Assembly (NCBI GenBank): GCA_000004985.1
Contig: GG738905.1
From: Naegleria gruberi
Lineage: Eukaryota
Length of the DNA stretch: 64,000 nucleotides
Reading direction: 5' to 3' (one strand)
Below the pieces are notes generated by a model. That model did no database searches, had not been told where the DNA came from, and saw only the letters and a list, made by a program, of their open reading frames with translations. Position numbers and translations under genes: made by a program. Positions 1 through 64,000 of the stretch are shown one piece after another; position 1 is the stretch's first letter; every line of letters starts with the position of its first letter.

Positions 1-415
1 ACACAATCTTTGACGTGCAAGTAGATAGAACTCACAGAATAGTATGATATTGAGCCAATTTAGAGCATTTTGAAATTTCTTTGGAAATTATAATCATAAA
101 TGGTGCTTAATTTTCCAAATCATTGAATAAATAAGAGTAAAGAATTATTCATGCATGAAACAATTTGTCACTATCTCATCCAAACAGTTCTGCAATTATC
201 CAAAGCATCTAATTTCTCTATTCTCAATTTTCATATCCACATGTCACGTTGATTATTAGATTTTCCTCCCTTAAAAGGTTTGTAGTATTGTGCACAATAA
301 TTAAAATGGGATTGTGTTTAGCCTATCTACAAATCTTTTTGGCAGTATAAATTGGATGCTATGTTGAGAATCCAATAATCAACAATTAAAAAACAAACAT
401 ATCAATACTGCTAAA

Positions 416-1672
416 ATGTCTACAACAACTAATTACACTGCTGAACAATATTCATTGAAAATCAATGGTCTTGAAAATCTTCCTCAAATCAATGAAACTA
501 AATCTAATAGAGTCGATGAACTGACTAACATGATTTTGAATGAACTGAAAATTAATCAACTCTTTCCAAACGCTCAACTCAAAACTGCCATTCAATATGT
601 TTCCACTGTCTTCCAACAATGTAAATTCCCAAACAATGACTATCATACTAAAGGAATCAAGGATGTTTGCTTCTGGACATGTCTGTGTTTCCCTGAACTT
701 GATTCCACAACCCTCAATCTATATTCATTGATCATGTCCTACTTGTCTGTGGTTGATGATGCCTGTGATTCTGAAAAGGATATTGATGGTTTTTTAAGAG
801 CTGAATTACAAACACATATTAATTGTTTGAATAATAATGAAAAATGTACAAACCAACAATCTAATCCATCTATTGAACTTGCTCGTTTCATTATTAGCCA
901 AATCAAGAGTGTATTCAATTGTGAGCAATCCAATTATTTGATTCAGGGAATGGTTGAATTCTATGAACATTCCTATCAAATTGCCTCAATGTGGGCAAAT
1001 GACCAACATCCAACACTGGAACAATACATTCAATTGCGAGAATATGATTCATTGACAGATATGCTTCTCAAATTGAAGTTAGTCACCAACATGCCATCCC
1101 TTAATCTTGGCTTATCTAGATATTTCCAATTGTGTTGTCATTTATCTTCGATGATTAATGACATTTGTTCACTCCCAAAAGATTTACATTCATCCATCTC
1201 GAATAACTATGTTCTTCTCCTTAACAATCAAACAGTTAACATGGAATATGCCTTGACTAACTGTATCGAAGTATTGAAAGAAATGAAGAGTTTGGAACAG
1301 ACAGAATGTGAACAATACCATGATTTAGAATCAATGAAATCAATAGCAAGAGGATACGTTGGTTGGTGTTTCAAATCTCCTCGTTTCCAACATGCCAATC
1401 ACTACATTTCCTGTCTCTTGAAAGACAATTCATCAGCATCATGTTTCATCCTCCTCTTCGTGTATTACCACACAGAGAAAGGAAGACACTCCAATCACCT
1501 ACTTGGATGTAATCATGAGGAGACAAGCCTTCACCAGAGAAGTAAAATCAACAACAACAGCTACAACAACACCATCATCAGGAGAAGTAGTTGTAGACTT
1601 GAAGTCTCCAATCAGTCCGGGAAGAAACACTGCCATCTAAGAAGAAATTTGGATGAAGCAATCTTTTTGTAA
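416..1672 (+). CDS. Putative class I terpene synthase-like protein; 3' end of model uncertain
   Basis: 418-aa ORF starting at an ATG. DDACD (a DDxxD Mg-binding motif) sits at about aa 113 and NDICSLPKD (an NSE/DTE-like second metal motif, with D in place of E) about 135 aa downstream, which is the spacing typical of class I terpene cyclases. The last ~80 aa are low-complexity, so the true C-terminus probably ends earlier or crosses an unrecognised intron. Confidence 0.35.
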   Translation: MSTTTNYTAEQYSLKINGLENLPQINETKSNRVDELTNMILNELKINQLFPNAQLKTAIQYVSTVFQQCKFPNNDYHTKGIKDVCFWTCLCFPELDSTTLNLYSLIMSYLSVVDDACDSEKDIDGFLRAELQTHINCLNNNEKCTNQQSNPSIELARFIISQIKSVFNCEQSNYLIQGMVEFYEHSYQIASMWANDQHPTLEQYIQLREYDSLTDMLLKLKLVTNMPSLNLGLSRYFQLCCHLSSMINDICSLPKDLHSSISNNYVLLLNNQTVNMEYALTNCIEVLKEMKSLEQTECEQYHDLESMKSIARGYVGWCFKSPRFQHANHYISCLLKDNSSASCFILLFVYYHTEKGRHSNHLLGCNHEETSLHQRSKINNNSYNNTIIRRSSCRLEVSNQSGKKHCHLRRNLDEAIFL

Positions 1673-2594
1673 ATATTAAATTGTATTATTATTGTTATTA
1701 TTCCTTTCAATTTATATCTTCTTAAACGTTGATGATGAGAAGAAACAAGGCTATGTGTTGGACAAATACTTTGAGAATGATATGCTGATTCACTAATCAT
1801 TGTACTTCCAAGCTCAGTGCATCATACATACCATATGTATTCTTGCCGATAATGGTAATTCTCTTCTTCGACCTTTAGATAATCATGTTGTTATGCCATC
1901 ATAAAGCTTCTAAATTTTTTAAAATATTATCGATAAAACATATTTTTATTTAATAAAAAATTGAAAACATTTCTACTAACACATTGCCATGTCATTCTTT
2001 ATCATCACAACTTCGGAGCAATAATGATTAGAATACTACCTGCCATCCGACTTTAATGTATCATGTTAAAAGCTCTTCAATCCTATAAACAATCTATTGG
2101 AAGGAGATACCAGCTCTACTAGAGAATAAAAGCATCCATCATGATTATTTCAAATAATCAAACAGCAGTGTTCGTCTCTTACCATCATCATTAACATTCA
2201 ATCGAGTTGAGAACCTAACCATTGATGTTCTTGTGAATGTGTTAATTATAATAATAAATCTAACCTTGTTCATTAATCTTATTGTTGTCAATCTTGAAAT
2301 CAAGTGAAAAAGTCCAACATGACTGCAAAACCAAACAGTATAATGTTGTTTGATGTATGTACATCAAACAGATCAGCTCGCCAGTCTAGACTATTCATCA
2401 TTAACCTTTTTATTTTTTGTAAACTTTTTCATCCAATAATTTTTTTTCACAGAGTGGATCCAAATTTTATAACGTAATTATTTTGGTCTTCCGTTACTTT
2501 TTCCAAAAGGCGGTGGACTTGTCGATAACTTATTTAAAGACTGGAAATATTTTCAAATCAAAAAAAACAACAACTAATCAAACAACAAAACTAA

Positions 2595-2915
<321 letters not shown>

Positions 2916-3144
2916 GTACATTAGCTGTACTTGATCTGTTAATCATCAAACGATCTAACTTTTAAAAACCCTAGATTTGTAAATATATTCATCATCAAAC
3001 AACAATTAAATTATAATTTAAAAATTAATTTTAATTTGATTTTTTTGGATTAATGACAATTATAATGTGAATGAAGCCTTCGGACGTTTTTGGAGATTAA
3101 CAATGAATGTGAATTCAATTGAGTTTATTAACACTGGAATAGAG

Positions 3145-4484
3145 TTATTCATCAAAAGGTATTGGAGGTTCGTCTATTGGTTCATCTTCAATAGGCATTG
3201 GAGGTTCATCTAATTCTTCCTCATCTTCAGGTGGTATTGGAATATCTTCATCCTCTTCTTCAGGAGGTATTGGTATTTCTTCTTCATCCTCTGGAGGTAT
3301 TGCTATATCACCCAATTCTTCATCGTCTTCTGGTGGTATTGGTATATCTTCATCATCCAATGCAACTGGTGTAATTTCCTCCTCTTCTGGTGGGATTGGT
3401 ATTTCTCTTCAATAATTGGATGTTCTTCATGAATGATTTCTTCTTCTGGTGGGATTGGTATTTCTTCTTCCTGTGGAGGAATTGGCAATTCGTCAAGCTC
3501 TAAAACGTCCTCAACTTGTGGAGTTTCTAATATTGTTGGCAGAGTTTCTTTAGGTTGTTGAGGTGGAGCTTTTCCAAGTTGAACTGGTGCCAAAACTGAA
3601 ACTCTTCTTCCAGCATCATCCAGTCTACTTGAAATTCTTCCAACAGGTGTCTTTTTTGGAGGTTGTTGCTGAGCTGGTTGAGAGATTCCCAAAGATTTCA
3701 TTCTATCCTTCAAACTTACACCTCCTGAATTTAATTCAGCTTGTTTCTTCTCCCTTTCCAATTGAGCTTTCTTTTCTTCCTCCTCTTTCAAACTTTCATA
3801 GTAACGTTGTTTTCTTTGGAAGAGGTACTTTCGTCTCACTCCTTGTAAGTGTTCCAAATCCTTTTCTCTTTTCAGAGTTTGTTCTCTAGCCTTCTCGAAT
3901 TCTTCCTTATTCTTTTCAATGTATTCTTTTTGTTCCTCTTCTATTTGTTCCTTTGATTTATCAAAAGCCTATTGAAATTTAGAAAGTATTATTCAATGTT
4001 AAATTGTGAATGATTACTAACCCTTGGAACATTATCTGTATATCCCATTTCCTTAAGCACATAATATACATTTCCTTCTTCATTCCAATCAACAAATTCC
4101 TCATATCCCTATAAATTAATATCAACATGACGAGTTGCTTAGAGAAAATCCGATATTGTTCAACCTACACCAATATAAATATCATTAATAAACACCTGTG
4201 GAAGTGTTCTCTTTCCACTTGTTTGTCTAACAAATTGTGCCTTTTCAGTGTGTTTTCCCAAATCCACTTTGTTATATCTTACATTAAGGGTTTTAAAAGT
4301 TTGTTCTAACCATTTGCAATGAGCAAGTGATTGTGGAACAGCTCCAATATAAGTTGTAAAAACTAAAGTTTATCAATAAATATATTCTCCAATCTGTTTA
4401 AAATTGTGATGATAACCAACCTACTAAAGGACATGGTTCTTCCTCAACCACTTCCTTCTTCACCTTCTTTTTCTTTCCAACCAT
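3145..4484 (-). CDS. SH3BGR-like protein: glutaredoxin-like fold lacking CxxC, with a Glu/Pro-rich repeat tail; multi-exon
   Basis: Minus-strand exons join to MVGKKKKVKKEVVEEEPCPLV / VFTTYIGAVPQSLAHCKWLEQTFKTLNVRYNKVDLGKHTEKAQFVRQTSGKRTLPQVFINDIYIG / GYEEFVDWNEEGNVYYVLKEMGYTDNVPR / AFDKSKEQIEEEQKEY...(IPIPPEDEEE)n...PFDE. Introns lie at roughly 4120-4178 (GTAGGT...AG) and 3969-4021 (GTTAGT...TCAATAG). PQVFINDIYIGGYEEF closely matches the PPQIxNGxxYCGDYExF core of the SH3BGR family, and the acidic PxxP tail is the family's glutamic-acid-rich extension. There is a frameshift in the repeat tail between ORFs 3303-3857 and 3145-3360. Confidence 0.55.
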
Positions 4485-4798
4485 TTTTTTTAATGATGAT
4501 AATTTTGTTCACCCCTTAATGTTATTTGGTCACTGTAAAACGGAACATTGTTTCTGAGATGACAATTGAGAGAAGGTGTTGTTTTAGAAATTATTATTTA
4601 TTCCTCCACCCAATTATTAATGTATTGATTTTGGTTCGGAAATTTATCTTGTCTCGTAGTGAGTGGCCTTAGTTTTTGAAATTTCCCATCTAAAGGTTAT
4701 GTGTGAGTAGTACAATTGTTAATTATTATTGACAAGAAAGTTGTTTGTTGGTGGTTTTAAAAAGTGATTTCTTGTCTGTGTGAATTTCACTAAAGAGT

Positions 4799-5563
4799 TT
4801 AAGCTTCATGACTGAGAATGTATGGGTTGACGACAGCTTTCACTTGCCAATCAGATTCAGTATTTTGTCTAAAGAATGAAACTATACCAATCTTGTGAAG
4901 AGGTGATCTCTTTCCACTAACAATATTTCCATCTTCATCTTCCAAGTAGAGAACTTCCTTGAATTTGTACTAATTGATTTAATAATGACAAGTGTTAAAT
5001 ATTGAACTTACTCTAACATTGATAATAGTTTCACCATCAGCATCAACTCTAATATTCAAAATTTCAGTTTCACCAAGGTTTTCAAGACTGCCAACTATTT
5101 TACAATGTTTTTCTTCGGTAATAAATTTGTACCATTCCTTGAATCCTTCATAAGCAGATTGAGTAAACATTGGTTCGAGTTGAGTTGGATCTTCAACGAG
5201 TAATTCTCTAATAGTTTTAAAGGCTTCCTTGGCTCCTTCAATAAATTCCTTTTCATTAAAATCAGCATCCCATCCCATCTTGTACAATTTCACATCATAT
5301 GAATATCCAGGATGTCTAGCCAAATCTGATGGCTCTACAGATGTTCCGAAAGAAAGCAACTCCAACATTCTTTTATCTTCATCCAAAACCTTTTCCAACT
5401 CGGTAAATTGTTTAAATAATTGTGGTTTCTTTTCGTTATTACAAATTGATGAAATATGGAATCCTCTCAAACTTGATGAAAAAGCAATAGTGCTCTTTGT
5501 AGTAGCTACAACTTGCTTGAATGTAGCTGGTGGTGAAATTTTACTGATGACTCTTCTGTACAT
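4799..5563 (-). CDS. Mitochondrial-targeted protein, possibly Tim44-like/MRPL45-like; 2 exons
   Basis: The 194-aa ORF 4979-5563 ends at a GTAAGT donor. A 42-nt intron (about 4970-5011) joins in frame to YKFKEVLYLEDEDGNIVSGKRSPLHKIGIVSFFRQNTESDWQVKAVVNPYILSHEA*. The N-terminus MYRRVISKISPPATFKQVVATTKSTIAFSSSLRG looks like a mitochondrial presequence. The family call is weak. Confidence 0.4.
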
Positions 5564-5691
5564 TTTTTAAGCTAAAAATATAAATTTCCTTCCATCATTA
5601 TTATTAATTCATAATTATAATAATATTTATTTAATTAATAATATTAATAATATCAAGTTTTATAATAAATTAATGTGGATTTATTTTACAA

Positions 5692-6078
5692 TTAAAAGTA
5701 TTGAATTGGGGAAGTTTGAGTTTCACCAGACTTGACTCCGTGCAAAGTCTTAGTACCAGAGAAGTGAGCATAAACTCTAACATGAATAACATCATCACCA
5801 GTATCAACTTTAACACTATTTAGATCGGAATATGTGAGATTAAACTGTATGTTGTGTTTTACTTACAAGTAATTAGTTCCGGCAACAACTTGAGTAGAAT
5901 ACTTTAAAGCTTCATATTTAGACAATGTCTTTCCAAGCTTTTGTTCGACTTCAGTCTTGACTGAATCAATAACTTGTTGAACTTCATTATCAGCAGTCTT
6001 TTCTTGACCAATTCTGAATGAATTGTTAATACGATCAAATTATTAAAACAAATTGATACAATACCCTCCAACGACCAT
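5692..6078 (-). CDS. Cystatin (stefin-like cysteine protease inhibitor); 3 exons
   Basis: The minus-strand exons give MVVGG / FGQEKTADNEVQQVIDSVKTEVEQKLGKTLSKYEALKYSTQVVAGTNYL / FVKVDTGDDVIHVRVYAHFSGTKTLHGVKSGETQTSPIQYF*. The N-terminal conserved Gly, the QVVAG motif and the stefin length are all present. Introns are GTATTG...TTCAG and GTAAGT...AAATAG. The ORF track missed this gene because the exons are small. Confidence 0.7.
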
Positions 6079-6302
6079 TTTGAGATTTTTGAGATTTTTT
6101 TCTTGTTTGATTATTTTTGAAAATCTTGCCACGCAGTTTTAATATCTGTAAGAAATGTTACCACACAAGTAAGGTAAAAGGACAAAGTTCACTCATTCCC
6201 AACACAAGTTTAAGGCCAGGTTGTTGACAATCTCAACCAAGTTATAAAAAGGAAGCAACAAATCAATCTATATTGTAATAGACAAATAATTGTTTATGAG
6301 CA

Positions 6303-6375
6303 GCCCCGCTAGCTCAGTCGGTAGAGCGTTGGACTTTTAATCCAACGGTCGTGGGTTCGAGCCCCACGTGGGGCG
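6303..6375 (+). tRNA. tRNA-Lys (anticodon UUU)
   Basis: 73-nt cloverleaf: acceptor gccccgc/gtggggc, D-arm gctc-agtcggta-gagc, anticodon stem ttgga/tccaa with loop cTTTTaa, T-arm gtggg-ttcgagc-cccac. No intron. Confidence 0.9.
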
Positions 6376-6418
6376 GTTGCAGCTTTTTTGTTGATTTCTT
6401 TGTGGGATGATTCATGTT

Positions 6419-7384
6419 TTATTCAAAAACACAGGTGATATCTGAAAAGATTTCACAACAGGATTCAAAAAGAGTAAATTCTTTCAATCTAATAAAATGG
6501 AGCATATCGCCATTAGCTCTTAACAATAATTTTGACCTATTATCAAATCCAATGAACGCTGTCTTGAACTCAATTAATTTATCCTCCAATATAATCATAT
6601 TATCTTTTAAAGTAACTAAATAGAATACGCTATCATACATCCCTGAATGTGCTTGTATCATAGGATAATACCAATCTACAGCAAGATAGATATAACCGCA
6701 TTCATCCTGAGCTACTGATTTCACTTGATGAATAGTTGTTCTCTTTAACTTGTTGAGCATCATTTGTTCAACATTGATTGTAGAACTTGTTTCAAAGGTC
6801 TTCTTGTCAATGTAACAAATCTCTGCTTTGGAAGAAATTGAAATAATTTGATTGGAATTCATCTTATTCATTTGCATGTGCGAAATTTTTTGAGGTGGAT
6901 TTAAGATTTTTCCTATTTCCTTACCATCACTCAAAGATAGTACAGTAATACCCTTGTCCACATATAAAAACATTTGATTATCATGATGATCGATACACCA
7001 TTTCATCGAATTTTGTTTCTCTGAAGGTATTGGAAAATTCCACGCCACTTGCACTTTGATATCTCTGCTCAAATTCCATCTCTCAAATCTCCCCTTACCC
7101 TTGTTGAATATGACCAATGAATCTTCATCAATGAAAGCAGCACTTGAGATGGAAACAACTGGATTTGTAAGCTTGAATTCTTTCATGTAAATCATATTCG
7201 TATTTTTAACTTGGGAAATTGAGAGAAGATATGAATTGACACTCAAAATTGAGAATGTCTGTTGATTGGCATGCATAGCCAAGACAGAATTTTTCAATAG
7301 TGTGTGCGGAGGAAAGATGATAGAACGTGTGTGTAGTGGAAGAGGGCTTCGTTTCGTTCGCGTTGGGAATATTGGTTTTGACAT
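6419..7384 (-). CDS. Hypothetical protein
   Basis: Track ORF 6419-7414. The first ATG gives MSKPIFPTRTKRS... No recognisable motif; possibly beta-rich. The long ORF in an AT-rich genome supports coding. Confidence 0.4.
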   Translation of the reverse strand: MSKPIFPTRTKRSPLPLHTRSIIFPPHTLLKNSVLAMHANQQTFSILSVNSYLLSISQVKNTNMIYMKEFKLTNPVVSISSAAFIDEDSLVIFNKGKGRFERWNLSRDIKVQVAWNFPIPSEKQNSMKWCIDHHDNQMFLYVDKGITVLSLSDGKEIGKILNPPQKISHMQMNKMNSNQIISISSKAEICYIDKKTFETSSTINVEQMMLNKLKRTTIHQVKSVAQDECGYIYLAVDWYYPMIQAHSGMYDSVFYLVTLKDNMIILEDKLIEFKTAFIGFDNRSKLLLRANGDMLHFIRLKEFTLFESCCEIFSDITCVFE

Positions 7385-7564
7385 TTTTTTTTTGATTGAT
7401 ATTTCACCCAGCAATTTTTAATGTACTACTTTCTTTGAAATTCTTAGAACTTTTCAATTTCTTTGTAACAATTTAAAAAAGTTTACAATTTATGAAAAGG
7501 AAAATAAAGTTCATCATTTGACAAAAAAATAATTGGCAACCAATTTTCTGTTACCTCTTCAGCA

Positions 7565-9025
7565 ATGCCGCAGCATATTTTCTCTGTATTATCATCGGAT
7601 AGTGTCTTTGATATTTGCAAATTTCTGAGTGCTTCCGATATTGTTTTTAATGTTCGATCGGTGTGTAGAGCCACTTATCAATGTATTAATATTCATCAAG
7701 AAGAAAATGGTGGTGAGGATAATACAAAATATGATGATCGATACATTAGGTTGATTGGATCAAATTTGGAGGGTTATGATGAATGTCTGGGAAAGTATTT
7801 GCATTTAGGAAGATTATTGAACGAGAGAGAATTGAGGATTGTTGAAAATTTGGATGGAGCAATTACTGATAGATATGAAAGAGCTAAAATTAAATTGAGA
7901 ATGTCTTTGAGATTCAAGTATATTGAAATGACTTTCAAACCATATGAGGATGGTCACTTTATGATTAGAGTGACTAGATCAGCGTTACAGGGATTTGATT
8001 CAAATCAAAAAGATACTAATCCTATTGTAGAACAATTTAATGATATATTGAGGAGATTTAAGGAAATATCACTCTATCGGACATTATATTCGAAATTGGT
8101 GAATGAAAATGATTATGTAGTTTTAATAGGAGTTTTTAATGAAGGAAAACCATTCATTAATGACTTACATTCCTTTAATTGTAATTTTGAGCAAAGAGAG
8201 GCTCTTAATCTTTCATTTGAAGGAAGATTGTTATCCCTTGCTTCTCAAAGGAGGTCTAATTATTGGAAACACTTTTCAGATTTTAGAATATTTTTGGAAA
8301 TTGTTGATTCTGTGCTTGGTCAAAATTATTTAGATGATATGAGCTCACATACAATTATAATGGTATCTCAACAAGAATTTATAATTCCAAATAGGACTTT
8401 AATTATTGATTTGAATAGCACATTTGATTATGGTATTGATGATAGGCAAATTAACAAAGTAAGAGATGTGCCATGTACATTACATTGCCGAGTTAATCCG
8501 TTCAATAGGCAACTTATTTATCAACCATCTATGATTGAACAAAGCATTACAATGAATCTTACAAGTATTGCCTTATTTTGTGGAATCGGACTTTATCTAG
8601 GAGGCTTACAGTATTTTACACGGATTCCATCGTTTAGATTTACCAGAGATTTATATTTTACCAAAGATTCAAATCAGATAATGCCATGGATTCTTATTGC
8701 TATAGATTGCTTACTTGGATTTTCTGCATCGTTATATTTTACTGGAACTGAATTTTTTGTGGAAGAAGGAGATTTAAAGAAATTGACTTACTATTCCTAT
8801 TTAGCAAAATGGATAGCTTGTGGTTTCGAATGTGGAGGAGATCCTTGGTCAATGATGAAATGTTTGCATTTACCACCATTAGAGATTGCTCATAACGTTG
8901 TTGGTTTTGGTAGTTTTGCTGCTCTAGGAATTATATTATACAATGAATTTGATACTCTCATTCAAGCAACAATGAGCTCATTTTCCTATTGGAAATCCAA
9001 ATATTTAGGTACTAAAAAAGAATAA
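7565..9025 (+). CDS. Hypothetical membrane protein with F-box-like N-terminus
   Basis: 486-aa ORF. The N-terminus IFSVLSSDSVFDICKFLSASDIVFNVRSVCRATYQCI resembles an F-box. There are three or four hydrophobic helices in the C-terminal third. Confidence 0.4.
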   Translation: MPQHIFSVLSSDSVFDICKFLSASDIVFNVRSVCRATYQCINIHQEENGGEDNTKYDDRYIRLIGSNLEGYDECLGKYLHLGRLLNERELRIVENLDGAITDRYERAKIKLRMSLRFKYIEMTFKPYEDGHFMIRVTRSALQGFDSNQKDTNPIVEQFNDILRRFKEISLYRTLYSKLVNENDYVVLIGVFNEGKPFINDLHSFNCNFEQREALNLSFEGRLLSLASQRRSNYWKHFSDFRIFLEIVDSVLGQNYLDDMSSHTIIMVSQQEFIIPNRTLIIDLNSTFDYGIDDRQINKVRDVPCTLHCRVNPFNRQLIYQPSMIEQSITMNLTSIALFCGIGLYLGGLQYFTRIPSFRFTRDLYFTKDSNQIMPWILIAIDCLLGFSASLYFTGTEFFVEEGDLKKLTYYSYLAKWIACGFECGGDPWSMMKCLHLPPLEIAHNVVGFGSFAALGIILYNEFDTLIQATMSSFSYWKSKYLGTKKE

Positions 9026-9456
9026 TTTATTGGCCAAACAACAGACAACTACATGAAAGCAATAACATACAAATGTAAATATTAATTTTTACACGTAATT
9101 ACATAGGAATACATTCAATTAGAGTATCCACACGAAATGAAGCAAAAAGATTAGATGTACATGGTTTGTTATTTCACTTAATTATTAGACGGGAAGCCTG
9201 CCAGGAATATGGCGACTGTCCCGCTACAGTCTTTGACTGTATGAACTGTGAGGTACGTCGTCTTTCGAGTCAGTAAGAGAGAGTGATTGGAGAAAGAGAG
9301 GATGAGTTAGTTCATTTATTGATTTTGAAATTGATCACCTAGATAAAAAGTATTTTGGGTAAAAAAATTCATAAATTGATCTCTAAGATATTGTTGACAA
9401 TAAGGCAAGACATCCGTTATTATAATATTAGGGAAATATTAAAATCAGTAGTGAGA

Positions 9457-9528
9457 TCCCGTGTAGTCCAATGGCTAGGATACCTGGCTTTCACCCAGGA
9501 GGTCCGGGTTCAATTCCCGGCATGGGAG
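9457..9528 (+). tRNA. tRNA-Glu (anticodon UUC)
   Basis: 72-nt cloverleaf: tcccgtg-ta-gtcc-aatggcta-ggat-a-cctgg-cTTTCac-ccagg-aggt-ccggg-ttcaatt-cccgg-catggga-g. Very close to canonical eukaryotic tRNA-Glu. Confidence 0.85.
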
Positions 9529-9628
9529 GATGTTTTGCCTTTTAATACCGACTTGCATCCTTTGTTGAAATTGTTTTGCAATAAGAGTTTGCTTTATTAA
9601 GGTATTATAAACATTTGAAAATAAGTAT

Positions 9629-10600
9629 TTACAAAGATGGTTTGATGATTGGCTTTGATGACTTCTTACATGTCTTTCTCTTGATACAAATCTTCTTCTT
9701 AATTGACTTACAACACTTCTTCTTTCCACCAACTAATTTAAATTTCTTACAAATCTTCTTTCCCTTTGAACGTTTCAAGCACTTCTTATAATACTTCTTC
9801 TTGATACATCTTGGAGGAATGACAATTGTCTTGGCACAATACTTCTTCTTTTGATATTTGACACATTTAGAAAGAGTCTTCTTGTGCTTACAGAACTTGA
9901 TAATCTTATGTTTGGCACAGAAGAATTTCTTCTTAATGAGACAACATTTCTTAACTGATTTTCTTTCCTTACAATATTTAACCTTCTTATACTTGGCACA
10001 TTTCTTTGCCCATGAAACAATCTTACACTTTTTAACATATCTACATTTGGAAACCTTCTTATTGTAGGAATCAACAGTGTACTTGTCGCAAACCTTCTTC
10101 TTTTCACATTTTTTGATTGGAACCTTCTTGAATTTCTTACAGACCTTCTTAACACCCTTCTTGAAACACTTGTTAATAATCTTATGTTTGGCACAGTATT
10201 TCTTGTAACCCTTCTTGATGCAAATCTTCTTAGTTCCATAAGAATCACAAACTTTCCAATACTTCTTCTTGGCACAACCAACAATCTTGTATGCATGCAA
10301 GACGCACTTCTTTGTTGGCTTGCTATACTTGTCACATTTGGAATATTTCTTATGTTTGAGACATTTACCAGCACCGACAATGGCATATTGATCACAGACC
10401 TTCTTTTGACCAACGAGCTTGTGTTTTAAACACTTCTTAATCCACTTGTGCTTTAAGCATTTTCTCTTACAAATTCTTGGCTTGTGATACTTGTCAACAA
10501 CGACGACTGGAGGTTTGGCTTGATAGCTGTCACTTGCTTGAACTGAGAGGACTGCAAGTAAAAGTAGAAGTGCAATTGAAAAGATTAGATTTGCTTTCAT
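9629..10600 (-). CDS. Secreted Lys/Cys-rich repetitive protein
   Basis: Predicted signal peptide MKANLIFSIALLLLLAVLSVQA, followed by about 300 aa that are roughly one-third Lys and more than 10% Cys, organised as about 30 degenerate repeats of the type CxKHK / KKCxKxKK. The opposite-strand ORF 9775-10413 (Arg/Ser-rich) is the complement artefact of this gene. Confidence 0.55.
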   Translation of the reverse strand: MKANLIFSIALLLLLAVLSVQASDSYQAKPPVVVVDKYHKPRICKRKCLKHKWIKKCLKHKLVGQKKVCDQYAIVGAGKCLKHKKYSKCDKYSKPTKKCVLHAYKIVGCAKKKYWKVCDSYGTKKICIKKGYKKYCAKHKIINKCFKKGVKKVCKKFKKVPIKKCEKKKVCDKYTVDSYNKKVSKCRYVKKCKIVSWAKKCAKYKKVKYCKERKSVKKCCLIKKKFFCAKHKIIKFCKHKKTLSKCVKYQKKKYCAKTIVIPPRCIKKKYYKKCLKRSKGKKICKKFKLVGGKKKCCKSIKKKICIKRKTCKKSSKPIIKPSL

Positions 10601-11216
10601 TTTTTGTTTTTGTTGGATGGAATAGTTCAATACATGGTGCTAATTTAAACCATTTCGAATAGTTTTTCATTTGGAACAAGCTCAAAAAAGTTGGATGTAA
10701 GGTTCCAAATTTGGATAGAAAACTGATTTCCCTAACCAAACTTCAATTTACTATTCAAATAATATCAACTCATCTTTCCAAAACTATTATCATAATCTCA
10801 AGGACTTGTTCTTCCATGATTTACGACCTTGTACATTTTTTAACTAAGGTATTATAGTAATTTCGAATAATTTGATTATTTATTTGATTCTGTCAATACA
10901 ATGCTTCATTAGGGTGATCAAACTAAAACACCTATTGGGAAAGCTAGGTATCCTAGCCATTGCACTACTTCTTCAAAATGTAACTATTTCATTAAAATAT
11001 CGGTTGTTTTAATATTTGTATCTAAAGTGTTCGATAAGTTTAAAGAAATAGGTCTGATTGTTATCAAACAGTAAAGCACTTGCAAATAATTCTGAAGATT
11101 TTAAAAGGATAGAGGTTGCATTCCTCAAAAACTAATTAATTCTTCTTTGATAATTATTGTAAACTCATACAATCAATTTTAAAATTACAATCAATTCCGA
11201 AAAACAATTAAAAAAA

Positions 11217-11994
11217 ATGGCCACAGCACAATACACTGTCCTTCTCACAGGAGCCTCCAGAGGAATTGGCTTACATTTAACAAAACATCTTCTCCTCGGA
11301 GGAAAAACAGTTTACGCCACCTGTAGAGATCCATCCAATGCCAAATCATTACAACAATTAAAAGAAGAATATTCCGAAAAGTTGATTATTGAAGCCTTGA
11401 CTGTCAATGATGAAGAAAGTATTAAAACATTGGTTGAAAAATTGAGGAATAATAATCGTACATTTAATGTATTAATTAATAATGCTGGAATTTATTCTAC
11501 AATGCAAAAGGAAACTTTACTGAATTCTACTAAATCTTCCATGTTGGGTACTTTTGAAGTCAACTGTGTTGCTCCAATGTTAATTACTCAACATTTGTAT
11601 AATGCTAAATTATTGGAAAAGAATGCATTAATTGTAAATATTTCAAGTATTATGGGATCTATTCAGGGAACTACTCAAGCCAAACGTGGAGTGAGTTATT
11701 GTTGCTCTAAGGCTGCTCTCAATATGTTTACAAAGATGGTTAGTATTGAATTGCCAAATGTATGTTCCATTTCTGTCCATCCTGGATGGGTAATTACAGG
11801 TAAGTGTTCTTAATACATTGCTTAATAATAATAATAATAATTGAATGTGTATCATTTCAGATATGGGAGGAGAGAATGCACCTGTTCAACCAGATGAAAG
11901 TGCCTCAGGTATTGTTAAATTAATTGATACTTTTGATCCAAAAACTCAAAATGGAGCATTCTTACAATATGATGGAACTGTTTTAGATTGGTAA
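11217..11994 (+). CDS. Short-chain dehydrogenase/reductase (SDR); 2 exons
   Basis: TGASRGIG Rossmann motif, NNAG, and the catalytic YCCSKAAL (YxxxK) motif. Exon 1 is 11217-11799 with a GTAAGT donor; the 61-nt intron ends ATCATTTCAG; exon 2 is 11861-11994 (DMGGENAPVQPDESASGIVKLIDTFDPKTQNGAFLQYDGTVLDW*). Confidence 0.75.
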
Positions 11995-12154
11995 ACCTTT
12001 CAATAAAAACCTCAACTATTTAGCTTGTGAAATAATCATTCCATTTACGAAGAAGAATTTCCTATTTTTCTTGGTAATAAAAAAATGTTAAGAATTGATC
12101 GTGTTTTGAGTGGGATGGGTATGTTTTGCATTTAAAAGGCGACGATTAATGATT

Positions 12155-12165
12155 ATATAAAAGGA
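12155..12165 (+). promoter_or_regulatory. TATA-like element (tatataaaagg) about 180 bp upstream of the RsuA-like gene
   Basis: A consensus TATAAAAG lies in an AT-rich intergenic region on the correct strand and at a plausible distance from the ATG at 12342. Confidence 0.2.
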
Positions 12166-12341
12166 ATTTGTTCTCGGAGTGATGTTATTGTACGTGAACT
12201 TGAGTTTTAAAATTGCCAATAATTAATTTTCAATTTTTCCAATAATTTATTATTTAATACTATATTATTTAATAATATATTTATATTAATATTGGAAAAT
12301 ATGATGAATTTATATAGCACTATATTCGCAAGAATGAAGTA

Positions 12342-13036
12342 ATGGATACAATTAAAAAACAAAGAATTCTCTCATTAAAACACAAAATTTCGGAACATCA
12401 ATTGGAGAGTTTGATGGTGAATGGAAAACCTTTTCCTTTTCCAACACTCAATTTGACAATAGCATTAAACAAACCAGAGTCCTATCTGTGCTCTACCCAG
12501 AGAGAAAGTTCCAATCACAAAATTATCTATGATTTATTGCCACCTGAATTCTTGAATAGAAATCCAACTTTGGGAAATGTTGGGAGATTGGATTTGGATA
12601 GTTGTGGATTATTGATAATGACACAAGATGGGGATTTACATCATAGAATTCTTTCGGCTGATGTGGAAAAAACCTATCTTGTAGAGTTTGTGCCTCCCAT
12701 TGAATCAGATGTGGAATTGAACCAAATGAAAGAGTTATTCTTTTCTGGAGATTTACAATTGAGAAGTGAGGATAGTACACTGAAACCAATAACTAATTTT
12801 GAATATATCAATCCTTCAACTATTTCTATATCTATTGTGGAGGGAAAATATCATCAGGGTAAGTATGGAGATTGAATAATTTGGTCAAATGACAGTTTCA
12901 AGTGAGAAGAATGTTTGCAGCTTGTTCAAAGAGAGTTGTTGGATTGAAAAGAATCAAGATTGGAGATTTGACTCTTGAAGGATTGAATATTGAAACATCT
13001 GGAGCTTGGTGCGTTCTTTCCAAAGAAGTTCTCTAA
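12342..13036 (+). CDS. RsuA/RluB-family pseudouridine synthase (bacterial-type); 2 exons
   Basis: LNKPESYLCST...VGRLDLDSCGLLIMTQDGDLHHRI is the family signature with the catalytic Asp. Exon 1 is 12342-12858 (GTAAGT donor), the 44-nt intron ends TTTCAAG, and exon 2 is 12903-13036. The join gives EGKYHQVRRMFAACSKRVVGLKRIKIGDLTLEGL, almost collinear with the E. coli RsuA C-terminus ([32 protein letters not shown]). Confidence 0.75.
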
Positions 13037-13277
13037 TTCCTTCTCTAAAAAGTAGTTTATCTGAATGAAAGAATTCAATTTTGATATGAGTTTTCATCCT
13101 CTTCACTATCGCTTTCACTCCAACTAGATGCTTTAATATCTCCTTTGTATCGTTTTGAGTAAATAACAAGGATAGTCGTTCAAAGATTTGTTGAAACCTT
13201 TCACAGTCGACCTTTACATTACTTATCAAACAGTTGACAATACAGTGTAAGATAATCACTGATTGACAAGTTACGGA

Positions 13278-16200
13278 ATGATAAAAAAATACTCATCAAA
13301 TGCACTCTATTTCGCGAATGAAACTTTTAAAAACGATAGAGATGCAATATTAACAGCAGTAAAAGAAAATGAGTTTGTACTCCAATATGCTAATGAAACA
13401 TTGAAGAATGATAGAGAATTTATTTTGGAAGCTGTAAAGATAAATGGAAAAGTACTCCAATACGCGAAGGAAATATTTAAAAGTGATAGGGAAATTGTGT
13501 TGGAAGCTGTTAAAGATGATGGATTAGCACTTGAATATGCCAATGAAATTTTAAAACATGATAGAGAAATTGGATTGGAGGCCGTAAAAGAAAATGCCGA
13601 AGCATTTCTTTATGTAAATAACACATTGAAAAAAGATAGGGGACTTGTATTGAAAGTTGTTAAACAAAATGGAATATTACTTCAATATGCAAATGAATTA
13701 TTGAAAAAGGATAGAGAAATTGTGTTGGAAGCTGTTAAAGATGATGGATTAGCACTTGAATATGCCAATGAAACATTAAAACAAGATAGAGAAATATCTT
13801 TAGAGGCTTCAAAACAAGAATTTTATAGAGGAATTATTTTAGAATCTAATATAAGATATACACCGAATCTTTTTTACGCTTTTAATAATTATATCGAATT
13901 TAAAAATTTGAGAAACGATAGAAAATTTATATTAGAAGCTGTAAAACAAAATGGATTAGCTCTTGAATATGCTAATGAAATAATGAAAAGAGATAGAGAA
14001 ATTGTATTGAAAGCTATTCAAGAAAATGGATTAGCTCTTGAATATGCAAACGAGACATTGAAAAAAGATAGAGAAATTGTGTTGAAAGCTGTAAAACAAA
14101 ATGGATTAGCACTTGAATATGTTAATGAAATAATGAAAAAAGATAGAGAAATTGTATTGAAATCTGTTAAGAAAAATGGAAAGCCGTTTCAATATGCAAA
14201 AGATACTTTGAAAAATGATAGAAAATTTATTTTGGAAGCTGTTCAACACAATAGAGATATATTTTTATATGTAAATGCAATATTGAAAATGGACAGAGGG
14301 TTTATTTTGCAAGTAATCAAAAAAAATAGAGATGTGCTTGAGTGTGCCGATACGAGTTCAGTTTATTACGACACAACCTTAAGTTATTTACTTTGCAATG
14401 ATACAGTTCTGGTTTATTTACTTTCTAAACATAATCCAGAATTATCCAGAAAGTTTTCACCACAATTAACTCAGATTATTGATGAATCCAACAATCTAAA
14501 CGCCAAACTATCCAAAGATGTGATTGAACTATACTCAAAACAGCTCAACTCTGAAAATGATTTGTATTATTGTATTGAATTACCAAATGTAGAGCCAGAC
14601 AAATCGTTAACCCCGCATTGGTTCTCTTTCAAACCAACCTATTCAGTAGAATTTATTGAAAAATTGGTTATATTTCAAATATTGAAAAAAGTACAAGAAA
14701 TGGAACCATCAAATGATATTTTCAACGGTGAAACTACTAACTATAATTTCTTTTGTTTCAAGTTGGATAAACTTCTGGAAGAAACTTTAATTCAACCAAA
14801 AACTGTCAAAGATTTGAGGAATACTGTTGAGAGTATTTCATCTAAATTCGATACATCATTTTACTCCAAAAAGGAAATCAAGTGCATCAGGTATTTTTTC
14901 ATAACATGGACAGAAAGTGACAAATCTTTTACTGACTACAGGAGGATATTGTCAAGATATAACGAAAAACATGGTGATCTGTCAAAAATATTCAAAGCTC
15001 TCAATAGATACTACAAATATTTCAATAAGAATTACGACTTTATTTCAATATTAGGAAACGGTGCAGAAGGGGCTGTTTTCAAAGTATTACACAGAGAAAG
15101 TAGAACGTTGATGGCTATCAAATTCAAATATGAAGTAGAAGATAGCGAAGAATCAACAAATGAAATTATTAACTTATTGAAACGAACAGATATGTGTGGA
15201 AAGATAAAATGTTTTGATTGTGGAATGATTGAAAGACATTTATATTCAGTAATGGAATTGGGAGAAGAATCTCTATCAGATTATATTCAGGCAAATATTG
15301 AAGTTTATAGAAATTCATCCATGATGACTAAAGAGAAATTAATTGAAATCCTGCGAATATTTATGCAAATATTAGAATCTGTTCAGTCCATCCATGATCA
15401 CAACATTTTACATGGAGATTTAGATCCGCAAAATATTGTCAAAGTTGGAGATCAATACAAACTAATTGATTTTGAAACTTCCAAAGTAATCAAGACAGGA
15501 AATTCAATTACAATTGCTCGTGGAAAGTTTGCATACATGTCTCCTGAAGTTTCACATGATAATTACACTGATGACATGTTTAAAAGAAATAATGATTCTA
15601 AATTAGCTCATAACATTGGAAATATTACAATCTCATGTGATATTTTTTCATTGGGATGTATTTTATTGAAATTATTAACACATTGTCCATTACAATTAGA
15701 TGAGCACTTTGTTAATGATTCTGATTTATCAAAATATAAGGATAATTTCATTTATTTCACAACCTATGGAAAGTATTTCTATACGGTTGTAACAACAAGT
15801 GAAGGGGAAACCAAATTACACTATGCCATCGAACAACTGATCAACAAATCAATTGATACAAATTATGGAGTGAACAATATATTAATCAGATGTATTATTA
15901 CAATGATTCAAAGAGATTCTTCCAAAAGATTGTTTTGTTATTCATACAAAACAACTCTTGAGAATGTAATTAAATTTTTGAATGGAGAAATTGAAATATC
16001 AAACATTGAGATGGACATCAAGCAGTATAAGGAAATAAAATCCTTGATGAGTTACTCTCGACTTTTGGAAGAAATCAACAAAGTGAATCAGAGAAATGAT
16101 TTCTTGAATGAAAAAATTAAACATCTTGAAGATGAAAACAACAAATTAAATCAGGAAATCAACAAATTACATCAGAGAAATGACATATTGATGGAAAATA

Positions 16201-16280
16201 ACAAATTGAATCAGGAAAATACAGAATTGCAAGAGAAAATTAAAATATTAGAGGAACAAATTAGAAAACTCCACTTTTAA
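13278..16280 (+). CDS. Repeat-kinase fusion: N-terminal array of ~24-aa DUF4116-like helical repeats, then a Ser/Thr protein kinase domain and a C-terminal coiled coil
   Basis: About 14 tandem copies of ...DREIVLEAVKQNGLALEYANEIMKK.... The kinase has a GNGAEGAVFKV glycine loop, AIK lysine, HDHNILHGDLDPQNIVKV catalytic loop, DFETSK (DFG-like) and MSPE. The C-terminus carries heptad repeats (NEKIKHLEDENNKLNQEINKLHQRNDIL). The first in-frame ATG is at 13278; the track starts upstream at a TTG. Confidence 0.7.
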   Translation: MIKKYSSNALYFANETFKNDRDAILTAVKENEFVLQYANETLKNDREFILEAVKINGKVLQYAKEIFKSDREIVLEAVKDDGLALEYANEILKHDREIGLEAVKENAEAFLYVNNTLKKDRGLVLKVVKQNGILLQYANELLKKDREIVLEAVKDDGLALEYANETLKQDREISLEASKQEFYRGIILESNIRYTPNLFYAFNNYIEFKNLRNDRKFILEAVKQNGLALEYANEIMKRDREIVLKAIQENGLALEYANETLKKDREIVLKAVKQNGLALEYVNEIMKKDREIVLKSVKKNGKPFQYAKDTLKNDRKFILEAVQHNRDIFLYVNAILKMDRGFILQVIKKNRDVLECADTSSVYYDTTLSYLLCNDTVLVYLLSKHNPELSRKFSPQLTQIIDESNNLNAKLSKDVIELYSKQLNSENDLYYCIELPNVEPDKSLTPHWFSFKPTYSVEFIEKLVIFQILKKVQEMEPSNDIFNGETTNYNFFCFKLDKLLEETLIQPKTVKDLRNTVESISSKFDTSFYSKKEIKCIRYFFITWTESDKSFTDYRRILSRYNEKHGDLSKIFKALNRYYKYFNKNYDFISILGNGAEGAVFKVLHRESRTLMAIKFKYEVEDSEESTNEIINLLKRTDMCGKIKCFDCGMIERHLYSVMELGEESLSDYIQANIEVYRNSSMMTKEKLIEILRIFMQILESVQSIHDHNILHGDLDPQNIVKVGDQYKLIDFETSKVIKTGNSITIARGKFAYMSPEVSHDNYTDDMFKRNNDSKLAHNIGNITISCDIFSLGCILLKLLTHCPLQLDEHFVNDSDLSKYKDNFIYFTTYGKYFYTVVTTSEGETKLHYAIEQLINKSIDTNYGVNNILIRCIITMIQRDSSKRLFCYSYKTTLENVIKFLNGEIEISNIEMDIKQYKEIKSLMSYSRLLEEINKVNQRNDFLNEKIKHLEDENNKLNQEINKLHQRNDILMENNKLNQENTELQEKIKILEEQIRKLHF
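13290..14300 (+). repeat. Intragenic tandem repeat of about 72 bp encoding the DUF4116-like units
   Basis: Near-identical DNA stretches, for example gatagagaaattgtgttggaagctgttaaagatgatggattagcacttgaatatgccaatgaa at about 13491 and 13711. This indicates recent homogenisation or expansion. Confidence 0.7.
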
Positions 16281-16387
16281 TCATCAATAAATAGTTCCTT
16301 TTAAGTTTTGTATCTATTTACAACAAAAGTTGCTATGTATTTTCATCCCGATAACAACATCAATATACATTGATATCAGTTATTGTA

Positions 16388-16460
16388 TTCCCCCTTAGCT
16401 CAGTCGGTAGAGCGTCAGACTGTTAATCTGCAGGTCGGTGGTTCGAGCCCACCAGGGGGA
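16388..16460 (+). tRNA. tRNA-Asn (anticodon GUU)
   Basis: 73 nt: tccccct-ta-gctc-agtcggta-gagc-g-tcaga-cTGTTaa-tctgc-aggtc-ggtgg-ttcgagc-ccacc-aggggga-g. There is one U-C mismatch at the top of the anticodon stem. Confidence 0.8.
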
Positions 16461-16693
16461 GATATCTTTTTCGTTTTCAAATATGAGACAGAACTATTTT
16501 AAAAAGACTACAGCACCACAGGTTCCCAAGTTGTCTCCAACCTCAGTACTGATGTGGCTCGACGATGCTTAACTTCTAAATCGGGAGGAGTTATCTTTTA
16601 GTACAGTTTTCTTGATTAAGAATTTTTGAAGCTGACAAGTTTATCTTTACCTTTGCACAAGTATCAATTAAGACCAAAAAGCTGTCAAAAAAA

Positions 16694-17125
16694 ATGTCAC
16701 AAATTACAACCCTGTGCCATCTCCACGAAGATGCTTGGCTTACAGTATTGCAGTTTTTAAGTTTGGATGATTTATTAGTGAAAGAAAAACTATTTGGAAT
16801 TTCTACTCGTGTATTTTCATCATTAATTGGATGCGAAATTCAAGAACACACAATCAACAATTCATGCAGTCATGATGGTGGTTTATTCTATAGGGTATTG
16901 AATGAAAAATTAATTGTCAAAAAATTAGAAAATTGCATGAAAAGAATTGGTCGACCATTCCATATTTATGGCTCAGATGACTACGATGAAGAAACAAACA
17001 CACATGATCTTGGTTCTCTACTTGAAACCCTAGCAGAGCTTAGAAGAAATAATACCAGAGGTAGGGTTCGTCGTCAGTATTACACGAGGAGCCGTGTCAA
17101 TGTTCAGCATGTGGAACATCCATGA
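16694..17125 (+). CDS. Hypothetical protein with F-box-like N-terminus; probably the 5' part of a larger gene
   Basis: 143-aa ORF whose N-terminus LCHLHEDAWLTVLQFLSLDDLLVKEKLFGIS is F-box-like. It stops in an ATGA overlap with the next ORF. Confidence 0.35.
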   Translation: MSQITTLCHLHEDAWLTVLQFLSLDDLLVKEKLFGISTRVFSSLIGCEIQEHTINNSCSHDGGLFYRVLNEKLIVKKLENCMKRIGRPFHIYGSDDYDEETNTHDLGSLLETLAELRRNNTRGRVRRQYYTRSRVNVQHVEHP

Positions 17126-18360
17126 GCAAATTGAGAGGTGAATTGAAAAGACTGATTGAAATTTGTTATGAACAATTTCCACATATTTATCAGGAAAAGA
17201 AATTAGAAATTGATAATTCACTTCGTAGATCAATCAGAGTTTGTATCCCAATGAATATTTCACCATTATCAAATGAATGCCAAGAGGAAGGTATTTTATA
17301 TATTGATAATTCTCAACTCAGGAAAAACAACCCATCAATTTGGAACCAAACAAAGAGAGAACAATCCATCACTTTTGAATTGAAACCCCCTAAATTGAAA
17401 TATGTCAAATGGAGAACACAATGGCGTCATTTGTATAGAAATTATCTTCTCCATGAATTGGAATATTATGTCTCTAAGCTTCAAACAATATACAGACACC
17501 TAATTACGTATAGACCTTGTTTAAAATGGGATCCTACCTATTACTCACAAACATTAGATGTTATCTATGATATTCTTCGTAACTTTAGTGAGGAATTCCA
17601 AATCAAATTCCTTACCGAGAGATCGTTCGTTTTGAAGAAATCTAAAATTAAACATGGACATGTCAGGATAGTAACTGATATAGATAGAAGTCAATGTAAA
17701 AATTTGGATTTCATTAGCCACTCCACTATTGGATTAGTTAAACTTTACAAATATTATTCCCTGCTAAGTGAAACCCCTGGTTTTAAAGAAATAATGATAC
17801 AACAAATAGACAAAAACATGGCAATCTATACCAAATATTTTGAGAATGATTTATGTAGAGAGATCAATCCTAGAAAAACCATTTATCACTATTTATTTCT
17901 GTCATCAGAACTAGTGTTGATAGAGAAGCATTTCACACCAAAAGTAATCGACTGTATGAGGAAATCTTCTAAGCCTGTTCAAACAACAGCAGTACTATTA
18001 TGTATTCTAGCTTCATTTCCATTTCCAAATTTTGAAATGTTAAATACCTTGTCCTTTTCATTATATTACAACAATCCTAAAACAGACAGACCAGACTCTT
18101 TATTGGATGCACTGCTAAGTGTTGTCGAGCTGCAATTTGGTACTTACAAAATTACTCTTCTAGAAGACTGGTTCAATTTCTTTATTAATTATTTTGGAAA
18201 ACAGGAAATGATTAATGCATTTCAAAAATCAAAACACTTGGAAACTTTTATGCTTTATGGACAAGAGAGATATGTATCACTTGCAAAAACACTATTTGGA
18301 GATACTATCAACGTATCTAATATCGTTTCCAGTAAGCCCTACCAGATTCCAGATTTCTAA
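17122..18360 (+). CDS. Hypothetical protein, possibly continuous with the 16694 ORF
   Basis: 412-aa ORF with no recognisable motif. Its start codon overlaps the upstream stop by 4 nt. Confidence 0.4.
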   Translation: MSKLRGELKRLIEICYEQFPHIYQEKKLEIDNSLRRSIRVCIPMNISPLSNECQEEGILYIDNSQLRKNNPSIWNQTKREQSITFELKPPKLKYVKWRTQWRHLYRNYLLHELEYYVSKLQTIYRHLITYRPCLKWDPTYYSQTLDVIYDILRNFSEEFQIKFLTERSFVLKKSKIKHGHVRIVTDIDRSQCKNLDFISHSTIGLVKLYKYYSLLSETPGFKEIMIQQIDKNMAIYTKYFENDLCREINPRKTIYHYLFLSSELVLIEKHFTPKVIDCMRKSSKPVQTTAVLLCILASFPFPNFEMLNTLSFSLYYNNPKTDRPDSLLDALLSVVELQFGTYKITLLEDWFNFFINYFGKQEMINAFQKSKHLETFMLYGQERYVSLAKTLFGDTINVSNIVSSKPYQIPDF

Positions 18361-18857
18361 TTTGCTCTTGATGGAAATTTGTAAATCAAGCATTTTGCTA
18401 TTATTTACAATAACAACCCAATTGTCAACTCTCCATTGTAATGTCTCAGAAGTATAATAGTGCAGATGAACCCACAGCAAACAACTTGATGTGGAAGAGA
18501 TATGCCCAACAAGGGTTTTACTCTTGACAAAAACCCTAAAATCCTTAATATGCCCCTTCCACAGCACACCACCATATCAGGCCCAACCAACAACAGAAAT
18601 CTACTTTACAAAACCTCAATGTATTTTACAGCTTTAGGAATCATCTGTGTGGATTCCGATATTAAAAAAAATTAAGAAGGCGTGTTTATTTCCCCTTATG
18701 TTGTCTTAGACTAGAGGAATGCCTTTTACAACCGCAGATTTTTGAAGTGACTTTCGTGGACATCTTTTATATTTGGCGAAATAGCGAAAAGAATATAAAA
18801 GGATACATTGGTTCTTCGTAAAATATTAAAATTAACAAAAAAAATTACTCCATCACA

Positions 18858-19145
18858 ATGAAACTCATTACTAGCATCATCAAATCATCTCGTGCTCTCT
18901 CCTTCCATACAAACAAACAATTCTCATACCATACATGTGCTGCATTGTTGAAGGCTGATCCAAAAGCACCAAAGGCACCAGAAACCGACGATAAGAAGGA
19001 AAAGATTAATTTCAGTTTTGATATTGTCGAGGAAGATCAAATTAAAAAGGATGACTGGTTTATGAGCGAAAAGGACGCTGCTCAAAACTTTGTCGAAGAA
19101 GAAGATTTTAGAACAAAGAAGACTTTCCTCAACCCATCCAGTTAA
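18858..19145 (+). CDS. Small hypothetical protein with a possible mitochondrial presequence
   Basis: 95-aa ORF with a basic, Ser-rich N-terminus and an acidic C-terminus. No family assigned. Confidence 0.25.
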   Translation: MKLITSIIKSSRALSFHTNKQFSYHTCAALLKADPKAPKAPETDDKKEKINFSFDIVEEDQIKKDDWFMSEKDAAQNFVEEEDFRTKKTFLNPSS

Positions 19146-19563
19146 ATTCCATTCCGAATTTAATTATTCATACAACACAACTAATTTAATTTTTCCATCA
19201 ATCCCTCACTCCTTTTCAAACAAACTACCACAATAATGTAAATCAAAATGTATTATTTCTTGTAATAAACTAATAACTGCTGGCTGTATAATAATCTTCC
19301 ATTTCAAAACGCGAGAAAATGAAGGTTGCAAATTTCACCTTTATGAGATTTGAATTAAAAAATCAATTGATAATATCTAAAAACATCTCATTGGCATGAA
19401 ACAACCACACTCATCGGAACCAACAGTGAATACTTTCAATATTAAAACCAATCCAAAGCCTTCATCTTTCCATCAGCAACTGATGATTCACCATGGCGAA
19501 TTAGCTAATTATGGAAGGGAAACCAAGCCTTCTTCTTTCATCTAAAAGAAAAATGAGCAAAGA

Positions 19564-21141
19564 ATGATAGGCTCATCATCAGTTCTACTTCGTCGTCTTG
19601 CCAGACGTAAAAGAGTTGGAGGTGCCAAGTATTACACCAATACAACAGATGAAGAGGAAATGATAGATCATGGAAATGATATTTCAACAGTTGGAACTCA
19701 TCATCCTATGGTAAGATATTTAGAAAGTGATGAGGAAGGAGAAGCAATGCCTCTCATTTCAACTACAACAACCAATGGTGGAGAGAAGGCACTTTCACCA
19801 ATAGGAGTTGGAAGTACAATTGATGATGCACTCGAGTATTTATTTCATAAAACACCAAATAATATTCCTAAAAAGAAGAGTGGAGCAACACTATCAAGAA
19901 AGGAGTCGGATGTAATTTCTCAAGTTTCAGGAACTAGATTTATGTACTTTTCATTGGCCAACGAAGAGAGAAGATTATTCTCATCTGCTTTTGATGTTAT
20001 TCAATTTTTGAAAAGTGAGAGTGGACATTTTGATAGTGTGGAAAATGATGAAGCAAAACCTTTCTGGTTGGATTGCCAACTTTCTCCCAACGAAGATGTA
20101 GACAAATTGAGGAGCTACTTTAAATTTGAACCAACCACAGCAGAGAATTGTTATTGTGATCACTTTGAAGTTTCGGAAAAGTGGGAATATTTTGATAATT
20201 ATTTCTTTTGTGCCACGAGTGTTAGAGTGAAAGAAGTAAAACAACAATCGAATAATGAAAAGTCAGCTCCAAGTATCAAGAAATATTTCTGGCAACAGGA
20301 ACCTGAAATAATCAGAAAACCAAAACCTAATTTATTTCCCCATATTTATTTGTCTATACTTTTATTCGAGAATTGTATAATTACATTCCATGAGAAACCC
20401 TTTATTGGATTTGATATTGCTCTTGCCCATTTGGAGAGAAAGTATGCTAGAATGACTGGAAGAGTGAAATATGTGAGAAGTCAAGATAATCTGAGTGCAA
20501 TATCCTCGGCCTCTAGTTTGGAATATTCACTTGCAGCATCTCCTTCTTTTGTTTTTCACAACTTGATGGATTCCATTGTTGAGAAACTTATTCCAACAGT
20601 TGATGGTATTACAAAGTCGTGTGACATGATTGATGAGTTTGCTCTATCATTTTCCAGCTCATATCAAGGTAATTCAGTGGTTGAGGATATTGCAGATCTC
20701 AAACGTAAAATTGTGGTTCTAAGAAAACTGATAGTGCCAAAACAGAGAATGTTCGTCTATTTGGTTTCACATTATCTTACTGCATCTTATTTTGCTGAGG
20801 ATGTTAGAATTTATATGAGAGACGTTTTGGATCATTTGACATATTCTTGTGACAAGTTGGAAATGGCTGTTGATGCTCTCTCTGAATCCCATACCAATTA
20901 CTTGACCAAGTTGCAAATTGAAATGGCACAAGCATCATCCATAACAGACAAATTCATGAATAGATTGAGTTCCATGGCTATGATTTACGCACCCTTAACA
21001 TTAATTGGCACTGTATGGGGTATGAATTGTCAAGTTCCGGGACAGAATGAGGATTCGTTGTATTGGTTCTTTGGTATATGTGGGTTTATGGTTCTGCTTG
21101 TTGTTGTCATTGTCATTCTATTAAGGAAGAAAATATTGTAA
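19564..21141 (+). CDS. CorA/Alr1/Mrs2-family magnesium transporter
   Basis: 525-aa ORF ending in two TM helices with LTLIGTVWGMNCQVPG. The GMN motif is the CorA-superfamily signature, immediately followed by the second TM helix and a basic tail. Confidence 0.6.
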   Translation: MIGSSSVLLRRLARRKRVGGAKYYTNTTDEEEMIDHGNDISTVGTHHPMVRYLESDEEGEAMPLISTTTTNGGEKALSPIGVGSTIDDALEYLFHKTPNNIPKKKSGATLSRKESDVISQVSGTRFMYFSLANEERRLFSSAFDVIQFLKSESGHFDSVENDEAKPFWLDCQLSPNEDVDKLRSYFKFEPTTAENCYCDHFEVSEKWEYFDNYFFCATSVRVKEVKQQSNNEKSAPSIKKYFWQQEPEIIRKPKPNLFPHIYLSILLFENCIITFHEKPFIGFDIALAHLERKYARMTGRVKYVRSQDNLSAISSASSLEYSLAASPSFVFHNLMDSIVEKLIPTVDGITKSCDMIDEFALSFSSSYQGNSVVEDIADLKRKIVVLRKLIVPKQRMFVYLVSHYLTASYFAEDVRIYMRDVLDHLTYSCDKLEMAVDALSESHTNYLTKLQIEMAQASSITDKFMNRLSSMAMIYAPLTLIGTVWGMNCQVPGQNEDSLYWFFGICGFMVLLVVVIVILLRKKIL

Positions 21142-21516
21142 AATAATATCAATTTTATTTATCAAGACACTAAATTAAAGTGAATGCAGAAATTGTAGAA
21201 ATATCACCAAAAAAACTGATTTCACAATCAACAACAAATTCTCTGATAGATGATGCACCAACAGAGATGTTGTGCAAATGCTTTTCCTTCATATGTAGAG
21301 AGGCGATCAATGTCTTGTGATTGAGTAAGAATATTTATTAGAGATGAGAATAATCCTATACCCAAATCTAACAAACAGGAAATGGAAAATCAAGTTGGAA
21401 GTAAAGTAATTATCAACAACCAAAGACTTGTAATGGCTTTCATGTTATGATTGGAATTGAATCATTATCAAGGACACATATCCAAAATTAGGTAAAGTAA
21501 CATATTATTGAAATAA

Positions 21517-33764: not shown

Positions 33765-33855
33765 TTGCCGACACCAGGGATCGAACCAGGGACCTTAAGA
33801 TCTTCAAGATTCAATGGCTTATTAGACCAACGCTCTCCCAACTGAGCTATGTCGG
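33765..33855 (-). tRNA. tRNA-Ile(AAU)-like gene carrying an 18-nt insertion in the 3' strand of the anticodon stem (non-canonical intron, or a disrupted gene)
   Basis: The reverse complement is gccgaca-ta-gctc-agttggga-gagc-g-ttggt-cTAATAa-gcca[ttgaatcttgaagatctt]a-aggtc-cctgg-ttcgatc-cctgg-tgtcggc-a. Removing the bracketed 18 nt restores the anticodon stem ttggt/gccaa and a 73-nt cloverleaf matching eukaryotic tRNA-Ile-AAU. The insertion is not at the canonical 37/38 site. Confidence 0.6.
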
Positions 33856-34110
33856 CTTCTTGAAATTTAAGATATTTAATAAGCAATATACTAAGCATCG
33901 TTATATGTCTTTGCTTACTAATTCAACATTTCTCTTTCATAGTCTTCCTTCATTCTTTTAAAGTAGTGTCATTGAGTTCTAAGCTGTCACGTTCCTCACT
34001 TATGTAACACTATGAAATGATTGTAACCTTGGAACTTTAAGTTCCCAATGCAATTTGAAATTAAAATTTACTAATTGTCAGCACTAAACGTTCTCAACCA
34101 ATCAAAAAAA

Positions 34111-35280
34111 ATGGCCAAACGTAAAATAAGTCTGCCCAACGAAATTTTGATTGAAATTTTTCAATTTTTAGAATCATCATTTGTTGTTAACAGTTGTATG
34201 CTCATTTCCAAGAAGTGGTACAAAATCATTTTTAACCAAGTAAAGACACTTTCTTGTGAATTGACATTTCATGACCAGGAGAAGATCGATCGCCTTGTGA
34301 AAAGTCCATGGCTACATAATATTTCAAAGATTAAATTAAGAGCTTGTGATGACTATTTGGAATCAATCAAGGGATTGATGGAAATATTGAAAAGTTACGA
34401 TCAATTACGTAGTGTTGATATTGGTTATTGTTATATTGGAAATAGTCAAACAATTAGTGAAATGAAACAGTTAACATCACTTGATATTGATAATAATTGT
34501 GTGGACGAGCAAGGAGTAAAATTAATTGGTGAATTGCATAATTTGACAAGACTGAACATTGGTTGTAATAGAATTGGCTTGGAAGGTTTCAAATCAATTA
34601 GTGGAATGAAACAGATGAGAGATCTTAATGTCAGTAGTAGTGGTGCTGGAGTAGAAGGAGCTAAATTAATGAGTCAATTGAAACATTTAACAAAGTTTAA
34701 TATTAGTGGAAATGAAATTGGTGAAGAAGGTGCTAAATCGATTGGTGAATTGAAATGGTTAACAATGCTTGACATTTGTAGTAATCAAATTGGTGCAGAA
34801 GGTGCCAAGTCAATTAGTCAATTGGAACGTTTAACAAAGCTATATATTAGTGGTAATGGAATTGGACCAGAAGGAGCTCAATCGATTAGTCAATTGAGTC
34901 ATTTAACGACACTGTTTATTGGTGGTAATCAAATCGGTTCAAAAGGATCCAAATCAATTAGTCAACTGAAACGGTTAACAATTCTGTATATTGATTCTAA
35001 TGAAATTGGTTCTGAAGGAGCAAATTCAATTAGTCAATTGTCAAATTTAAAAGAGCTTTATATTAGTGACAATCAAATTGGTGACGAAGGAGCCAAATCA
35101 ATTAGTCAATTGAAACATTTAACAACACTTGAAATTCTTCGTAATGAAATTGGTGATCAAGGAGCCAAATCAATTAGTCAACTGAAACAATTAACAAGAC
35201 TCCATATAAGTTGCAATCGAATTGGAGATCAAGGAGCAAAATTACTTAATCGAATGAAAATTAATTCTCTAATAAATTAA
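34111..35280 (+). CDS. F-box-like / leucine-rich repeat (RNI-type LRR) protein
   Basis: The N-terminus LPNEILIEIFQFLESSFVVNSCMLISKKWYKII is F-box-like. It is followed by about 11 tandem 28-aa units LxxLxIxxNxIGxEGAKSISQLKxLT, which is the ribonuclease-inhibitor-type LRR pattern. Confidence 0.6.
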   Translation: MAKRKISLPNEILIEIFQFLESSFVVNSCMLISKKWYKIIFNQVKTLSCELTFHDQEKIDRLVKSPWLHNISKIKLRACDDYLESIKGLMEILKSYDQLRSVDIGYCYIGNSQTISEMKQLTSLDIDNNCVDEQGVKLIGELHNLTRLNIGCNRIGLEGFKSISGMKQMRDLNVSSSGAGVEGAKLMSQLKHLTKFNISGNEIGEEGAKSIGELKWLTMLDICSNQIGAEGAKSISQLERLTKLYISGNGIGPEGAQSISQLSHLTTLFIGGNQIGSKGSKSISQLKRLTILYIDSNEIGSEGANSISQLSNLKELYISDNQIGDEGAKSISQLKHLTTLEILRNEIGDQGAKSISQLKQLTRLHISCNRIGDQGAKLLNRMKINSLIN

Positions 35281-35701
35281 CAAAAAAGCATTGGGAAATA
35301 AATTCAAACCAAATTTTGATAATAATAAAATATCAAAGTGACAATTAGAAATTAATGTCAAAACACCTCACTAATTTTGGACGAATTCAAACACATCTAT
35401 ACAAATATATTTTCAAATTATATTATAATTTGATCAAACACATTGGTAATTGTGCATTTCAATAATTTCTCAATAACACTATCAATTTAATATGTGTGGA
35501 ATAGTTTCAAGTGACTTGTCAATAGACCGAAGAGGAATGGAGGAACTGTATTTTCACATCACAAATAATGCAAAGAAAACAACCCAACTTTAAAAAAGGT
35601 AGTATGTTCTCCCTTTGTTTCCAAATAATAATAATGATTCAATCGGAATCTTAACAACAAGTATTAACGAGGAACCTCTTTTATTACAACAAGAAAAAAA
35701 A

Positions 35702-37321
35702 ATGGACGACGGAATTGATTCAACAAGAGAAGTGCAAGTCTTGAAGGAAGTAGGCTTGAATGCGGATCAAATTTTCCAACTCTTGATGGAGAAGGAAAAG
35801 ACAAGGCAAATAGAATTGGAAATTGTACTCGTGGAAAAGAAGAGAAAATTCTCTGATAACACTACTTCGGATGATGGAGTATTAACAGAATGGAAAAAGA
35901 AAAAACTAAATGAATTATCATCAAGAGCTTTATGTGGGGATGTTTGGATTAATATTTTGGAATTTCTTCCAGGCGTTGAAGGGTTTCGTATGGTGATGCT
36001 TTCTAAACAAGTAATGAGAGCAACAAAACACTTAACTAGAATTGAATTTGACAAACGTGTTAAATCGAGTAGATTAGAAGACTTTATATGTTCTTCACAG
36101 TTTAAGCATATTCAAACCTTGAACATTAACTATACTATTACACAGCCAATGTTTAATATCTTGATAAGGAATTGTGAAAATCTCAAAACATTGACAGTTG
36201 TAGTACCTGATGGTTTTGTTCTTGGCATCCCTAATTCAAACTGTAGTGTGAAAAATTTACGAACTTTACAACTTTCAACGGAATCACTCAACAAAGCCTA
36301 TTTAGAATCGCTCAACTCTTATTTGTTCAACCTCGAAGATTTAAAGTTACCATCATTTAAATCAAAACTTGCTTCTGACTTTCTTAACACCTGCACTAAA
36401 AATATTCGAGTATTAGAAATTGATAAGGTTAATTTCGACTTGGACCCAAAGGACTATCTGCCCAATTTGAAATCTCTGAAAATTCGACGCTTGATATGTA
36501 ATATGAAGATCTTTCTTTCATTTTTTGAAATCAAGACTTTAACTTCACTAAATATGTCCCTTGACAGTTTAAATAATGATGAAGGGTTTACAGAAACAAA
36601 TACTATAATTGAATCCAAGTTGGAATACTTGAAGTTGAATATCACTGGCATGCTTACTGATATAATTTGTAAATATCAATTTCCCAATCTTGAGTGCCTT
36701 TCACTCACTCCTGAATTAACGATGAATTCTGCAACTTCTTTAGGGACCAACTCCAGCTTAGCGAATTTAAAAACGTTGGAACTTTTCGAAACTAGCATTG
36801 ATGAATTGAAAGCGTTATGTAGCTCTATTTATCTTAAGAAGTTAACATCTCTTACTGTAGATTACGAAGATATTCGTGATATCGTTTGTGGTCTAGATTA
36901 TATAACACAATCAGAATCGTTTTCCAATCTATATAACTTGCAATTTTTTGGAAATAATGTAAATTTGGATTTATTTTCCTCCGTTTCTAAATTTTCCAAA
37001 CTCAGATTATTATACCTATATGATCCCGATATTAATTCACTTATTAATTTATCCAAATCCACACATTTTCCACATTTAAGAAAATTAAGGATCTACCTTA
37101 GCGAAATTGTTCCAACCAATTTCCTTGAAAATATTGCTAATAATGAATCATTTCGTAAATTGTTCTATTTAGGCATATGTCTTAATGATGAACAAGTTCC
37201 AATACTAGTTAATGCCAAATATTTCAAATTGAAAAACTTGACAATTTATGGCAAATATGTTACCAATGTAGGAGCTAAAATATTACAGGACCACAACATT
37301 AACTTTGAATTTGACGAATAA
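35702..37321 (+). CDS. F-box-like / irregular LRR protein
   Basis: ATG-initiated ORF (the track begins upstream at a TTG). DVWINILEFLPGVEGFRMVMLSKQV is F-box-like, and the rest is Leu/Asn-rich with irregular LxxLxL repeats. Confidence 0.4.
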   Translation: MDDGIDSTREVQVLKEVGLNADQIFQLLMEKEKTRQIELEIVLVEKKRKFSDNTTSDDGVLTEWKKKKLNELSSRALCGDVWINILEFLPGVEGFRMVMLSKQVMRATKHLTRIEFDKRVKSSRLEDFICSSQFKHIQTLNINYTITQPMFNILIRNCENLKTLTVVVPDGFVLGIPNSNCSVKNLRTLQLSTESLNKAYLESLNSYLFNLEDLKLPSFKSKLASDFLNTCTKNIRVLEIDKVNFDLDPKDYLPNLKSLKIRRLICNMKIFLSFFEIKTLTSLNMSLDSLNNDEGFTETNTIIESKLEYLKLNITGMLTDIICKYQFPNLECLSLTPELTMNSATSLGTNSSLANLKTLELFETSIDELKALCSSIYLKKLTSLTVDYEDIRDIVCGLDYITQSESFSNLYNLQFFGNNVNLDLFSSVSKFSKLRLLYLYDPDINSLINLSKSTHFPHLRKLRIYLSEIVPTNFLENIANNESFRKLFYLGICLNDEQVPILVNAKYFKLKNLTIYGKYVTNVGAKILQDHNINFEFDE

Positions 37322-37369
37322 ACCAGAACTTTACAATAGATCTGCTTACAACACCAATGTTTAAAAAAA

Positions 37370-38551
37370 ATGGGAACCAAACCATCACGTACCTCCAAAT
37401 CAGACGCCACTTCGGATGTCATGTTAATACAAAACAATAATAATATTCAACAGGCTTCAACTCGAAAAAGAGAAAAAGTTCTAATACTTGGTCCCTCCGA
37501 TTCTGGTAAATCCACACTATTCCACATGTTGAAACTAATAACTTCGGGACATGACGTTGATGCAAAATTTGAAAATAATTTGCGAATTGTCAGCTCGTGG
37601 GTTATTGAGAGAATTTGGGAAGCGATGGGAGAGCAAGAGCGTAATCACTTGAAAGATCTCATCCCTGAACTGAGATCAGTATTCGAAAATACAGAAGATG
37701 CTAATTTAGCTACTGAATTGCAGAACAGAGATGATTGTTGCGAAATACTGGTCACTCTTTGGAAAATTCCATTCTTTAGAGAGTTCTACGAATCGGTGTG
37801 GAGCAGAGATGGAATTTCAATGTTCGAAAATGTCAAGGAATTAGTCTCAAGAATTGAACACAAAAAAAGCTTTTCTCCATATTCATTGGTACATTGCAGA
37901 ACAACAGGAATATTATCATACGAAACGATGGGAAAAAACACTGAAATTGAAGTGATCGATGTTGGAGGAAGGAGAAATGAAAGAAAGAAATGGATTCATT
38001 GCTTTGAGGATACACATACATTAATTTACATGGTTTCTCTTTCAGAATTTAATCAAACTTTAATAGAAGATAACAGTACTCGTAGAATGGATGAATCTCT
38101 ATCCCTAATTAGTGAAGTAATGAATTCCAGATGGTTCGTTGGTCTGCGTAAAATAATTCTCTTTGTAAAACCGGATATTCTATGCAAAAAATTGGAAAAT
38201 GGAGTGAAATATGGTGGAGAACTCAATCCTAATATTTTACCAGAGCTAGACAGAATTGCTGACCATTATCTTAAACTAGTTATCAACTCGATCATTACAG
38301 AATTCTTCAAGAAAATCGATAGAACTACGATTGATTCCTATCATATTGTTAATAATACCTCAGAAGATGATATCAAATCCGTTTGTGAAATGATCTTTGG
38401 AGAGAGATCAGCTCAAAAAACAACCTTCATCTCACCCTGTATCATACCTGCCAACAATCGAATGATACTATGCCTCTTCAACATTTGTCTGCAAGAAAAA
38501 TTGACAGATATTCAAATCATTACTTCCAACGAAGAAGAAAATTACTACTAA
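37370..38551 (+). CDS. Divergent heterotrimeric G-protein alpha-subunit-like protein
   Basis: MGTKPS N-terminus (an MG myristoylation-type start). P-loop KVLILGPSDSGKSTLFHMLKLI, switch I HCRTTGI, G3 DVGGRRNERKKWIHCFE and the helical-domain layout are all G-alpha-like. The catalytic Gln of DVGGQ is replaced by Arg, the switch-I Arg by His, NKxD by VKPD, and TCAT by VNNTS. Confidence 0.7.
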   Translation: MGTKPSRTSKSDATSDVMLIQNNNNIQQASTRKREKVLILGPSDSGKSTLFHMLKLITSGHDVDAKFENNLRIVSSWVIERIWEAMGEQERNHLKDLIPELRSVFENTEDANLATELQNRDDCCEILVTLWKIPFFREFYESVWSRDGISMFENVKELVSRIEHKKSFSPYSLVHCRTTGILSYETMGKNTEIEVIDVGGRRNERKKWIHCFEDTHTLIYMVSLSEFNQTLIEDNSTRRMDESLSLISEVMNSRWFVGLRKIILFVKPDILCKKLENGVKYGGELNPNILPELDRIADHYLKLVINSIITEFFKKIDRTTIDSYHIVNNTSEDDIKSVCEMIFGERSAQKTTFISPCIIPANNRMILCLFNICLQEKLTDIQIITSNEEENYY

Positions 38552-38704
38552 TTCACATTGATCAGCATTTAATTCATACCATCATTGTACCAATAATATT
38601 CAAAACTATTCACTTCACAATAATTATTCCACACTTTCATCATTTCAACAAGTTTTTTATTTTCAATTCAACAAAAAAATTTACATCACCAAAAACACAA
38701 TAAA

Positions 38705-39472
38705 ATGGTCAATAACAAGAAGAATAACAAGAAAACATCAGCCATTGCTTCCGAAGTTGCTGGATCATCATCAAAACCATCATCAAAGAAGACCACCACA
38801 ACAGCTCCTCCAGCAGCTCCTGTTGCTACAGAAGTAGTAGTTGAAAAAGTAGAAAAAGCCACACCAACAACAACAACAATAGAAAAGAAGCAAACAAAGA
38901 AGGCAACAACAACTAAAACAACACAAGAAAAGAAGAATCCTGATGTTGCTGCTGATAAGAAGAGAAAATTGGATCAAGTTGTTGAAGAACCAGCTAAAAA
39001 GAAGGAAGAAACAAAGTCTTCTGCAGTAGTTGTTGAAAAATCATCAAAGAAACAAAAGAAAGAAACAAAGCCAGCAGTTGTTGTTGAAGAACCAAAGGAA
39101 GAAGAAGAAACTGAAGTTGTTGTTGAAGATGAAAAGGAAGAAAAGAAAAAGAACAAACGTAAGGAAGCCAAAACTGATATTGAAGTCACACTGAGAAAGG
39201 AAGATATTACAATGAGTGAAGAGGAATTTAAAAAGTGTTTCCATGATGCTGTGAAAATATATAGAGGATCCAAACGATGTGTTATTGTGCATTTGAGAGA
39301 TTCCGCTCAATTGGAAAAGTATTTGAGCAAGGAAGGTGAGGATGGTTCATTAATTCCATTGAATAAGAATTTTGTTGAAGTTGGAGGAAAGATTTTTGAA
39401 GTTAAGAGAGCTAAGGTGAAGGATGTTAAGAGAATTGCTAAAAAGAAGGCTGCTTGGGATAGTTTTAAATAA
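38705..39472 (+). CDS. Lys/Glu/Thr-rich low-complexity protein, possibly nucleolar
   Basis: 255-aa ORF with long charged low-complexity tracts (KKKEETKSS, EEEETEVVVEDEKEEKKKNKRKE) and a small ordered C-terminal region. Confidence 0.4.
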   Translation: MVNNKKNNKKTSAIASEVAGSSSKPSSKKTTTTAPPAAPVATEVVVEKVEKATPTTTTIEKKQTKKATTTKTTQEKKNPDVAADKKRKLDQVVEEPAKKKEETKSSAVVVEKSSKKQKKETKPAVVVEEPKEEEETEVVVEDEKEEKKKNKRKEAKTDIEVTLRKEDITMSEEEFKKCFHDAVKIYRGSKRCVIVHLRDSAQLEKYLSKEGEDGSLIPLNKNFVEVGGKIFEVKRAKVKDVKRIAKKKAAWDSFK

Positions 39473-39652
39473 ACTACTAGGTTATTAACTTGTTGATTTG
39501 AATTATCTCTCTTAGCTCAATCTCATGCTGTACACTTTTGTGGAGCTAACTTGTGGTAGATTGTAACATTTGACAAGTCAAGGAATAATGAACTCTGTCC
39601 AAATATTGTAAAAGAAAAATGGGTTTTTGCCTTTTAAAAACAAGTAAAAAAA

Positions 39653-40735
39653 ATGAAAATACATCTCTTGAGTGATTTGCACATTGAACACTTCCCAGAC
39701 TTGGCCCAATTCCAAGACATGTACAAGGAACGATACGGAAATGAACTTTTGGAAAATAACAATCAAGCAAATGTTCTGGTTCTTGCTGGTGATATCGGAA
39801 ATGTTAAAAAGGTAGGCTATCAGCAATTCCTAGTCAAAGCCTCTGCGCTCTATGAACACGTCATTATTGTGGGAGGAAATCATGAATTTTATGGGAATGA
39901 ATATTTCGAATGTATGGCCAAGATGAAGGAGATTTGTAAGGAGGTTGGTGAGAATGTTCACTTTCTGGATAAATCAAAGGTGGAAATTGTGGATTCTGAG
40001 ACGAAGGAGGTATATGTTTTTGTAGGAGCTATTTTATGGTCGAATATTCCAGAAGAATCTCAACTCTATGTGGAATCTGTAGGTTTTTTCGAATGAAATA
40101 TTTATTTTGGAATGTCATTAATTTGAAATAATTTTTAATAGGCAATGAATGATTATCGATTGATTAAAATTAAGGAAAGTGGAGCCGATTCTGCAACCTT
40201 GTTGAGGACTAAACATACTGTTCAAATGTTCAAGGAAGAATCAGAATATATCAAACAAGAAATTGAAAAGGCAAAAATTAATCAACAAAAGGTAATTGTT
40301 GTTTCACACAATGCACCTTTGAATAGAGGAGTGAGTGCTCCACAATTCGAAACTGTAGATAATGGTTCAACAAGGAGTTTAAATTATGCCTTTGCTACTG
40401 ACCTGAGCTCAATCATGGATGATCACGTAATTGCTTGGCTATTTGGCCATACTCACTATAGCTCTCTTCAAAAGTTCAATAATACCATTGTTGCTAGTAA
40501 TCAATTGGGATATTTGAGAGGATTTTCAAAAGAGGAGAATAGTTACAAAGTAGATTGGATTCTCGATACCAATAACTTGAATCTTGCATCAATCCCAAAG
40601 TTTGTTCCCTATCCACCAAAATCACAAACTCAAACTACCAACGCTTCTGGAGCTTCTTCATCTGAAACCGTAAATAGCAATTCATCATCCAATCCTTCTA
40701 AATTTTCTAATATTTTGAGTTTCTTTAAGAAATAA
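39653..40735 (+). CDS. Calcineurin-like metallophosphoesterase; 2 exons
   Basis: HLLSDLHIE, VLVLAGDIGN, IIVGGNHE and LFGHTHYS give the D-x-H...GD...GNHE...GHTH metallophosphatase motif set. Exon 1 is 39653-40078 (GTAGGT donor), the 63-nt intron ends TTTTAATAG, and exon 2 is 40142-40735. Confidence 0.65.
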
Positions 40736-41439
40736 GAAACATTGTAATATATTGTACAGTTATTATTTAAAAAGTAGTTTCGTGGAATTGTTTTAATTTC
40801 TTATTGAGAGGTCTATAAATCTCTTCAACAACAGAAATTTTTGGAGCAAAGCTTGCTGAGGTTGAGTAAATCTCCCAAAGGAAACCCTTCTTTACCAATA
40901 CTTGTGGAGGAGGAAAGCTCAATGACATTGCTTTCAAAAAGTTGAGAACCATGGTTGGAGTTTTCAAACAGCGTTCCCAAGAAACTTGTTTCGATCATAG
41001 TAGGGAATTTCATTGGGTGAGGAGTTCTTTCCGGTAGTCGGCTCGAAATAAGTGTTCTGCCATTTTTTTAAAAGATTTTGGCGCCAAATTTGTGTTCATT
41101 TGATTAAGGTAAAGTGTAACTGTGTTGTAAAGTTATTCGAAATGTTATTGGAAAGTGAAAAAAGTACCTTATCCTTTTTCACAGTAGTGAATTTAAAATG
41201 CTTTTCACTAACGGCGAAATTGTCCATGATTGCTAACTCTAATCCAAATACAACGATTAAATCATTGTTGTTTAGGCAACTTTCGTTTTATCATGCTCCA
41301 AATAAAATTTTTTCATTTCATTCAGGTTCATCCACAAATTCCTTTCCAAGACCCATTATTTTAAAAATGGACAAGGCATCATATCAATAATTCGTTTAGA
41401 ATAGATGAACACTGAAAATCTAATAACATACAAAAAAAA

Positions 41440-43038
41440 ATGGCCAAATCACCCTATCCACCAATTCCACTCTTTAATCTTACCGAAGCCTTTGTGATAA
41501 ACTCAACAAATCATCTCTATGTTCCATTCGAATCTACCACTTTATCCATTGTAGACACTGTCATCATGTCAATATTCATTTTAGCTCATATCGTTGCCAT
41601 CATTTTGGCGTTTACCTTTCTCAGAGTTGGATACTTGATGAAAAAACAAAAAGAAGAAGTGCAAGTAGTATTGAAGAATGTTCAATCGACAAAGGAACAA
41701 TTTTCACCAAATCGACAATCAACGAAACATGTTTCACATTCGACAGCAAATATTGGAACACCGACTGTGAATCATCAGGAGAGTAGTGATGTTTTGGGAA
41801 ATGGTAGTACTACTACTGTTGAATTATTGGAAGTGAATAATGTTAGTGGTATAAGCCTGTCACCTGCCGTGAATGGTAATCATTTGGATAGTGGAAGTTT
41901 GCAAATTAATAGAAATAATAGAACAATGTCGAATTCTAGTGATGTGCAGAATTCATCAACTTCATTCTCTACTACACCTGGATCTGTTTTGTTGAATGTT
42001 GGTGAAGAAGTTCATAATAAGGATAATGTTTCAGTTTCGTCCAATACAAAAATAAGACATTCCACCAGATTGGCAGTAAGCCAACATGCAAATCATCATC
42101 AAATGGATAGCGATGGAATGTCAAAGAATCAGAGGATTTTATTCATTCTTTTACTCTTCTTACTCTTCTTTCAAATGACAAGTTTACTTTTATTGATTAT
42201 TCACCATGCATTGAATTTCAGTGGACACGCTATGATTGATGATTATATTTTAAAAAGGAATAATGATATTGCTTCGGGAATCATTAGTGAATCATCTCCT
42301 ATTGAGCTGGTTCCTAGTAGGGAGTTTAGAATTGCAGACAGATTTGTTGGAATGTTTCAGGCGATTGTTGGAGCTTCATGTTATTTGATTATCCTGTACA
42401 TTTTATGTTTTATTGAAACAGTTTTGTAAGTCATTTGAATTCTAAAGATTGTTCTAAAATAACACATCCAAAATTAAAGCATCCAGACGGTTCAGAAAAC
42501 TGGAACCATGTCAAAGAAGACTGCAAAGATTATTACCACTATTTCTGTAATTGTTACCATTATTACAACCTCTTTAATCTTTGTGAGTATTGTATCCTCC
42601 TGTGTCATGATTCTCCTCGTAAAATCAGGAGTTATTACGGATGATGAGCTTTCTGCCAGTTTACCAGGAGCTGCCTTATTCATTTTCCAAGTTGTCTTTC
42701 ACAACGTCATTTTCAACGTTGTTGGATTTAAGGTACTGAGAACGATTCGTCAATATTCTTCCAAGCTCAACAGACAATCCAGTGAACGACCATTCTATAG
42801 AGTTATTATTTTACAGATAGGATTGACCATTTTTACAATCATTCACTTGTTGGGAGCTGTTTGCTTGGCTCTGTATCCTTCATGGGAATTTTTCGATGCA
42901 ATTTCATTTGCATTTTCTTCAATCGCAATTCTAGGATATACCACAATAATATTCTTCCTCTATAGACCATTATTTAAGGATGCTAGAATTCAAGCTAGGG
43001 AAATGAAGAAACTCATATCAGAAACTCAACATGACTAA
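41440..43038 (+). CDS. Seven-transmembrane receptor-like protein with a long Ser/Asn-rich first loop; 2 exons
   Basis: ORFs 41440-42429 and 42508-43038 join through a GTAAGT...TTAAAG intron (about 42427-42478), giving in-frame ...ETVFIQTVQKTGTMSKK.... There are seven hydrophobic helices in total. No assignable GPCR family motifs. Confidence 0.4.
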
Positions 43039-43148
43039 TGTCAAGAAGTGTATTCTTGATACTATAATATTAAATCTTTTAATATTCATTTAGGAAATTG
43101 TAAAACTCAACAACGAAATTATTCAAAAAAAAATCAAACACTTGAGAA

Positions 43149-44828
43149 ATGACATCTTTTAATGATGTGGAGGATCAAGTTGTCATTTATTTAGATCATC
43201 AAAAAGATGGGAAAATTATCTACTCGGAAACAAATTCTCTTCTCAAGACGAAACTCTTAGCGGAATTAGTACAAAAACGAAACCATATTCAAGATTTGAA
43301 GGAATGTGTAAATTCTGGAGATAACAGTGTGAGAATGATCCTCCTTTCTCACTTTCCGATAATTGATAATCATGATCAAACCTACTTGTTGAATATTTTG
43401 GAGACTTTTAAGGAAGCATTTAAATTTGTTCCACAATCATTGAAGAATGATCGAAATTTTGTTCTGAAATGTTTGGAGGTGAATGGAGAATTATTTAAAG
43501 AGTATGAAATACTCGCGAATTATGTTTATACAGACGAGAGAACAGGGTTTTCATTTATTCGAAAAGCTTTTCAATTAGAAAGTGTCGTGAAACAGTTGGA
43601 TCCAAAGACAATTCTAAGTTTACCCTATAGTCCTTTACAGTATATCATTTCGAATAGAGAATTTTTTATGAAAGCAGTTTCAATCAATCCAACTATATTT
43701 TCATGTGCCTGTAGAACACTAAAGGCAGATGATGAGCTACTATTTGAAGCAGTGAAATATAATAGACAACATTTGAAATTTGCCTCTCTTAAACAGTTGG
43801 AAAATAGAAATTTAATATTTAGAGCTTGTGAAACCAAGGAAAGTAGTAAAATTGGATATTGGAGTTCAGTTTTGACGATTGCTTTGCCATTAGCCAAGTA
43901 TAATCCAGAATTAGCTTTGGAAATAGTGGAGAAAGACCATGAATCTGTTGCATGTGCAATCAAACATTTCAAAAATCACGAGAAAATAATAATGAAAGTA
44001 ATTGAGATAGCTCCATACTTGATATTCAAAGTTATCAAAAGGCAAGAATGGTTTCCAAATATGAAAGAAATTTGTCTATTAGCCCTAAAGAAAGATCCAT
44101 TGATCTACAAATACCTGGGGAGATTTAGATATGATAGGGACATTTTCAAGTTTGCTAGTGATTGTGGTCATATATCTATATCATACTTATATCTGTCACC
44201 TGAAATGCTAGGTGATAAGGTTTTCGCTGTTGGACTTGTAAGAAGTGTAAGTCCATTGTATTTTGAGAGACTTGATGAGAATCTGAAAAGGGATCGTGAT
44301 GTAATCCTAGCTCTTGCTGCACATTTACAAGTACTACAGCAAGAATTTAAAGAGAAGTATTTACCAAATTTAGAGAATGACAAAGAATTTTTATTAGAAG
44401 CAGTGAGAAGGAAGAGAAACGGCTTCTCTATTCTTTCATTCGCCTCAGATGAGTTGAAACAAGATAGAGAACTAATTCTTTCTGACATTAGAAAATGCAA
44501 CAATTTGAATCTAGTTCCTATCCATCTCAGATCAGATCGAGAAATAGTAGAAACTTTTATTAAGAATGTAAATTTATTTCTTTTTGATCCATCAAGTTTT
44601 CCTGATAGTCTATTGGAGGATAGTGAGTTTGTTTGGAGAATGATAGATTTGCGTCCTAATTTGATAAAAAAGTTTCCAAATCATGAATTTTTCAAAGAAA
44701 AGAAAATAATTCTCAAAATGATTTCTAAAAATATTCTCTGTAATGAAATTATTTCAAATGAACTTAGAGAGGACAGGGATATTAAATTGGCATTGATAAA
44801 AATAGGGAATTATCCATTCAAGGAATGA
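43149..44828 (+). CDS. DUF4116-like helical-repeat protein
   Basis: 559-aa ORF with about 10 degenerate repeats of the same type as the 13278 kinase (NDRNFVLKCLEVNGELFKEY, KADDELLFEAVKYNRQHLKFAS, KRDRDVILALAAHLQVL, KQDRELILSDIRKCNNLNL, REDRDIKLALIKIGNYPF). Confidence 0.5.
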   Translation: MTSFNDVEDQVVIYLDHQKDGKIIYSETNSLLKTKLLAELVQKRNHIQDLKECVNSGDNSVRMILLSHFPIIDNHDQTYLLNILETFKEAFKFVPQSLKNDRNFVLKCLEVNGELFKEYEILANYVYTDERTGFSFIRKAFQLESVVKQLDPKTILSLPYSPLQYIISNREFFMKAVSINPTIFSCACRTLKADDELLFEAVKYNRQHLKFASLKQLENRNLIFRACETKESSKIGYWSSVLTIALPLAKYNPELALEIVEKDHESVACAIKHFKNHEKIIMKVIEIAPYLIFKVIKRQEWFPNMKEICLLALKKDPLIYKYLGRFRYDRDIFKFASDCGHISISYLYLSPEMLGDKVFAVGLVRSVSPLYFERLDENLKRDRDVILALAAHLQVLQQEFKEKYLPNLENDKEFLLEAVRRKRNGFSILSFASDELKQDRELILSDIRKCNNLNLVPIHLRSDREIVETFIKNVNLFLFDPSSFPDSLLEDSEFVWRMIDLRPNLIKKFPNHEFFKEKKIILKMISKNILCNEIISNELREDRDIKLALIKIGNYPFKE

Positions 44829-45029
44829 AAGTAAAAGCTCAAAAACAAATGAAAGTGTGAATTTTTTTAATTGAAAAAAATGAGGTTAAACCTGTGGTTA
44901 TTTTCTCCATCGATATAATATATGAAAAGGAGATATTTGAACCGCTGATAGTTTTACCTGCCTAGTTTGTGTGGTTAAAATTTGAAAGACCAAGGCTTTC
45001 CAAAAGGGTTAAAATTGATATCTTTCTGA

Positions 45030-45100
45030 TGCGTCGACCGGGAATTGAACCCGGGTCACGGCGATGGCAACGCCGTATTCTACCACTAAACCATCGACGC
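45030..45100 (-). tRNA. tRNA-Gly (anticodon GCC)
   Basis: The reverse complement is gcgtcga-tg-gttt-agtggta-gaat-a-cggcg-ttGCCat-cgccg-tgac-ccggg-ttcaatt-cccgg-tcgacgc-a, a 71-nt canonical cloverleaf. Confidence 0.9.
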
Positions 45101-45196
45101 TTCACATTCACTTAATACTGTTCCTTAATTCCTAACTAAGGAATTGTGGGTTAAGCAGTCTCATAAAATGTTTGCGGTTAGGAACTGCCTCAAAAA

Positions 45197-46916
45197 ATGT
45201 CTCCACATCATCTATTAATTCTGCTCTTGCTCATTTTCTTGCTGGTTGGCATTCAAATCCAACACACAAACCAGCAGGAAATTAAATTTATCAGAAAATC
45301 ATCACTGATACATCAGGAAATATCATCAGATCAATGGCAACTATCTATAGATGATGATCAAGCCTATTTAATGGAAGAAACAGATTGGACACTCTCCGAT
45401 CACTATTTTACACATTGTTGGAATACCACTCGATTGATGAGAGATGATTTGTATTATGATAGGATGTTTACGATGGGAGAGGAGATTCCATCTTCATTCG
45501 GATGTACTTCTATTCGATTACCAACTGTTTATGAATATTATCCATATAATAGGAAATCAATTTATAATTCAGAATTGAGAAATATTGGATTGGAGGATGA
45601 GGCATTATGTTCGAGAGTTGCTGATTGGGAAAGAAATTTAAATGTGAGCTGTCAGACATTATTGTGTGAAATGGATGGGAAAAGTGAAGGATATTCAGAT
45701 TTGAATGCAATGATTAGACAAAGAACTGATTCAAAGACTAGAATTGAAGATTGGGTTAATTATTGTCAATATTGTAAAGTGGATAATTTGAGGAAATATA
45801 GGGAAGAAAAGAAATGTAATCCCAAAGATGAAACTGCCAATTTTTTAATTAGAAAGTTTCCAAACTCTGCATTCTTTTGTGGATTTCACCAATTTGGAAT
45901 ACCCTTCATTATTAATACGTCGAGAATTGTTGATTTATCAGTGCCTCTGGAACATACTGATTTTTCATTCATTTGCTATTGTAGAGAGAGTCAGGCCTTT
46001 CACTTTAAATGTCCAGATGTGACAACTGAATTTGAGTTGAAAACTGAATATTTTGCATTTTTACTCACAATATTTAACAGTGTTTCGATAATATCTACGT
46101 TAGTATTACCAAAAGGATTTTCAATGATTAAGGATCGCAAAATTAATTGGAACATGTTGACAGCTATTTTCATGCTAAGTGCACAATGTGTATTTGCAGG
46201 ATTTTACTTGTACAAGATCATTTCTGAGGAGCAATATTCAAAGGGAATTGTTTTTTTTGAGTGTGGATTTGGTTTGGCAAATTTTGCCCTTATTTCATGG
46301 CTAATTGAATTTCACAAATTTATTCATTATGTGAGAACGAAAGTAATCTATAAGAAATCTCTGATAATATTGCGATTGGTGATATTTACAAGTTTATCTC
46401 TCATTATATTGTTACCAACACTTCTCATTGCTAACTTGGTTCAATTTAAAAAGAGAAAGATTACATTTATATTCCTCCAATTTTATTTTGGTTCATTTGA
46501 AATTGTAACATTGATTTCCTTAATAGTGGGATCAATAATTATTTACAGAGCTATGAAGCAAATTTCAGATATCGATATTTGGAAAACAAAAGTAAGTTTC
46601 AACACAAGGATAACTTGTTATATCAACACTATTCCAACAGTTCTTAAAGTTTACATTACTCGCTGGTCTACTTTTATTGCTGATAACAATTTGTAATTTT
46701 GTGGTAGGAAGTTTATATTTCATTCGTAGCGATATTGACTTATTTTGGTGGAATCTCAAATTCTTTGCCAACCAGGGGCTGTTCATTGCACTTACGTGGA
46801 TAGAGTACGATAAACTAGAGTTTAATCAATGTTACAGTTGTCAAAAATTAGTAAAGAAGGAAAAGTCAGATCTGGAAGTTGATTTGAGTTCAGATTACGT
46901 ACAGGTTAAAGAATAG
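45197..46916 (+). CDS. Receptor-like multi-pass membrane protein with a Cys-rich N-terminal ectodomain and a 6-7 TM C-terminal domain; 2 exons
   Basis: Signal peptide MSPHHLLILLLLIFLLVG, then a Cys-rich extracellular region of about 270 aa, then at least six hydrophobic helices. Exon 1 is 45197-46591 (GTAAGT donor), the 49-nt intron ends TTCCAACAG, and exon 2 is 46641-46916, encoding a final helix LLAGLLLLLITICNFVVGSLYF and tail. The frame was resolved by the splice. Confidence 0.45.
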
Positions 46917-47053
46917 AGTTGATTATAAATTTGATAATATATTTATATTTATTACAGATATTGTTCTAATCAACAATGGTATTCTTGACTTGTTGTCAAG
47001 ATTCTAATCATAATGAGCTTATCAATACTCGCCACACTTGGAAATGGATACAA

Positions 47054-48757
47054 TTATTCTTGAACCTCAATTGTGATTGAGTTTGAATCCACAGCAGTTG
47101 GATCAGTGGTTGGCTTCTTTTTGTCTCCTTCTGCCAAGCATGGAACTCCATTTAACTCTTTTATCGATTGCTTGAATTTAGTCCAATTATTTTCGCAATA
47201 CACTAAACAATCCAAAACTCTATCATTGTGGAAAATGTCAATAAAGTGAGAAATCATAAGTTCACAAACAGAACTGAGGGCAGGTAAGTGTTGAGCCAAG
47301 AATTGTTGCTTTGAAACGTTGAGTGAACTTGGTGGATAGGCAAAGACAGGACCAAAAACAATAGCCAAATTGGTTTCCTTCATCATGTTAATGTGACTGA
47401 ATCTGGTAATTCTGTGCAACAAGCAACACATACATTGCAAAAGGAAGTAGTTATGTTCTGGAAGTTTGTGCATAATTTCTCTGAGGTGATCAATCTTTTC
47501 ATTCTTATCTGAAATTTTATCCAATTGAAGTACCGATGAGTAGAGAGCGTGTGGAATTGGTGGTTCTGGCAATTCTCTCAAAAACAGTTTTAATAAACCT
47601 CCAATTGTATGTTCATCTTCTCCTTCAGAAAATTGAATATCTTGATCTGGATTTTGATCGAATTGAATTTCATAAGCTCTCATACGATTCTTGTTACCAG
47701 GAACACGGAATAAACCTTCAGTTGTCAAATTATTTTGATAAAGTCTAGAAATACACTTGTAACAAATATCAGGTAAAACTCTTTCTGGATGTCTAGCATG
47801 TAAATCAACAAGTGGAACACCAAATGTGACTTTTCCTTGAGTTGACAAATCATAACGACATTCAACTCTCATATGAATTTTACCAGATGATTTTTCACCA
47901 ACAACAACTGGACGAAGAGGGAACCAATCTTCCTTATCTGCTCCAGCTCTAGCACTTTCAATTTTAACAACAACTTGTCCCATAATATCATCAGAGTGGA
48001 ATCTATCCTTATCAAACATGATCACATGCAAATCACAAGGTAATCTAGAAATTTCAAATTGGAATTCTTCACGCCATTTTGGCTCCAAAGTATTTTGTTC
48101 AACTTTTGTATGTTCAACTTTGTGTTCCATATTTAAAACAAGATAAGGATCTGCCAATCCTCCCATCAATGCAGTATCATGTTTTTCCAAATCCTTTGCC
48201 TCTCTAATTTTAACATAAACCTTAGCTTTCATTTGGAAAACTGTTGGTGCAGCCACTCTAATATCATCAGGAACCAATTTTCCAACAGTACTATGAGGAG
48301 CATCAGGATTATTACTCGAATCACTACTACTACCCGATTGTTGTTGTTGTTGATCCTCATTCCTAACATTCTTCTTACTAGTTGTTTTTTTCAAAATTGT
48401 CTCTCTAGCTTGTTCCATTGCTTGTTTCAAGGCTCGCAACCACAAATCCTTTTCATCCCAACTCTGGAATACAATCACATAGTGCGAAATATCAGACTCG
48501 AGGGTGATTTGATATTTTTTCTCATCATTCTTCGACTCGTCGATGAACTTGAGCCGAGGCTCTGTGGTGAGAATGTAGGCTTTGGCTTGTGTAGCCTCGA
48601 CGCGGTGCGGATCAAAGAAAAAGATTCCCTGCGTTGTGACAATGACCCAATTGATACGCCATGAAGGACGGAGGAGGTTTCTACCTTGGCTCTTGATGGT
48701 TTTTCTGTAGAGATAGCCTTGACGAACGGGTATGTCAATGTTATATCTTTGTTTCAA
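47054..48757 (-). CDS. PH-C2-RhoGAP domain protein; N-terminal exon probably missing
   Basis: PH-like start QGYLYRKTIKSQG...WRINWVIV. C2 domain VYVKIREAKDLEKHDTALMGGLADPYLVLNMEHK...EPKWREEFQFEI. RhoGAP core GLFRVPGNKNRMRAYEIQF...IGGLLKLFLRELPEPPIP...NLAIVFGPVF with the arginine finger in GLFRVPG. The ORF has no in-frame ATG at its 5' end (the track uses a TTG). Confidence 0.7.
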   Translation of the reverse strand: MKQRYNIDIPVRQGYLYRKTIKSQGRNLLRPSWRINWVIVTTQGIFFFDPHRVEATQAKAYILTTEPRLKFIDESKNDEKKYQITLESDISHYVIVFQSWDEKDLWLRALKQAMEQARETILKKTTSKKNVRNEDQQQQQSGSSSDSSNNPDAPHSTVGKLVPDDIRVAAPTVFQMKAKVYVKIREAKDLEKHDTALMGGLADPYLVLNMEHKVEHTKVEQNTLEPKWREEFQFEISRLPCDLHVIMFDKDRFHSDDIMGQVVVKIESARAGADKEDWFPLRPVVVGEKSSGKIHMRVECRYDLSTQGKVTFGVPLVDLHARHPERVLPDICYKCISRLYQNNLTTEGLFRVPGNKNRMRAYEIQFDQNPDQDIQFSEGEDEHTIGGLLKLFLRELPEPPIPHALYSSVLQLDKISDKNEKIDHLREIMHKLPEHNYFLLQCMCCLLHRITRFSHINMMKETNLAIVFGPVFAYPPSSLNVSKQQFLAQHLPALSSVCELMISHFIDIFHNDRVLDCLVYCENNWTKFKQSIKELNGVPCLAEGDKKKPTTDPTAVDSNSITIEVQE

Positions 48758-49767
48758 GAAGGCAATAAAATTGGTAGTGTTTTGTTGTGTATTTGATGAT
48801 GATGGTGGTAGTGTTTTGTTGTTGTTGTGTATTTGATGAAGTTTTTGGAAGCGGGAGAAAGTTTTTAATTGTTTTTAATTAAATTAAAATAATTCGTGAT
48901 GATGATGTGAAAGATGTTGGAATGATTTATGTTATTTGGGATGTGTTGTGGAATTTTAATGATGATGATGAGTAACGAGGAGAGAAATTAATTTTCGGTT
49001 AATGATGAAATAATTTAGTTTCTCACAAATATTTCGAATATACATACCTCCCAAATTCCTCTAAATCTTTAGAACTGCTAATCATTTGTTTTTTATCAGT
49101 TAGTTTAATAAATAATGTTTCTTTCTACTGTTTCAACGTTAAAAGTGTGTGTAAGTAAAAAAGTGGTATGGGTGCTCCAAACTTTTGGTAGAAGAAACTT
49201 GTCAATTTTTTTTAGGGTGTCAAGTGTCAATCCCTTTAATGTCAAGCAAAGTGTTCATTCTTCATTGATAAGAAGACCTTTCATACAAAACAAATCTCAA
49301 ATATCAAAATATGTAAATGTTCTGTCCCACTATTTCAAACTACAGAATCATGTTGACCTTTTTTACAATTTGATTTTCAACCACTTTCAAAATCAAGGAG
49401 CTATCAACTCCCAATTCCTTCTCAAAGGTTCTATTTTCCTTTCCTAATTACCTTATCTCGACAATCTCTTCCTCATAAAACAAGCAGCTTCTGGCAAGAA
49501 TATCGAGTTTTCTTCCTCATTTCTCAGTTCATCACTTTAACGTGTTGCTGTAATGGGTTGGAAAATTTAATAATAGCACAAAATTGAAAAAAATCGGCAA
49601 AATTCTCTCTACCTCTTTCTTGGAAGCAGATTGAAACTCTTTAGAATTCTCTACTCGAGCAACTTAAAATTGATTGTGTGGTTAATTTTGGTTCATTAGA
49701 ACGTGATTGGAAACAAAAAAAACAAACCTTGTAAATATAAATAACAACAACTAACTAGATTTTGAAA

Positions 49768-50615
49768 ATGGTGTGGGGATTAGGATGGCTTTTGGGAAAT
49801 GGTAAGTTTTCTAATTGTTGTATTGTTCCGATGATGAACGTTAATTGATTTTATATTTGATGATACTATATACAACATTATATAATACTATTTATATTAT
49901 TAAATATTAAATAATTTGCACGTGTAGGAAAGGAAAAGAAGGAAGTGAAGGCAGATACTCACGAACCAGAACACAATAAGAGTATTAATAATATTCATGA
50001 AACTATCGGAACACTGGAAAAGAGAGAAATGGCACTTTTAAAAAAGAGTGAGGAAGAAGAAGCAAAGGCTAGAAAATTCCTCCAAGAAAATAATAGAACG
50101 GCAGCTGCTAATTGTATCAAGAAAAAGAAACAATATCAAACTCAAATTCAACGATTACAAGGACAAAAACAAAATTTAGAAACAACTTTACTGACCCTTG
50201 AAGATTCTGTGACAAATGTAGAGACACTCAAGGCTCAAAAGCAAGCCTCAGATGCAATTAAGAAAGTTTATAATGGTATGAAGACAGAAGATATTGAGGA
50301 TATTATGGATGATATTAGAGATACGTAAGTATAATTTGAATCTTTTTATACGAATTGTTTAATAGTATGGATGATGTGAATCAAATTGGAGATGCTCTAG
50401 CTCAAAATGTAGGTCCTGTATTTGATGAAGGAGAATTATTAGACGAATTGGAACAATTAGAAAGTGATGCTCACGAGGAAGAAATGGCCAAGATTAAATT
50501 ACCAAAAGAAAAGGTTACCAAAGACAAGGATACTACACTGCCTGTTGCATCCAAGAAACAAGTTGATCCTGAAGAGGCTGAACTGGAAAAGGAATTGGAA
50601 GCACTTATGAATTGA
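49768..50615 (+). CDS. Snf7/Vps32/CHMP4 ESCRT-III subunit; 3 exons
   Basis: Exon 1 is 49768-49801 (MVWGLGWLLGN, GTAAGT donor), exon 2 is 49928-50324 (GKEKKEV...KKKQYQTQIQRLQGQKQNLETTLLTLEDS...MDDIRD), and exon 3 is 50366-50615 (TMDDVNQIGDALAQ...EELDELEQL...LEALMN*). Collinear with yeast Snf7, including the acidic C-terminus. Confidence 0.7.
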
Positions 50616-50698
50616 TTGTAAATACTAAATTCTCATTTATCATTATTGAATTCTTATTCATTTCCATTTTACAAAGCAATCAACAATCTTTCAAAAAA

Positions 50699-51811
50699 AT
50701 GGGACAATCACAGGCAAAGTCTCCCACACCCGAAATTCAATGCTACTATCCAAAACAATATTTAGTTGGTGGAGGTCTTTACGTTGGAAAATCTACATTT
50801 TGTCGTGGAGTGCTAAGAATGTTTCCAAACTGGAACAAACCTTTCGAATATTCTGATGAGGATTTTGAGAAGGATCTACAACAGATTTCTTGTTTAATTC
50901 TCATTAGACTTTATTTTATGGTAGATGATGATCATCAATATGAGGAATACGAAACGCTGAGACAAGCTATCGGAAATGAACTCAACCTTTCGCGTCATTT
51001 TGATTATGGCCAGGTTACTCATATCATCAATTCAACACCAAATTGCAAACTAATTTTATTGAAAATGTGGAAAGAATTTGAACTGAGACAATTCTATGAA
51101 TCATATTGGATGGACGAAAGAGATTTTAAATTGGGAGAAAATCTGCATCAATTAATTGAAACTATTGAATGTGGAAGGAAGGATTTTGATCCCAAATCGT
51201 TATTTCCTCCAAAAGCTAGAATCAAACATTGTTTCAATGAAAGATTCGTATTCTTTTATTTCTCAACATATGCCTCAAAGTGGATGTATCTCAATCCAGA
51301 AGCAATTATATGTTTTGTATCTTTGAGTGATTTCAATCAAACATCTTATGATTTCTATCCTCGATTTAATGAATCAAAATCTCAAGTAATGGAAGAATTG
51401 CGTAATAGACGATTTTTGAAATGCAAGAAAATTCTAATATTCACTAAACCAGATGTGCTGATTAGGAAATTGAAAGAAAGAATCAAATATAATAGAGAGA
51501 TAGATCATGAAATTAGATCAGAGCTAAAAGTAATTGATCAAGAAAATGTTAAATTGGTTATCAACTCAATCGTTTGTGAATATTTCAAAACCTTATCAGA
51601 TTATGGGGTAGAAATTGACTCATACCACATTATGAACGTGACATCAGATTCAGAAATAATCGAAGTGTGCAACAGGATGTTTCTAGAGAATTCCAACAAA
51701 TCAACTTACATTTCGCCTTGCTTGTTACCGTTTAAATTTCCACCAGACAGACTTTTCAATTATCTCCAACAGGATTTGTTGACAGATGTGTTAATATCAA
51801 CCTTTCAGTAA
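50699..51811 (+). CDS. Highly degenerate G-alpha-like protein (probable pseudo-GTPase)
   Basis: MGQSQAK start. A P-loop remnant LVGGGLYVGKSTF, a helical-domain-like middle region, and C-terminal LIFTKPDVL...HIMNVTSDSE are collinear with the 37370 paralog. The DVGGQ switch II is lost. Confidence 0.5.
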   Translation: MGQSQAKSPTPEIQCYYPKQYLVGGGLYVGKSTFCRGVLRMFPNWNKPFEYSDEDFEKDLQQISCLILIRLYFMVDDDHQYEEYETLRQAIGNELNLSRHFDYGQVTHIINSTPNCKLILLKMWKEFELRQFYESYWMDERDFKLGENLHQLIETIECGRKDFDPKSLFPPKARIKHCFNERFVFFYFSTYASKWMYLNPEAIICFVSLSDFNQTSYDFYPRFNESKSQVMEELRNRRFLKCKKILIFTKPDVLIRKLKERIKYNREIDHEIRSELKVIDQENVKLVINSIVCEYFKTLSDYGVEIDSYHIMNVTSDSEIIEVCNRMFLENSNKSTYISPCLLPFKFPPDRLFNYLQQDLLTDVLISTFQ

Positions 51812-52171
51812 TGAAATTGTTTGAATTTCTAATAATCAAGATTAAGTTTATTTTTGAATAATGAATCAATATCTAGCTTAGATGTGAAATCATTTCATGG
51901 ATGGAAAATTTAATAAGTTGGATTTGTTTGGGAATGGAATTCAAATTTATCAAGAATGAAATATTTTTAGGAGCTTATTGGAAAGATAAGTTTAAAGTCT
52001 TGAATCAAATAGGGGATGAAGATCTTTCACACCAAATTTGAAAAGTGTTAATATCACTAACAACTTTACCATAACTGAGTTTAGAATAAGTATTGGACTT
52101 GAGGGAGATTATATTCCACAATTACCAATTCTCAATTCGAATCGATTTCCCAAAGATGATTTCAATTTATT

Positions 52172-52693
52172 TTAATCTCTCTTTGAACCAGAAGCCTTCT
52201 TAGTCAATTGGATCAACAACATGATAGCACCAAGAGCCATGAATGTAATTGGCAAATGCTTCTTTTCAACAACAGTGAATCTCCAAGCACCCAAACCAGC
52301 CAAAGCAATACTTGAAATGATGGAAACCAAACGAGCATTATCAACACTTCCAGTATAGAACAAGTAAGCAGCAAAGAGGAAAAGAAGAGCAATTGTTAAG
52401 CCACCTGCAAGACTGGCAACAGATCCCTTTGAAATTAAATCCATAATTGTATTATGATGAATAATAAAAACATTCAATTAATGGATTAAATACCATCATT
52501 TGATCATGAAACAATCGGGATGATCATCAAATCATTTAACAATCCAAATATCCAATTATTAGTATTATTGATCATCATTAATAATGTTCAATATATTAAA
52601 AAGCAGATTATCAAACCCTACCTTTTTAGCATAACCCATAAATCCACCACCTCCTAACAACAAGGCATAAACCAAATGCAAAATAACGTCCAT
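52172..52693 (-). CDS. TMEM14-family small membrane protein; 2 exons
   Basis: Exon 1 is 52622-52693 (MDVILHLVYALLLGGGGFMGYAKK, GTAGGG donor), a 195-nt intron follows, and exon 2 is 52172-52426 (GSVASLAGGLTIALLFLFAAYLFYTGS...). This matches the GYxKxGSxxSLxAG pattern of TMEM14. Confidence 0.55.
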
Positions 52694-52933
52694 ATTGATA
52701 ATGATGATCAAAGTTTTTGTTTTTTTTTAAAGTTTGTTCGGAATTCAGCGCTTATTTAGCGGACTAATGGAAGAATCAAATTTTTACTATTTTTCGAATA
52801 TTCAACTTGTATTTAAATTGGTAATTAATTAAAATTAATACTAAATATCAATAGATTTTACAAAAATATTAGAATTACATTAAGATTTTTTTTAATTTTT
52901 AATAAAAATATAAAAGTTGATCAAATTATTGAC

Positions 52934-53636
52934 TTAATCAGTATTGCTTGAAATATCCTTCATGAAAATACTCTTAAATTCTTCAAAATCAACAACACCA
53001 TTTCCATCCCTATTAATTTTCCATTTAAAAAACAAAATATTATTAGAAACTTGACGAAATAAATTCGAAACCTACCTATCAGCTTGTCTAATCATTTCAT
53101 TCAACTCCTTATCAGTTAAAGTTTCACCCAAACTGCTCATCATGGATTTTAATTCTTCATATGAAATAAAACCATCATTATTCTTATCAAAAACTCTGAA
53201 AGCTTCACGAATTTCGTCTTCTGTATCAACATTGTTTCTTCCACCTTCCATCATCTTCATAAATTCTTCAAATTCGATGGTTCCGTTGTTGTCTTGATCA
53301 ACATCAGAAACTATTTTCGGATCATGGAATTATTCGATAGGTAAAATAAACGGTTGGAAAATTCGAAACATGGTAAATTAATAGTAATAATAATAATTAA
53401 TAACAACTCTAGGATTAGAATAAAACATACACATGAGTTGTAATTCTTCAGCTGATGGACATTGACCTAATTTCTTCAAAACAGCTCCCAATTCTATTAG
53501 AAACATTTCGAATAAACAAAAAAATCATAAAATAAGTACCTTCAATAGAAATCTTTCCATCACCATCTTGGTCAAAAAGACTAAAAGCGTCCTTCAATTC
53601 GTTAACAAGTTGATCTTGTGGTTTAGAGTTTGACAT
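52934..53636 (-). CDS. Calmodulin-like 4-EF-hand protein; 4 exons (boundaries approximate)
   Basis: Exon order on the minus strand: [32 protein letters not shown] (EF1); [99 protein letters not shown] (EF2-3); [25 protein letters not shown] (EF4). The DxDxDG loops are canonical. Introns begin GTACTT, GTATGT and GTAGGT. Confidence 0.65.
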
Positions 53637-54243
53637 TTTTTTTGTGTGAGTTTTGACAATCAAAGAACGGTAACTGCCAAGTTTAATCCTTTGAAAGAAT
53701 ATTGCGCATATAGCATAGAGGTAGAAATGGTATGCAAAATAGTGAATGTTGATGGATACTAAGAAAGTAACATGACAGTGGTTACTAATTTTGATTTGAT
53801 GAGTTGATCTATTCGAAGTTGGAATGTTTAATTTATCAGTGAAGGAGCAATAATGAAGAATCATGAAGTACAATGTGAAATATTAAAAGTTAATCATGCA
53901 AGATTACAAAAATGAACCAATTCAAAATGTTCACACTCAAGCATCGTGTGGTTATAGCCATGGTTACATTCATGGTCACTATCACATTGTGTATGTTCCA
54001 GTTAGTTGATCATCAACCTGGGTCAAGGTAGTCAAAGTTGGATTGCTGAGCTAATTTTCTACCTTTGATTCAAGTATGAAATTCAAAATATAATTCAGAA
54101 AATCCAAATATTATCTGCTAATTTTCTATTTTAATTCCAATTTAAATTAATCTAAATAATTTGTTCAATTTTTTGAGAAATCCACTTCTTTTTCTTATTA
54201 TTATAATATGAATGCCAATCTAAAAGAAAGAATACACAATAAG

Positions 54244-54594
54244 TTATTCATCTGGTTGAGGTTTTGATAAATCCAAGCCTGGACATACTATCTGATCCCT
54301 TCTCACAATATTCTCTCGTAACATATATTGTACCACATTCATTCTTTGATCTCCCTGGAGAGTAATGATTTTTCCCCTCTCTTCATCATCAACAACTATT
54401 GCACTGCATTCAAATAGTGATGAGAGGGTTTTAGTTAAGGTTTTGAGTGGAATGTTTTGTGATAATCCCTCAATGGTGGTAATTTTCTTATTGTTGGACC
54501 GGGAAAAGATTCGGACGTGTATTTTGGAAATTTCTGGTTCTTCTTCTTGGAAGGGATCGTTCGATAGGAAATCAGTGTTGCATGGTTTTGACAT
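54244..54594 (-). CDS. Translation initiation factor eIF1 (SUI1)
   Basis: MSKPCNTDFLSNDPFQEEE...IHVRIFSRSNNKKITTIEGLS...LKTLTKTLSSLFECSAIVVDD...IITLQGDQRMNVVQYML is collinear with SUI1/eIF1 (about 116 aa, QGDQR motif). Confidence 0.8.
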   Translation of the reverse strand: MSKPCNTDFLSNDPFQEEEPEISKIHVRIFSRSNNKKITTIEGLSQNIPLKTLTKTLSSLFECSAIVVDDEERGKIITLQGDQRMNVVQYMLRENIVRRDQIVCPGLDLSKPQPDE

Positions 54595-55010
54595 TTTTTT
54601 TAAATTGCAAAATTGAATAGAAATCAACTGCAAAATTGAATTTTTTGGTGCCTTATTATTCAAAAATAAAATATAAATTTAAAAAATTGTCATCATGGTT
54701 ACATGTATTCGGATGGATTGTTATTCTTCTCGTCTTAACTTTTGGTGTTGAAGGAGTGGAGCATATGAGAGTTTGAAAATGTTGTAATACGATGGATAGA
54801 TTTTTTAAAATAATAATTGAATCAAGTGTTGTTATGTATTAACATAGATTGTTAATAAGTGCTTATAGATTAATTTAAGAAATGTCATCCTTATTTAGAA
54901 TAATACAACAATTCAACACGATATGAGTCAATAATGGCGTCTGTGTTTGTACTGGAAGTGGCGTTTCTTGACACAGTTCTTCGTATTGCTATTGAGTAAC
55001 CAAGTAAAAA

Positions 55011-58000
55011 ATGTCTAGTTTATGGCCTTCATTGGTGTTGCTGGTTATGTGTTTGATTTCTCTCGTTAGTGTTACTACTTTACATGCACAAGTGAACACA
55101 AAACCAGTTGACTACTCAATTACCACAATTATTGGTACTTCTGGAGATGGAGCAAAGGCACTCAATGTTGGTATTTATGATGGAAGAGGATTGGTTGCAG
55201 ATAATAGAAATGGTAACATTTACTATGCAGATGGATTGAATTCTCAAGTAAGATATTTTGACACTAATGGAATATCACATCTCTTTGCTGGTTCTCCTGC
55301 CTATCAATATGGATCTCCTTCTGATAGTTTAGGTTTTGCCAATGATTCACTGAGTCTTCCATATGGAGCCGCTTTAAATTCAAAGGGAGATGTTTTCATT
55401 GTAGATAGTAGTCAAAATAGAGTGAAGAAGGTATTTTACAATTCAACTATCAATGCATTCAACATGATTACTGTTGCTGGCGGTGGTTCATCATTGGCAA
55501 GTGGCATTCCTGCTCTCTCAGCAACATTTACTGCCCCAAGATGTATTGCTGTTTCACCTGATGATGAAGTTTATGTTTGTGATGCTTTTAATTACTTGAT
55601 CAAAAAGATTGTAAACGATACTATTTACAATGTGATTGGAACTGGCATCAAAGGAAATAGCGTTGATGGAACTCTTGCAAATAATACAAAGATTAGCAGT
55701 CCTAGTAGCATTGCTTTCCATCCAATAACTAAAGAACTATTCTATTCTGACCTACTCGCCAATGTCATTCGCTACATTGCTAGAAATGGATCAGTATATA
55801 CATACGCTTCAATAACTAGTCCTAGGACAATTGTTTTCAATTCAAATGGCGACATGTATGTCAGTATTTCAACAGCCAATCAGATCATCAAAGTTGTGAA
55901 CGGTATAGCAACTGTGATTGCTAATAGTTTGTCTACAAACGGATTCAGTGGTGATGGTGGTAATGCTATAAGCGCTTCATTGAGTTTTCCATTTGGCTTA
56001 GCTATTTATAATAACAGTTTATATATTTCAGATTCTTCGAACTATAGAATTAGAAAAATAGATTTGACCTCTAACATTATTAGCACTGTTGCTGGTGATG
56101 GTTCTAAACAATATTCTGCCAGGTATCCTGGTTATATCTTAGACGTTCCACTCGCCAGTCCACTATCAACATTTTACAATTCACAAACAGATGAATTATT
56201 AATGGTAGATAATAACAGAGTATTGAGACTCAATTCTTTAACAAACTACAAAAATTCTCTAATTGAAAGTATTGCTGGAAATGGGGTGTTAGCTGTAGAT
56301 GTTGATGGTAAATTGGGAAATCAAACTTCTCTCAATTCTGCATGTTCAGTCTTCCAGTCTGAAGCAACAGGAGATATTTATATTGGCACAGTAGGATCAG
56401 TACTAAAACTATCTAAGAGCAATCAATTGGTTTCAACCATTGCTGGAACAATTTCAAAATACACAGGAGATGGTTCCTCTGCAATTCAAGCCCAATTAAA
56501 TGGACCCACTGGTGTTGCCATATCACCAAATGGAGAAGTTTACATATCTGATTCAAGTAATGATGTTATTAGAAAGATTGATACAAATGGTGCTATCTCA
56601 ACTGTTGTTGGATCTAGCTCAGGATTCTTGGATGCATCAGCTCGTAGAGCACAACTTGCAAATCCTATGGGTATTGCTTTTCTGCCTAATGGTGACTTGA
56701 TTATTTCTGATGCTAAGAATAATAGAATTAGAAAATTCAGTATCAGCTCAGGAAATGTTACAACAATTGCTGGAACTGGTTTAACCACGTACAATGGGGA
56801 AGGCCTTGTTGGAGTTGCAACAAATATCAATTACCCTACTGGTATTTGTGTTAACAGTAGTAATTCAGAAATTTTCTTTGCAGGTTTGTTTTACTATTCG
56901 ATTATTTTAACACTTTTTCACAGATACCTTCAATTACAGAATTAGAAAAATAGATTCGACAGGAACTATAAGAACAGTAGTAGGAACAGGTTCCTCATCA
57001 TACACTGCAGATGGACAAAATGGAACATCAACTTCTGTTTCAGCTGTTGGCTTACAGATACATCCAATTACAAGAGAATTGTATTATAGTGATGGAGCTT
57101 TTATTAGAAGAGTTGATTCTAAAGATGGCAAAATCTATACAGTCATTGGTGGTGGAAATACTTATTCAGCACTCAGTTTAGCCAACTCTACATACTTGGG
57201 TATTGTTCGTAATTTTACATTCTCCCCAAATGGAGATATTTATGTGAGCTGTCCTTCTTTTAACGTTATCAAAAAGATGGACTATGGCTCCAACATTGTG
57301 TATAATGTGGTTGGAACTGGTAGTACGGTTCTAACTGGAGATGGACCTGCCTTATCAACTTATTTGTCAAATCCTGGTGGATTGGCTGTAAACACTAATG
57401 GTGAATTGATTTTTGCAGCATCTTCAGGATTATCAAATTATGATGGAATTAAAAAACTTTCTGGTGGAATGGTAGCAACAATAGCAGGTGGAATTGGAGA
57501 TGGTGGACTTGCAATCAGAGCAAACATTGGAAAGGTTTCAGCAATATCAGTTACTGACACTGATATTTATCTTTCAGATCAAGGCAATAACAGAATTAGG
57601 AAGATTTCATTATCGACTGGTATCATTTCTTCAGTTGTTGGTGCTTTTTACAGTACTGATAATGGTGATAATTTGGCTAATCAAACCAACATTAATTTAG
57701 TCAATGATGTGAGAATTAGTACTGGTGAAATAGTATTCACTGATTCTGGACATAATAAGATCAGAAAGACAGATCTGTCCGGAAGAGGTAAAGTGATTAC
57801 AATTGCAGGAAATGGAAGCAGTCAAGCAATAGTTTCAGAAAACGTATTGGCAAGTGAAGCGTATTTGAATAATCCTGGATCAATTGGTTATTTATCAACT
57901 GGTGAACTGATTATTACCGATACTGGAAATAATGTTATTAGAAAGGTTGGTTTGAATGGAAATATTTCATTGATTGCAGGTCAATATTTCCAAAGTGGAT

Positions 58001-59535
58001 TCAATGGAGATTCATCAAATGCCAAGAGTTCATTGTTGAGCAATCCAAAGGGTCTTTCAATTTTGAACGATGGAAGAATTGTATTTGTTGATAGTGGCAA
58101 TTTCAGAGTTCGAATGCTCACACCATATTGTCCACAAGGATACTACTTGACCCAAAACTCCAATGGTCTTGTTTGTAACTTTCTAACCTGTTTTGGAATT
58201 GCAAGCAATGATTCGAAAGTTTGCTCAGGAAATGGCGTTTGCCAATCGTTAGACTCGTGTTTATGTTCAAATGGATATAGTGGTGTCAATTGTAACCTTG
58301 CACCTTGTTTTGGAATTGCCTCTAATATTCCACAAGTATGTTCTGGAAGGGGAGTTTGTCAATCATTGAATAATTGTTCATGTTCAATGGGTTACTATGG
58401 TGTGAATTGCGAATTAAAAGCAGATAACCCTACGATTAATGTGACAACATGCTATGGAATTGATTTCAATAATTCAAACGTTTGTTCAGGAAGAGGAATT
58501 TGCCAATCATTGAATAATTGTTCGTGTTTCACAGGATATTCGGGTTTGAATTGTTCTGGCGTGGTTTCAGATAACTCCAATACGTCTCCAAATTCATCAA
58601 ATTTGACAACTTGTTTTGGCATTGCATTCAATGATTCTACTGTTTGTTCAGGAAGGGGAATTTGCCAATTATTGAATAACTGTTCGTGTTTTTCTGGTTA
58701 TTCAGGATTAAATTGCTCCAAAGATAGTACAAAGAATGATGATAATTCAAATGCAGATTACTGCACTCTGTATCCAAACTCGTATGTTTGCTCTCCTCTC
58801 TCATCCTTTAACACAACCGAAACTCAGATTACCAAAGTTTCAAATATTACTCAATTAGATTCAAAGACCATCCAATTTGCCTCAACTTCAACAATTTCCA
58901 TTTCTTTGCCATCAATCATTTCACAATATCTTCAAAATACTGACACATCACTCAAGAATGATTCAGTTCAAGTTGTCTCCTCAATTGCCGAAAGTAAGAA
59001 TTCAAATAGTGATGCAGCTGTCATTTCATCCATTGTTTCTTTGGTTTTATTGAAATCAAGTTCAAGTGAAAAGATTACAGTTCAAAATCTTGAACAACCA
59101 ATTTCACTATCGTTTGAGAATGTTACTCTAACAGTTTCAAGTATTGATACTTTGAATATTTCATGTGTTTATTATGAGGAGAATTCTAAAGAATGGAAAT
59201 CAGACGGAATGGAAACTGAGATTAAAAATTTAGAAATTCACAACCTTGCAGATGGAAATATCACATTAACACTCTCCATCCTATGTAACACCAATCACTT
59301 GACTTCATTTTCTGTAATTGACCAAAATTACAAGAAGGCAGCCACCAAACCAACACCTCAACCTGCTCAATCAAATCAACCAACCAAGGATGCTGAAATA
59401 CTTCAAGATAATACTGTTTTAATTGGAGCTATTGTAGGCGCAGTTGGAGGAGTATGTGTAATTGCAGTTGTCATCTCAATAATTATTATTGTTGTTTGTT
59501 TATTAAGAAAGAGGAAGAAAGAGGAAATAAATTAA
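55011..59535 (+). CDS. Large type-I membrane protein with an NHL-repeat beta-propeller region, five EGF-like Cys repeats and one TM anchor; 2 exons
   Basis: Signal peptide MSSLWPSLVLLVMCLISLVSV. Many NHL-type repeats follow (PxGIAxxxNGxLYISDxxNNRIRKI, about 20 copies across both exons). Then five EGF-like units (CFGIASNDSKVCSGNGVCQSLDSCLCSNGYSGVNC and variants), a Ser/Thr-rich stalk, the TM helix LIGAIVGAVGGVCVIAVVISIIIIVVCLL and the tail RKRKKEEIN. Exon 1 is 55011-56883 (GTTTGT donor), the 40-nt intron ends TTTTCACAG, and exon 2 is 56924-59535. The total is about 1490 aa. Confidence 0.65.
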
Positions 59536-59622
59536 AACGAATATTTTCATCTAACAGACTCCACAACAACTCATCCCTTAAAAATTCCTGCAAAAAAATA
59601 CCTTTCTCTCCCACCAAAAAAA

Positions 59623-60678
59623 ATGCAAATCTACAACTGCACAACTTCTCATACTGATGATTCACTATTATTACAAATGCACGATGATCAAGATCGGCCT
59701 AATACTGTGCTAATGTTATGTGATATACAACCTCATGATAGAGAACATTTACTTCATAAAGAATTAACCCTCAAATTTAAACAAGCCTCCGATCGTGTTA
59801 TTTTGATTACTAATTCTGTGGAAAGATTTAAAAAACATAGAAAGATTGATGAGAGATTGGTTAGGGACTTGGAATTTGCTTTTAGAGTGGTACAAATTGA
59901 AGGAACAGCACTAAGAAAATTGAGAAATCAAAATAGAAGAGTGGCACTAGCAGCTGTTCAGCAAAATGGAAATGCCTATTCCTATATTAAAGGTCCTTTT
60001 CAGAGGGATTTGGAATGTGTGATGAGTGCTGCTTTAACATGTGGTAATAATATTGCCATGAGAATATTGAATCAGGATACATTATCAGATGAAGAAAGAA
60101 TGGGAGTGATGAAACGATTATTAGATAATAGTAGAGTGAATGTAGTTAGGCTATTTCGATGCATGCCCTCTAGTTGCTTTACAAGCTTGAATTTTTGCAT
60201 AGAATTGCTTCCTAAAGTTAAGAATCATTTGTATGATGTAATGTTTGCTTCATTTTGCAGTGATAGAGACGCCTTATTACAACTATTAAGAAATTGTCAG
60301 ACATTTGATCATGGATTTCCAAATTTTGTGGGTAAAGGGTTATGGGATAAAGAATTGGTTTTAGAGATGGTATCTAGGGACGGTATTTCAATTGAACATA
60401 TACCACGTAACTTACAAGCTGACAGGGATATTATTCTGACAGCTGTGAAAAACGACGGAAGAGCATTGATGTTTGCACATCCTCCACATAATTCTGACTT
60501 TGAAATCGTTACAGAAGCTGTCAAGAGTAATGCAAGAGGGTTTTTTTATGTTGATAATGAATTAAAGTCATCCAAGAAGTTTATTGATATGTGTATGAGA
60601 GAAAATCAAGAAGGATTTAGTTATTTGAGACAATACGATCATGAGGTAGAGAGCGGTTTAAGAAAGTTTGGTTACTAA
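59623..60678 (+). CDS. DUF4116-like helical-repeat protein
   Basis: 351-aa ORF with repeats NQNRRVALAAVQQNGNAYSYIKGPFQRDLECVMSAALT and NLQADRDIILTAVKNDGRALMFAHPPHNSDFEIVTEAVKSNARGFFYVDNELK, of the same type as the 13278 and 43149 genes. Confidence 0.5.
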   Translation: MQIYNCTTSHTDDSLLLQMHDDQDRPNTVLMLCDIQPHDREHLLHKELTLKFKQASDRVILITNSVERFKKHRKIDERLVRDLEFAFRVVQIEGTALRKLRNQNRRVALAAVQQNGNAYSYIKGPFQRDLECVMSAALTCGNNIAMRILNQDTLSDEERMGVMKRLLDNSRVNVVRLFRCMPSSCFTSLNFCIELLPKVKNHLYDVMFASFCSDRDALLQLLRNCQTFDHGFPNFVGKGLWDKELVLEMVSRDGISIEHIPRNLQADRDIILTAVKNDGRALMFAHPPHNSDFEIVTEAVKSNARGFFYVDNELKSSKKFIDMCMRENQEGFSYLRQYDHEVESGLRKFGY

Positions 60679-61237
60679 TTGCCCACAGTATGAGGTTGGA
60701 GGAATGTTTCTGACATTTATTTTGTTTTATGGATTCATTTCTACTAGTGATTAAAAACTGAATTTTTCAATTACTTCCACATGAGATGTACACTATCCAA
60801 TTTCCATTTTTTAAATCAAGCAAAACGTTCATCCATATTAAGGCTGCTGATAAAACCTTTATGGTTTTCATACAGAGATCGTATCGCGTGAAGGAAACGA
60901 TGTTGTAAGTAGAAAATTCAAGACGAATGGTTAAGATTAATTTCCAAAAACGAAAGAAAATGTTCCCAAACAAAAGAAAAATCAACTGTTGTCAAGAATC
61001 ATGAAACAATTCATTTACATCAACTAGTGTAGAATATTTCATTTATTTGGCCGATTAACTCTCCTTTTAGAATGCGTACTATTTCCATTCTGAGTTTTAA
61101 AAGTCAAGACATTTCATGTTTTTTAAAGCAACCTAAACTCTTCGAAAAAAGCGATCTGTAGTAATGAACTAGACATAATTCAGAGATTGGTTGCAGTTTC
61201 GAATACTCTGGTCCAATAAACAAACATCAAAAAAACA

Positions 61238-61696
61238 ATGAGACAGCAAACAGAGAACTCCAAGAAAAAGTACAGCAAATTTTCAATTATTGAGTTTGCT
61301 TCATCAACTAGCTCGCTAAAGAAGGAGAATCATAAAGTTTCGAATACAAATTCATCCACATTAGAACACTTGCCAAAGAAGAGAGGAAGACCAACAAAGA
61401 ATACAACCACCAAATCGAACAAAACATGCATGTTCATAAAATCAACTGAAACAATACATGCGTATCATCTTCCAAGATACCATCCATACATGCGTGTAAA
61501 TACGAAACTGAACCAAACTAATTCTTCACTTGTTAATAATGTAAATTGTAAAGATTCATCCTCTTGCTCTTCAAGATCATCCTCACCACCTACAACACAT
61601 TTAAATTCTCATACAACAAACACTAATTGTAACTCTGTAATTTATAAGCAAAGAATTGTAAGAACTTCAATCTCCATCAGAGAATTGTTAAATTAA
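61238..61696 (+). CDS. Small AT-hook-containing Ser/Thr/Asn-rich protein (tandem paralog A)
   Basis: 152-aa ORF with PKKRGRPTKN (AT-hook GRP core), a conserved middle (CMFIKSTE...RYHPYMRVNTKL...VNNVNCKDSS) and C-terminus KQRIVRTSISIRELLN*. Confidence 0.4.
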   Translation: MRQQTENSKKKYSKFSIIEFASSTSSLKKENHKVSNTNSSTLEHLPKKRGRPTKNTTTKSNKTCMFIKSTETIHAYHLPRYHPYMRVNTKLNQTNSSLVNNVNCKDSSSCSSRSSSPPTTHLNSHTTNTNCNSVIYKQRIVRTSISIRELLN

Positions 61697-62708
61697 GGAT
61701 TTTCCATAAGAAATAAACTAATCATTAAGATCTACTGAATTTTACCACCACATAGTATCTCTGTTGAAGTAAATCTCGTGAAGTCTATTGAGATTTCGTT
61801 TAGTTTCGTTTGATAACAAATGAAAAGATCTCTAAAAAACTACAAATGTTATTTCTGTCATTAGAGAGTATTTCAAATTTGAGATATTTAAGCTCTCGGG
61901 AGATTGAAATTTGTTTTTTGAAAATATACACCCTAACATAGTTAGTTCACCTATCGGTTTTGGAATTAACCTTAAACCAGACGAATCATAGAAAGATTGT
62001 TGAGATTGGTATGATTTGGTGCCCTGTTGGACTTCCAAGAGATGTCATCCTTACATCTAAAGCATCAGAGAAAATTGAATCTTATGGAAGAAACCAAACT
62101 AAACAAACAACAAATTAACAAGTCCTCCTTTGTAAATACTCAATATTATCACTTGACAACAACGCATGTTGATAATACTAAACTTGTTGACACCTGTGTT
62201 ATTCCTTTGTAATACAACCGAAAACTAAAACAAACGAAACATTACAGGACTTGAACCTGAAAGAGAATTATTGAACTAATAAACACTTGTGCACTAAACA
62301 GGCAACGTAGCAGTACCTTTTACTTTCCATTTCCAATCTAGCGTACCATTTCCTTTTTAATTATTATAGATTTCTGACATTATTAAAATTCAAAAGTGGA
62401 TCTTCTCTCCCAAGATTTAATTTCACGTCATCTCAACAATTTTATTCTTGGTAATGGTAATGTCTATAAATTTGAGATCAAAACCTGTCATCTGTTTCGA
62501 ATAAAATTAACAACTTTCATTATAAAATAGAGATTATGCGCTTATTTTAAAGTCTCGAAAAGAAGAAACTGGATGTATAAAACAAGCAACAATAGTAACA
62601 AAGGCTCAATGAACCAGAGATTGTGAAGGTTTCGTATATTTAATCGAGTCAGTCTTCACGCATTTCAACAAACAAACATCAAAAAAAACATCATAGAAAT
62701 ATCAGAAA

Positions 62709-63140
62709 ATGTACAGCAAATTTTCCATTGTTGAGTTTACATCCCAAACTTTGTTAACGAAGCAGAAAGAGGAAATGAACAAAGTTTCGAATATGAATTC
62801 ATCTACTTTAGAACACATGCCAAAGAAGAGAGGAAGACCAGCAAAGAATACAACAACCAACAACAAGTCGAACAATACATGTATGTTCATAAAATCGACA
62901 GAAAGCTTTCAAGCATTGAGCTTTCCTTCAAGATATCATCCCTACATACATGTAAATACGAAACTGAGTCAAACCACCACATCCTCACCTCTTGTAAATA
63001 ATGTAAATTGCAAAGATTCATCATCTTCCTCTTCCTCACCGCCTACAACACATGCCAACACACTTACAAATGGTAACTCTGTAAATTTTAAGCAAAGAAT
63101 TGTTAGAACTTCAATATCTATCAGAGAATTGTTAAATTAA
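62709..63140 (+). CDS. Small AT-hook-containing Ser/Thr/Asn-rich protein (tandem paralog B)
   Basis: 143-aa ORF about 60% identical to paralog A with the same blocks (PKKRGRPAKN, CMFIKSTE, RYHPYIHVNTKL, VNNVNCKDSS, KQRIVRTSISIRELLN*). The 5' leaders also match (acaaacatcaaaaaaa). Confidence 0.4.
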   Translation: MYSKFSIVEFTSQTLLTKQKEEMNKVSNMNSSTLEHMPKKRGRPAKNTTTNNKSNNTCMFIKSTESFQALSFPSRYHPYIHVNTKLSQTTTSSPLVNNVNCKDSSSSSSSPPTTHANTLTNGNSVNFKQRIVRTSISIRELLN

Positions 63141-63380
63141 TAAATTTGCAGTTTTTAAAAATTGAGGTGATGAATCTGAGTCTTGAAACAATAGAAATAT
63201 AATATAAAAAATGAGTTTGAATCAATTTTATATAAATTTATATCATATTCTATTATTTTACAATAGATTAAGATTTAAATGTTGTTATTAAGGTTGAAAA
63301 CATACATCGACTTGACAGCTTTTTACTATTCAAAATTTCAACAATTTACTTGAAAAGCTAATTTTGCAATTCAAAAAAAA

Positions 63381-64000
63381 ATGCAACAAGATGAAGAGAG
63401 AAATTTCTTTTCCTTGCTGAGCAATAATTCGGAAGAAGAATGGATGAATCATCCTCTCCTATTAATTTTCCTCATGATGAGTTTAATATTCGCCTTGTTC
63501 ATATTTAATTACAAGAAGAAGAAAACAATGAATAACACCATGATACAACAAATTGAAACTCTTGATTATTCATCAGTTGAAGAACAAATCAATGATGAAG
63601 ATGATGAAGAATTAATCAATGATGAAGACGATGAAGTAGAACAAGAACTTTCGAAAGATGAAGAATTACTTGCAAAAGTATCATCAACACAATTTGCAAA
63701 GGAAGAAGACACTTTAAATTATTCCATTTCGGAATCATCATCAGATGAAGAAATTGCACAAGAAGAACAACCGACAATAACAGAATTCAAGCAGGAATCA
63801 ACCACAAGAAGAACCTCAAGGAATAGTACTAATACTGATGAAGAAGCTCATGCAATTTCCTCTTCAACAACAACAAACATTGAAGCAGCAATTAATCATA
63901 ATAGATTGTTATTGCAACAATTGCAAAATTCATCCTCATCCTCTCATCAACACGTTTCAGCAACCTCATCTCCTCAGAAACAACAGCAGGGACATTTGCT
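63381..64000 (+). CDS. 5' part of an ORF running off the window end (acidic, Ser-rich, with one hydrophobic segment)
   Basis: ATG at 63381, open to the window end (206 codons). LLLIFLMMSLIFALFIF is followed by acidic D/E and S-rich low complexity. Truncated by the window. Confidence 0.3.
   Translation, partial: MQQDEERNFFSLLSNNSEEEWMNHPLLLIFLMMSLIFALFIFNYKKKKTMNNTMIQQIETLDYSSVEEQINDEDDEELINDEDDEVEQELSKDEELLAKVSSTQFAKEEDTLNYSISESSSDEEIAQEEQPTITEFKQESTTRRTSRNSTNTDEEAHAISSSTTTNIEAAINHNRLLLQQLQNSSSSSHQHVSATSSPQKQQQGHL

Follow-up and report, generated by a model that had tools for sequence, protein, structure and literature searches.

The lysine/cysteine gene described here is a real and conserved gene of Naegleria, located in a 64,000-nucleotide stretch of Naegleria gruberi contig GG738905.1 (the window, by which we mean the whole of the stretch that was analysed). 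What is new is the mirror symmetry of the cysteines in its product and the co-variation of the lengths of the two mirrored arms across seven members of its family. Combined with structure prediction, this arrangement suggests a single long two-stranded hairpin with about 15 disulfide rungs, a design which would be without a characterised counterpart.

Coding frame and gene context

The open reading frame on the minus strand extends over positions 9629-10630, with the first ATG at 10600 and a TAA stop at 9629-9631, so that an intronless coding sequence (9629-10600) specifies a protein of 323 amino acids (Table 1). In tblastn comparisons of homologs with the window, matches were obtained in the lysine/cysteine frame alone (E 1e-90 to 1e-110), and the homolog P0003 aligns over the full length of the window protein (tblastn E 1.7e-90, profile E 3.9e-144). 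The gene is under purifying selection. Its comparison with the environmental ortholog L001 gave a dN/dS of 0.15, with 49/38/110 differences at the three codon positions, and 30 of the 31 aligned cysteines are kept in L001, the exception being Cys297, which is unpaired in the mirror scheme described below. The L001 copy (SRR32051688) has an apparent in-frame TGA.

Table 1. Coordinates of the gene, of the predicted segments of its product and of the overlapping frame.
Feature	Position	Strand	Basis or remark
Complete CDS	9629..10600	-	323 codons + TAA; ORF list, tblastn, dN/dS
Signal peptide, residues 1-22, MKANLIFSIALLLLLAVLSVQA	10535..10600	-	Read off the sequence
N-terminal tail, residues 23-43, SDSYQAKPPVVVVDKYHKPRI, two D-x-Y motifs	10472..10534	-	Low-confidence, unstructured in the model
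Arm 1 (predicted), residues 44-171, 15 Cys	10088..10471	-	AlphaFold2 strands 47-174, mirror Cys pairing
Tip loop (predicted), residues 172-185, DKYTVDSYNKKVSK, two D-x-Y motifs	10046..10087	-	Centre of Cys mirror symmetry
Arm 2 (predicted), residues 186-311, 17 Cys	9668..10045	-	AlphaFold2 strands 183-309
C-terminal tail, residues 312-323, KKSSKPIIKPSL	9632..9667	-	
Arg/Ser-rich ORF, 212 codons	9775..10413	-	+1 frame of the lysine/cysteine gene; TTG start, without ATG

An earlier sequence-only reading of this DNA had named an Arg/Ser-rich frame as the possible real gene and had placed it on the opposite strand; it actually lies on the same minus strand as the lysine/cysteine gene. The probability that the real product is encoded by this frame, or that the region is merely non-coding low-complexity DNA, is in our view negligible. 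The frame does stay open for 212 codons, but it starts with TTG and lacks an ATG, homologs searched by tblastn gave no match to it, and stops interrupt it in L001, whereas the excess of third-position substitutions and the low dN/dS belong to the lysine/cysteine frame. It is a frame shadow and not a gene, with AAG being read as AGA.

Residues 1-22, which are followed by SD, show the typical n/h/c layout of a signal peptide, in which V-Q-A fills positions -3 to -1, and a matching N-terminal architecture is found in P0001, P0003, P0005, P0009, P0022, P0007 and P0018. Codon usage is strongly biased and appears to be of the high-expression type: AAG accounts for 74% of the lysine codons compared to 32% in a set of 15 further ORFs from the window, none of 24 isoleucines is encoded by ATA and none of 25 valines by GTA or GTG, and GC3 is 0.44 versus 0.23-0.35. 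Part of the AAG preference could be explained by avoidance of poly(A) tracts. Neither another lysine/cysteine-rich gene nor a tandem paralog was found within the window, where the neighbours are tRNAs, an F-box-like protein, a short-chain dehydrogenase, a kinase with DUF4116, CorA, an S9 peptidase and others. The gene neighbourhood gives no functional clue, either in the window or around the paralog P0023, and exact-sequence look-ups with the window protein, P0001, P0002, P0003 and a neighbouring 486-aa ORF returned no contigs.

Composition and nine-residue periodicity

The mature part of 301 amino acids contains 106 lysines (35.2%), 7 arginines and 32 cysteines (10.6%), with 113 basic (K+R) against 9 acidic (D+E) residues, a mass of 35.4 kDa and a net charge of about +104 at pH 7; it has no N-glycosylation sequons. 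Together with the signal peptide, which was likewise read from the sequence, this composition bears out the earlier description of a secreted-type, extremely basic and cysteine-rich protein. The same reading had counted about 30 repeats of the form CxKHK/KKCxK. Cutting at every cysteine indeed yields 32 Cys-led units, most of them nine residues long, whereas the literal motifs are rarer (CxKHK 5, CxKxK 12, KKC 8); what recurs is a degenerate 9-mer in which lysines stand at -2, +2 and +4 from the cysteine. The count of cysteine spacing that had been suggested revealed a pronounced periodicity, as the gap is exactly 9 in 14 of 31 cases (mean 1.4 and maximum 7 in 20,000 shuffles) and between 8 and 12 in 24 of 31 (6.1 in shuffles). 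At the DNA level no tandem repeat was detected in the gene, and a recent minisatellite expansion was therefore rejected as its origin.

Metal binding had been among the roles initially considered, and a metallothionein-like Cys/His protein would account for the cysteine content and for the recurrent C-x-K-H-K motifs. We consider this very improbable. Metallothionein-like proteins are cytosolic, with clustered CxC/CxxC/CC motifs and few aromatic residues, while the window protein carries a signal peptide, has no CxC or CxxC and only two CC, and contains 28 aromatic residues (Tyr 6%). Its cysteines are evenly spaced and mirror-paired; moreover, the signal peptide would direct the protein to an oxidising compartment, which argues against metal binding.

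According to prediction, only 7 of 109 tryptic peptides have a length of at least seven residues. Trypsin-based proteomics would therefore largely miss the protein, which may explain why it has escaped notice.

Mirror symmetry of the cysteines and the predicted hairpin

Mirror symmetry was assessed by constant-sum pairing of the cysteines (i+j) in combination with the correlation of unit lengths between the arms; a greedy pairing outward from the centre fails for homologs with central insertions. In the window protein, 30 of the 32 cysteines pair with i+j = 353-357 (15 pairs, around 355), from 171/186 to 44/311, and arm 2 comprises the 15 mirror partners plus the second cysteine of two CC doublets (220 and 297). 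This score was matched in 2 of 500 spacing-shuffles, for which the null of 12.2 ± 0.9 pairs is high because the cysteine periodicity inflates mirror matches. A constant-sum mirror, with its own constant in each protein, is also present in P0003, P0009, P0022, P0007, P0018 and P0015, although it is not significant alone in P0003 (18/500 shuffles) and P0015 (81/500). Furthermore, the unit lengths of arm 1 and of mirrored arm 2 are correlated with r = 0.84-0.99 in seven members, compared to about 0 in shifted controls. The irregular units vary between subfamilies but stay matched (12/12, 17/18, 32/30, 22/22 and 13/13), those with Pro or Gly stand opposite each other, and in the paralog P0003 'LVG' is missing from both arms at exactly mirrored sites, i.e. 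the indels are matched. Translational matches between the two halves are trivially high because of the cysteine period. A domain duplication, in which the halves would be direct repeats, leaves the mirrored irregular units unexplained and was rejected.

Based on an alignment of 17 sequences, AlphaFold2 predicted one giant β-hairpin (mean pLDDT 79, pTM 0.25), in which the two strands (Table 1) are separated by a poorly ordered loop. Most of residues 80-170 and 200-280 have a pLDDT above 90, with values of up to 93 in arm 1; in the tip loop, residues 175-182 are non-strand and values below 50 are confined to 180-182. A second model, of N. lovaniensis P0007, has internal loops at 155-168 and 282-301, and its strands, internal loops and tip loop are symmetric about the centre predicted from the cysteines. 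The support that the mirrored cysteines lend to the hairpin stands independent of AlphaFold2. Cross-linking by many disulfides had already been proposed from the composition; the mirrored cysteines and the model are consistent with it and point to something more specific, namely about 15 predicted cross-strand pairs.

The hairpin could instead be an artefact of AlphaFold2. In that case the protein would be a Cys-periodic polycation that is largely disordered or adopts another fold, such as a solenoid or a chain linked to others by intermolecular disulfides, or it would form antiparallel dimers. The alignment is shallow, the pTM is low, and the periodicity raises the number of mirror matches in shuffles. 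In addition, with the odd nine-residue period every other cysteine pair of a regular ribbon would fall in hydrogen-bonded registry, and the pairs would alternate between its faces. Such a geometry does not favour cross-strand disulfides and clashes with their ideal registry. Nevertheless, we regard an artefact as fairly unlikely: in seven proteins, mirrored positions change together in unit length and in indels, which is not the case for shifted pairings, a solenoid requires only translational symmetry and no mirror, and the P0007 model is symmetric about the Cys-predicted centre despite its insertions. The mirror symmetry fits an antiparallel pairing between molecules equally well.

A family of Naegleria proteins

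True homologs which share the cysteine scaffold are NAEGRDRAFT_76199, NAEGRDRAFT_67458, NAEGRDRAFT_66117 and NAEGRDRAFT_57793, as well as FDP41_004030 and FDP41_008345 of N. fowleri and C9374_009239 of N. lovaniensis, all of them unannotated ('predicted proteins'). NAEGRDRAFT_76199 matches the C-terminal half of the window protein with four differences in the clearly homologous stretch; its gene model is chimeric, being fused to a SAM/PB1 protein, and is without the N-terminal half. The window protein has the features that define the family, i.e. a signal peptide, about 10% cysteine, a modal spacing of nine residues and cysteines mirrored about a Cys-free central loop, and it is the most lysine-rich member (33% of its full length versus 12-28% in the others). 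Across the family only the cysteine ladder is conserved, while the lysine content ranges from 12 to 35%. D-x-Y motifs occur in every non-ladder segment, so that both ends of the putative rod carry them, and they are present in the tip loops of all six full-length family members. In FDP41_004030, the motif IDSYKP is repeated.

A profile search of 1.84 billion representatives retrieved Naegleria-type proteins only, apart from two repeat artefacts (P0013 and P0014), which are unrelated tandem-repeat translations and were discarded. Judging from these searches, the family is apparently restricted to Naegleria; it is uncharacterised, multi-paralog and old. At E ≤ 1, no Pfam family was matched by the window protein or by P0003, P0007, P0009, P0018, P0022 and P0024, including Cys-rich repeat domains such as granulin, EGF or the Dictyostelium Cys-rich repeats. 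No sequence relative was found in the PDB at E ≤ 1 and structure comparison gave no significant analogue there, in line with the initial impression that no well-characterised family has this architecture. The sole PDB resemblances, which are weak and non-significant, are to the long pore-stem β-hairpins of lysenin, aerolysin and anthrax PA, which have the elongated β-structure and the lack of a globular core in common with the model.

No paper in the searchable literature mentions the family identifiers or the UniProt accessions, and the identifiers are absent from the supplements of an N. fowleri cyst/trophozoite RNA-seq paper as well as from those of a 2025 PLoS Pathogens multi-omics study and a 2024 EMBO Reports study of N. 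gruberi. In the literature and supplements searched, we found neither a Naegleria cyst-wall proteome nor a usable stage-resolved expression table; very few stage-specific expression data exist for Naegleria (PMC9928731).

Possible functions

We tentatively propose, at somewhat below even chances, that the protein forms a disulfide-laddered polycationic rod of about 40 nm and is an abundant structural or cement protein outside the cell, whose most plausible site is the cyst wall. After removal of the signal peptide, it would fold in the oxidising secretory pathway into a very long antiparallel β-hairpin with about 125 residues per arm (about 40 nm if extended), and about 15 disulfides across the strands, spaced nine residues apart, would tie the arms together as a 'cystine ladder'. 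The lysines beside each cysteine would provide around 100 net positive charges along the rod, with flexible D-x-Y/Pro/Lys motifs at both of its ends (the N-terminal tail and the tip loop). Such polycationic rods may bind wall glycans or other polyanions lengthwise and may be joined end to end via their Tyr/Lys motifs. As a speculation, rungs set nine residues (about 30 Å) apart might be in step with three sugar-dimer repeats of cellulose or chitin. The gene and its frame, the purifying selection, the signal-peptide-type N terminus, the extreme composition and the family-wide mirror spacing of the cysteines are established; the hairpin and its rungs are a prediction, and we infer the localisation and the wall or matrix function.

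Among the functional options listed by the sequence-only reading, we rank a wall or matrix component first. A structural role is favoured because the multi-paralog family is old, apparently confined to the genus and under purifying selection, because the ladder alone is conserved while charge varies and D-x-Y is found in all non-ladder segments, and because of the parallel with the cyst-wall lectin families of Acanthamoeba (PMC6541295). These lectins are abundant, lineage-specific, Cys-rich proteins with signal peptides, some of them with segments rich in Thr/Lys/His or Thr/Lys/Cys, and amoebal cyst-wall lectins act as abundant structural proteins coating wall glycans (PMC6541295). A signal peptide, Cys-rich repeated modules and genus-confined paralogs are shared by the window protein with Leo, Jonah and Luke of Acanthamoeba and Jacob of Entamoeba. 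However, Leo and Jacob are built from compact 8-Cys or 6-Cys domains, in contrast to the continuous nine-residue ladder. Pfam searches with the window protein and six homologs, as well as profile searches, revealed no homology to the 8-Cys, CBM49 and CAA domains or to 6-Cys chitin-binding domains, and the lysine/cysteine protein is without a detected carbohydrate-binding domain. An antimicrobial would show the same extreme cationicity, which is a point against the wall reading.

The main functional rival is an antimicrobial or prey-killing polycation, secreted or delivered to phagosomes, that would kill or permeabilise bacteria by binding their anionic envelopes. It would resemble the cationic β-hairpin peptides with disulfide staples on a giant scale; we consider it unlikely. 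Naegleria is a bacterivore, and the signal peptide, the charge of about +104 and the predicted disulfide-stapled β-hairpin would all suit such a role. In β-hairpin antimicrobial peptides, Cys pairs close a cationic hairpin (PMC13001179). Protegrin, tachyplesin, gomesin and RTD-1, which stand for these peptides and for the θ-defensin 'cystine ladder', combine a cationic two-strand antiparallel hairpin with parallel disulfide rungs, as predicted here. These peptides are, however, 11-25 amino acids long and Arg-enriched, with 1-3 disulfides and charges of +1 to +8 (PMC13001179), whereas the window protein has 301 residues, about 15 rungs nine residues apart and a Lys-based charge (106 Lys versus 7 Arg); it falls outside the length and charge/Arg limits of the class and shows no sequence kinship with protegrin-type peptides. 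It also has no global amphipathic face, since lysines and cysteines occupy even positions with a parity that flips every nine residues, and no processing sites that would free small peptides. Moreover, the dN/dS of 0.15 and the deep conservation of the long scaffold in paralogs with 12-20% lysine are atypical for host-defence peptides.

Alternatively, the protein could be a Lys/Tyr-rich glue by which amoebae or flagellates attach to a substrate, or a coat on their surface, with a chemistry resembling that of mussel foot or extensin-type Tyr-Lys-Pro proteins. Its contents of lysine (35%) and tyrosine (6%), the D-x-Y-K-P type motifs at the rod ends and the repeated IDSYKP of FDP41_004030 would be in agreement with this. 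In the window protein, however, such motifs are few, and there is no membrane anchor and no sign of DOPA or of a tyrosinase partner, so that an adhesive appears quite improbable.

Implications

Taken as a whole, the architecture envisaged here, i.e. a hairpin without a hydrophobic core and with more than 120 residues per arm that forms a rod of about 40 nm with about 15 disulfides and Tyr joints at both ends and serves as a polycationic building block of the cyst wall or another matrix, may be an undescribed one, a possibility which we hold to be rather doubtful. If the prediction is true, no known cystine-ladder hairpin would come close to this one in length. The protein would moreover represent a natural core-less, disulfide-stapled protein rod, which would be relevant to protein design and biomaterials. 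Two homologs of the lysine/cysteine protein occur in N. fowleri, a lethal member of the genus, and no cyst-wall proteins of Naegleria were found in the searchable literature. If the prediction holds, this family would provide a first molecular handle on the extracellular and wall proteins of Naegleria.

Gene structure, reading frame and selection

The lysine- and cysteine-rich gene lies in an AT-rich window (about 32% G+C) of typical eukaryotic signalling genes, several DUF4116 proteins among them (Table). Neither its genomic context nor that of a family paralog, P0023, gave a functional clue. The second NHL/teneurin-like gene (57079-59535, plus strand) is locally Cys-rich owing to its EGF repeats. 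An 85-codon minus-strand frame with 20% Cys (38786-39040) was rejected as a Cys-rich gene: it is the antisense shadow of the plus-strand ORF 38705-39472, of which it mirrors a low-complexity stretch.

Table. Features of the window gene, its product and its surroundings
Feature	Position	Strand	Remarks
Window gene CDS	first ATG 10600; TAA stop 9629-9631	minus	single uninterrupted ORF; product 323 aa
Signal peptide (MKANLIFSIALLLLLAVLSVQA)	residues 1-22		n/h/c layout, V-Q-A precedes predicted cut; read from sequence
Mirror Cys pairs of the window protein	171/186, 165/192, 154/201 ... 48/305, 44/311		
tRNA-Glu(UUC)	9457-9528	+	convergent with the window gene, ~100 bp past its stop
Four further scattered tRNA genes	6303, 16388, 33766, 45030		
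tRNA-Ile(AAU), one of these four	33766-33856		91 nt, so intron-containing
Three DUF4116-repeat genes	13263-16280, 43149-44828, 59623-60678	+	one fused to a protein kinase domain
Two adjacent genes, NHL-repeat and teneurin-like EGF proteins	55011-59535	+	unrelated to the window gene

Searches with homologous proteins (tblastn) gave matches in the K/C frame only, with E values of 1e-90 to 1e-110. The sequence-only reading had named an "opposite-strand" Arg/Ser-rich ORF (9775-10413) as the case that would overturn this gene. That ORF actually lies on the same minus strand in the +1 frame, and we rejected it as the real gene: it is a frame shadow with a TTG start, interrupted by stops in the ortholog described below, and its Arg/Ser richness arises because AAG AAG reads as AGA AGx in the +1 frame. 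Two 250-aa ENA metagenome proteins, P0011 and P0021, start as family members with a signal peptide, VDSY and the Cys ladder and continue after 'CLGHG' with Arg/Ser/Val/Asn-rich sequence resembling this shadow, probably through an unrecognised intron or frameshift. They indicate that in AAG-rich genes of the family the shadow frame is prone to remain open.

A full-length ortholog, 77% identical in amino acids and 79% in nucleotides, lies at 290-1264 of L001, a Logan contig (SRR32051688) of another Naegleria. The differences number 49/38/110 at codon positions 1/2/3, dN/dS is 0.15 (Nei-Gojobori) and 30 of the 31 aligned cysteines are conserved; judged by this comparison, the window gene is under purifying, not diversifying, selection. 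A single in-frame TGA, in place of the codon for Gly108 of the window protein, splits the ortholog into two called genes; it could reflect a sequencing error, polymorphism or recent pseudogene formation. Relative to 15 other ORFs of the window, AAG supplies 74% versus 32% of Lys codons and GC3 is 0.44 versus 0.23-0.35. ATA encodes none of the 24 Ile residues, and GTA or GTG none of the 25 Val residues. This codon bias suggests that the gene is probably highly expressed, and part of the AAG preference may stem from an avoidance of poly(A) tracts.

The mature protein (301 aa, 35.4 kDa) has a net charge of about +104, with 113 K+R against 9 D+E, and contains no N-glycosylation sequon. Its 35.2% Lys and 10.6% Cys (32 Cys), behind a signal-peptide layout, agree with the earlier description of a secreted-type protein of about one-third lysine and more than 10% cysteine. 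Predicted trypsin digestion yields 109 peptides, just 7 of them with at least 7 residues, and the protein would therefore tend to escape standard proteomics. Cutting at every Cys gives 32 units of modal length 9. The literal motifs are rarer than the roughly 30 CxKHK/KKCxK repeats first proposed (CxKHK 5, CxKxK 12, KKC 8). Positions -2, +2 and +4 around each Cys are mostly Lys. The suggested count of periodicity gave a Cys-Cys spacing of exactly 9 in 14 of 31 gaps; 20,000 shuffles averaged 1.4 such gaps and never exceeded 7. No DNA-level tandem repeat was found in the gene, which argues that the protein repeats are old and degenerate.

A family found in Naegleria

The closest database proteins are N. 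gruberi 'predicted proteins'. NAEGRDRAFT_76199 matches residues of about 172-323 of the window protein (window 9629-10087), and where the homology is clear the two differ at only four positions; the first 293 aa of the database protein are a SAM/PB1 protein absent from the window. This reference model is probably a chimera or was cut short by a problem in its contig, and the window ORF, which has an ATG and a signal peptide of its own, looks the correct structure. The window thus derives from N. gruberi or a very close relative and differs from the reference allele. A full-length paralog of 301 aa, NAEGRDRAFT_67458 (P0003), is 46% identical by tblastn.

Searching 1.84 billion representative proteins with the family profile returned 17 matches, all of one family except two unrelated repeat translations. 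Named family matches were Naegleria without exception: NAEGRDRAFT_66117 and NAEGRDRAFT_57793 in N. gruberi, FDP41_004030 and FDP41_008345 in N. fowleri and C9374_009239 in N. lovaniensis, accompanied by soil, metagenome and Logan fragments. All members share about 10% Cys and the modal 9-residue spacing, whereas Lys ranges from 12% to 33%, with the window protein at the extreme. Four subfamilies are visible, and old paralog subfamilies occur across three Naegleria species. One subfamily, comprising P0024 (NAEGRDRAFT_57793), P0017 and P0023, has a much less basic ladder domain and an extra N-terminal region of ~370 aa, without a Pfam match, built of roughly seven 4-Cys modules of ~38 residues that often start with 'CP'. 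P0013 (ENA contig, 539 aa) matched the profile via the motif CDQYAIVGAGKC and was rejected as a member; it is probably an unrelated minisatellite translation, with ~25 tandem copies of the 11-residue unit CDRHKLIGAGH preceding a region in which we read a methyltransferase-like motif.

Family members searched had no Pfam domain and the family profile no sequence relative in the PDB, in line with the initial impression that no well-characterised family shares this architecture.

Mirror-symmetric cysteines and a predicted hairpin

AlphaFold2, run with the shallow 17-sequence family alignment, gave a model with a mean pLDDT of 79 and ten-residue block means of at least 89 over about residues 81-150 and 201-280. 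DSSP assigns nearly continuous strand to 47-174 and again to 183-309, separated by a poorly ordered loop (175-182, inside DKYTVDSYNKKVSK). Independently of the model, the cysteines are mirror-symmetric: 15 pairs have i+j = 353-357, a number reached in 2 of 500 spacing permutations, and the only cysteines outside them are the second ones in two CC doublets. Cys297, the sole aligned Cys not kept in L001, is such an unpaired half. Six database members (P0003, P0009, P0022, P0007, P0018 and P0015) have 14-16 mirror pairs, each with its own constant, the pairing taken alone not being significant in P0003 (18/500) and P0015 (81/500).

Most telling are the unit lengths: those of arm 1 correlate with those of the mirrored units of arm 2 (r = 0.84-0.99), and no correlation is left once the register is shifted by one to three units. 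The irregular units vary from subfamily to subfamily but stay matched across the arms: the window protein has 12/12, P0003 9/9, the N. fowleri proteins 17/18, the 66117 type 32/30 and 22/22, and P0015 13/13 and 11/11. In P0003, 'LVG' has been lost from both arms at exactly mirrored sites. In the antiparallel layout, Gly/Pro irregular units face each other (LVGQKK and KLVGGKKK; CDKYSKPTKK and CAKTIVIPPR). In a second AlphaFold2 model, of the N. lovaniensis homolog P0007 with its large insertions, the strands, the tip loop and a pair of internal loops (155-168 and 282-301) lie symmetrically about the centre derived from its Cys sum of 453. These co-varying indels constitute evolutionary evidence that the two halves pair antiparallel. 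Considered apart from function, it is rather unlikely that the hairpin is a modelling artefact; the shallowness of the alignment speaks for such an artefact.

The simplest reading is a predicted intramolecular hairpin of ~125 residues per arm with ~15 disulfide rungs, which, with 3.3-3.4 Å for each residue of an extended chain, would form a rod of roughly 40 nm. The Cys symmetry would fit an antiparallel dimer equally. In an ideal ribbon, an odd period of 9 would make cross-strand rungs alternate between non-hydrogen-bonded and hydrogen-bonded registry, so that some irregularity must exist or part of the rungs are not intramolecular.

D-x-Y motifs (VDSY, DTYKP, PDPYAPP, DKY) occur in the N tail and tip loop of all six full-length members examined and in the C tail of three; the C tail of N. 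fowleri FDP41_004030 has four IDSYKP repeats, and the symmetric internal loops of P0007 also bear such motifs. This distribution places Tyr/Lys/Pro motifs at both ends and at the joints of the predicted rod.

Possible functions

Databases already list the window gene and its relatives, as hypothetical proteins only. Family identifiers do not occur in the searchable literature, no description of the family, the mirror-symmetric Cys ladder or the predicted fold was found there, and the window protein belongs to none of the known families tested. In its working it would resemble both disulfide-stapled cationic hairpins and lineage-specific Cys-rich amoebal wall proteins, of which, given the predicted hairpin, it would be an extreme and regular variant. 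That both its architecture and its structural use are truly new is doubtful.

The chief rival function, that of a polycation which kills microbes or prey, is rather unlikely. The protein would have in common with β-hairpin antimicrobial peptides a hairpin tied by disulfides, but it departs from that class in each quantitative feature (length of 11-25 aa, charge of +1 to +8, enrichment in Arg; PMC13001179) and lacks a global amphipathic face. An adhesive or coat protein is improbable, and metal binding, among the roles suggested at the outset, is very improbable in a protein with 28 aromatic residues and neither CxC nor CxxC.

We tentatively favour a structural or cement protein outside the cell, with the cyst wall as its most plausible site. 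The predicted rod-like shape with a scaffold alone conserved and charge variable, the old paralog subfamilies spread over three species, purifying rather than diversifying selection and the abundance suggested by codon bias all point this way indirectly, as does a close analogy with Acanthamoeba. There, the cyst-wall proteins of highest abundance belong to Cys-rich multi-gene families that are confined to the genus and carry signal peptides; some have segments rich in Lys, and a laccase accompanies them (PMC6541295). A pangenome paper describes stage-specific expression data for Naegleria as very limited (PMC9928731). In a Naegleria wall, glycans or polyanions would be bound over the whole length of the polycationic rods, which might be joined via their Tyr/Lys end motifs.

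What the first reader, a model, noticed from the sequence alone, without database searches (positions are those of the whole stretch)
33765..33855. tRNA-Ile(AAU)-like gene with an 18-nt insertion at a non-canonical position in the anticodon stem
All other tRNAs in the window are intron-less and canonical. This minus-strand gene has perfect acceptor, D and T arms and a cTAATAa anticodon loop, but the 3' strand of the anticodon stem is split as gcca[ttgaatcttgaagatctt]a. Only removal of these 18 nt restores the ttggt/gccaa stem. Nuclear tRNA introns in eukaryotes are almost always between positions 37 and 38. An insertion around 41-43 would be either a rare non-canonical tRNA intron (known mainly from archaea, a few algae and nucleomorphs) or a freshly disrupted or pseudogenised tRNA. 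Either is noteworthy.
Basis: seen in the sequence. Interest (0 to 1): 0.6.

Follow-up and report, generated by a model that had tools for sequence, protein, structure and literature searches.

The report
tRNA-Phe gene with grafted Ile arm
This is not a tRNA intron: one phenylalanine tRNA gene of a Naegleria-like amoeba has picked up an 18-base patch copied from an isoleucine tRNA, and this most likely just damaged one redundant gene copy.

Summary
The 91-nt tRNA-like gene at 33766-33856 (-) is real. ARAGORN calls it Ile(AAU) and Rfam scores it 52.3 bits. The intron reading fails: there is no bulge-helix-bulge motif, strict or relaxed, at any 18-nt excision, and no workable 37/38 placement. The decisive evidence is the orthologous locus in a sibling strain (ENA metagenome contig L021, flanks about 95-99% identical). 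There the gene is a canonical 73-nt tRNA-Phe(GAA), and an identical paralog sits on L022. Compared with that gene, the window has 18 extra bases, TGGTCTAATAAGCCATTG, right after T27, followed by three substitutions (AAGAC to AATCT). The other 68 positions are identical. The patch rebuilds a complete tRNA-Ile(AAU)-type anticodon stem-loop, the same arm as in 20 intron-less tRNA-Ile genes from metagenomes. Best explanation: a recent, strain-specific templated insertion (out-of-register template switch or ectopic conversion from a tRNA-Ile gene) into a redundant tRNA-Phe gene. The copy is probably still transcribed but probably defective. Function was not tested. It is a modest curiosity, not a new intron class.

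The parts
33766..33856 (-). Whole 91-nt chimeric tRNA gene, computationally called tRNA-Ile(AAU)
   Evidence: ARAGORN. Rfam RF00005 gives 52.3 bits. The ortholog L021 1707-1779 is a 73-nt tRNA-Phe(GAA) scoring 67.9 bits.
33830..33856 (-). nt 1-27: 5' acceptor strand, D arm, G26 and T27. This part is inherited from tRNA-Phe.
   Evidence: Identical to L021 and L022 tRNA-Phe. Coordinates checked.
33838..33849 (-). A-box-like internal promoter element, TAGCTCAGTTGG
   Evidence: Read from the sequence. Identical in the canonical ortholog. Promoter function is inferred from general Pol III knowledge.
33812..33829 (-). The 18 nt actually added: TGGTCTAATAAGCCATTG. With T27 it forms the Ile(AAU)-type anticodon stem-loop plus the first variable-loop bases.
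   Evidence: Pairwise alignment with the orthologous locus. The same string occurs in 19 of 20 metagenomic tRNA-Ile(AAU) genes.
33821..33823 (-). AAT anticodon of the grafted arm
   Evidence: ARAGORN; coordinates checked.
33807..33811 (-). AATCT, where the ortholog has AAGAC (Phe positions 28-32). The three clustered substitutions abolish the Phe anticodon stem.
   Evidence: Pairing was judged by inspection.
33796..33806 (-). TGAAGATCTTA: remnant of the tRNA-Phe anticodon loop (U33, GAA, G37, A38) and the 3' anticodon stem TCTTA
   Evidence: Identical to L021 and L022.
33766..33795 (-). Variable loop AGGTC, T arm (with U51.U63), 3' acceptor strand and discriminator A73, all inherited from tRNA-Phe. 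It includes the B box GGTTCGATCCC at 33777-33787.
   Evidence: Identical to L021 and L022.
33760..33763 (-). TTTT run 3 nt downstream of the gene, a probable Pol III terminator
   Evidence: Read from the sequence. Present in the ortholog as well. The other four tRNAs of the window also have T runs downstream.

Best explanation
The gene is a tRNA-Phe(GAA) gene of a Naegleria-like heterolobosean that suffered a recent, strain-specific complex insertion.

What changed: immediately after T27, 18 nt (TGGTCTAATAAGCCATTG) were added and the next five bases changed from AAGAC to AATCT. The added bases are the anticodon stem-loop, plus the first variable-loop bases, of a tRNA-Ile(AAU) gene.

Most likely mechanism (inferred): a repair or replication template switch, or an ectopic conversion, that entered a tRNA-Ile gene through the D-arm homology (...AGAGCGT) and came back out of register by microhomology. 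The result keeps the tRNA-Phe acceptor, D and T arms. It carries a new Ile-type anticodon hairpin. It drags the leftover Phe loop and 3' stem along as a 23-nt variable region that can form only a weak hairpin.

Likely consequence (inferred): the A box, B box and T-run are intact, so it is probably still transcribed. The product has lost the GAA anticodon that PheRS needs and has an abnormal core. It is therefore most likely a defective, dispensable copy in a genome with many tRNA genes. It is not an intron-containing gene.
For: Shown:
- The orthologous locus L021 is collinear with window 35102-29719 at about 96-99% identity, and 95% over the 371 columns around the gene. It carries a canonical 73-nt tRNA-Phe(GAA) (67.9 bits).
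- An identical tRNA-Phe lies on L022, so the canonical gene is the ancestral state.
- The window differs from it only by the 18-nt gap and 3 adjacent mismatches. There are 0 differences in the other 68 columns, against 13 differences in 280 flank columns.
- The arm TTGGT-CTAATAA-GCCAT followed by TG is the arm of 20 intron-less tRNA-Ile(AAU) genes with at least 7 different bodies. In those genes U27.U43 is the normal state.
- ARAGORN, Infernal and MAFFT all place the extra length outside the Ile-type arm.
- There is no BHB motif.
- The extra hairpin is weak: -3.2 kcal/mol, and 9% of shuffled inserts fold as well.
- The Rfam score drops from 67.9 to 52.3 bits.

Background: N. gruberi is reported to have 924 tDNAs (PMC2888827), so redundancy is plausible.
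Against: - No tRNA-Ile(AAU) gene from this organism was recovered, so the donor is inferred from other eukaryotes' genes. Those genes were retrieved with a pattern containing 18 nt of the arm, so only the following ATTG and their being genuine tRNA-Ile genes are independent evidence.
- The 7 junction bases AATCTTG are not explained by a single switch.
- Nothing here measures transcription, processing or charging.
- The rest of the gene is unmutated, and the three substitutions happen to lengthen the extra hairpin from about 3 to 7 pairs. Both facts would also fit a retained, functional RNA.
- The gene lies 135 nt from a 50-N scaffold gap, so the local assembly quality is unknown.
Confidence: 0.72

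Rival explanations
1. A functional class-II-like tRNA. The 91-nt RNA folds as a cloverleaf with the Ile-type anticodon arm and a long variable arm, and it reads Ile codons. It could be charged by IleRS (a new tRNA-Ile gene made by arm grafting, that is, an alloacceptor shift in progress). Or it could be mischarged by LeuRS or PheRS, as nematode nev-tRNAs are mischarged.
For: - ARAGORN draws exactly this fold, with a 7-bp variable stem and a 5-nt loop. The cloverleaf with that arm evaluates at -25.9 kcal/mol, against an MFE of -28.5.
- The A box, B box, T-run and all 68 non-patch positions are intact.
- A73, and A37 and A38 in the loop, are present.
- The three substitutions AAGAC to AATCT turn three mismatches into pairs in the variable stem (by inspection).
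- nev-tRNAs show that class I anticodons on tRNAs with a variable arm can be expressed and charged (PMC3333845).
Against: - The variable hairpin is AU/GU-rich and marginal: -3.2 kcal/mol, p about 0.09 against shuffles. The GC-rich arm of the sibling strain's tRNA-Ser is quite different.
- The hairpin sequesters A44-U47 of the original AGGUC loop.
- The allele is absent from the sibling strain and no second copy was found.
- A 23-nt variable region lies above the 15-16 nt reported for nev-tRNAs.
- There are no expression data.
Confidence: 0.14
2. A non-canonical (or canonical 37/38) tRNA intron that the tRNA splicing endonuclease removes to give a 73-nt tRNA-Ile(AAU).
For: Removing nt 43-60 gives a perfect TTGGT/GCCAA stem and an AGGTC variable loop. 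The length then becomes 73 nt.
Against: - There is no BHB: 2 of 4 central pairs and 1-bp flanking helices.
- No relaxed BHB works for five alternative excisions, and no strict BHB exists anywhere in the RNA (0 of 1680 pairs).
- A 37/38 placement leaves a U.U at 31:39 and a 3-of-5 anticodon stem (and inspection).
- The apparent restoration is explained by descent. A43 and AGGTC are the tRNA-Phe's own bases, and T27 is shared by both arms.
- The ortholog is an uninterrupted tRNA-Phe, not an intron-less tRNA-Ile.
Confidence: 0.03
3. An assembly or sequencing artefact: a chimeric path or read through repeated tRNA sequence near a scaffold gap.
For: - tRNA genes are repeats.
- The gene is 135 nt from the 50-N gap at 33582-33631.
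- The allele was seen only in this assembly. The only two database ORFs found over this gene type are canonical.
Against: - Both flanks belong to the same locus.
- The junction string CCATTGAATCTTGAAG is in neither a tRNA-Phe nor any tRNA-Ile seen. A graph mis-join between the two gene types could not create it, and a mis-join would normally give a normal-length hybrid with a foreign flank.
Confidence: 0.08

Closest known systems
tRNA anticodon (alloacceptor) shifts, or tRNA remolding, detected by synteny (Rogers and Griffiths-Jones 2014, PMC3923123)
   Same: Orthologous tRNA genes, identified by conserved flanks in closely related genomes, carry anticodons of different amino acids: Phe GAA versus Ile AAU. 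It happens in a genome with high tRNA gene redundancy.
   Different: The published shifts are almost all single-base anticodon substitutions (71 of 75) in normal-length tRNAs. Here the change is an 18-nt templated patch that brings in a whole foreign anticodon arm and leaves the old half-arm in place. Retention of function is unknown.
[quoted passage not shown] 2012, PMC3333845)
   Same: A class I anticodon (Ile) sits on a tRNA with a long variable region and A73. ARAGORN folds the gene as a class-II-like cloverleaf.
   Different: nev-tRNAs are conserved across nematodes, multi-copy and mostly derived from tRNA-Leu. They have a 15-16-nt V-arm and are shown to be expressed and leucylated. This gene is a single strain-specific allele derived from tRNA-Phe, with a 23-nt variable region whose hairpin is weak. 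Nothing about its expression is known.
Non-canonical BHB tRNA introns of Archaea (PMC8450103) and, from my own knowledge, of Cyanidioschyzon merolae and nucleomorphs
   Same: Extra nucleotides lie outside position 37/38 of a tRNA gene.
   Different: There is no bulge-helix-bulge motif, no conservation in the ortholog, and the extra bases have an identifiable tRNA origin.
Ectopic (intergenic) gene conversion among dispersed tRNA genes, for example the S. pombe serine tRNA genes (from memory: Amstutz et al. 1985; not checked here)
   Same: A short tract of sequence moves from one tRNA gene to an unlinked one through shared tRNA homology.
   Different: Those events are in register, between near-identical isoacceptor genes. 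This one is between different acceptor families and out of register at its 3' end, giving a net +18 nt.
Ordinary tRNA pseudogenes or degenerate tDNA copies
   Same: One copy of a multi-copy family carries a disruptive mutation and a lowered covariance-model score.
   Different: Apart from the patch it is unmutated, and its promoter and terminator elements are intact. The disruption creates a well-formed heterologous anticodon hairpin rather than random decay.

Membership tests
tRNA intron (archaeal or non-canonical eukaryotic, BHB-dependent) | Splice sites lie in two 3-nt bulges separated by a 4-bp helix (bulge-helix-bulge, or the relaxed hBH/HBh' forms) | tested here: not met
tRNA intron (canonical eukaryotic) | Intron between positions 37 and 38, with an intact 5-bp anticodon stem and an anticodon-intron pair | tested here: not met
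   the best 37/38 options have 3 of 4 central pairs and no 31:39 pair. The resulting stem TTGGT/TCTTA pairs at only 3 of 5 positions (by inspection).
tRNA intron (any) | A spliced mature RNA lacking the insert exists | not testable with these tools
   No RNA data are available.
Class II / nev-type tRNA (long variable arm) | A stable stem-loop in the variable region (15-16 nt in nev-tRNAs) | tested here: inconclusive
   ARAGORN draws 7 bp (3 of them G-U) plus a 5-nt loop. The energy is only -3.2 kcal/mol, and 9% of shuffled inserts fold as well. The variable region is 23 nt. The sibling strain's tRNA-Ser arm is GC-rich.
Class II / nev-type tRNA (long variable arm) | Conserved across related genomes and present in several copies | tested here: not met
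   The ortholog in the sibling strain is a class I tRNA-Phe. No other copy was found in the protein-ORF search or in the window.
Class II / nev-type tRNA (long variable arm) | Expressed and aminoacylated | not testable with these tools
   This needs tRNA-seq, northern blots or charging assays.
tRNA-Phe(GAA) gene | Body (acceptor, D arm, T arm, A73) of the species' tRNA-Phe, at the orthologous position | tested here: met
   68 of 68 non-patch positions are identical to L021 and L022 tRNA-Phe, and the flanks are collinear.
tRNA-Phe(GAA) gene | GAA anticodon presented in a 7-nt loop on a 5-bp stem | tested here: not met
   GAA is still present, but its 5' stem strand is now G-AATC-T. Only 2 of 5 pairs remain (and inspection).
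tRNA-Ile(AAU) gene | Ile-type anticodon stem-loop with AAU, A37 and A38 | tested here: met
   TTGGT-CTAATAA-GCCAT is identical to 20 metagenomic tRNA-Ile(AAU) genes.
tRNA-Ile(AAU) gene | Body descended from, or matching, the organism's tRNA-Ile genes | tested here: not met
   By descent the body is tRNA-Phe. The organism's own tRNA-Ile genes could not be retrieved for comparison.
Alloacceptor anticodon shift | Syntenic orthologs with anticodons of different amino acids | tested here: met
   Window AAU versus L021 GAA at the same locus.
Alloacceptor anticodon shift | The shifted gene remains a functional, normal-length tRNA | tested here: inconclusive
   The length is 91 nt and the CM score falls by 15.6 bits. 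Function was not tested.

The most novel reading that the evidence does not exclude
The chimeric gene is expressed and used. On this reading, a tRNA-Phe body has acquired Ile decoding in one step by grafting a whole heterologous anticodon arm, with the old half-arm tolerated as a long variable arm. That would be a natural, polymorphic alloacceptor switch by arm transplantation. It could make a new tRNA-Ile or a mistranslating tRNA, analogous to but independent of the nematode nev-tRNAs.
Probability: 0.12. Interest if true: 0.6.

Novelty: new variant of a known kind. Interest (0 to 1): 0.3.

Why it matters
The main value is as a correction. The feature looks like a rare eukaryotic non-canonical tRNA intron, and gene finders would annotate it as tRNA-Ile. 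By descent it is a tRNA-Phe gene carrying a patch templated from another tRNA.

It also documents sequence exchange between tRNA genes of different acceptor families, out of register, caught while still polymorphic between closely related strains. If the RNA proved stable and charged, it would be a natural test case for two questions. One is how far anticodon-arm transplantation alone can switch tRNA identity. The other is how much extra variable-region length a class I tRNA body tolerates.

Tried and rejected
1. BHB intron. I enumerated all boundary pairs and relaxed bulge and helix sizes for five 18-nt excisions. None worked.
2. Canonical 37/38 intron. Rejected.
3. A selected long variable arm. 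The shuffle test is not significant (p about 0.09).
4. Insert as a repeat or mobile fragment. There is no other copy of the 22-mer, 16-mer or junction 14-mer in the window beyond chance.
5. Synteny with N. fowleri. Only the oligopeptidase B gene is shared, and there is no tRNA in the 22-kb locus L020.
6. Exact look-up of the window's G-alpha protein. It is not on record. The F-box/LRR protein search gave only paralogs of 43% identity or less. So the window is not the annotated N. gruberi reference.
7. Scans of bacterial/archaeal genomes and of viral contigs for the arm or the D-arm-plus-arm pattern gave nothing.
8. Literature searches. I found no report of Naegleria tRNA introns and no paper citing PRJEB11402.
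9. I could not retrieve any tRNA-Ile(AAU) gene of this organism.
10. What did work was using the spurious 46-aa ORF over the tRNA as a protein query.

Full report
**What is at the coordinates.** The minus strand of 33766-33856 reads GCCGACATAGCTCAGTTGGGAGAGCGTTGGTCTAATAAGCCATTGAATCTTGAAGATCTTAAGGTCCCTGGTTCGATCCCTGGTGTCGGCA (coordinates checked).
- ARAGORN reports a 91-nt tRNA-Ile(aat).
- Rfam's tRNA model scores it 52.3 bits. The other four tRNAs of the window (Lys-UUU, Glu-UUC, Asn-GUU, Gly-GCC) score 66.9-70.9 bits, are 71-75 nt long and are uninterrupted.
- So the basic observation holds: a tRNA-like gene that is 18 nt too long, with a CTAATAA loop.
- The T arm is not perfect. It has a U51.U63 mismatch.

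**Organism.**
- The window has about 33% G+C and is gene-dense with long ORFs. It encodes eukaryotic proteins: a G-alpha subunit, F-box/LRR proteins and a PH-domain protein.
- Its oligopeptidase B is 64% identical to that of Naegleria fowleri and 46% identical to that of Willaertia magna. It is 99% identical to a protein on an ENA metagenome contig.
- The window's proteins are not among the annotated N. gruberi proteins.
- I therefore treat it as a Naegleria-like heterolobosean that is not the annotated reference strain.
- There is no local synteny with N. fowleri.

**Where the extra bases sit.**
- ARAGORN does not call an intron, even in intron mode. It draws a U27.U43 mismatch and a long variable arm: a 7-bp stem ATCTTGA/TTAAGGT with a 5-nt loop.
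- The Rfam covariance model likewise aligns GCCAU as the 3' strand of the anticodon stem and puts about 19 inserted bases in the variable loop.
- A metagenome scan with GCGTTGGTCTAATAAGCC-N(5-35)-GGTTCGATCC returned 18 contigs carrying 20 tRNA-Ile(AAU) genes with at least seven different bodies. All are 73 nt. All read GCCAT-TGGTC after the loop, except one with GCCATCGGTC.
- MAFFT puts the window's 18-nt surplus between T44 and G45 of these genes.
In this widespread tRNA-Ile arm, U27.U43 is the normal state.

**Intron test.** I enumerated every possible pair of splice sites in the RNA and scored the bulge-helix-bulge geometry: a 4-bp central helix, 3-nt bulges cut after their second base, and flanking helices.
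- Relaxing bulges to 2-4 nt and the helix to 3-5 bp does not rescue any of five neighbouring 18-nt excisions. No strict BHB exists anywhere in the RNA: 0 of 1680 boundary pairs.
- A canonical 37/38 placement leaves an unpaired 31:39 and a 3-of-5 stem.
- The intron reading is therefore not supported.

**The decisive comparison.** A spurious 46-aa ORF runs through the whole gene in frame (window 33758-33898, minus strand). I used it as a protein query, and it found two database ORFs from ENA sample ERZ929261, the same sample as the 99%-identical oligopeptidase contig.
- Contig L021 (5954 nt) is collinear with window 35102-29719 at 96-99% identity. It is 95% identical over the 371 columns around the gene. 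It is the orthologous locus of a sibling strain.
- There the gene is a canonical 73-nt tRNA-Phe(GAA): GCCGACATAGCTCAGTTGGGAGAGCG-TAAGA-CTGAAGA-TCTTA-AGGTC-CCTGG-TTCGATC-CCTGG-TGTCGGCA. It scores 67.9 bits.
- An identical tRNA-Phe lies on L022, next to a tRNA-Ser(AGA).
- The U51.U63 mismatch is present in both, so it is native to this organism's tRNA-Phe.

**What changed.**
- Relative to the ortholog, the window has 18 extra bases, TGGTCTAATAAGCCATTG, directly after T27, followed by AATCT in place of AAGAC.
- Everything else, 68 columns, is identical. The flanks differ at 13 of 280 columns.
- Together with the shared T27, the extra bases make the arm TTGGT-CTAATAA-GCCAT plus TG. That is the tRNA-Ile(AAU) arm and the first variable-loop bases seen in the metagenomic tRNA-Ile genes.
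- This also explains why deleting it seemed to restore a perfect tRNA. A43 and AGGTC are the tRNA-Phe's own bases, and T27 pairs with A43 in the original Phe arm.

**Most likely history (inferred).** Two canonical tRNA-Phe copies, at the orthologous and a paralogous site, make the canonical gene the ancestral state. The window allele is derived.
- The 5' junction lies in sequence shared by the two tRNA families (...AGAGCGT).
- The 3' junction is out of register and includes 7 bases, AATCTTG, that neither parent explains. They resemble a slipped partial copy of the following AAGATCTT.
- This fits a template switch during repair or replication, or an ectopic conversion from a tRNA-Ile(AAU) gene with a microhomology-mediated return.
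- I could not retrieve this organism's own tRNA-Ile genes, so the donor is inferred from other eukaryotes' genes. Part of their identity to the patch was imposed by my search pattern. Only the following ATTG, and the fact that they are genuine tRNA-Ile genes, are independent evidence.

**Most likely consequence (inferred).**
- The A box, B box and the TTTT run 3 nt downstream are unchanged, so Pol III transcription is likely.
- The Phe anticodon stem is destroyed: 2 of 5 pairs remain. From general knowledge, the GAA anticodon is a major PheRS determinant.
- The only good hairpin in the region is the Ile-type arm.
- The leftover sequence can pair with the original AGGU of the variable loop to form a 7-bp AU/GU-rich stem. 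Its energy is only -3.2 kcal/mol, and 9% of shuffled inserts fold as well. It would also tie up bases that normally build the tRNA core.
- N. gruberi is reported to have 924 tDNAs (PMC2888827), so losing one tRNA-Phe copy should be tolerated.
- I therefore rate "defective, dispensable copy" as most likely.

**Rivals.**
- Functional class-II-like tRNA. This cannot be excluded. The rest of the gene is unmutated, and the three substitutions happen to extend the extra stem. nev-tRNAs of nematodes show that tRNAs with a class I anticodon and a long variable arm can be expressed and mischarged (PMC3333845). But nev-tRNAs are conserved and multi-copy, whereas this allele is private to one assembly.
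- Assembly artefact. This is unlikely. Both flanks are from the same locus, and the junction string occurs in neither parent type. Still, the gene lies 135 nt from a 50-N gap, so read-level confirmation is needed.

**Comparison with known phenomena.**
- The closest concept is the synteny-defined alloacceptor anticodon shift (PMC3923123). Those shifts are almost all single-base substitutions in normal-length tRNAs.
- An out-of-register graft of a whole heterologous anticodon arm is a variant of that theme. It is also a variant of ectopic conversion among tRNA genes (recalled from the S. pombe literature, not checked here).
- It is not a member of the intron-containing tRNA class. Its membership of the V-arm tRNA class is unsupported.

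**Verdict.** The intron interpretation is rejected, and the "freshly disrupted" alternative is upheld with a corrected ancestry (Phe, not Ile). Interest is low to moderate (0.3).

Noticed in passing
L021 1091-1562, against window 34002-34013: A 472-nt segment (35% G+C) lies between the F-box/LRR gene and the tRNA in the sibling-strain contig. It has no counterpart in the window, which has only 12 nt there. This is a strain-specific indel about 145 nt upstream of the tRNA.
   Followed up: partly
window 33582-33631: The only N run in the window (50 N) corresponds to about 197 nt of ordinary sequence in L021 (1913-2109), so the scaffold gap is under-sized. It lies 135 nt downstream of the tRNA.
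   Followed up: partly
window 28565-30985 (-): An 806-aa ORF has a C-terminal bactofilin domain (Pfam PF04519, E=2e-12), which is unusual in a eukaryote. It also has internal DNA repeats: L021 5410-5954 matches window 29035-30268 several times at 67-84% identity.
   Followed up: no
L021 1707-1779 and L022 626-698; window 33774-33788: This organism's tRNA-Phe(GAA) carries a U51.U63 mismatch in the T stem (CCTGG/CCTGG) in every copy seen, so it appears to be the normal state.
   Followed up: partly
L001-L018: Twenty tRNA-Ile(AAU) genes from diverse eukaryotic metagenome contigs, with at least 7 different acceptor stems, share an identical anticodon arm TTGGT-CTAATAA-GCCAT with a conserved U27.U43 mismatch. 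One assembly (JAESGV01) carries at least 9 identical copies, some in divergent pairs on one contig.
   Followed up: partly
L022 626-860: tRNA-Phe(GAA) and tRNA-Ser(AGA) lie 81 nt apart on the same strand in the sibling strain, which suggests local tRNA gene clustering.
   Followed up: no
window 26014-27855 (-): Beyond Naegleria, Willaertia and Acrasis, the closest relatives of the oligopeptidase B gene are bacterial (cyanobacteria, Zixibacteria and others, at 40-43% identity). In N. fowleri the gene sits in a completely different neighbourhood.
   Followed up: no
window 33803-33809 and 33858-33864 (-): TCTTGAA at the patch junction is the reverse complement of TTCAAGA at -8 to -2 upstream of the tRNA gene. 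This could be a second template for the unexplained junction bases, or just chance for a 7-mer.
   Followed up: no

What the first reader, a model, noticed from the sequence alone, without database searches (positions are those of the whole stretch)
37370..51811. Two divergent G-alpha paralogs with crippled catalytic motifs, embedded among three 7TM receptor-like genes
Both G-alpha-like genes (37370-38551 and 50699-51811) keep the overall G-alpha architecture (MG start, P-loop, helical domain, switch I Thr, DVGG...KKWIHCFE). The first has replaced the catalytic Gln of DVGGQ with Arg and the switch-I Arg finger with His, and has eroded the NKxD and TCAT guanine-binding motifs. The second has lost switch II altogether. 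Such changes are expected to abolish GTP hydrolysis or nucleotide binding, so these are candidate constitutively-on or pseudo-GTPase signalling scaffolds rather than classical G-alpha. They sit within about 20 kb of three predicted 7TM receptor-like genes (32507, 41440, 45197) of no assignable GPCR class. Together this looks like a lineage-specific, rapidly evolving receptor/G-protein neighbourhood.
Basis: partly seen in the sequence, partly recalled or inferred. Interest (0 to 1): 0.6.

Follow-up and report, generated by a model that had tools for sequence, protein, structure and literature searches.

The report
Catalytically dead G-alpha-like clade in Naegleria
Two neighbouring Naegleria gruberi genes belong to a conserved amoeboflagellate-specific branch of G-protein alpha subunits that has kept the fold and most nucleotide-binding residues, lost both GTP-hydrolysis residues and gained a new C-terminal tail; the nearby seven-helix membrane genes show no conserved link to them.

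Summary
The window is Naegleria gruberi nuclear DNA. The sequence observation holds. ORF 37370-38551 (Ga1, NAEGRDRAFT_59438) is a full-length G-alpha with DVGGR instead of DVGGQ, His at the Arg-finger position, VKPD instead of NKxD and VNNT instead of TCAT. ORF 50699-51811 (Ga2) is its 32%-identical paralog. It has lost about 15 residues covering beta3 and switch II, and it is absent from every protein collection searched.

These changes are not local decay. A profile search found at least 15 relatives in N. gruberi, N. lovaniensis, Willaertia magna and metagenomes. They share [TVS]K[PV]D, YH[IV]VNxT, variable residues at both catalytic positions, and a new roughly 45-residue C-terminal module (ISPCL ... 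L[TS]D[IV]xI). The P-loop GK[ST], the switch-I Ser/Thr and the guanine-specificity Lys/Asp are mostly kept.

Both genes appear to be under selection. dN/dS is 0.37 for Ga1 against its closest relative, and Ga2 keeps 34 of 43 family-conserved columns. AlphaFold models of both are confident G-alpha folds.

The three membrane genes are real 7TM-like proteins once spliced. They match no GPCR family, and five other loci carrying this G-alpha-like clade have no 7TM neighbour.

Verdict: a new variant of a known kind, most likely GTPase-dead G-alpha-like switches or scaffolds. The receptor/G-protein neighbourhood idea is weakly supported.

The parts
37370..38551 (+). Ga1: G-alpha-like gene, 393 aa, single exon (NAEGRDRAFT_59438 / XP_002671433.1; the annotated model starts 17 codons later, at Met18)
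   Evidence: Pfam G-alpha 185 bits. Best PDB relative 6ne6. 100% identical to P0001. AF2 model pLDDT 83; Foldseek hits are all G-alpha.
37490..37516 (+). Ga1 P-loop GPSDSGKST (Walker A intact; Glu replaced by Asp)
37892..37909 (+). Ga1 switch I HCRTTG: Mg-binding Thr kept; His at the Arg-finger position, or equivalently a 2-residue deletion
37958..37993 (+). Ga1 switch II DVGGRRNERKKW: catalytic Gln replaced by Arg (codon AGG, 37970-37972)
   Evidence: The same residue is present in the 99%-identical strain copy P0265.
38162..38176 (+). Ga1 G4 motif FVKPD (Asn of NKxD lost; Lys and Asp kept)
38342..38362 (+). Ga1 G5 motif HIVNNTS in place of TCATDT
38426..38548 (+). Ga1 clade-specific C-terminal module (FISPCII ... 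LTDIQII) following helix alpha5
   Evidence: Conserved in all 17 clade sequences and absent from canonical G-alpha. The ISPC part has pLDDT about 88; the rest is about 55-65.
50699..51811 (+). Ga2: G-alpha-like paralog, 370 aa, single exon; apparently unannotated
   Evidence: BLASTP to Ga1 E = 2e-40. Pfam 36 bits. Absent from the protein collections. AF2 pLDDT 82; Foldseek hits are all G-alpha. Keeps 34 of 43 family-conserved columns.
50771..50797 (+). Ga2 P-loop GGLYVGKST (GxxxxGKS spacing kept, bulky residues inside)
51215..51283 (+). Ga2 remnant of the switch I / beta2-beta3 / switch II region (ARIKHCF ... FYFSTYASKW): no Thr, no DxxGQ, about 15 residues deleted
   Evidence: pLDDT is 54-68 here.
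51440..51454 (+). Ga2 G4 motif FTKPD
51707..51799 (+). Ga2 C-terminal module (YISPCLL ... LTDVLIS)
32594..33731 (+). 7TM-A: neighbouring orphan 7TM gene, two exons (intron 33106-33155). The assembly gap 33582-33631 lies inside it.
   Evidence: The gap is filled by L005, giving a 411-aa protein with 7 hydrophobic segments.
41440..43038 (+). 7TM-B: paralog of A, two exons (intron 42426-42479, same position and phase as in A). 514 aa, identical to XP_002671436.1. Has a long Ser/Asn-rich loop between TM1 and TM2.
45197..46916 (+). 7TM-C: unrelated membrane gene with a signal peptide, a roughly 260-aa Cys-rich ectodomain and 6-7 TM helices. Inferred intron at 46592-46649.
   Evidence: The annotated model XP_002671438.1 is the unspliced 499-aa ORF.

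Best explanation
Ga1 and Ga2 are two members of an old G-alpha-like clade specific to Naegleria and Willaertia (Heterolobosea).

What the clade keeps: the two-domain G-alpha fold, the N-terminal Met-Gly myristoylation start, the P-loop GK[ST], a Ser/Thr at the Mg site of switch I, the DxxG glycine, and the Lys and Asp of the G4 motif.

What the clade has lost or changed:
- It has given up both residues that catalyse GTP hydrolysis, the switch-I Arg finger and the switch-II Gln.
- It has replaced the G4 Asn and the G5 Cys-Ala.
- It has added a conserved module of about 45 residues after helix alpha5, where canonical G-alpha ends in its receptor-inserting tail.

Inferred mechanism for Ga1. It is anchored to the membrane by myristate and still binds Mg-GTP. 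Base contacts are weakened, so exchange is probably fast. Hydrolysis is negligible and RGS proteins probably cannot accelerate it. Ga1 would then sit permanently in the GTP conformation, or be controlled by abundance and partners rather than by a GTPase timer. Its output would go through the effector face and the new C-terminal module.

Inferred mechanism for Ga2. It has gone further and lost switch I and switch II. It most likely acts as a nucleotide-state-independent scaffold or decoy.

Neighbourhood. The proximity of the two genes reflects ancient local duplication. The adjacent 7TM genes are probably neighbours by descent or chance, not dedicated receptors.

Shown here: the motif states, the clade, the predicted folds and the evidence of selection. 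Inferred: lipidation, nucleotide binding, lack of hydrolysis, and the role of the C-terminal module.
For: Identity and organism:
- 100% match to N. gruberi NAEGRDRAFT_59438, on a 290,827-bp scaffold.
- Full-length Pfam G-alpha match in one ORF.
- Ga1 and Ga2 are paralogs, E = 2e-40.

The clade:
- A profile search returned relatives that cover the whole profile, including the C-terminal extension.
- Named sources include N. gruberi 66226, 73162, 49275 and 50404, N. lovaniensis C9374_003200 and C9374_002998, and Willaertia ABK040_002026.
- The 15 core members form a bipartition against 55 canonical G-alphas in 99 of 100 NJ bootstraps.

Motif table:
- The G4 Asn is absent in 17 of 17 sequences. 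The Asp is invariant, and the Lys is present in all but one.
- The catalytic position holds R, Q, S, K, M, D, T, V and so on, with Gln in only one sequence.
- The Arg finger is present only in Willaertia P0192.
- Ser/Thr is kept at the Mg site in most members.
- ISPCL and L-x-D-[IVL]-x-[IFLM] are conserved in all.

Selection:
- dN/dS = 0.365 (dS 0.33) for Ga1 against P0002. The C-terminal quarter is the most constrained.
- Ga2 keeps 34 of 43 family-conserved columns and 17 of 19 clade-specific columns, although its overall identity to the others is only 25%.
- The chance of an open 370-codon frame at this base composition is about 2e-13.

Fold:
- AF2 gives pLDDT 83 for Ga1 and 82 for Ga2. All top Foldseek PDB hits are G-alpha.

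No conserved 7TM linkage.

Precedent: plant XLG2 is a G-alpha-like protein that works without nucleotide cycling (bioRxiv 10.1101/795088).
Against: - No biochemistry and no expression data could be examined. GTP binding by Ga1 is inferred from retained residues only.
- Loss of the G4 Asn and the G5 Ala could lower affinity so far that the protein is nucleotide-free in vivo, as reported for XLG2.
- dN/dS of 0.37 is relaxed for a G-alpha.
- P0002 is not syntenic with the window, so it may be a paralog or come from another species.
- Ga2 has no close ortholog and no annotation.
- The NJ tree uses saturated distances, so long-branch attraction is possible. Placement of Willaertia P0192 inside the clade has only 30% support.
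- The interleaved order A, Ga1, B, Ga2 on one strand, with similar divergence (29-32%), fits a block duplication of a 7TM plus G-alpha-like pair. That would argue for functional pairing.
Confidence: 0.6

Rival explanations
1. Nucleotide-free decoys. Both proteins, and perhaps the whole clade, bind guanine nucleotides too weakly to be loaded in vivo. They would act like plant XLG2, sequestering partners such as G-beta-gamma or RGS proteins independently of nucleotide.
For: - The G4 Asn and the G5 Cys-Ala are replaced in every member, and some members also lose the P-loop Lys (P0119 GTST, P0194 GAST).
- Ga2 lacks switch I and switch II altogether.
- XLG2 sets the precedent.
Against: - The Asp of the G4 motif is invariant, and its Lys is nearly invariant, across sequences only about 25% identical.
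- The P-loop GK[ST], the switch-I Ser/Thr and the DxxG glycine are widely retained.
- These conservation patterns are hard to explain unless a guanine nucleotide is still bound in most members.
Confidence: 0.25
2. Dedicated receptor-transducer pairs. An ancestral gene pair (a 7TM of the A/B type plus a G-alpha-like gene) was duplicated as a block. 7TM-A would signal through Ga1 and 7TM-B through Ga2, without a GTPase cycle.
For: - The order A (32.6 kb), Ga1 (37.4 kb), B (41.4 kb), Ga2 (50.7 kb) is all on the + strand.
- A and B are paralogs with the same intron position and phase, 29% identical, E = 1e-9.
- Ga1 and Ga2 are 32% identical, a similar depth of divergence.
- A, B and C are the only ORFs in the 64-kb window with four or more hydrophobic segments.
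Against: - No A/B-type protein exists anywhere else in the collections searched, yet N. gruberi has at least six clade members on several scaffolds.
- Five other clade loci (L002, L003, L004, L006, L007) have no 7TM neighbour.
- The genes lying between the pairs are unrelated.
- Ga1 is closer to NAEGRDRAFT_66226 on another scaffold (49%) than to Ga2.
- The canonical receptor-inserting C-terminus is buried under a new module.
- A, B and C match no GPCR family.
- Gene order in eukaryotes rarely encodes function (general knowledge).
Confidence: 0.15
3. Decaying pseudogenes. One or both ORFs, Ga2 especially, are non-functional remnants of canonical G-alpha genes.
For: - Ga2 has lost switch II, scores below the Pfam cut-off, and is not annotated or present in any protein collection searched.
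- Constraint on Ga1 is relaxed, dN/dS 0.37.
Against: - Both reading frames are intact. The probability for Ga2's frame by chance is about 2e-13.
- Ga2 selectively retains 34 of 43 family-conserved and 17 of 19 clade-specific residues.
- The MG start, the TKPD motif and the C-terminal motifs are intact.
- The AF2 folds are confident.
- For Ga1, dN/dS is well below 1: 62 synonymous differences over 231 sites against 99 non-synonymous over 881 sites.
- The degenerate catalytic sites are a clade-wide, long-maintained state.
Confidence: 0.07
4. Gene-model artefact. Missed introns or sequencing errors create the apparent loss of Gln, Arg and NKxD.
For: Naegleria genes do contain short introns; A, B and C each have one. 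The window also contains an assembly gap.
Against: - The whole Pfam G-alpha profile aligns colinearly within one ORF.
- The same residues occur in an independently assembled 99%-identical copy, P0265.
- The same motif states recur in at least 15 relatives from three species.
- The assembly gap lies 3.7 kb away, inside gene A.
Confidence: 0.02

Closest known systems
Canonical heterolobosean G-alpha subunits (for example N. fowleri Galpha7, PDB 6ne6; N. gruberi NAEGRDRAFT_44850)
   Same: Same Pfam family and the same two-domain fold. Both have the MG start, the P-loop and the ERKKW part of switch II, and both are about 30-35% identical to Ga1.
   Different: Canonical members have GAGESGKST, CRxKTTG, DVGGQ, NKxD and TCATD, and they end shortly after alpha5. 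Ga1 and Ga2 lack the Arg finger, the Gln, the G4 Asn and the G5 Cys-Ala, and they carry a conserved C-terminal module of about 45 residues. Bosch et al. 2022 (PMC9283941) list 13 N. fowleri G-alphas. They call the switch-2 Trp universally conserved and do not discuss degenerate members.
Plant extra-large G proteins (XLG2), a 'decoy' G-alpha
   Same: A G-alpha-homologous domain that lacks residues for nucleotide binding and hydrolysis, yet is retained and functional. It is proposed to act independently of nucleotide cycling (bioRxiv 10.1101/795088).
   Different: In XLGs the G-alpha homology is confined to the C-terminal half of the protein. Ga1 and Ga2 are G-alpha-sized, start with MG and instead carry a C-terminal module. 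The two groups are independent origins in unrelated eukaryotic supergroups. Ga1 keeps more of the nucleotide-binding set than XLG2 is reported to keep.
GTPase-deficient oncogenic G-alpha-s (gsp) mutants at Arg201 and Gln227 (recalled from the literature, not tested here)
   Same: The substitutions fall at the same two catalytic positions. In Ga1 the Arg finger is His, or is displaced, and the Gln is Arg. In G-alpha-s such changes block hydrolysis and lock the protein in the active state.
   Different: The gsp changes are somatic point mutations in an otherwise canonical protein that is coupled to receptors and G-beta-gamma. Here the state is germline, clade-wide and accompanied by G4, G5 and C-terminal changes.
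PseudoGTPases and constitutively GTP-bound small GTPases such as Rnd proteins and RhoH (general knowledge)
   Same: A GTPase fold is retained, catalytic residues are replaced, and regulation is by expression or partners instead of a GTPase cycle.
   Different: Those are Ras-superfamily small GTPases without a helical domain. No heterotrimeric-type G-alpha clade of this kind turned up in the literature searches run here.
Naegleria 7TM-RGS proteins and cAMP-receptor-like GPCR candidates (PMC9283941)
   Same: They are multi-pass membrane proteins with seven predicted helices, encoded in the same genus.
   Different: 7TM-A, B and C have no RGS domain, no Dicty_CAR match and no match to any other GPCR Pfam family, even at E up to 10. 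They have no sequence match to solved receptors.

Membership tests
G-alpha (Pfam PF00503) | Profile match above the curated gathering score | tested here: met
   Ga1 scores 185.2 bits against a cut-off of 48.8. Ga2 alone scores 36.3 bits, below the cut-off. It is tied to the family through Ga1 (E = 2e-40) and the clade profile.
G-alpha (Pfam PF00503) | Ras-like domain with an inserted all-helical domain | tested here: met
   AF2 models have pLDDT 83 and 82. All top-50 Foldseek PDB hits are G-alpha chains, with target-normalised TM-score 0.68-0.79 for Ga1 and mostly 0.57-0.69 for Ga2. These are predicted structures, not solved ones.
G-alpha (Pfam PF00503) | G1 P-loop GxxxxGK[ST] | tested here: met
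   GPSDSGKST in Ga1 and GGLYVGKST in Ga2.
G-alpha (Pfam PF00503) | G2 / switch I: Arg finger three residues before the Mg-binding Thr (RxxT) | tested here: not met
   Ga1 keeps the Thr but has His at the Arg position, or a 2-residue deletion. Ga2 has neither residue.
G-alpha (Pfam PF00503) | G3 / switch II: DxxGQ with the catalytic Gln | tested here: not met
   Ga1 has DVGGR. In Ga2 the motif is deleted.
G-alpha (Pfam PF00503) | G4 NKxD and G5 TCAT guanine-binding motifs | tested here: not met
   G4 is VKPD / TKPD, with Asn lost and Lys and Asp kept. G5 is VNNT / MNVT.
G-alpha (Pfam PF00503) | GTP binding, GTP hydrolysis, G-beta-gamma binding and receptor coupling | not testable with these tools
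   These need biochemistry. The predicted N-terminus is disordered, but canonical Naegleria G-alphas also have short, low-complexity N-termini, so this does not discriminate.
Heterolobosean G-alpha-like clade defined here | [TVS]K[PV]D, YH[IV]VNxT, ISPCL and a C-terminal L-x-D-[IV]-x-I module | tested here: met
   Both Ga1 and Ga2 carry all four features. The clade is supported by 99 of 100 NJ bootstraps.
PseudoGTPase (GTPase fold without catalytic competence) | Loss of catalytic residues, shown at sequence level | tested here: met
   Both catalytic residues are absent in both proteins. Actual loss of activity was not measured.
Plant XLG family | G-alpha homology confined to the C-terminal half of a much longer protein | tested here: not met
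   Ga1 and Ga2 start with MG only 19 to 35 residues before beta1.
GPCR (any class), for 7TM-A, B and C | Seven transmembrane helices | tested here: inconclusive
   Kyte-Doolittle hydropathy gives 7 segments for A, 7 for B, and 6 strong plus 1 weak for C after splicing.
GPCR (any class), for 7TM-A, B and C | Sequence similarity to a described GPCR family or to a 7TM-RGS protein | tested here: not met
   No relevant Pfam hit even at E up to 10. No PDB hit. No homologs beyond self.

The most novel reading that the evidence does not exclude
Heterolobosea maintain a whole clade of lipid-anchored G-alpha-like proteins that signal without a GTPase timer. They would be permanently GTP-loaded or nucleotide-independent, and would act through a newly evolved C-terminal interaction module. 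In N. gruberi, one ancestral pair of an orphan 7TM receptor and such a G-alpha-like protein would have been duplicated as a block, giving dedicated receptor-transducer pairs (A-Ga1 and B-Ga2) that bypass the canonical heterotrimer cycle.
Probability: 0.12. Interest if true: 0.7.

Novelty: new variant of a known kind. Interest (0 to 1): 0.45.

Why it matters
G-alpha proteins are the textbook timed switch, and their two catalytic residues are among the most conserved in signalling. The same positions are mutated in the gsp oncogene (recalled from the literature). A naturally occurring, selectively maintained clade that varies both residues freely would be a second, independent case of G-alpha domains repurposed away from GTP cycling, after plant XLGs. 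This clade preserves the guanine-specificity Lys/Asp and the Mg site and adds a conserved C-terminal module.

The clade offers a set of natural variants for asking which G-alpha functions need hydrolysis. The genus includes the lethal pathogen N. fowleri, where G-protein signalling has been proposed as a drug target (PMC9283941).

In practical terms the work also flags an unannotated gene (Ga2) and three probably faulty gene models: the Ga1 N-terminus, a missing intron in 7TM-C, and the 5' end of N. lovaniensis C9374_002998.

Tried and rejected
- Homolog search with Ga2 alone returned nothing, not even itself.
- Exact-sequence look-ups of N. gruberi gene models returned nothing. The neighbourhoods of the other four N. 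gruberi paralogs could therefore not be inspected.
- The profile of 7TM-A plus B found only the two genes themselves in 5.8 billion proteins. It found nothing in JGI metagenome contigs.
- Pfam at E up to 10 and PDB sequence searches gave no family for A, B or C.
No fold-level classification of the 7TM genes was possible.
- The idea that the LRR gene directly upstream of Ga1 is a conserved partner was tested. An LRR gene also sits upstream of the Willaertia copies, but the LRR proteins show only generic repeat similarity. I left it as an observation.
- I first considered the missing N-terminal helix as evidence against G-beta-gamma binding. I dropped this because canonical Naegleria G-alphas also have short, low-complexity N-termini.
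- A first NJ run was invalid because of NaN distances and was repeated. An earlier Biopython run timed out.
- Anantharaman et al. 2011 (Gene 475:63), the paper most likely to have noted inactive G-alpha versions, is not in the library. Prior description there cannot be excluded.

Full report
**Origin of the window.** The window is AT-rich (GC about 0.30-0.36) and gene-dense, with long ORFs and short GT-AG introns. ORF 37370-38551 is 100% identical to a 'predicted protein [Naegleria gruberi]' on a 290,827-bp scaffold. This protein is NAEGRDRAFT_59438 / XP_002671433.1 / D2VWV2. The window is therefore N. gruberi nuclear DNA.

**Observation, Ga1.**
- The 393-aa ORF matches Pfam G-alpha at 185 bits over profile positions 8-329 of 333 in one frame.
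- Its best solved relative is N. fowleri Galpha7, 6ne6, at E = 1.7e-29.
- Alignment with canonical Naegleria, Willaertia and Anaeramoeba G-alphas gives these motif states: P-loop GPSDSGKST; switch I VHCRTTGI against CRxKTTGV; switch II DVGGRRNERKKW against DVGGQRNERKKW; G4 FVKPD against LNKxD; G5 HIVNNTS against ITCATDT.
- Arg-to-His is correct in the ungapped alignment that HMMER also produces. MAFFT prefers a 2-residue deletion (HCR--TTG). The canonical N. gruberi protein P0016 reads HCRIKTTG, which makes the deletion reading plausible. In both readings no Arg lies three residues before the Mg-binding Thr.
- NKxD is only partly eroded: Lys and Asp are kept.
- The annotated model starts at Met18. 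The full ORF starts MGTKPSR, a Met-Gly-x-x-x-Ser myristoylation-type start. That start is shared by the 99%-identical ENA copy P0265 and by P0002.

**Observation, Ga2.**
- The 370-aa ORF from the only in-frame ATG (MGQSQAKS) scores 36 bits on Pfam G-alpha, below the cut-off, and only over its C-terminal half. It has no PDB sequence hit.
- BLASTP against Ga1 gives 32% identity over 341 columns, E = 2e-40. The alignment shows a gap of about 15 residues that removes beta3 and DxxGQ.
- Ga2 keeps a Walker-A-compatible GGLYVGKST, TKPD, HIMNVTS and the C-terminal motifs.
- It returned no hit, not even itself, in the 5.8-billion-protein search. It was not represented in the 1.84-billion-representative search. 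Its exact sequence is absent from the collection, although the neighbouring N. gruberi models are present. It appears to be unannotated.

**These genes belong to a clade.**
- A profile of Ga1, P0002 and Ga2 searched against 1.84 billion representatives returned, ahead of thousands of canonical G-alphas, a set of proteins matching the whole profile including the C-terminal extension.
- Named members are N. gruberi NAEGRDRAFT_66226, 73162, 49275 and 50404, N. lovaniensis C9374_003200 and C9374_002998, and Willaertia magna ABK040_002026. The rest come from metagenome or SRA assemblies.
- The 21-sequence alignment and motif table show the following:
  - The G4 Asn is replaced by Thr, Val or Ser in 17 of 17 sequences. 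The Asp is invariant, and the Lys is present in all but one.
  - G5 reads YH[IV]VNxT instead of TCATDT.
  - The catalytic Gln position holds R, Q, S, K, S, M, D, T, K, T, M, S, V and D, with Gln only in P0002.
  - The Arg-finger column holds Arg only in Willaertia P0192.
  - The Mg-site residue is Ser or Thr in almost all members.
  - All members carry an insert of about 10 residues after the G4 helix, plus a C-terminal module: [FY]IS[PN]C[LI], then a variable stretch, then L-x-D-[IVL]-x-[IFLM] close to the stop.
- In a neighbour-joining analysis (346 columns, 71 sequences), the 15 core members separate from 55 canonical G-alphas in 99 of 100 bootstraps. Adding P0192 drops support to 30 of 100.
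- Mean pairwise distance within the clade is about twice that among canonical G-alphas (1.96 against 1.02). The distances are saturated, so the shared indels and the C-terminal module are the stronger argument for common descent.

**Are they functional genes?**
- Ga1 against its 74-78%-identical relative P0002 (locus L001) gives dS 0.33, dN 0.12 and dN/dS 0.365. The last quarter, which includes the new module, is the most constrained.
- L001 is not syntenic with the window. It carries a tRNA-Asn, LRR2-like fragments and a CoA-transferase. P0002 may therefore be a recent paralog or come from another Naegleria in the same sample. Either way the comparison shows purifying selection.
- A 99%-identical copy, P0265, also has DVGGRR.
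- Ga2 matches 34 of the 43 columns that are at least 70% conserved among the other 14 members. It matches 17 of the 19 that are clade-specific. Its overall identity to those members is only 25%.
- An open 370-codon frame has a chance probability of about 2e-13 at this base composition.
- AlphaFold2 models built on the clade alignment are confident:
  - Ga1 has pLDDT 83 and pTM 0.79. Residues 1-29 and the extreme C-terminus are poorly ordered. The ISPC segment has pLDDT about 88, and a helix at 361-374 is about 60.
  - Ga2 has pLDDT 82 and pTM 0.82. Only the switch I / beta2-beta3 / switch II remnant (residues about 171-200) falls to 54-68.
- All top Foldseek PDB matches for both models are G-alpha chains.

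**Mechanistic reading (inference).**
- For Ga1, the phosphate- and Mg-binding set is intact: P-loop Lys/Ser, switch-I Thr and the DVGG glycine. The guanine-specificity Asp is also intact. Both hydrolysis residues are gone.
- From established G-protein biochemistry, recalled and not tested here:
  - Replacing the Arg finger or the Gln abolishes hydrolysis and RGS action (the gsp Arg201 and Gln227 mutations, and Gi Q204L).
  - Perturbing the G4 Asn or the G5 Ala accelerates nucleotide release (Ras N116 mutants, Gs A366S, Gi1 A326S).
- Together this predicts a fast-exchanging, non-hydrolysing protein that would be GTP-loaded in cells. If affinity has fallen too far, it would instead be a nucleotide-free decoy, as described for Arabidopsis XLG2 (bioRxiv 10.1101/795088).
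- Invariance of the G4 Asp, and near-invariance of the G4 Lys, across 25%-identical sequences favours continued nucleotide binding in most members.
- Ga2 lacks the Thr and DxxG and has bulky residues in the P-loop. It cannot sense the gamma-phosphate, so it is most simply a static scaffold or decoy.
- The conserved C-terminal module replaces the free alpha5 tail that canonical G-alphas insert into receptors. Coupling to 7TM receptors in the canonical manner is therefore unlikely.

**The 7TM genes.**
- Each has one short GTAAGT...AG intron: A at 33106-33155 (phase 2), B at 42426-42479 (phase 2) and C at 46592-46649 (phase 0).
- A and B are paralogs, 29% identical over 162 residues with E = 1e-9. 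The intron is at the same position, and the junction sequences are near-identical: F-LQTVEKAGAMGRKTS against F-IQTVQKTGTMSKKTA.
- My spliced B is exactly XP_002671436.1.
- The assembly gap 33582-33631 lies inside A. A 96-99%-identical ENA contig (L005) fills it and supplies TM7.
- Hydropathy gives 7 segments for A, 7 for B, and for C a signal peptide, a Cys-rich ectodomain of about 260 aa, and 6 strong plus 1 weak segment.
- C is annotated unspliced (499 aa). The inferred intron would add two helices.
- None of the three matches a Pfam family, including any GPCR family or RGS, even at E up to 10. None matches a solved structure by sequence.
- The A+B profile finds nothing but itself.

**Is the neighbourhood meaningful?**
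- The other genes between 31 and 53 kb are unrelated: an F-box LRR protein, an LRR protein, a Lys-rich protein, a metallophosphoesterase, a DUF4116 protein, a PH-C2-RhoGAP protein on the minus strand, Snf7 and Tmemb_14.
- In favour of a link: A, Ga1, B and Ga2 are interleaved on one strand with similar paralog divergence, as a block duplication of a 7TM plus G-alpha-like pair would produce.
- Against a link:
  - tblastn and hydropathy scans of five other clade loci found no A/B/C homolog and no 7TM-like neighbour. The loci were N. lovaniensis L002 and L006, Willaertia L003, and metagenomic L004 and L007. L003 has only a 15-segment ORF 6.5 kb away, and L006 has a small three-segment membrane ORF.
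  - The A/B family has only these two members, whereas N. gruberi has at least six clade G-alpha-like genes.
  - Ga1 is closer to NAEGRDRAFT_66226 on another scaffold (49%) than to Ga2.
- Tandem clustering of the G-alpha-like genes themselves does recur. Willaertia L003 holds three copies in 21 kb.
- I rate dedicated receptor-transducer pairing at about 0.15.

**Literature.**
- Bosch et al. 2022 (PMC9283941) catalogue 13 N. fowleri G-alphas and state that the switch-2 Trp is universally conserved. They do not treat degenerate members.
- de Mendoza et al. 2014 (PMC3971589) note a lineage-specific G-alpha diversification in N. gruberi.
- Full-text searches for Naegleria with pseudoGTPase, GTPase-deficient or catalytic-glutamine terms found nothing on this clade.
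- Anantharaman et al. 2011 could not be read.

**Verdict.** The pseudo-GTPase interpretation is supported at sequence and fold level and extends to a conserved clade. The receptor-neighbourhood interpretation is weak. This is a new variant of a known kind and of moderate interest.

Noticed in passing
window 50699-51811: The Ga2 ORF is absent from every protein collection searched, including by exact look-up, although the flanking N. gruberi gene models are present. It looks like an unannotated gene. It starts only 84 bp after the stop of the upstream Snf7 gene.
   Followed up: yes
window 37370-37420: The NCBI model of Ga1 (XP_002671433.1, 376 aa) starts at Met18 and drops the MGTKPS myristoylation-type start. 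That start is kept in P0265 and P0002.
   Followed up: yes
window 46592-46649: The annotated 7TM-C model (XP_002671438.1, 499 aa) reads through what looks like a 58-nt GTAAGT...AG intron. Splicing continues the frame to 46916 and adds two hydrophobic helices (553 aa).
   Followed up: partly
window 33582-33631; L005 3845-4043: A 50-N assembly gap lies inside gene 7TM-A. ENA metagenome contig L005 (sample ERZ929261) is 96-99% identical to window 29719-35102 and supplies the missing TM7 and C-terminus.
   Followed up: yes
window 35615-37321; L003 8062-9873 and about 16000-18000; L001 1244-1370: An F-box-like LRR gene sits directly upstream of a G-alpha-like gene on the same strand in N. gruberi (48-bp spacer) and in Willaertia (128-bp spacer). 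Willaertia has a second, inverted LRR plus G-alpha-like copy. L001 carries LRR2-like fragments next to P0002. The LRR proteins show only generic similarity, and LRR genes are very abundant in these genomes.
   Followed up: partly
L003 1-540, 10001-11179, about 16000-17300 (minus strand): Willaertia magna has three clade-type G-alpha-like genes within 21 kb (TKVD, YH[IV]VNLTD, a C-terminal LxDLxI motif). One has His at the catalytic Gln position, and the third is interrupted by a frame change or an intron.
   Followed up: partly
L006 9779-9961: The N. lovaniensis model C9374_002998 (P0168, 301 aa) seems 5'-truncated. An upstream exon encodes MGQRKSK...GSRRDGKST, which is the MG start and the P-loop.
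   Followed up: partly
L001 1-59 against window 16413-16471: The contig carrying P0002 begins with a copy of tRNA-Asn 96.6% identical to the window's tRNA-Asn (16388-16462). P0002 therefore lies in a different genomic context from Ga1, either as a recent dispersed duplicate or in another Naegleria in the same sample.
   Followed up: partly
window 6303-6375, 9457-9528, 16388-16462, 33766-33856, 45030-45100: Five tRNA genes (Lys, Glu, Asn, Ile, Gly) are scattered between the protein genes. The tRNA-Ile call is 91 nt long, which suggests an intron.
   Followed up: no
window 416-1672, 13263-16280, 28565-30985: Other notable genes in the window: a terpene-synthase-family ORF, a 1005-aa DUF4116-repeat protein kinase, and an 806-aa protein with a bactofilin domain.
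   Followed up: no
window 41650-42130: 7TM-B carries a Ser/Asn/Thr-rich low-complexity insert of about 175 residues between TM1 and TM2. Its paralog A lacks this insert.
   Followed up: no
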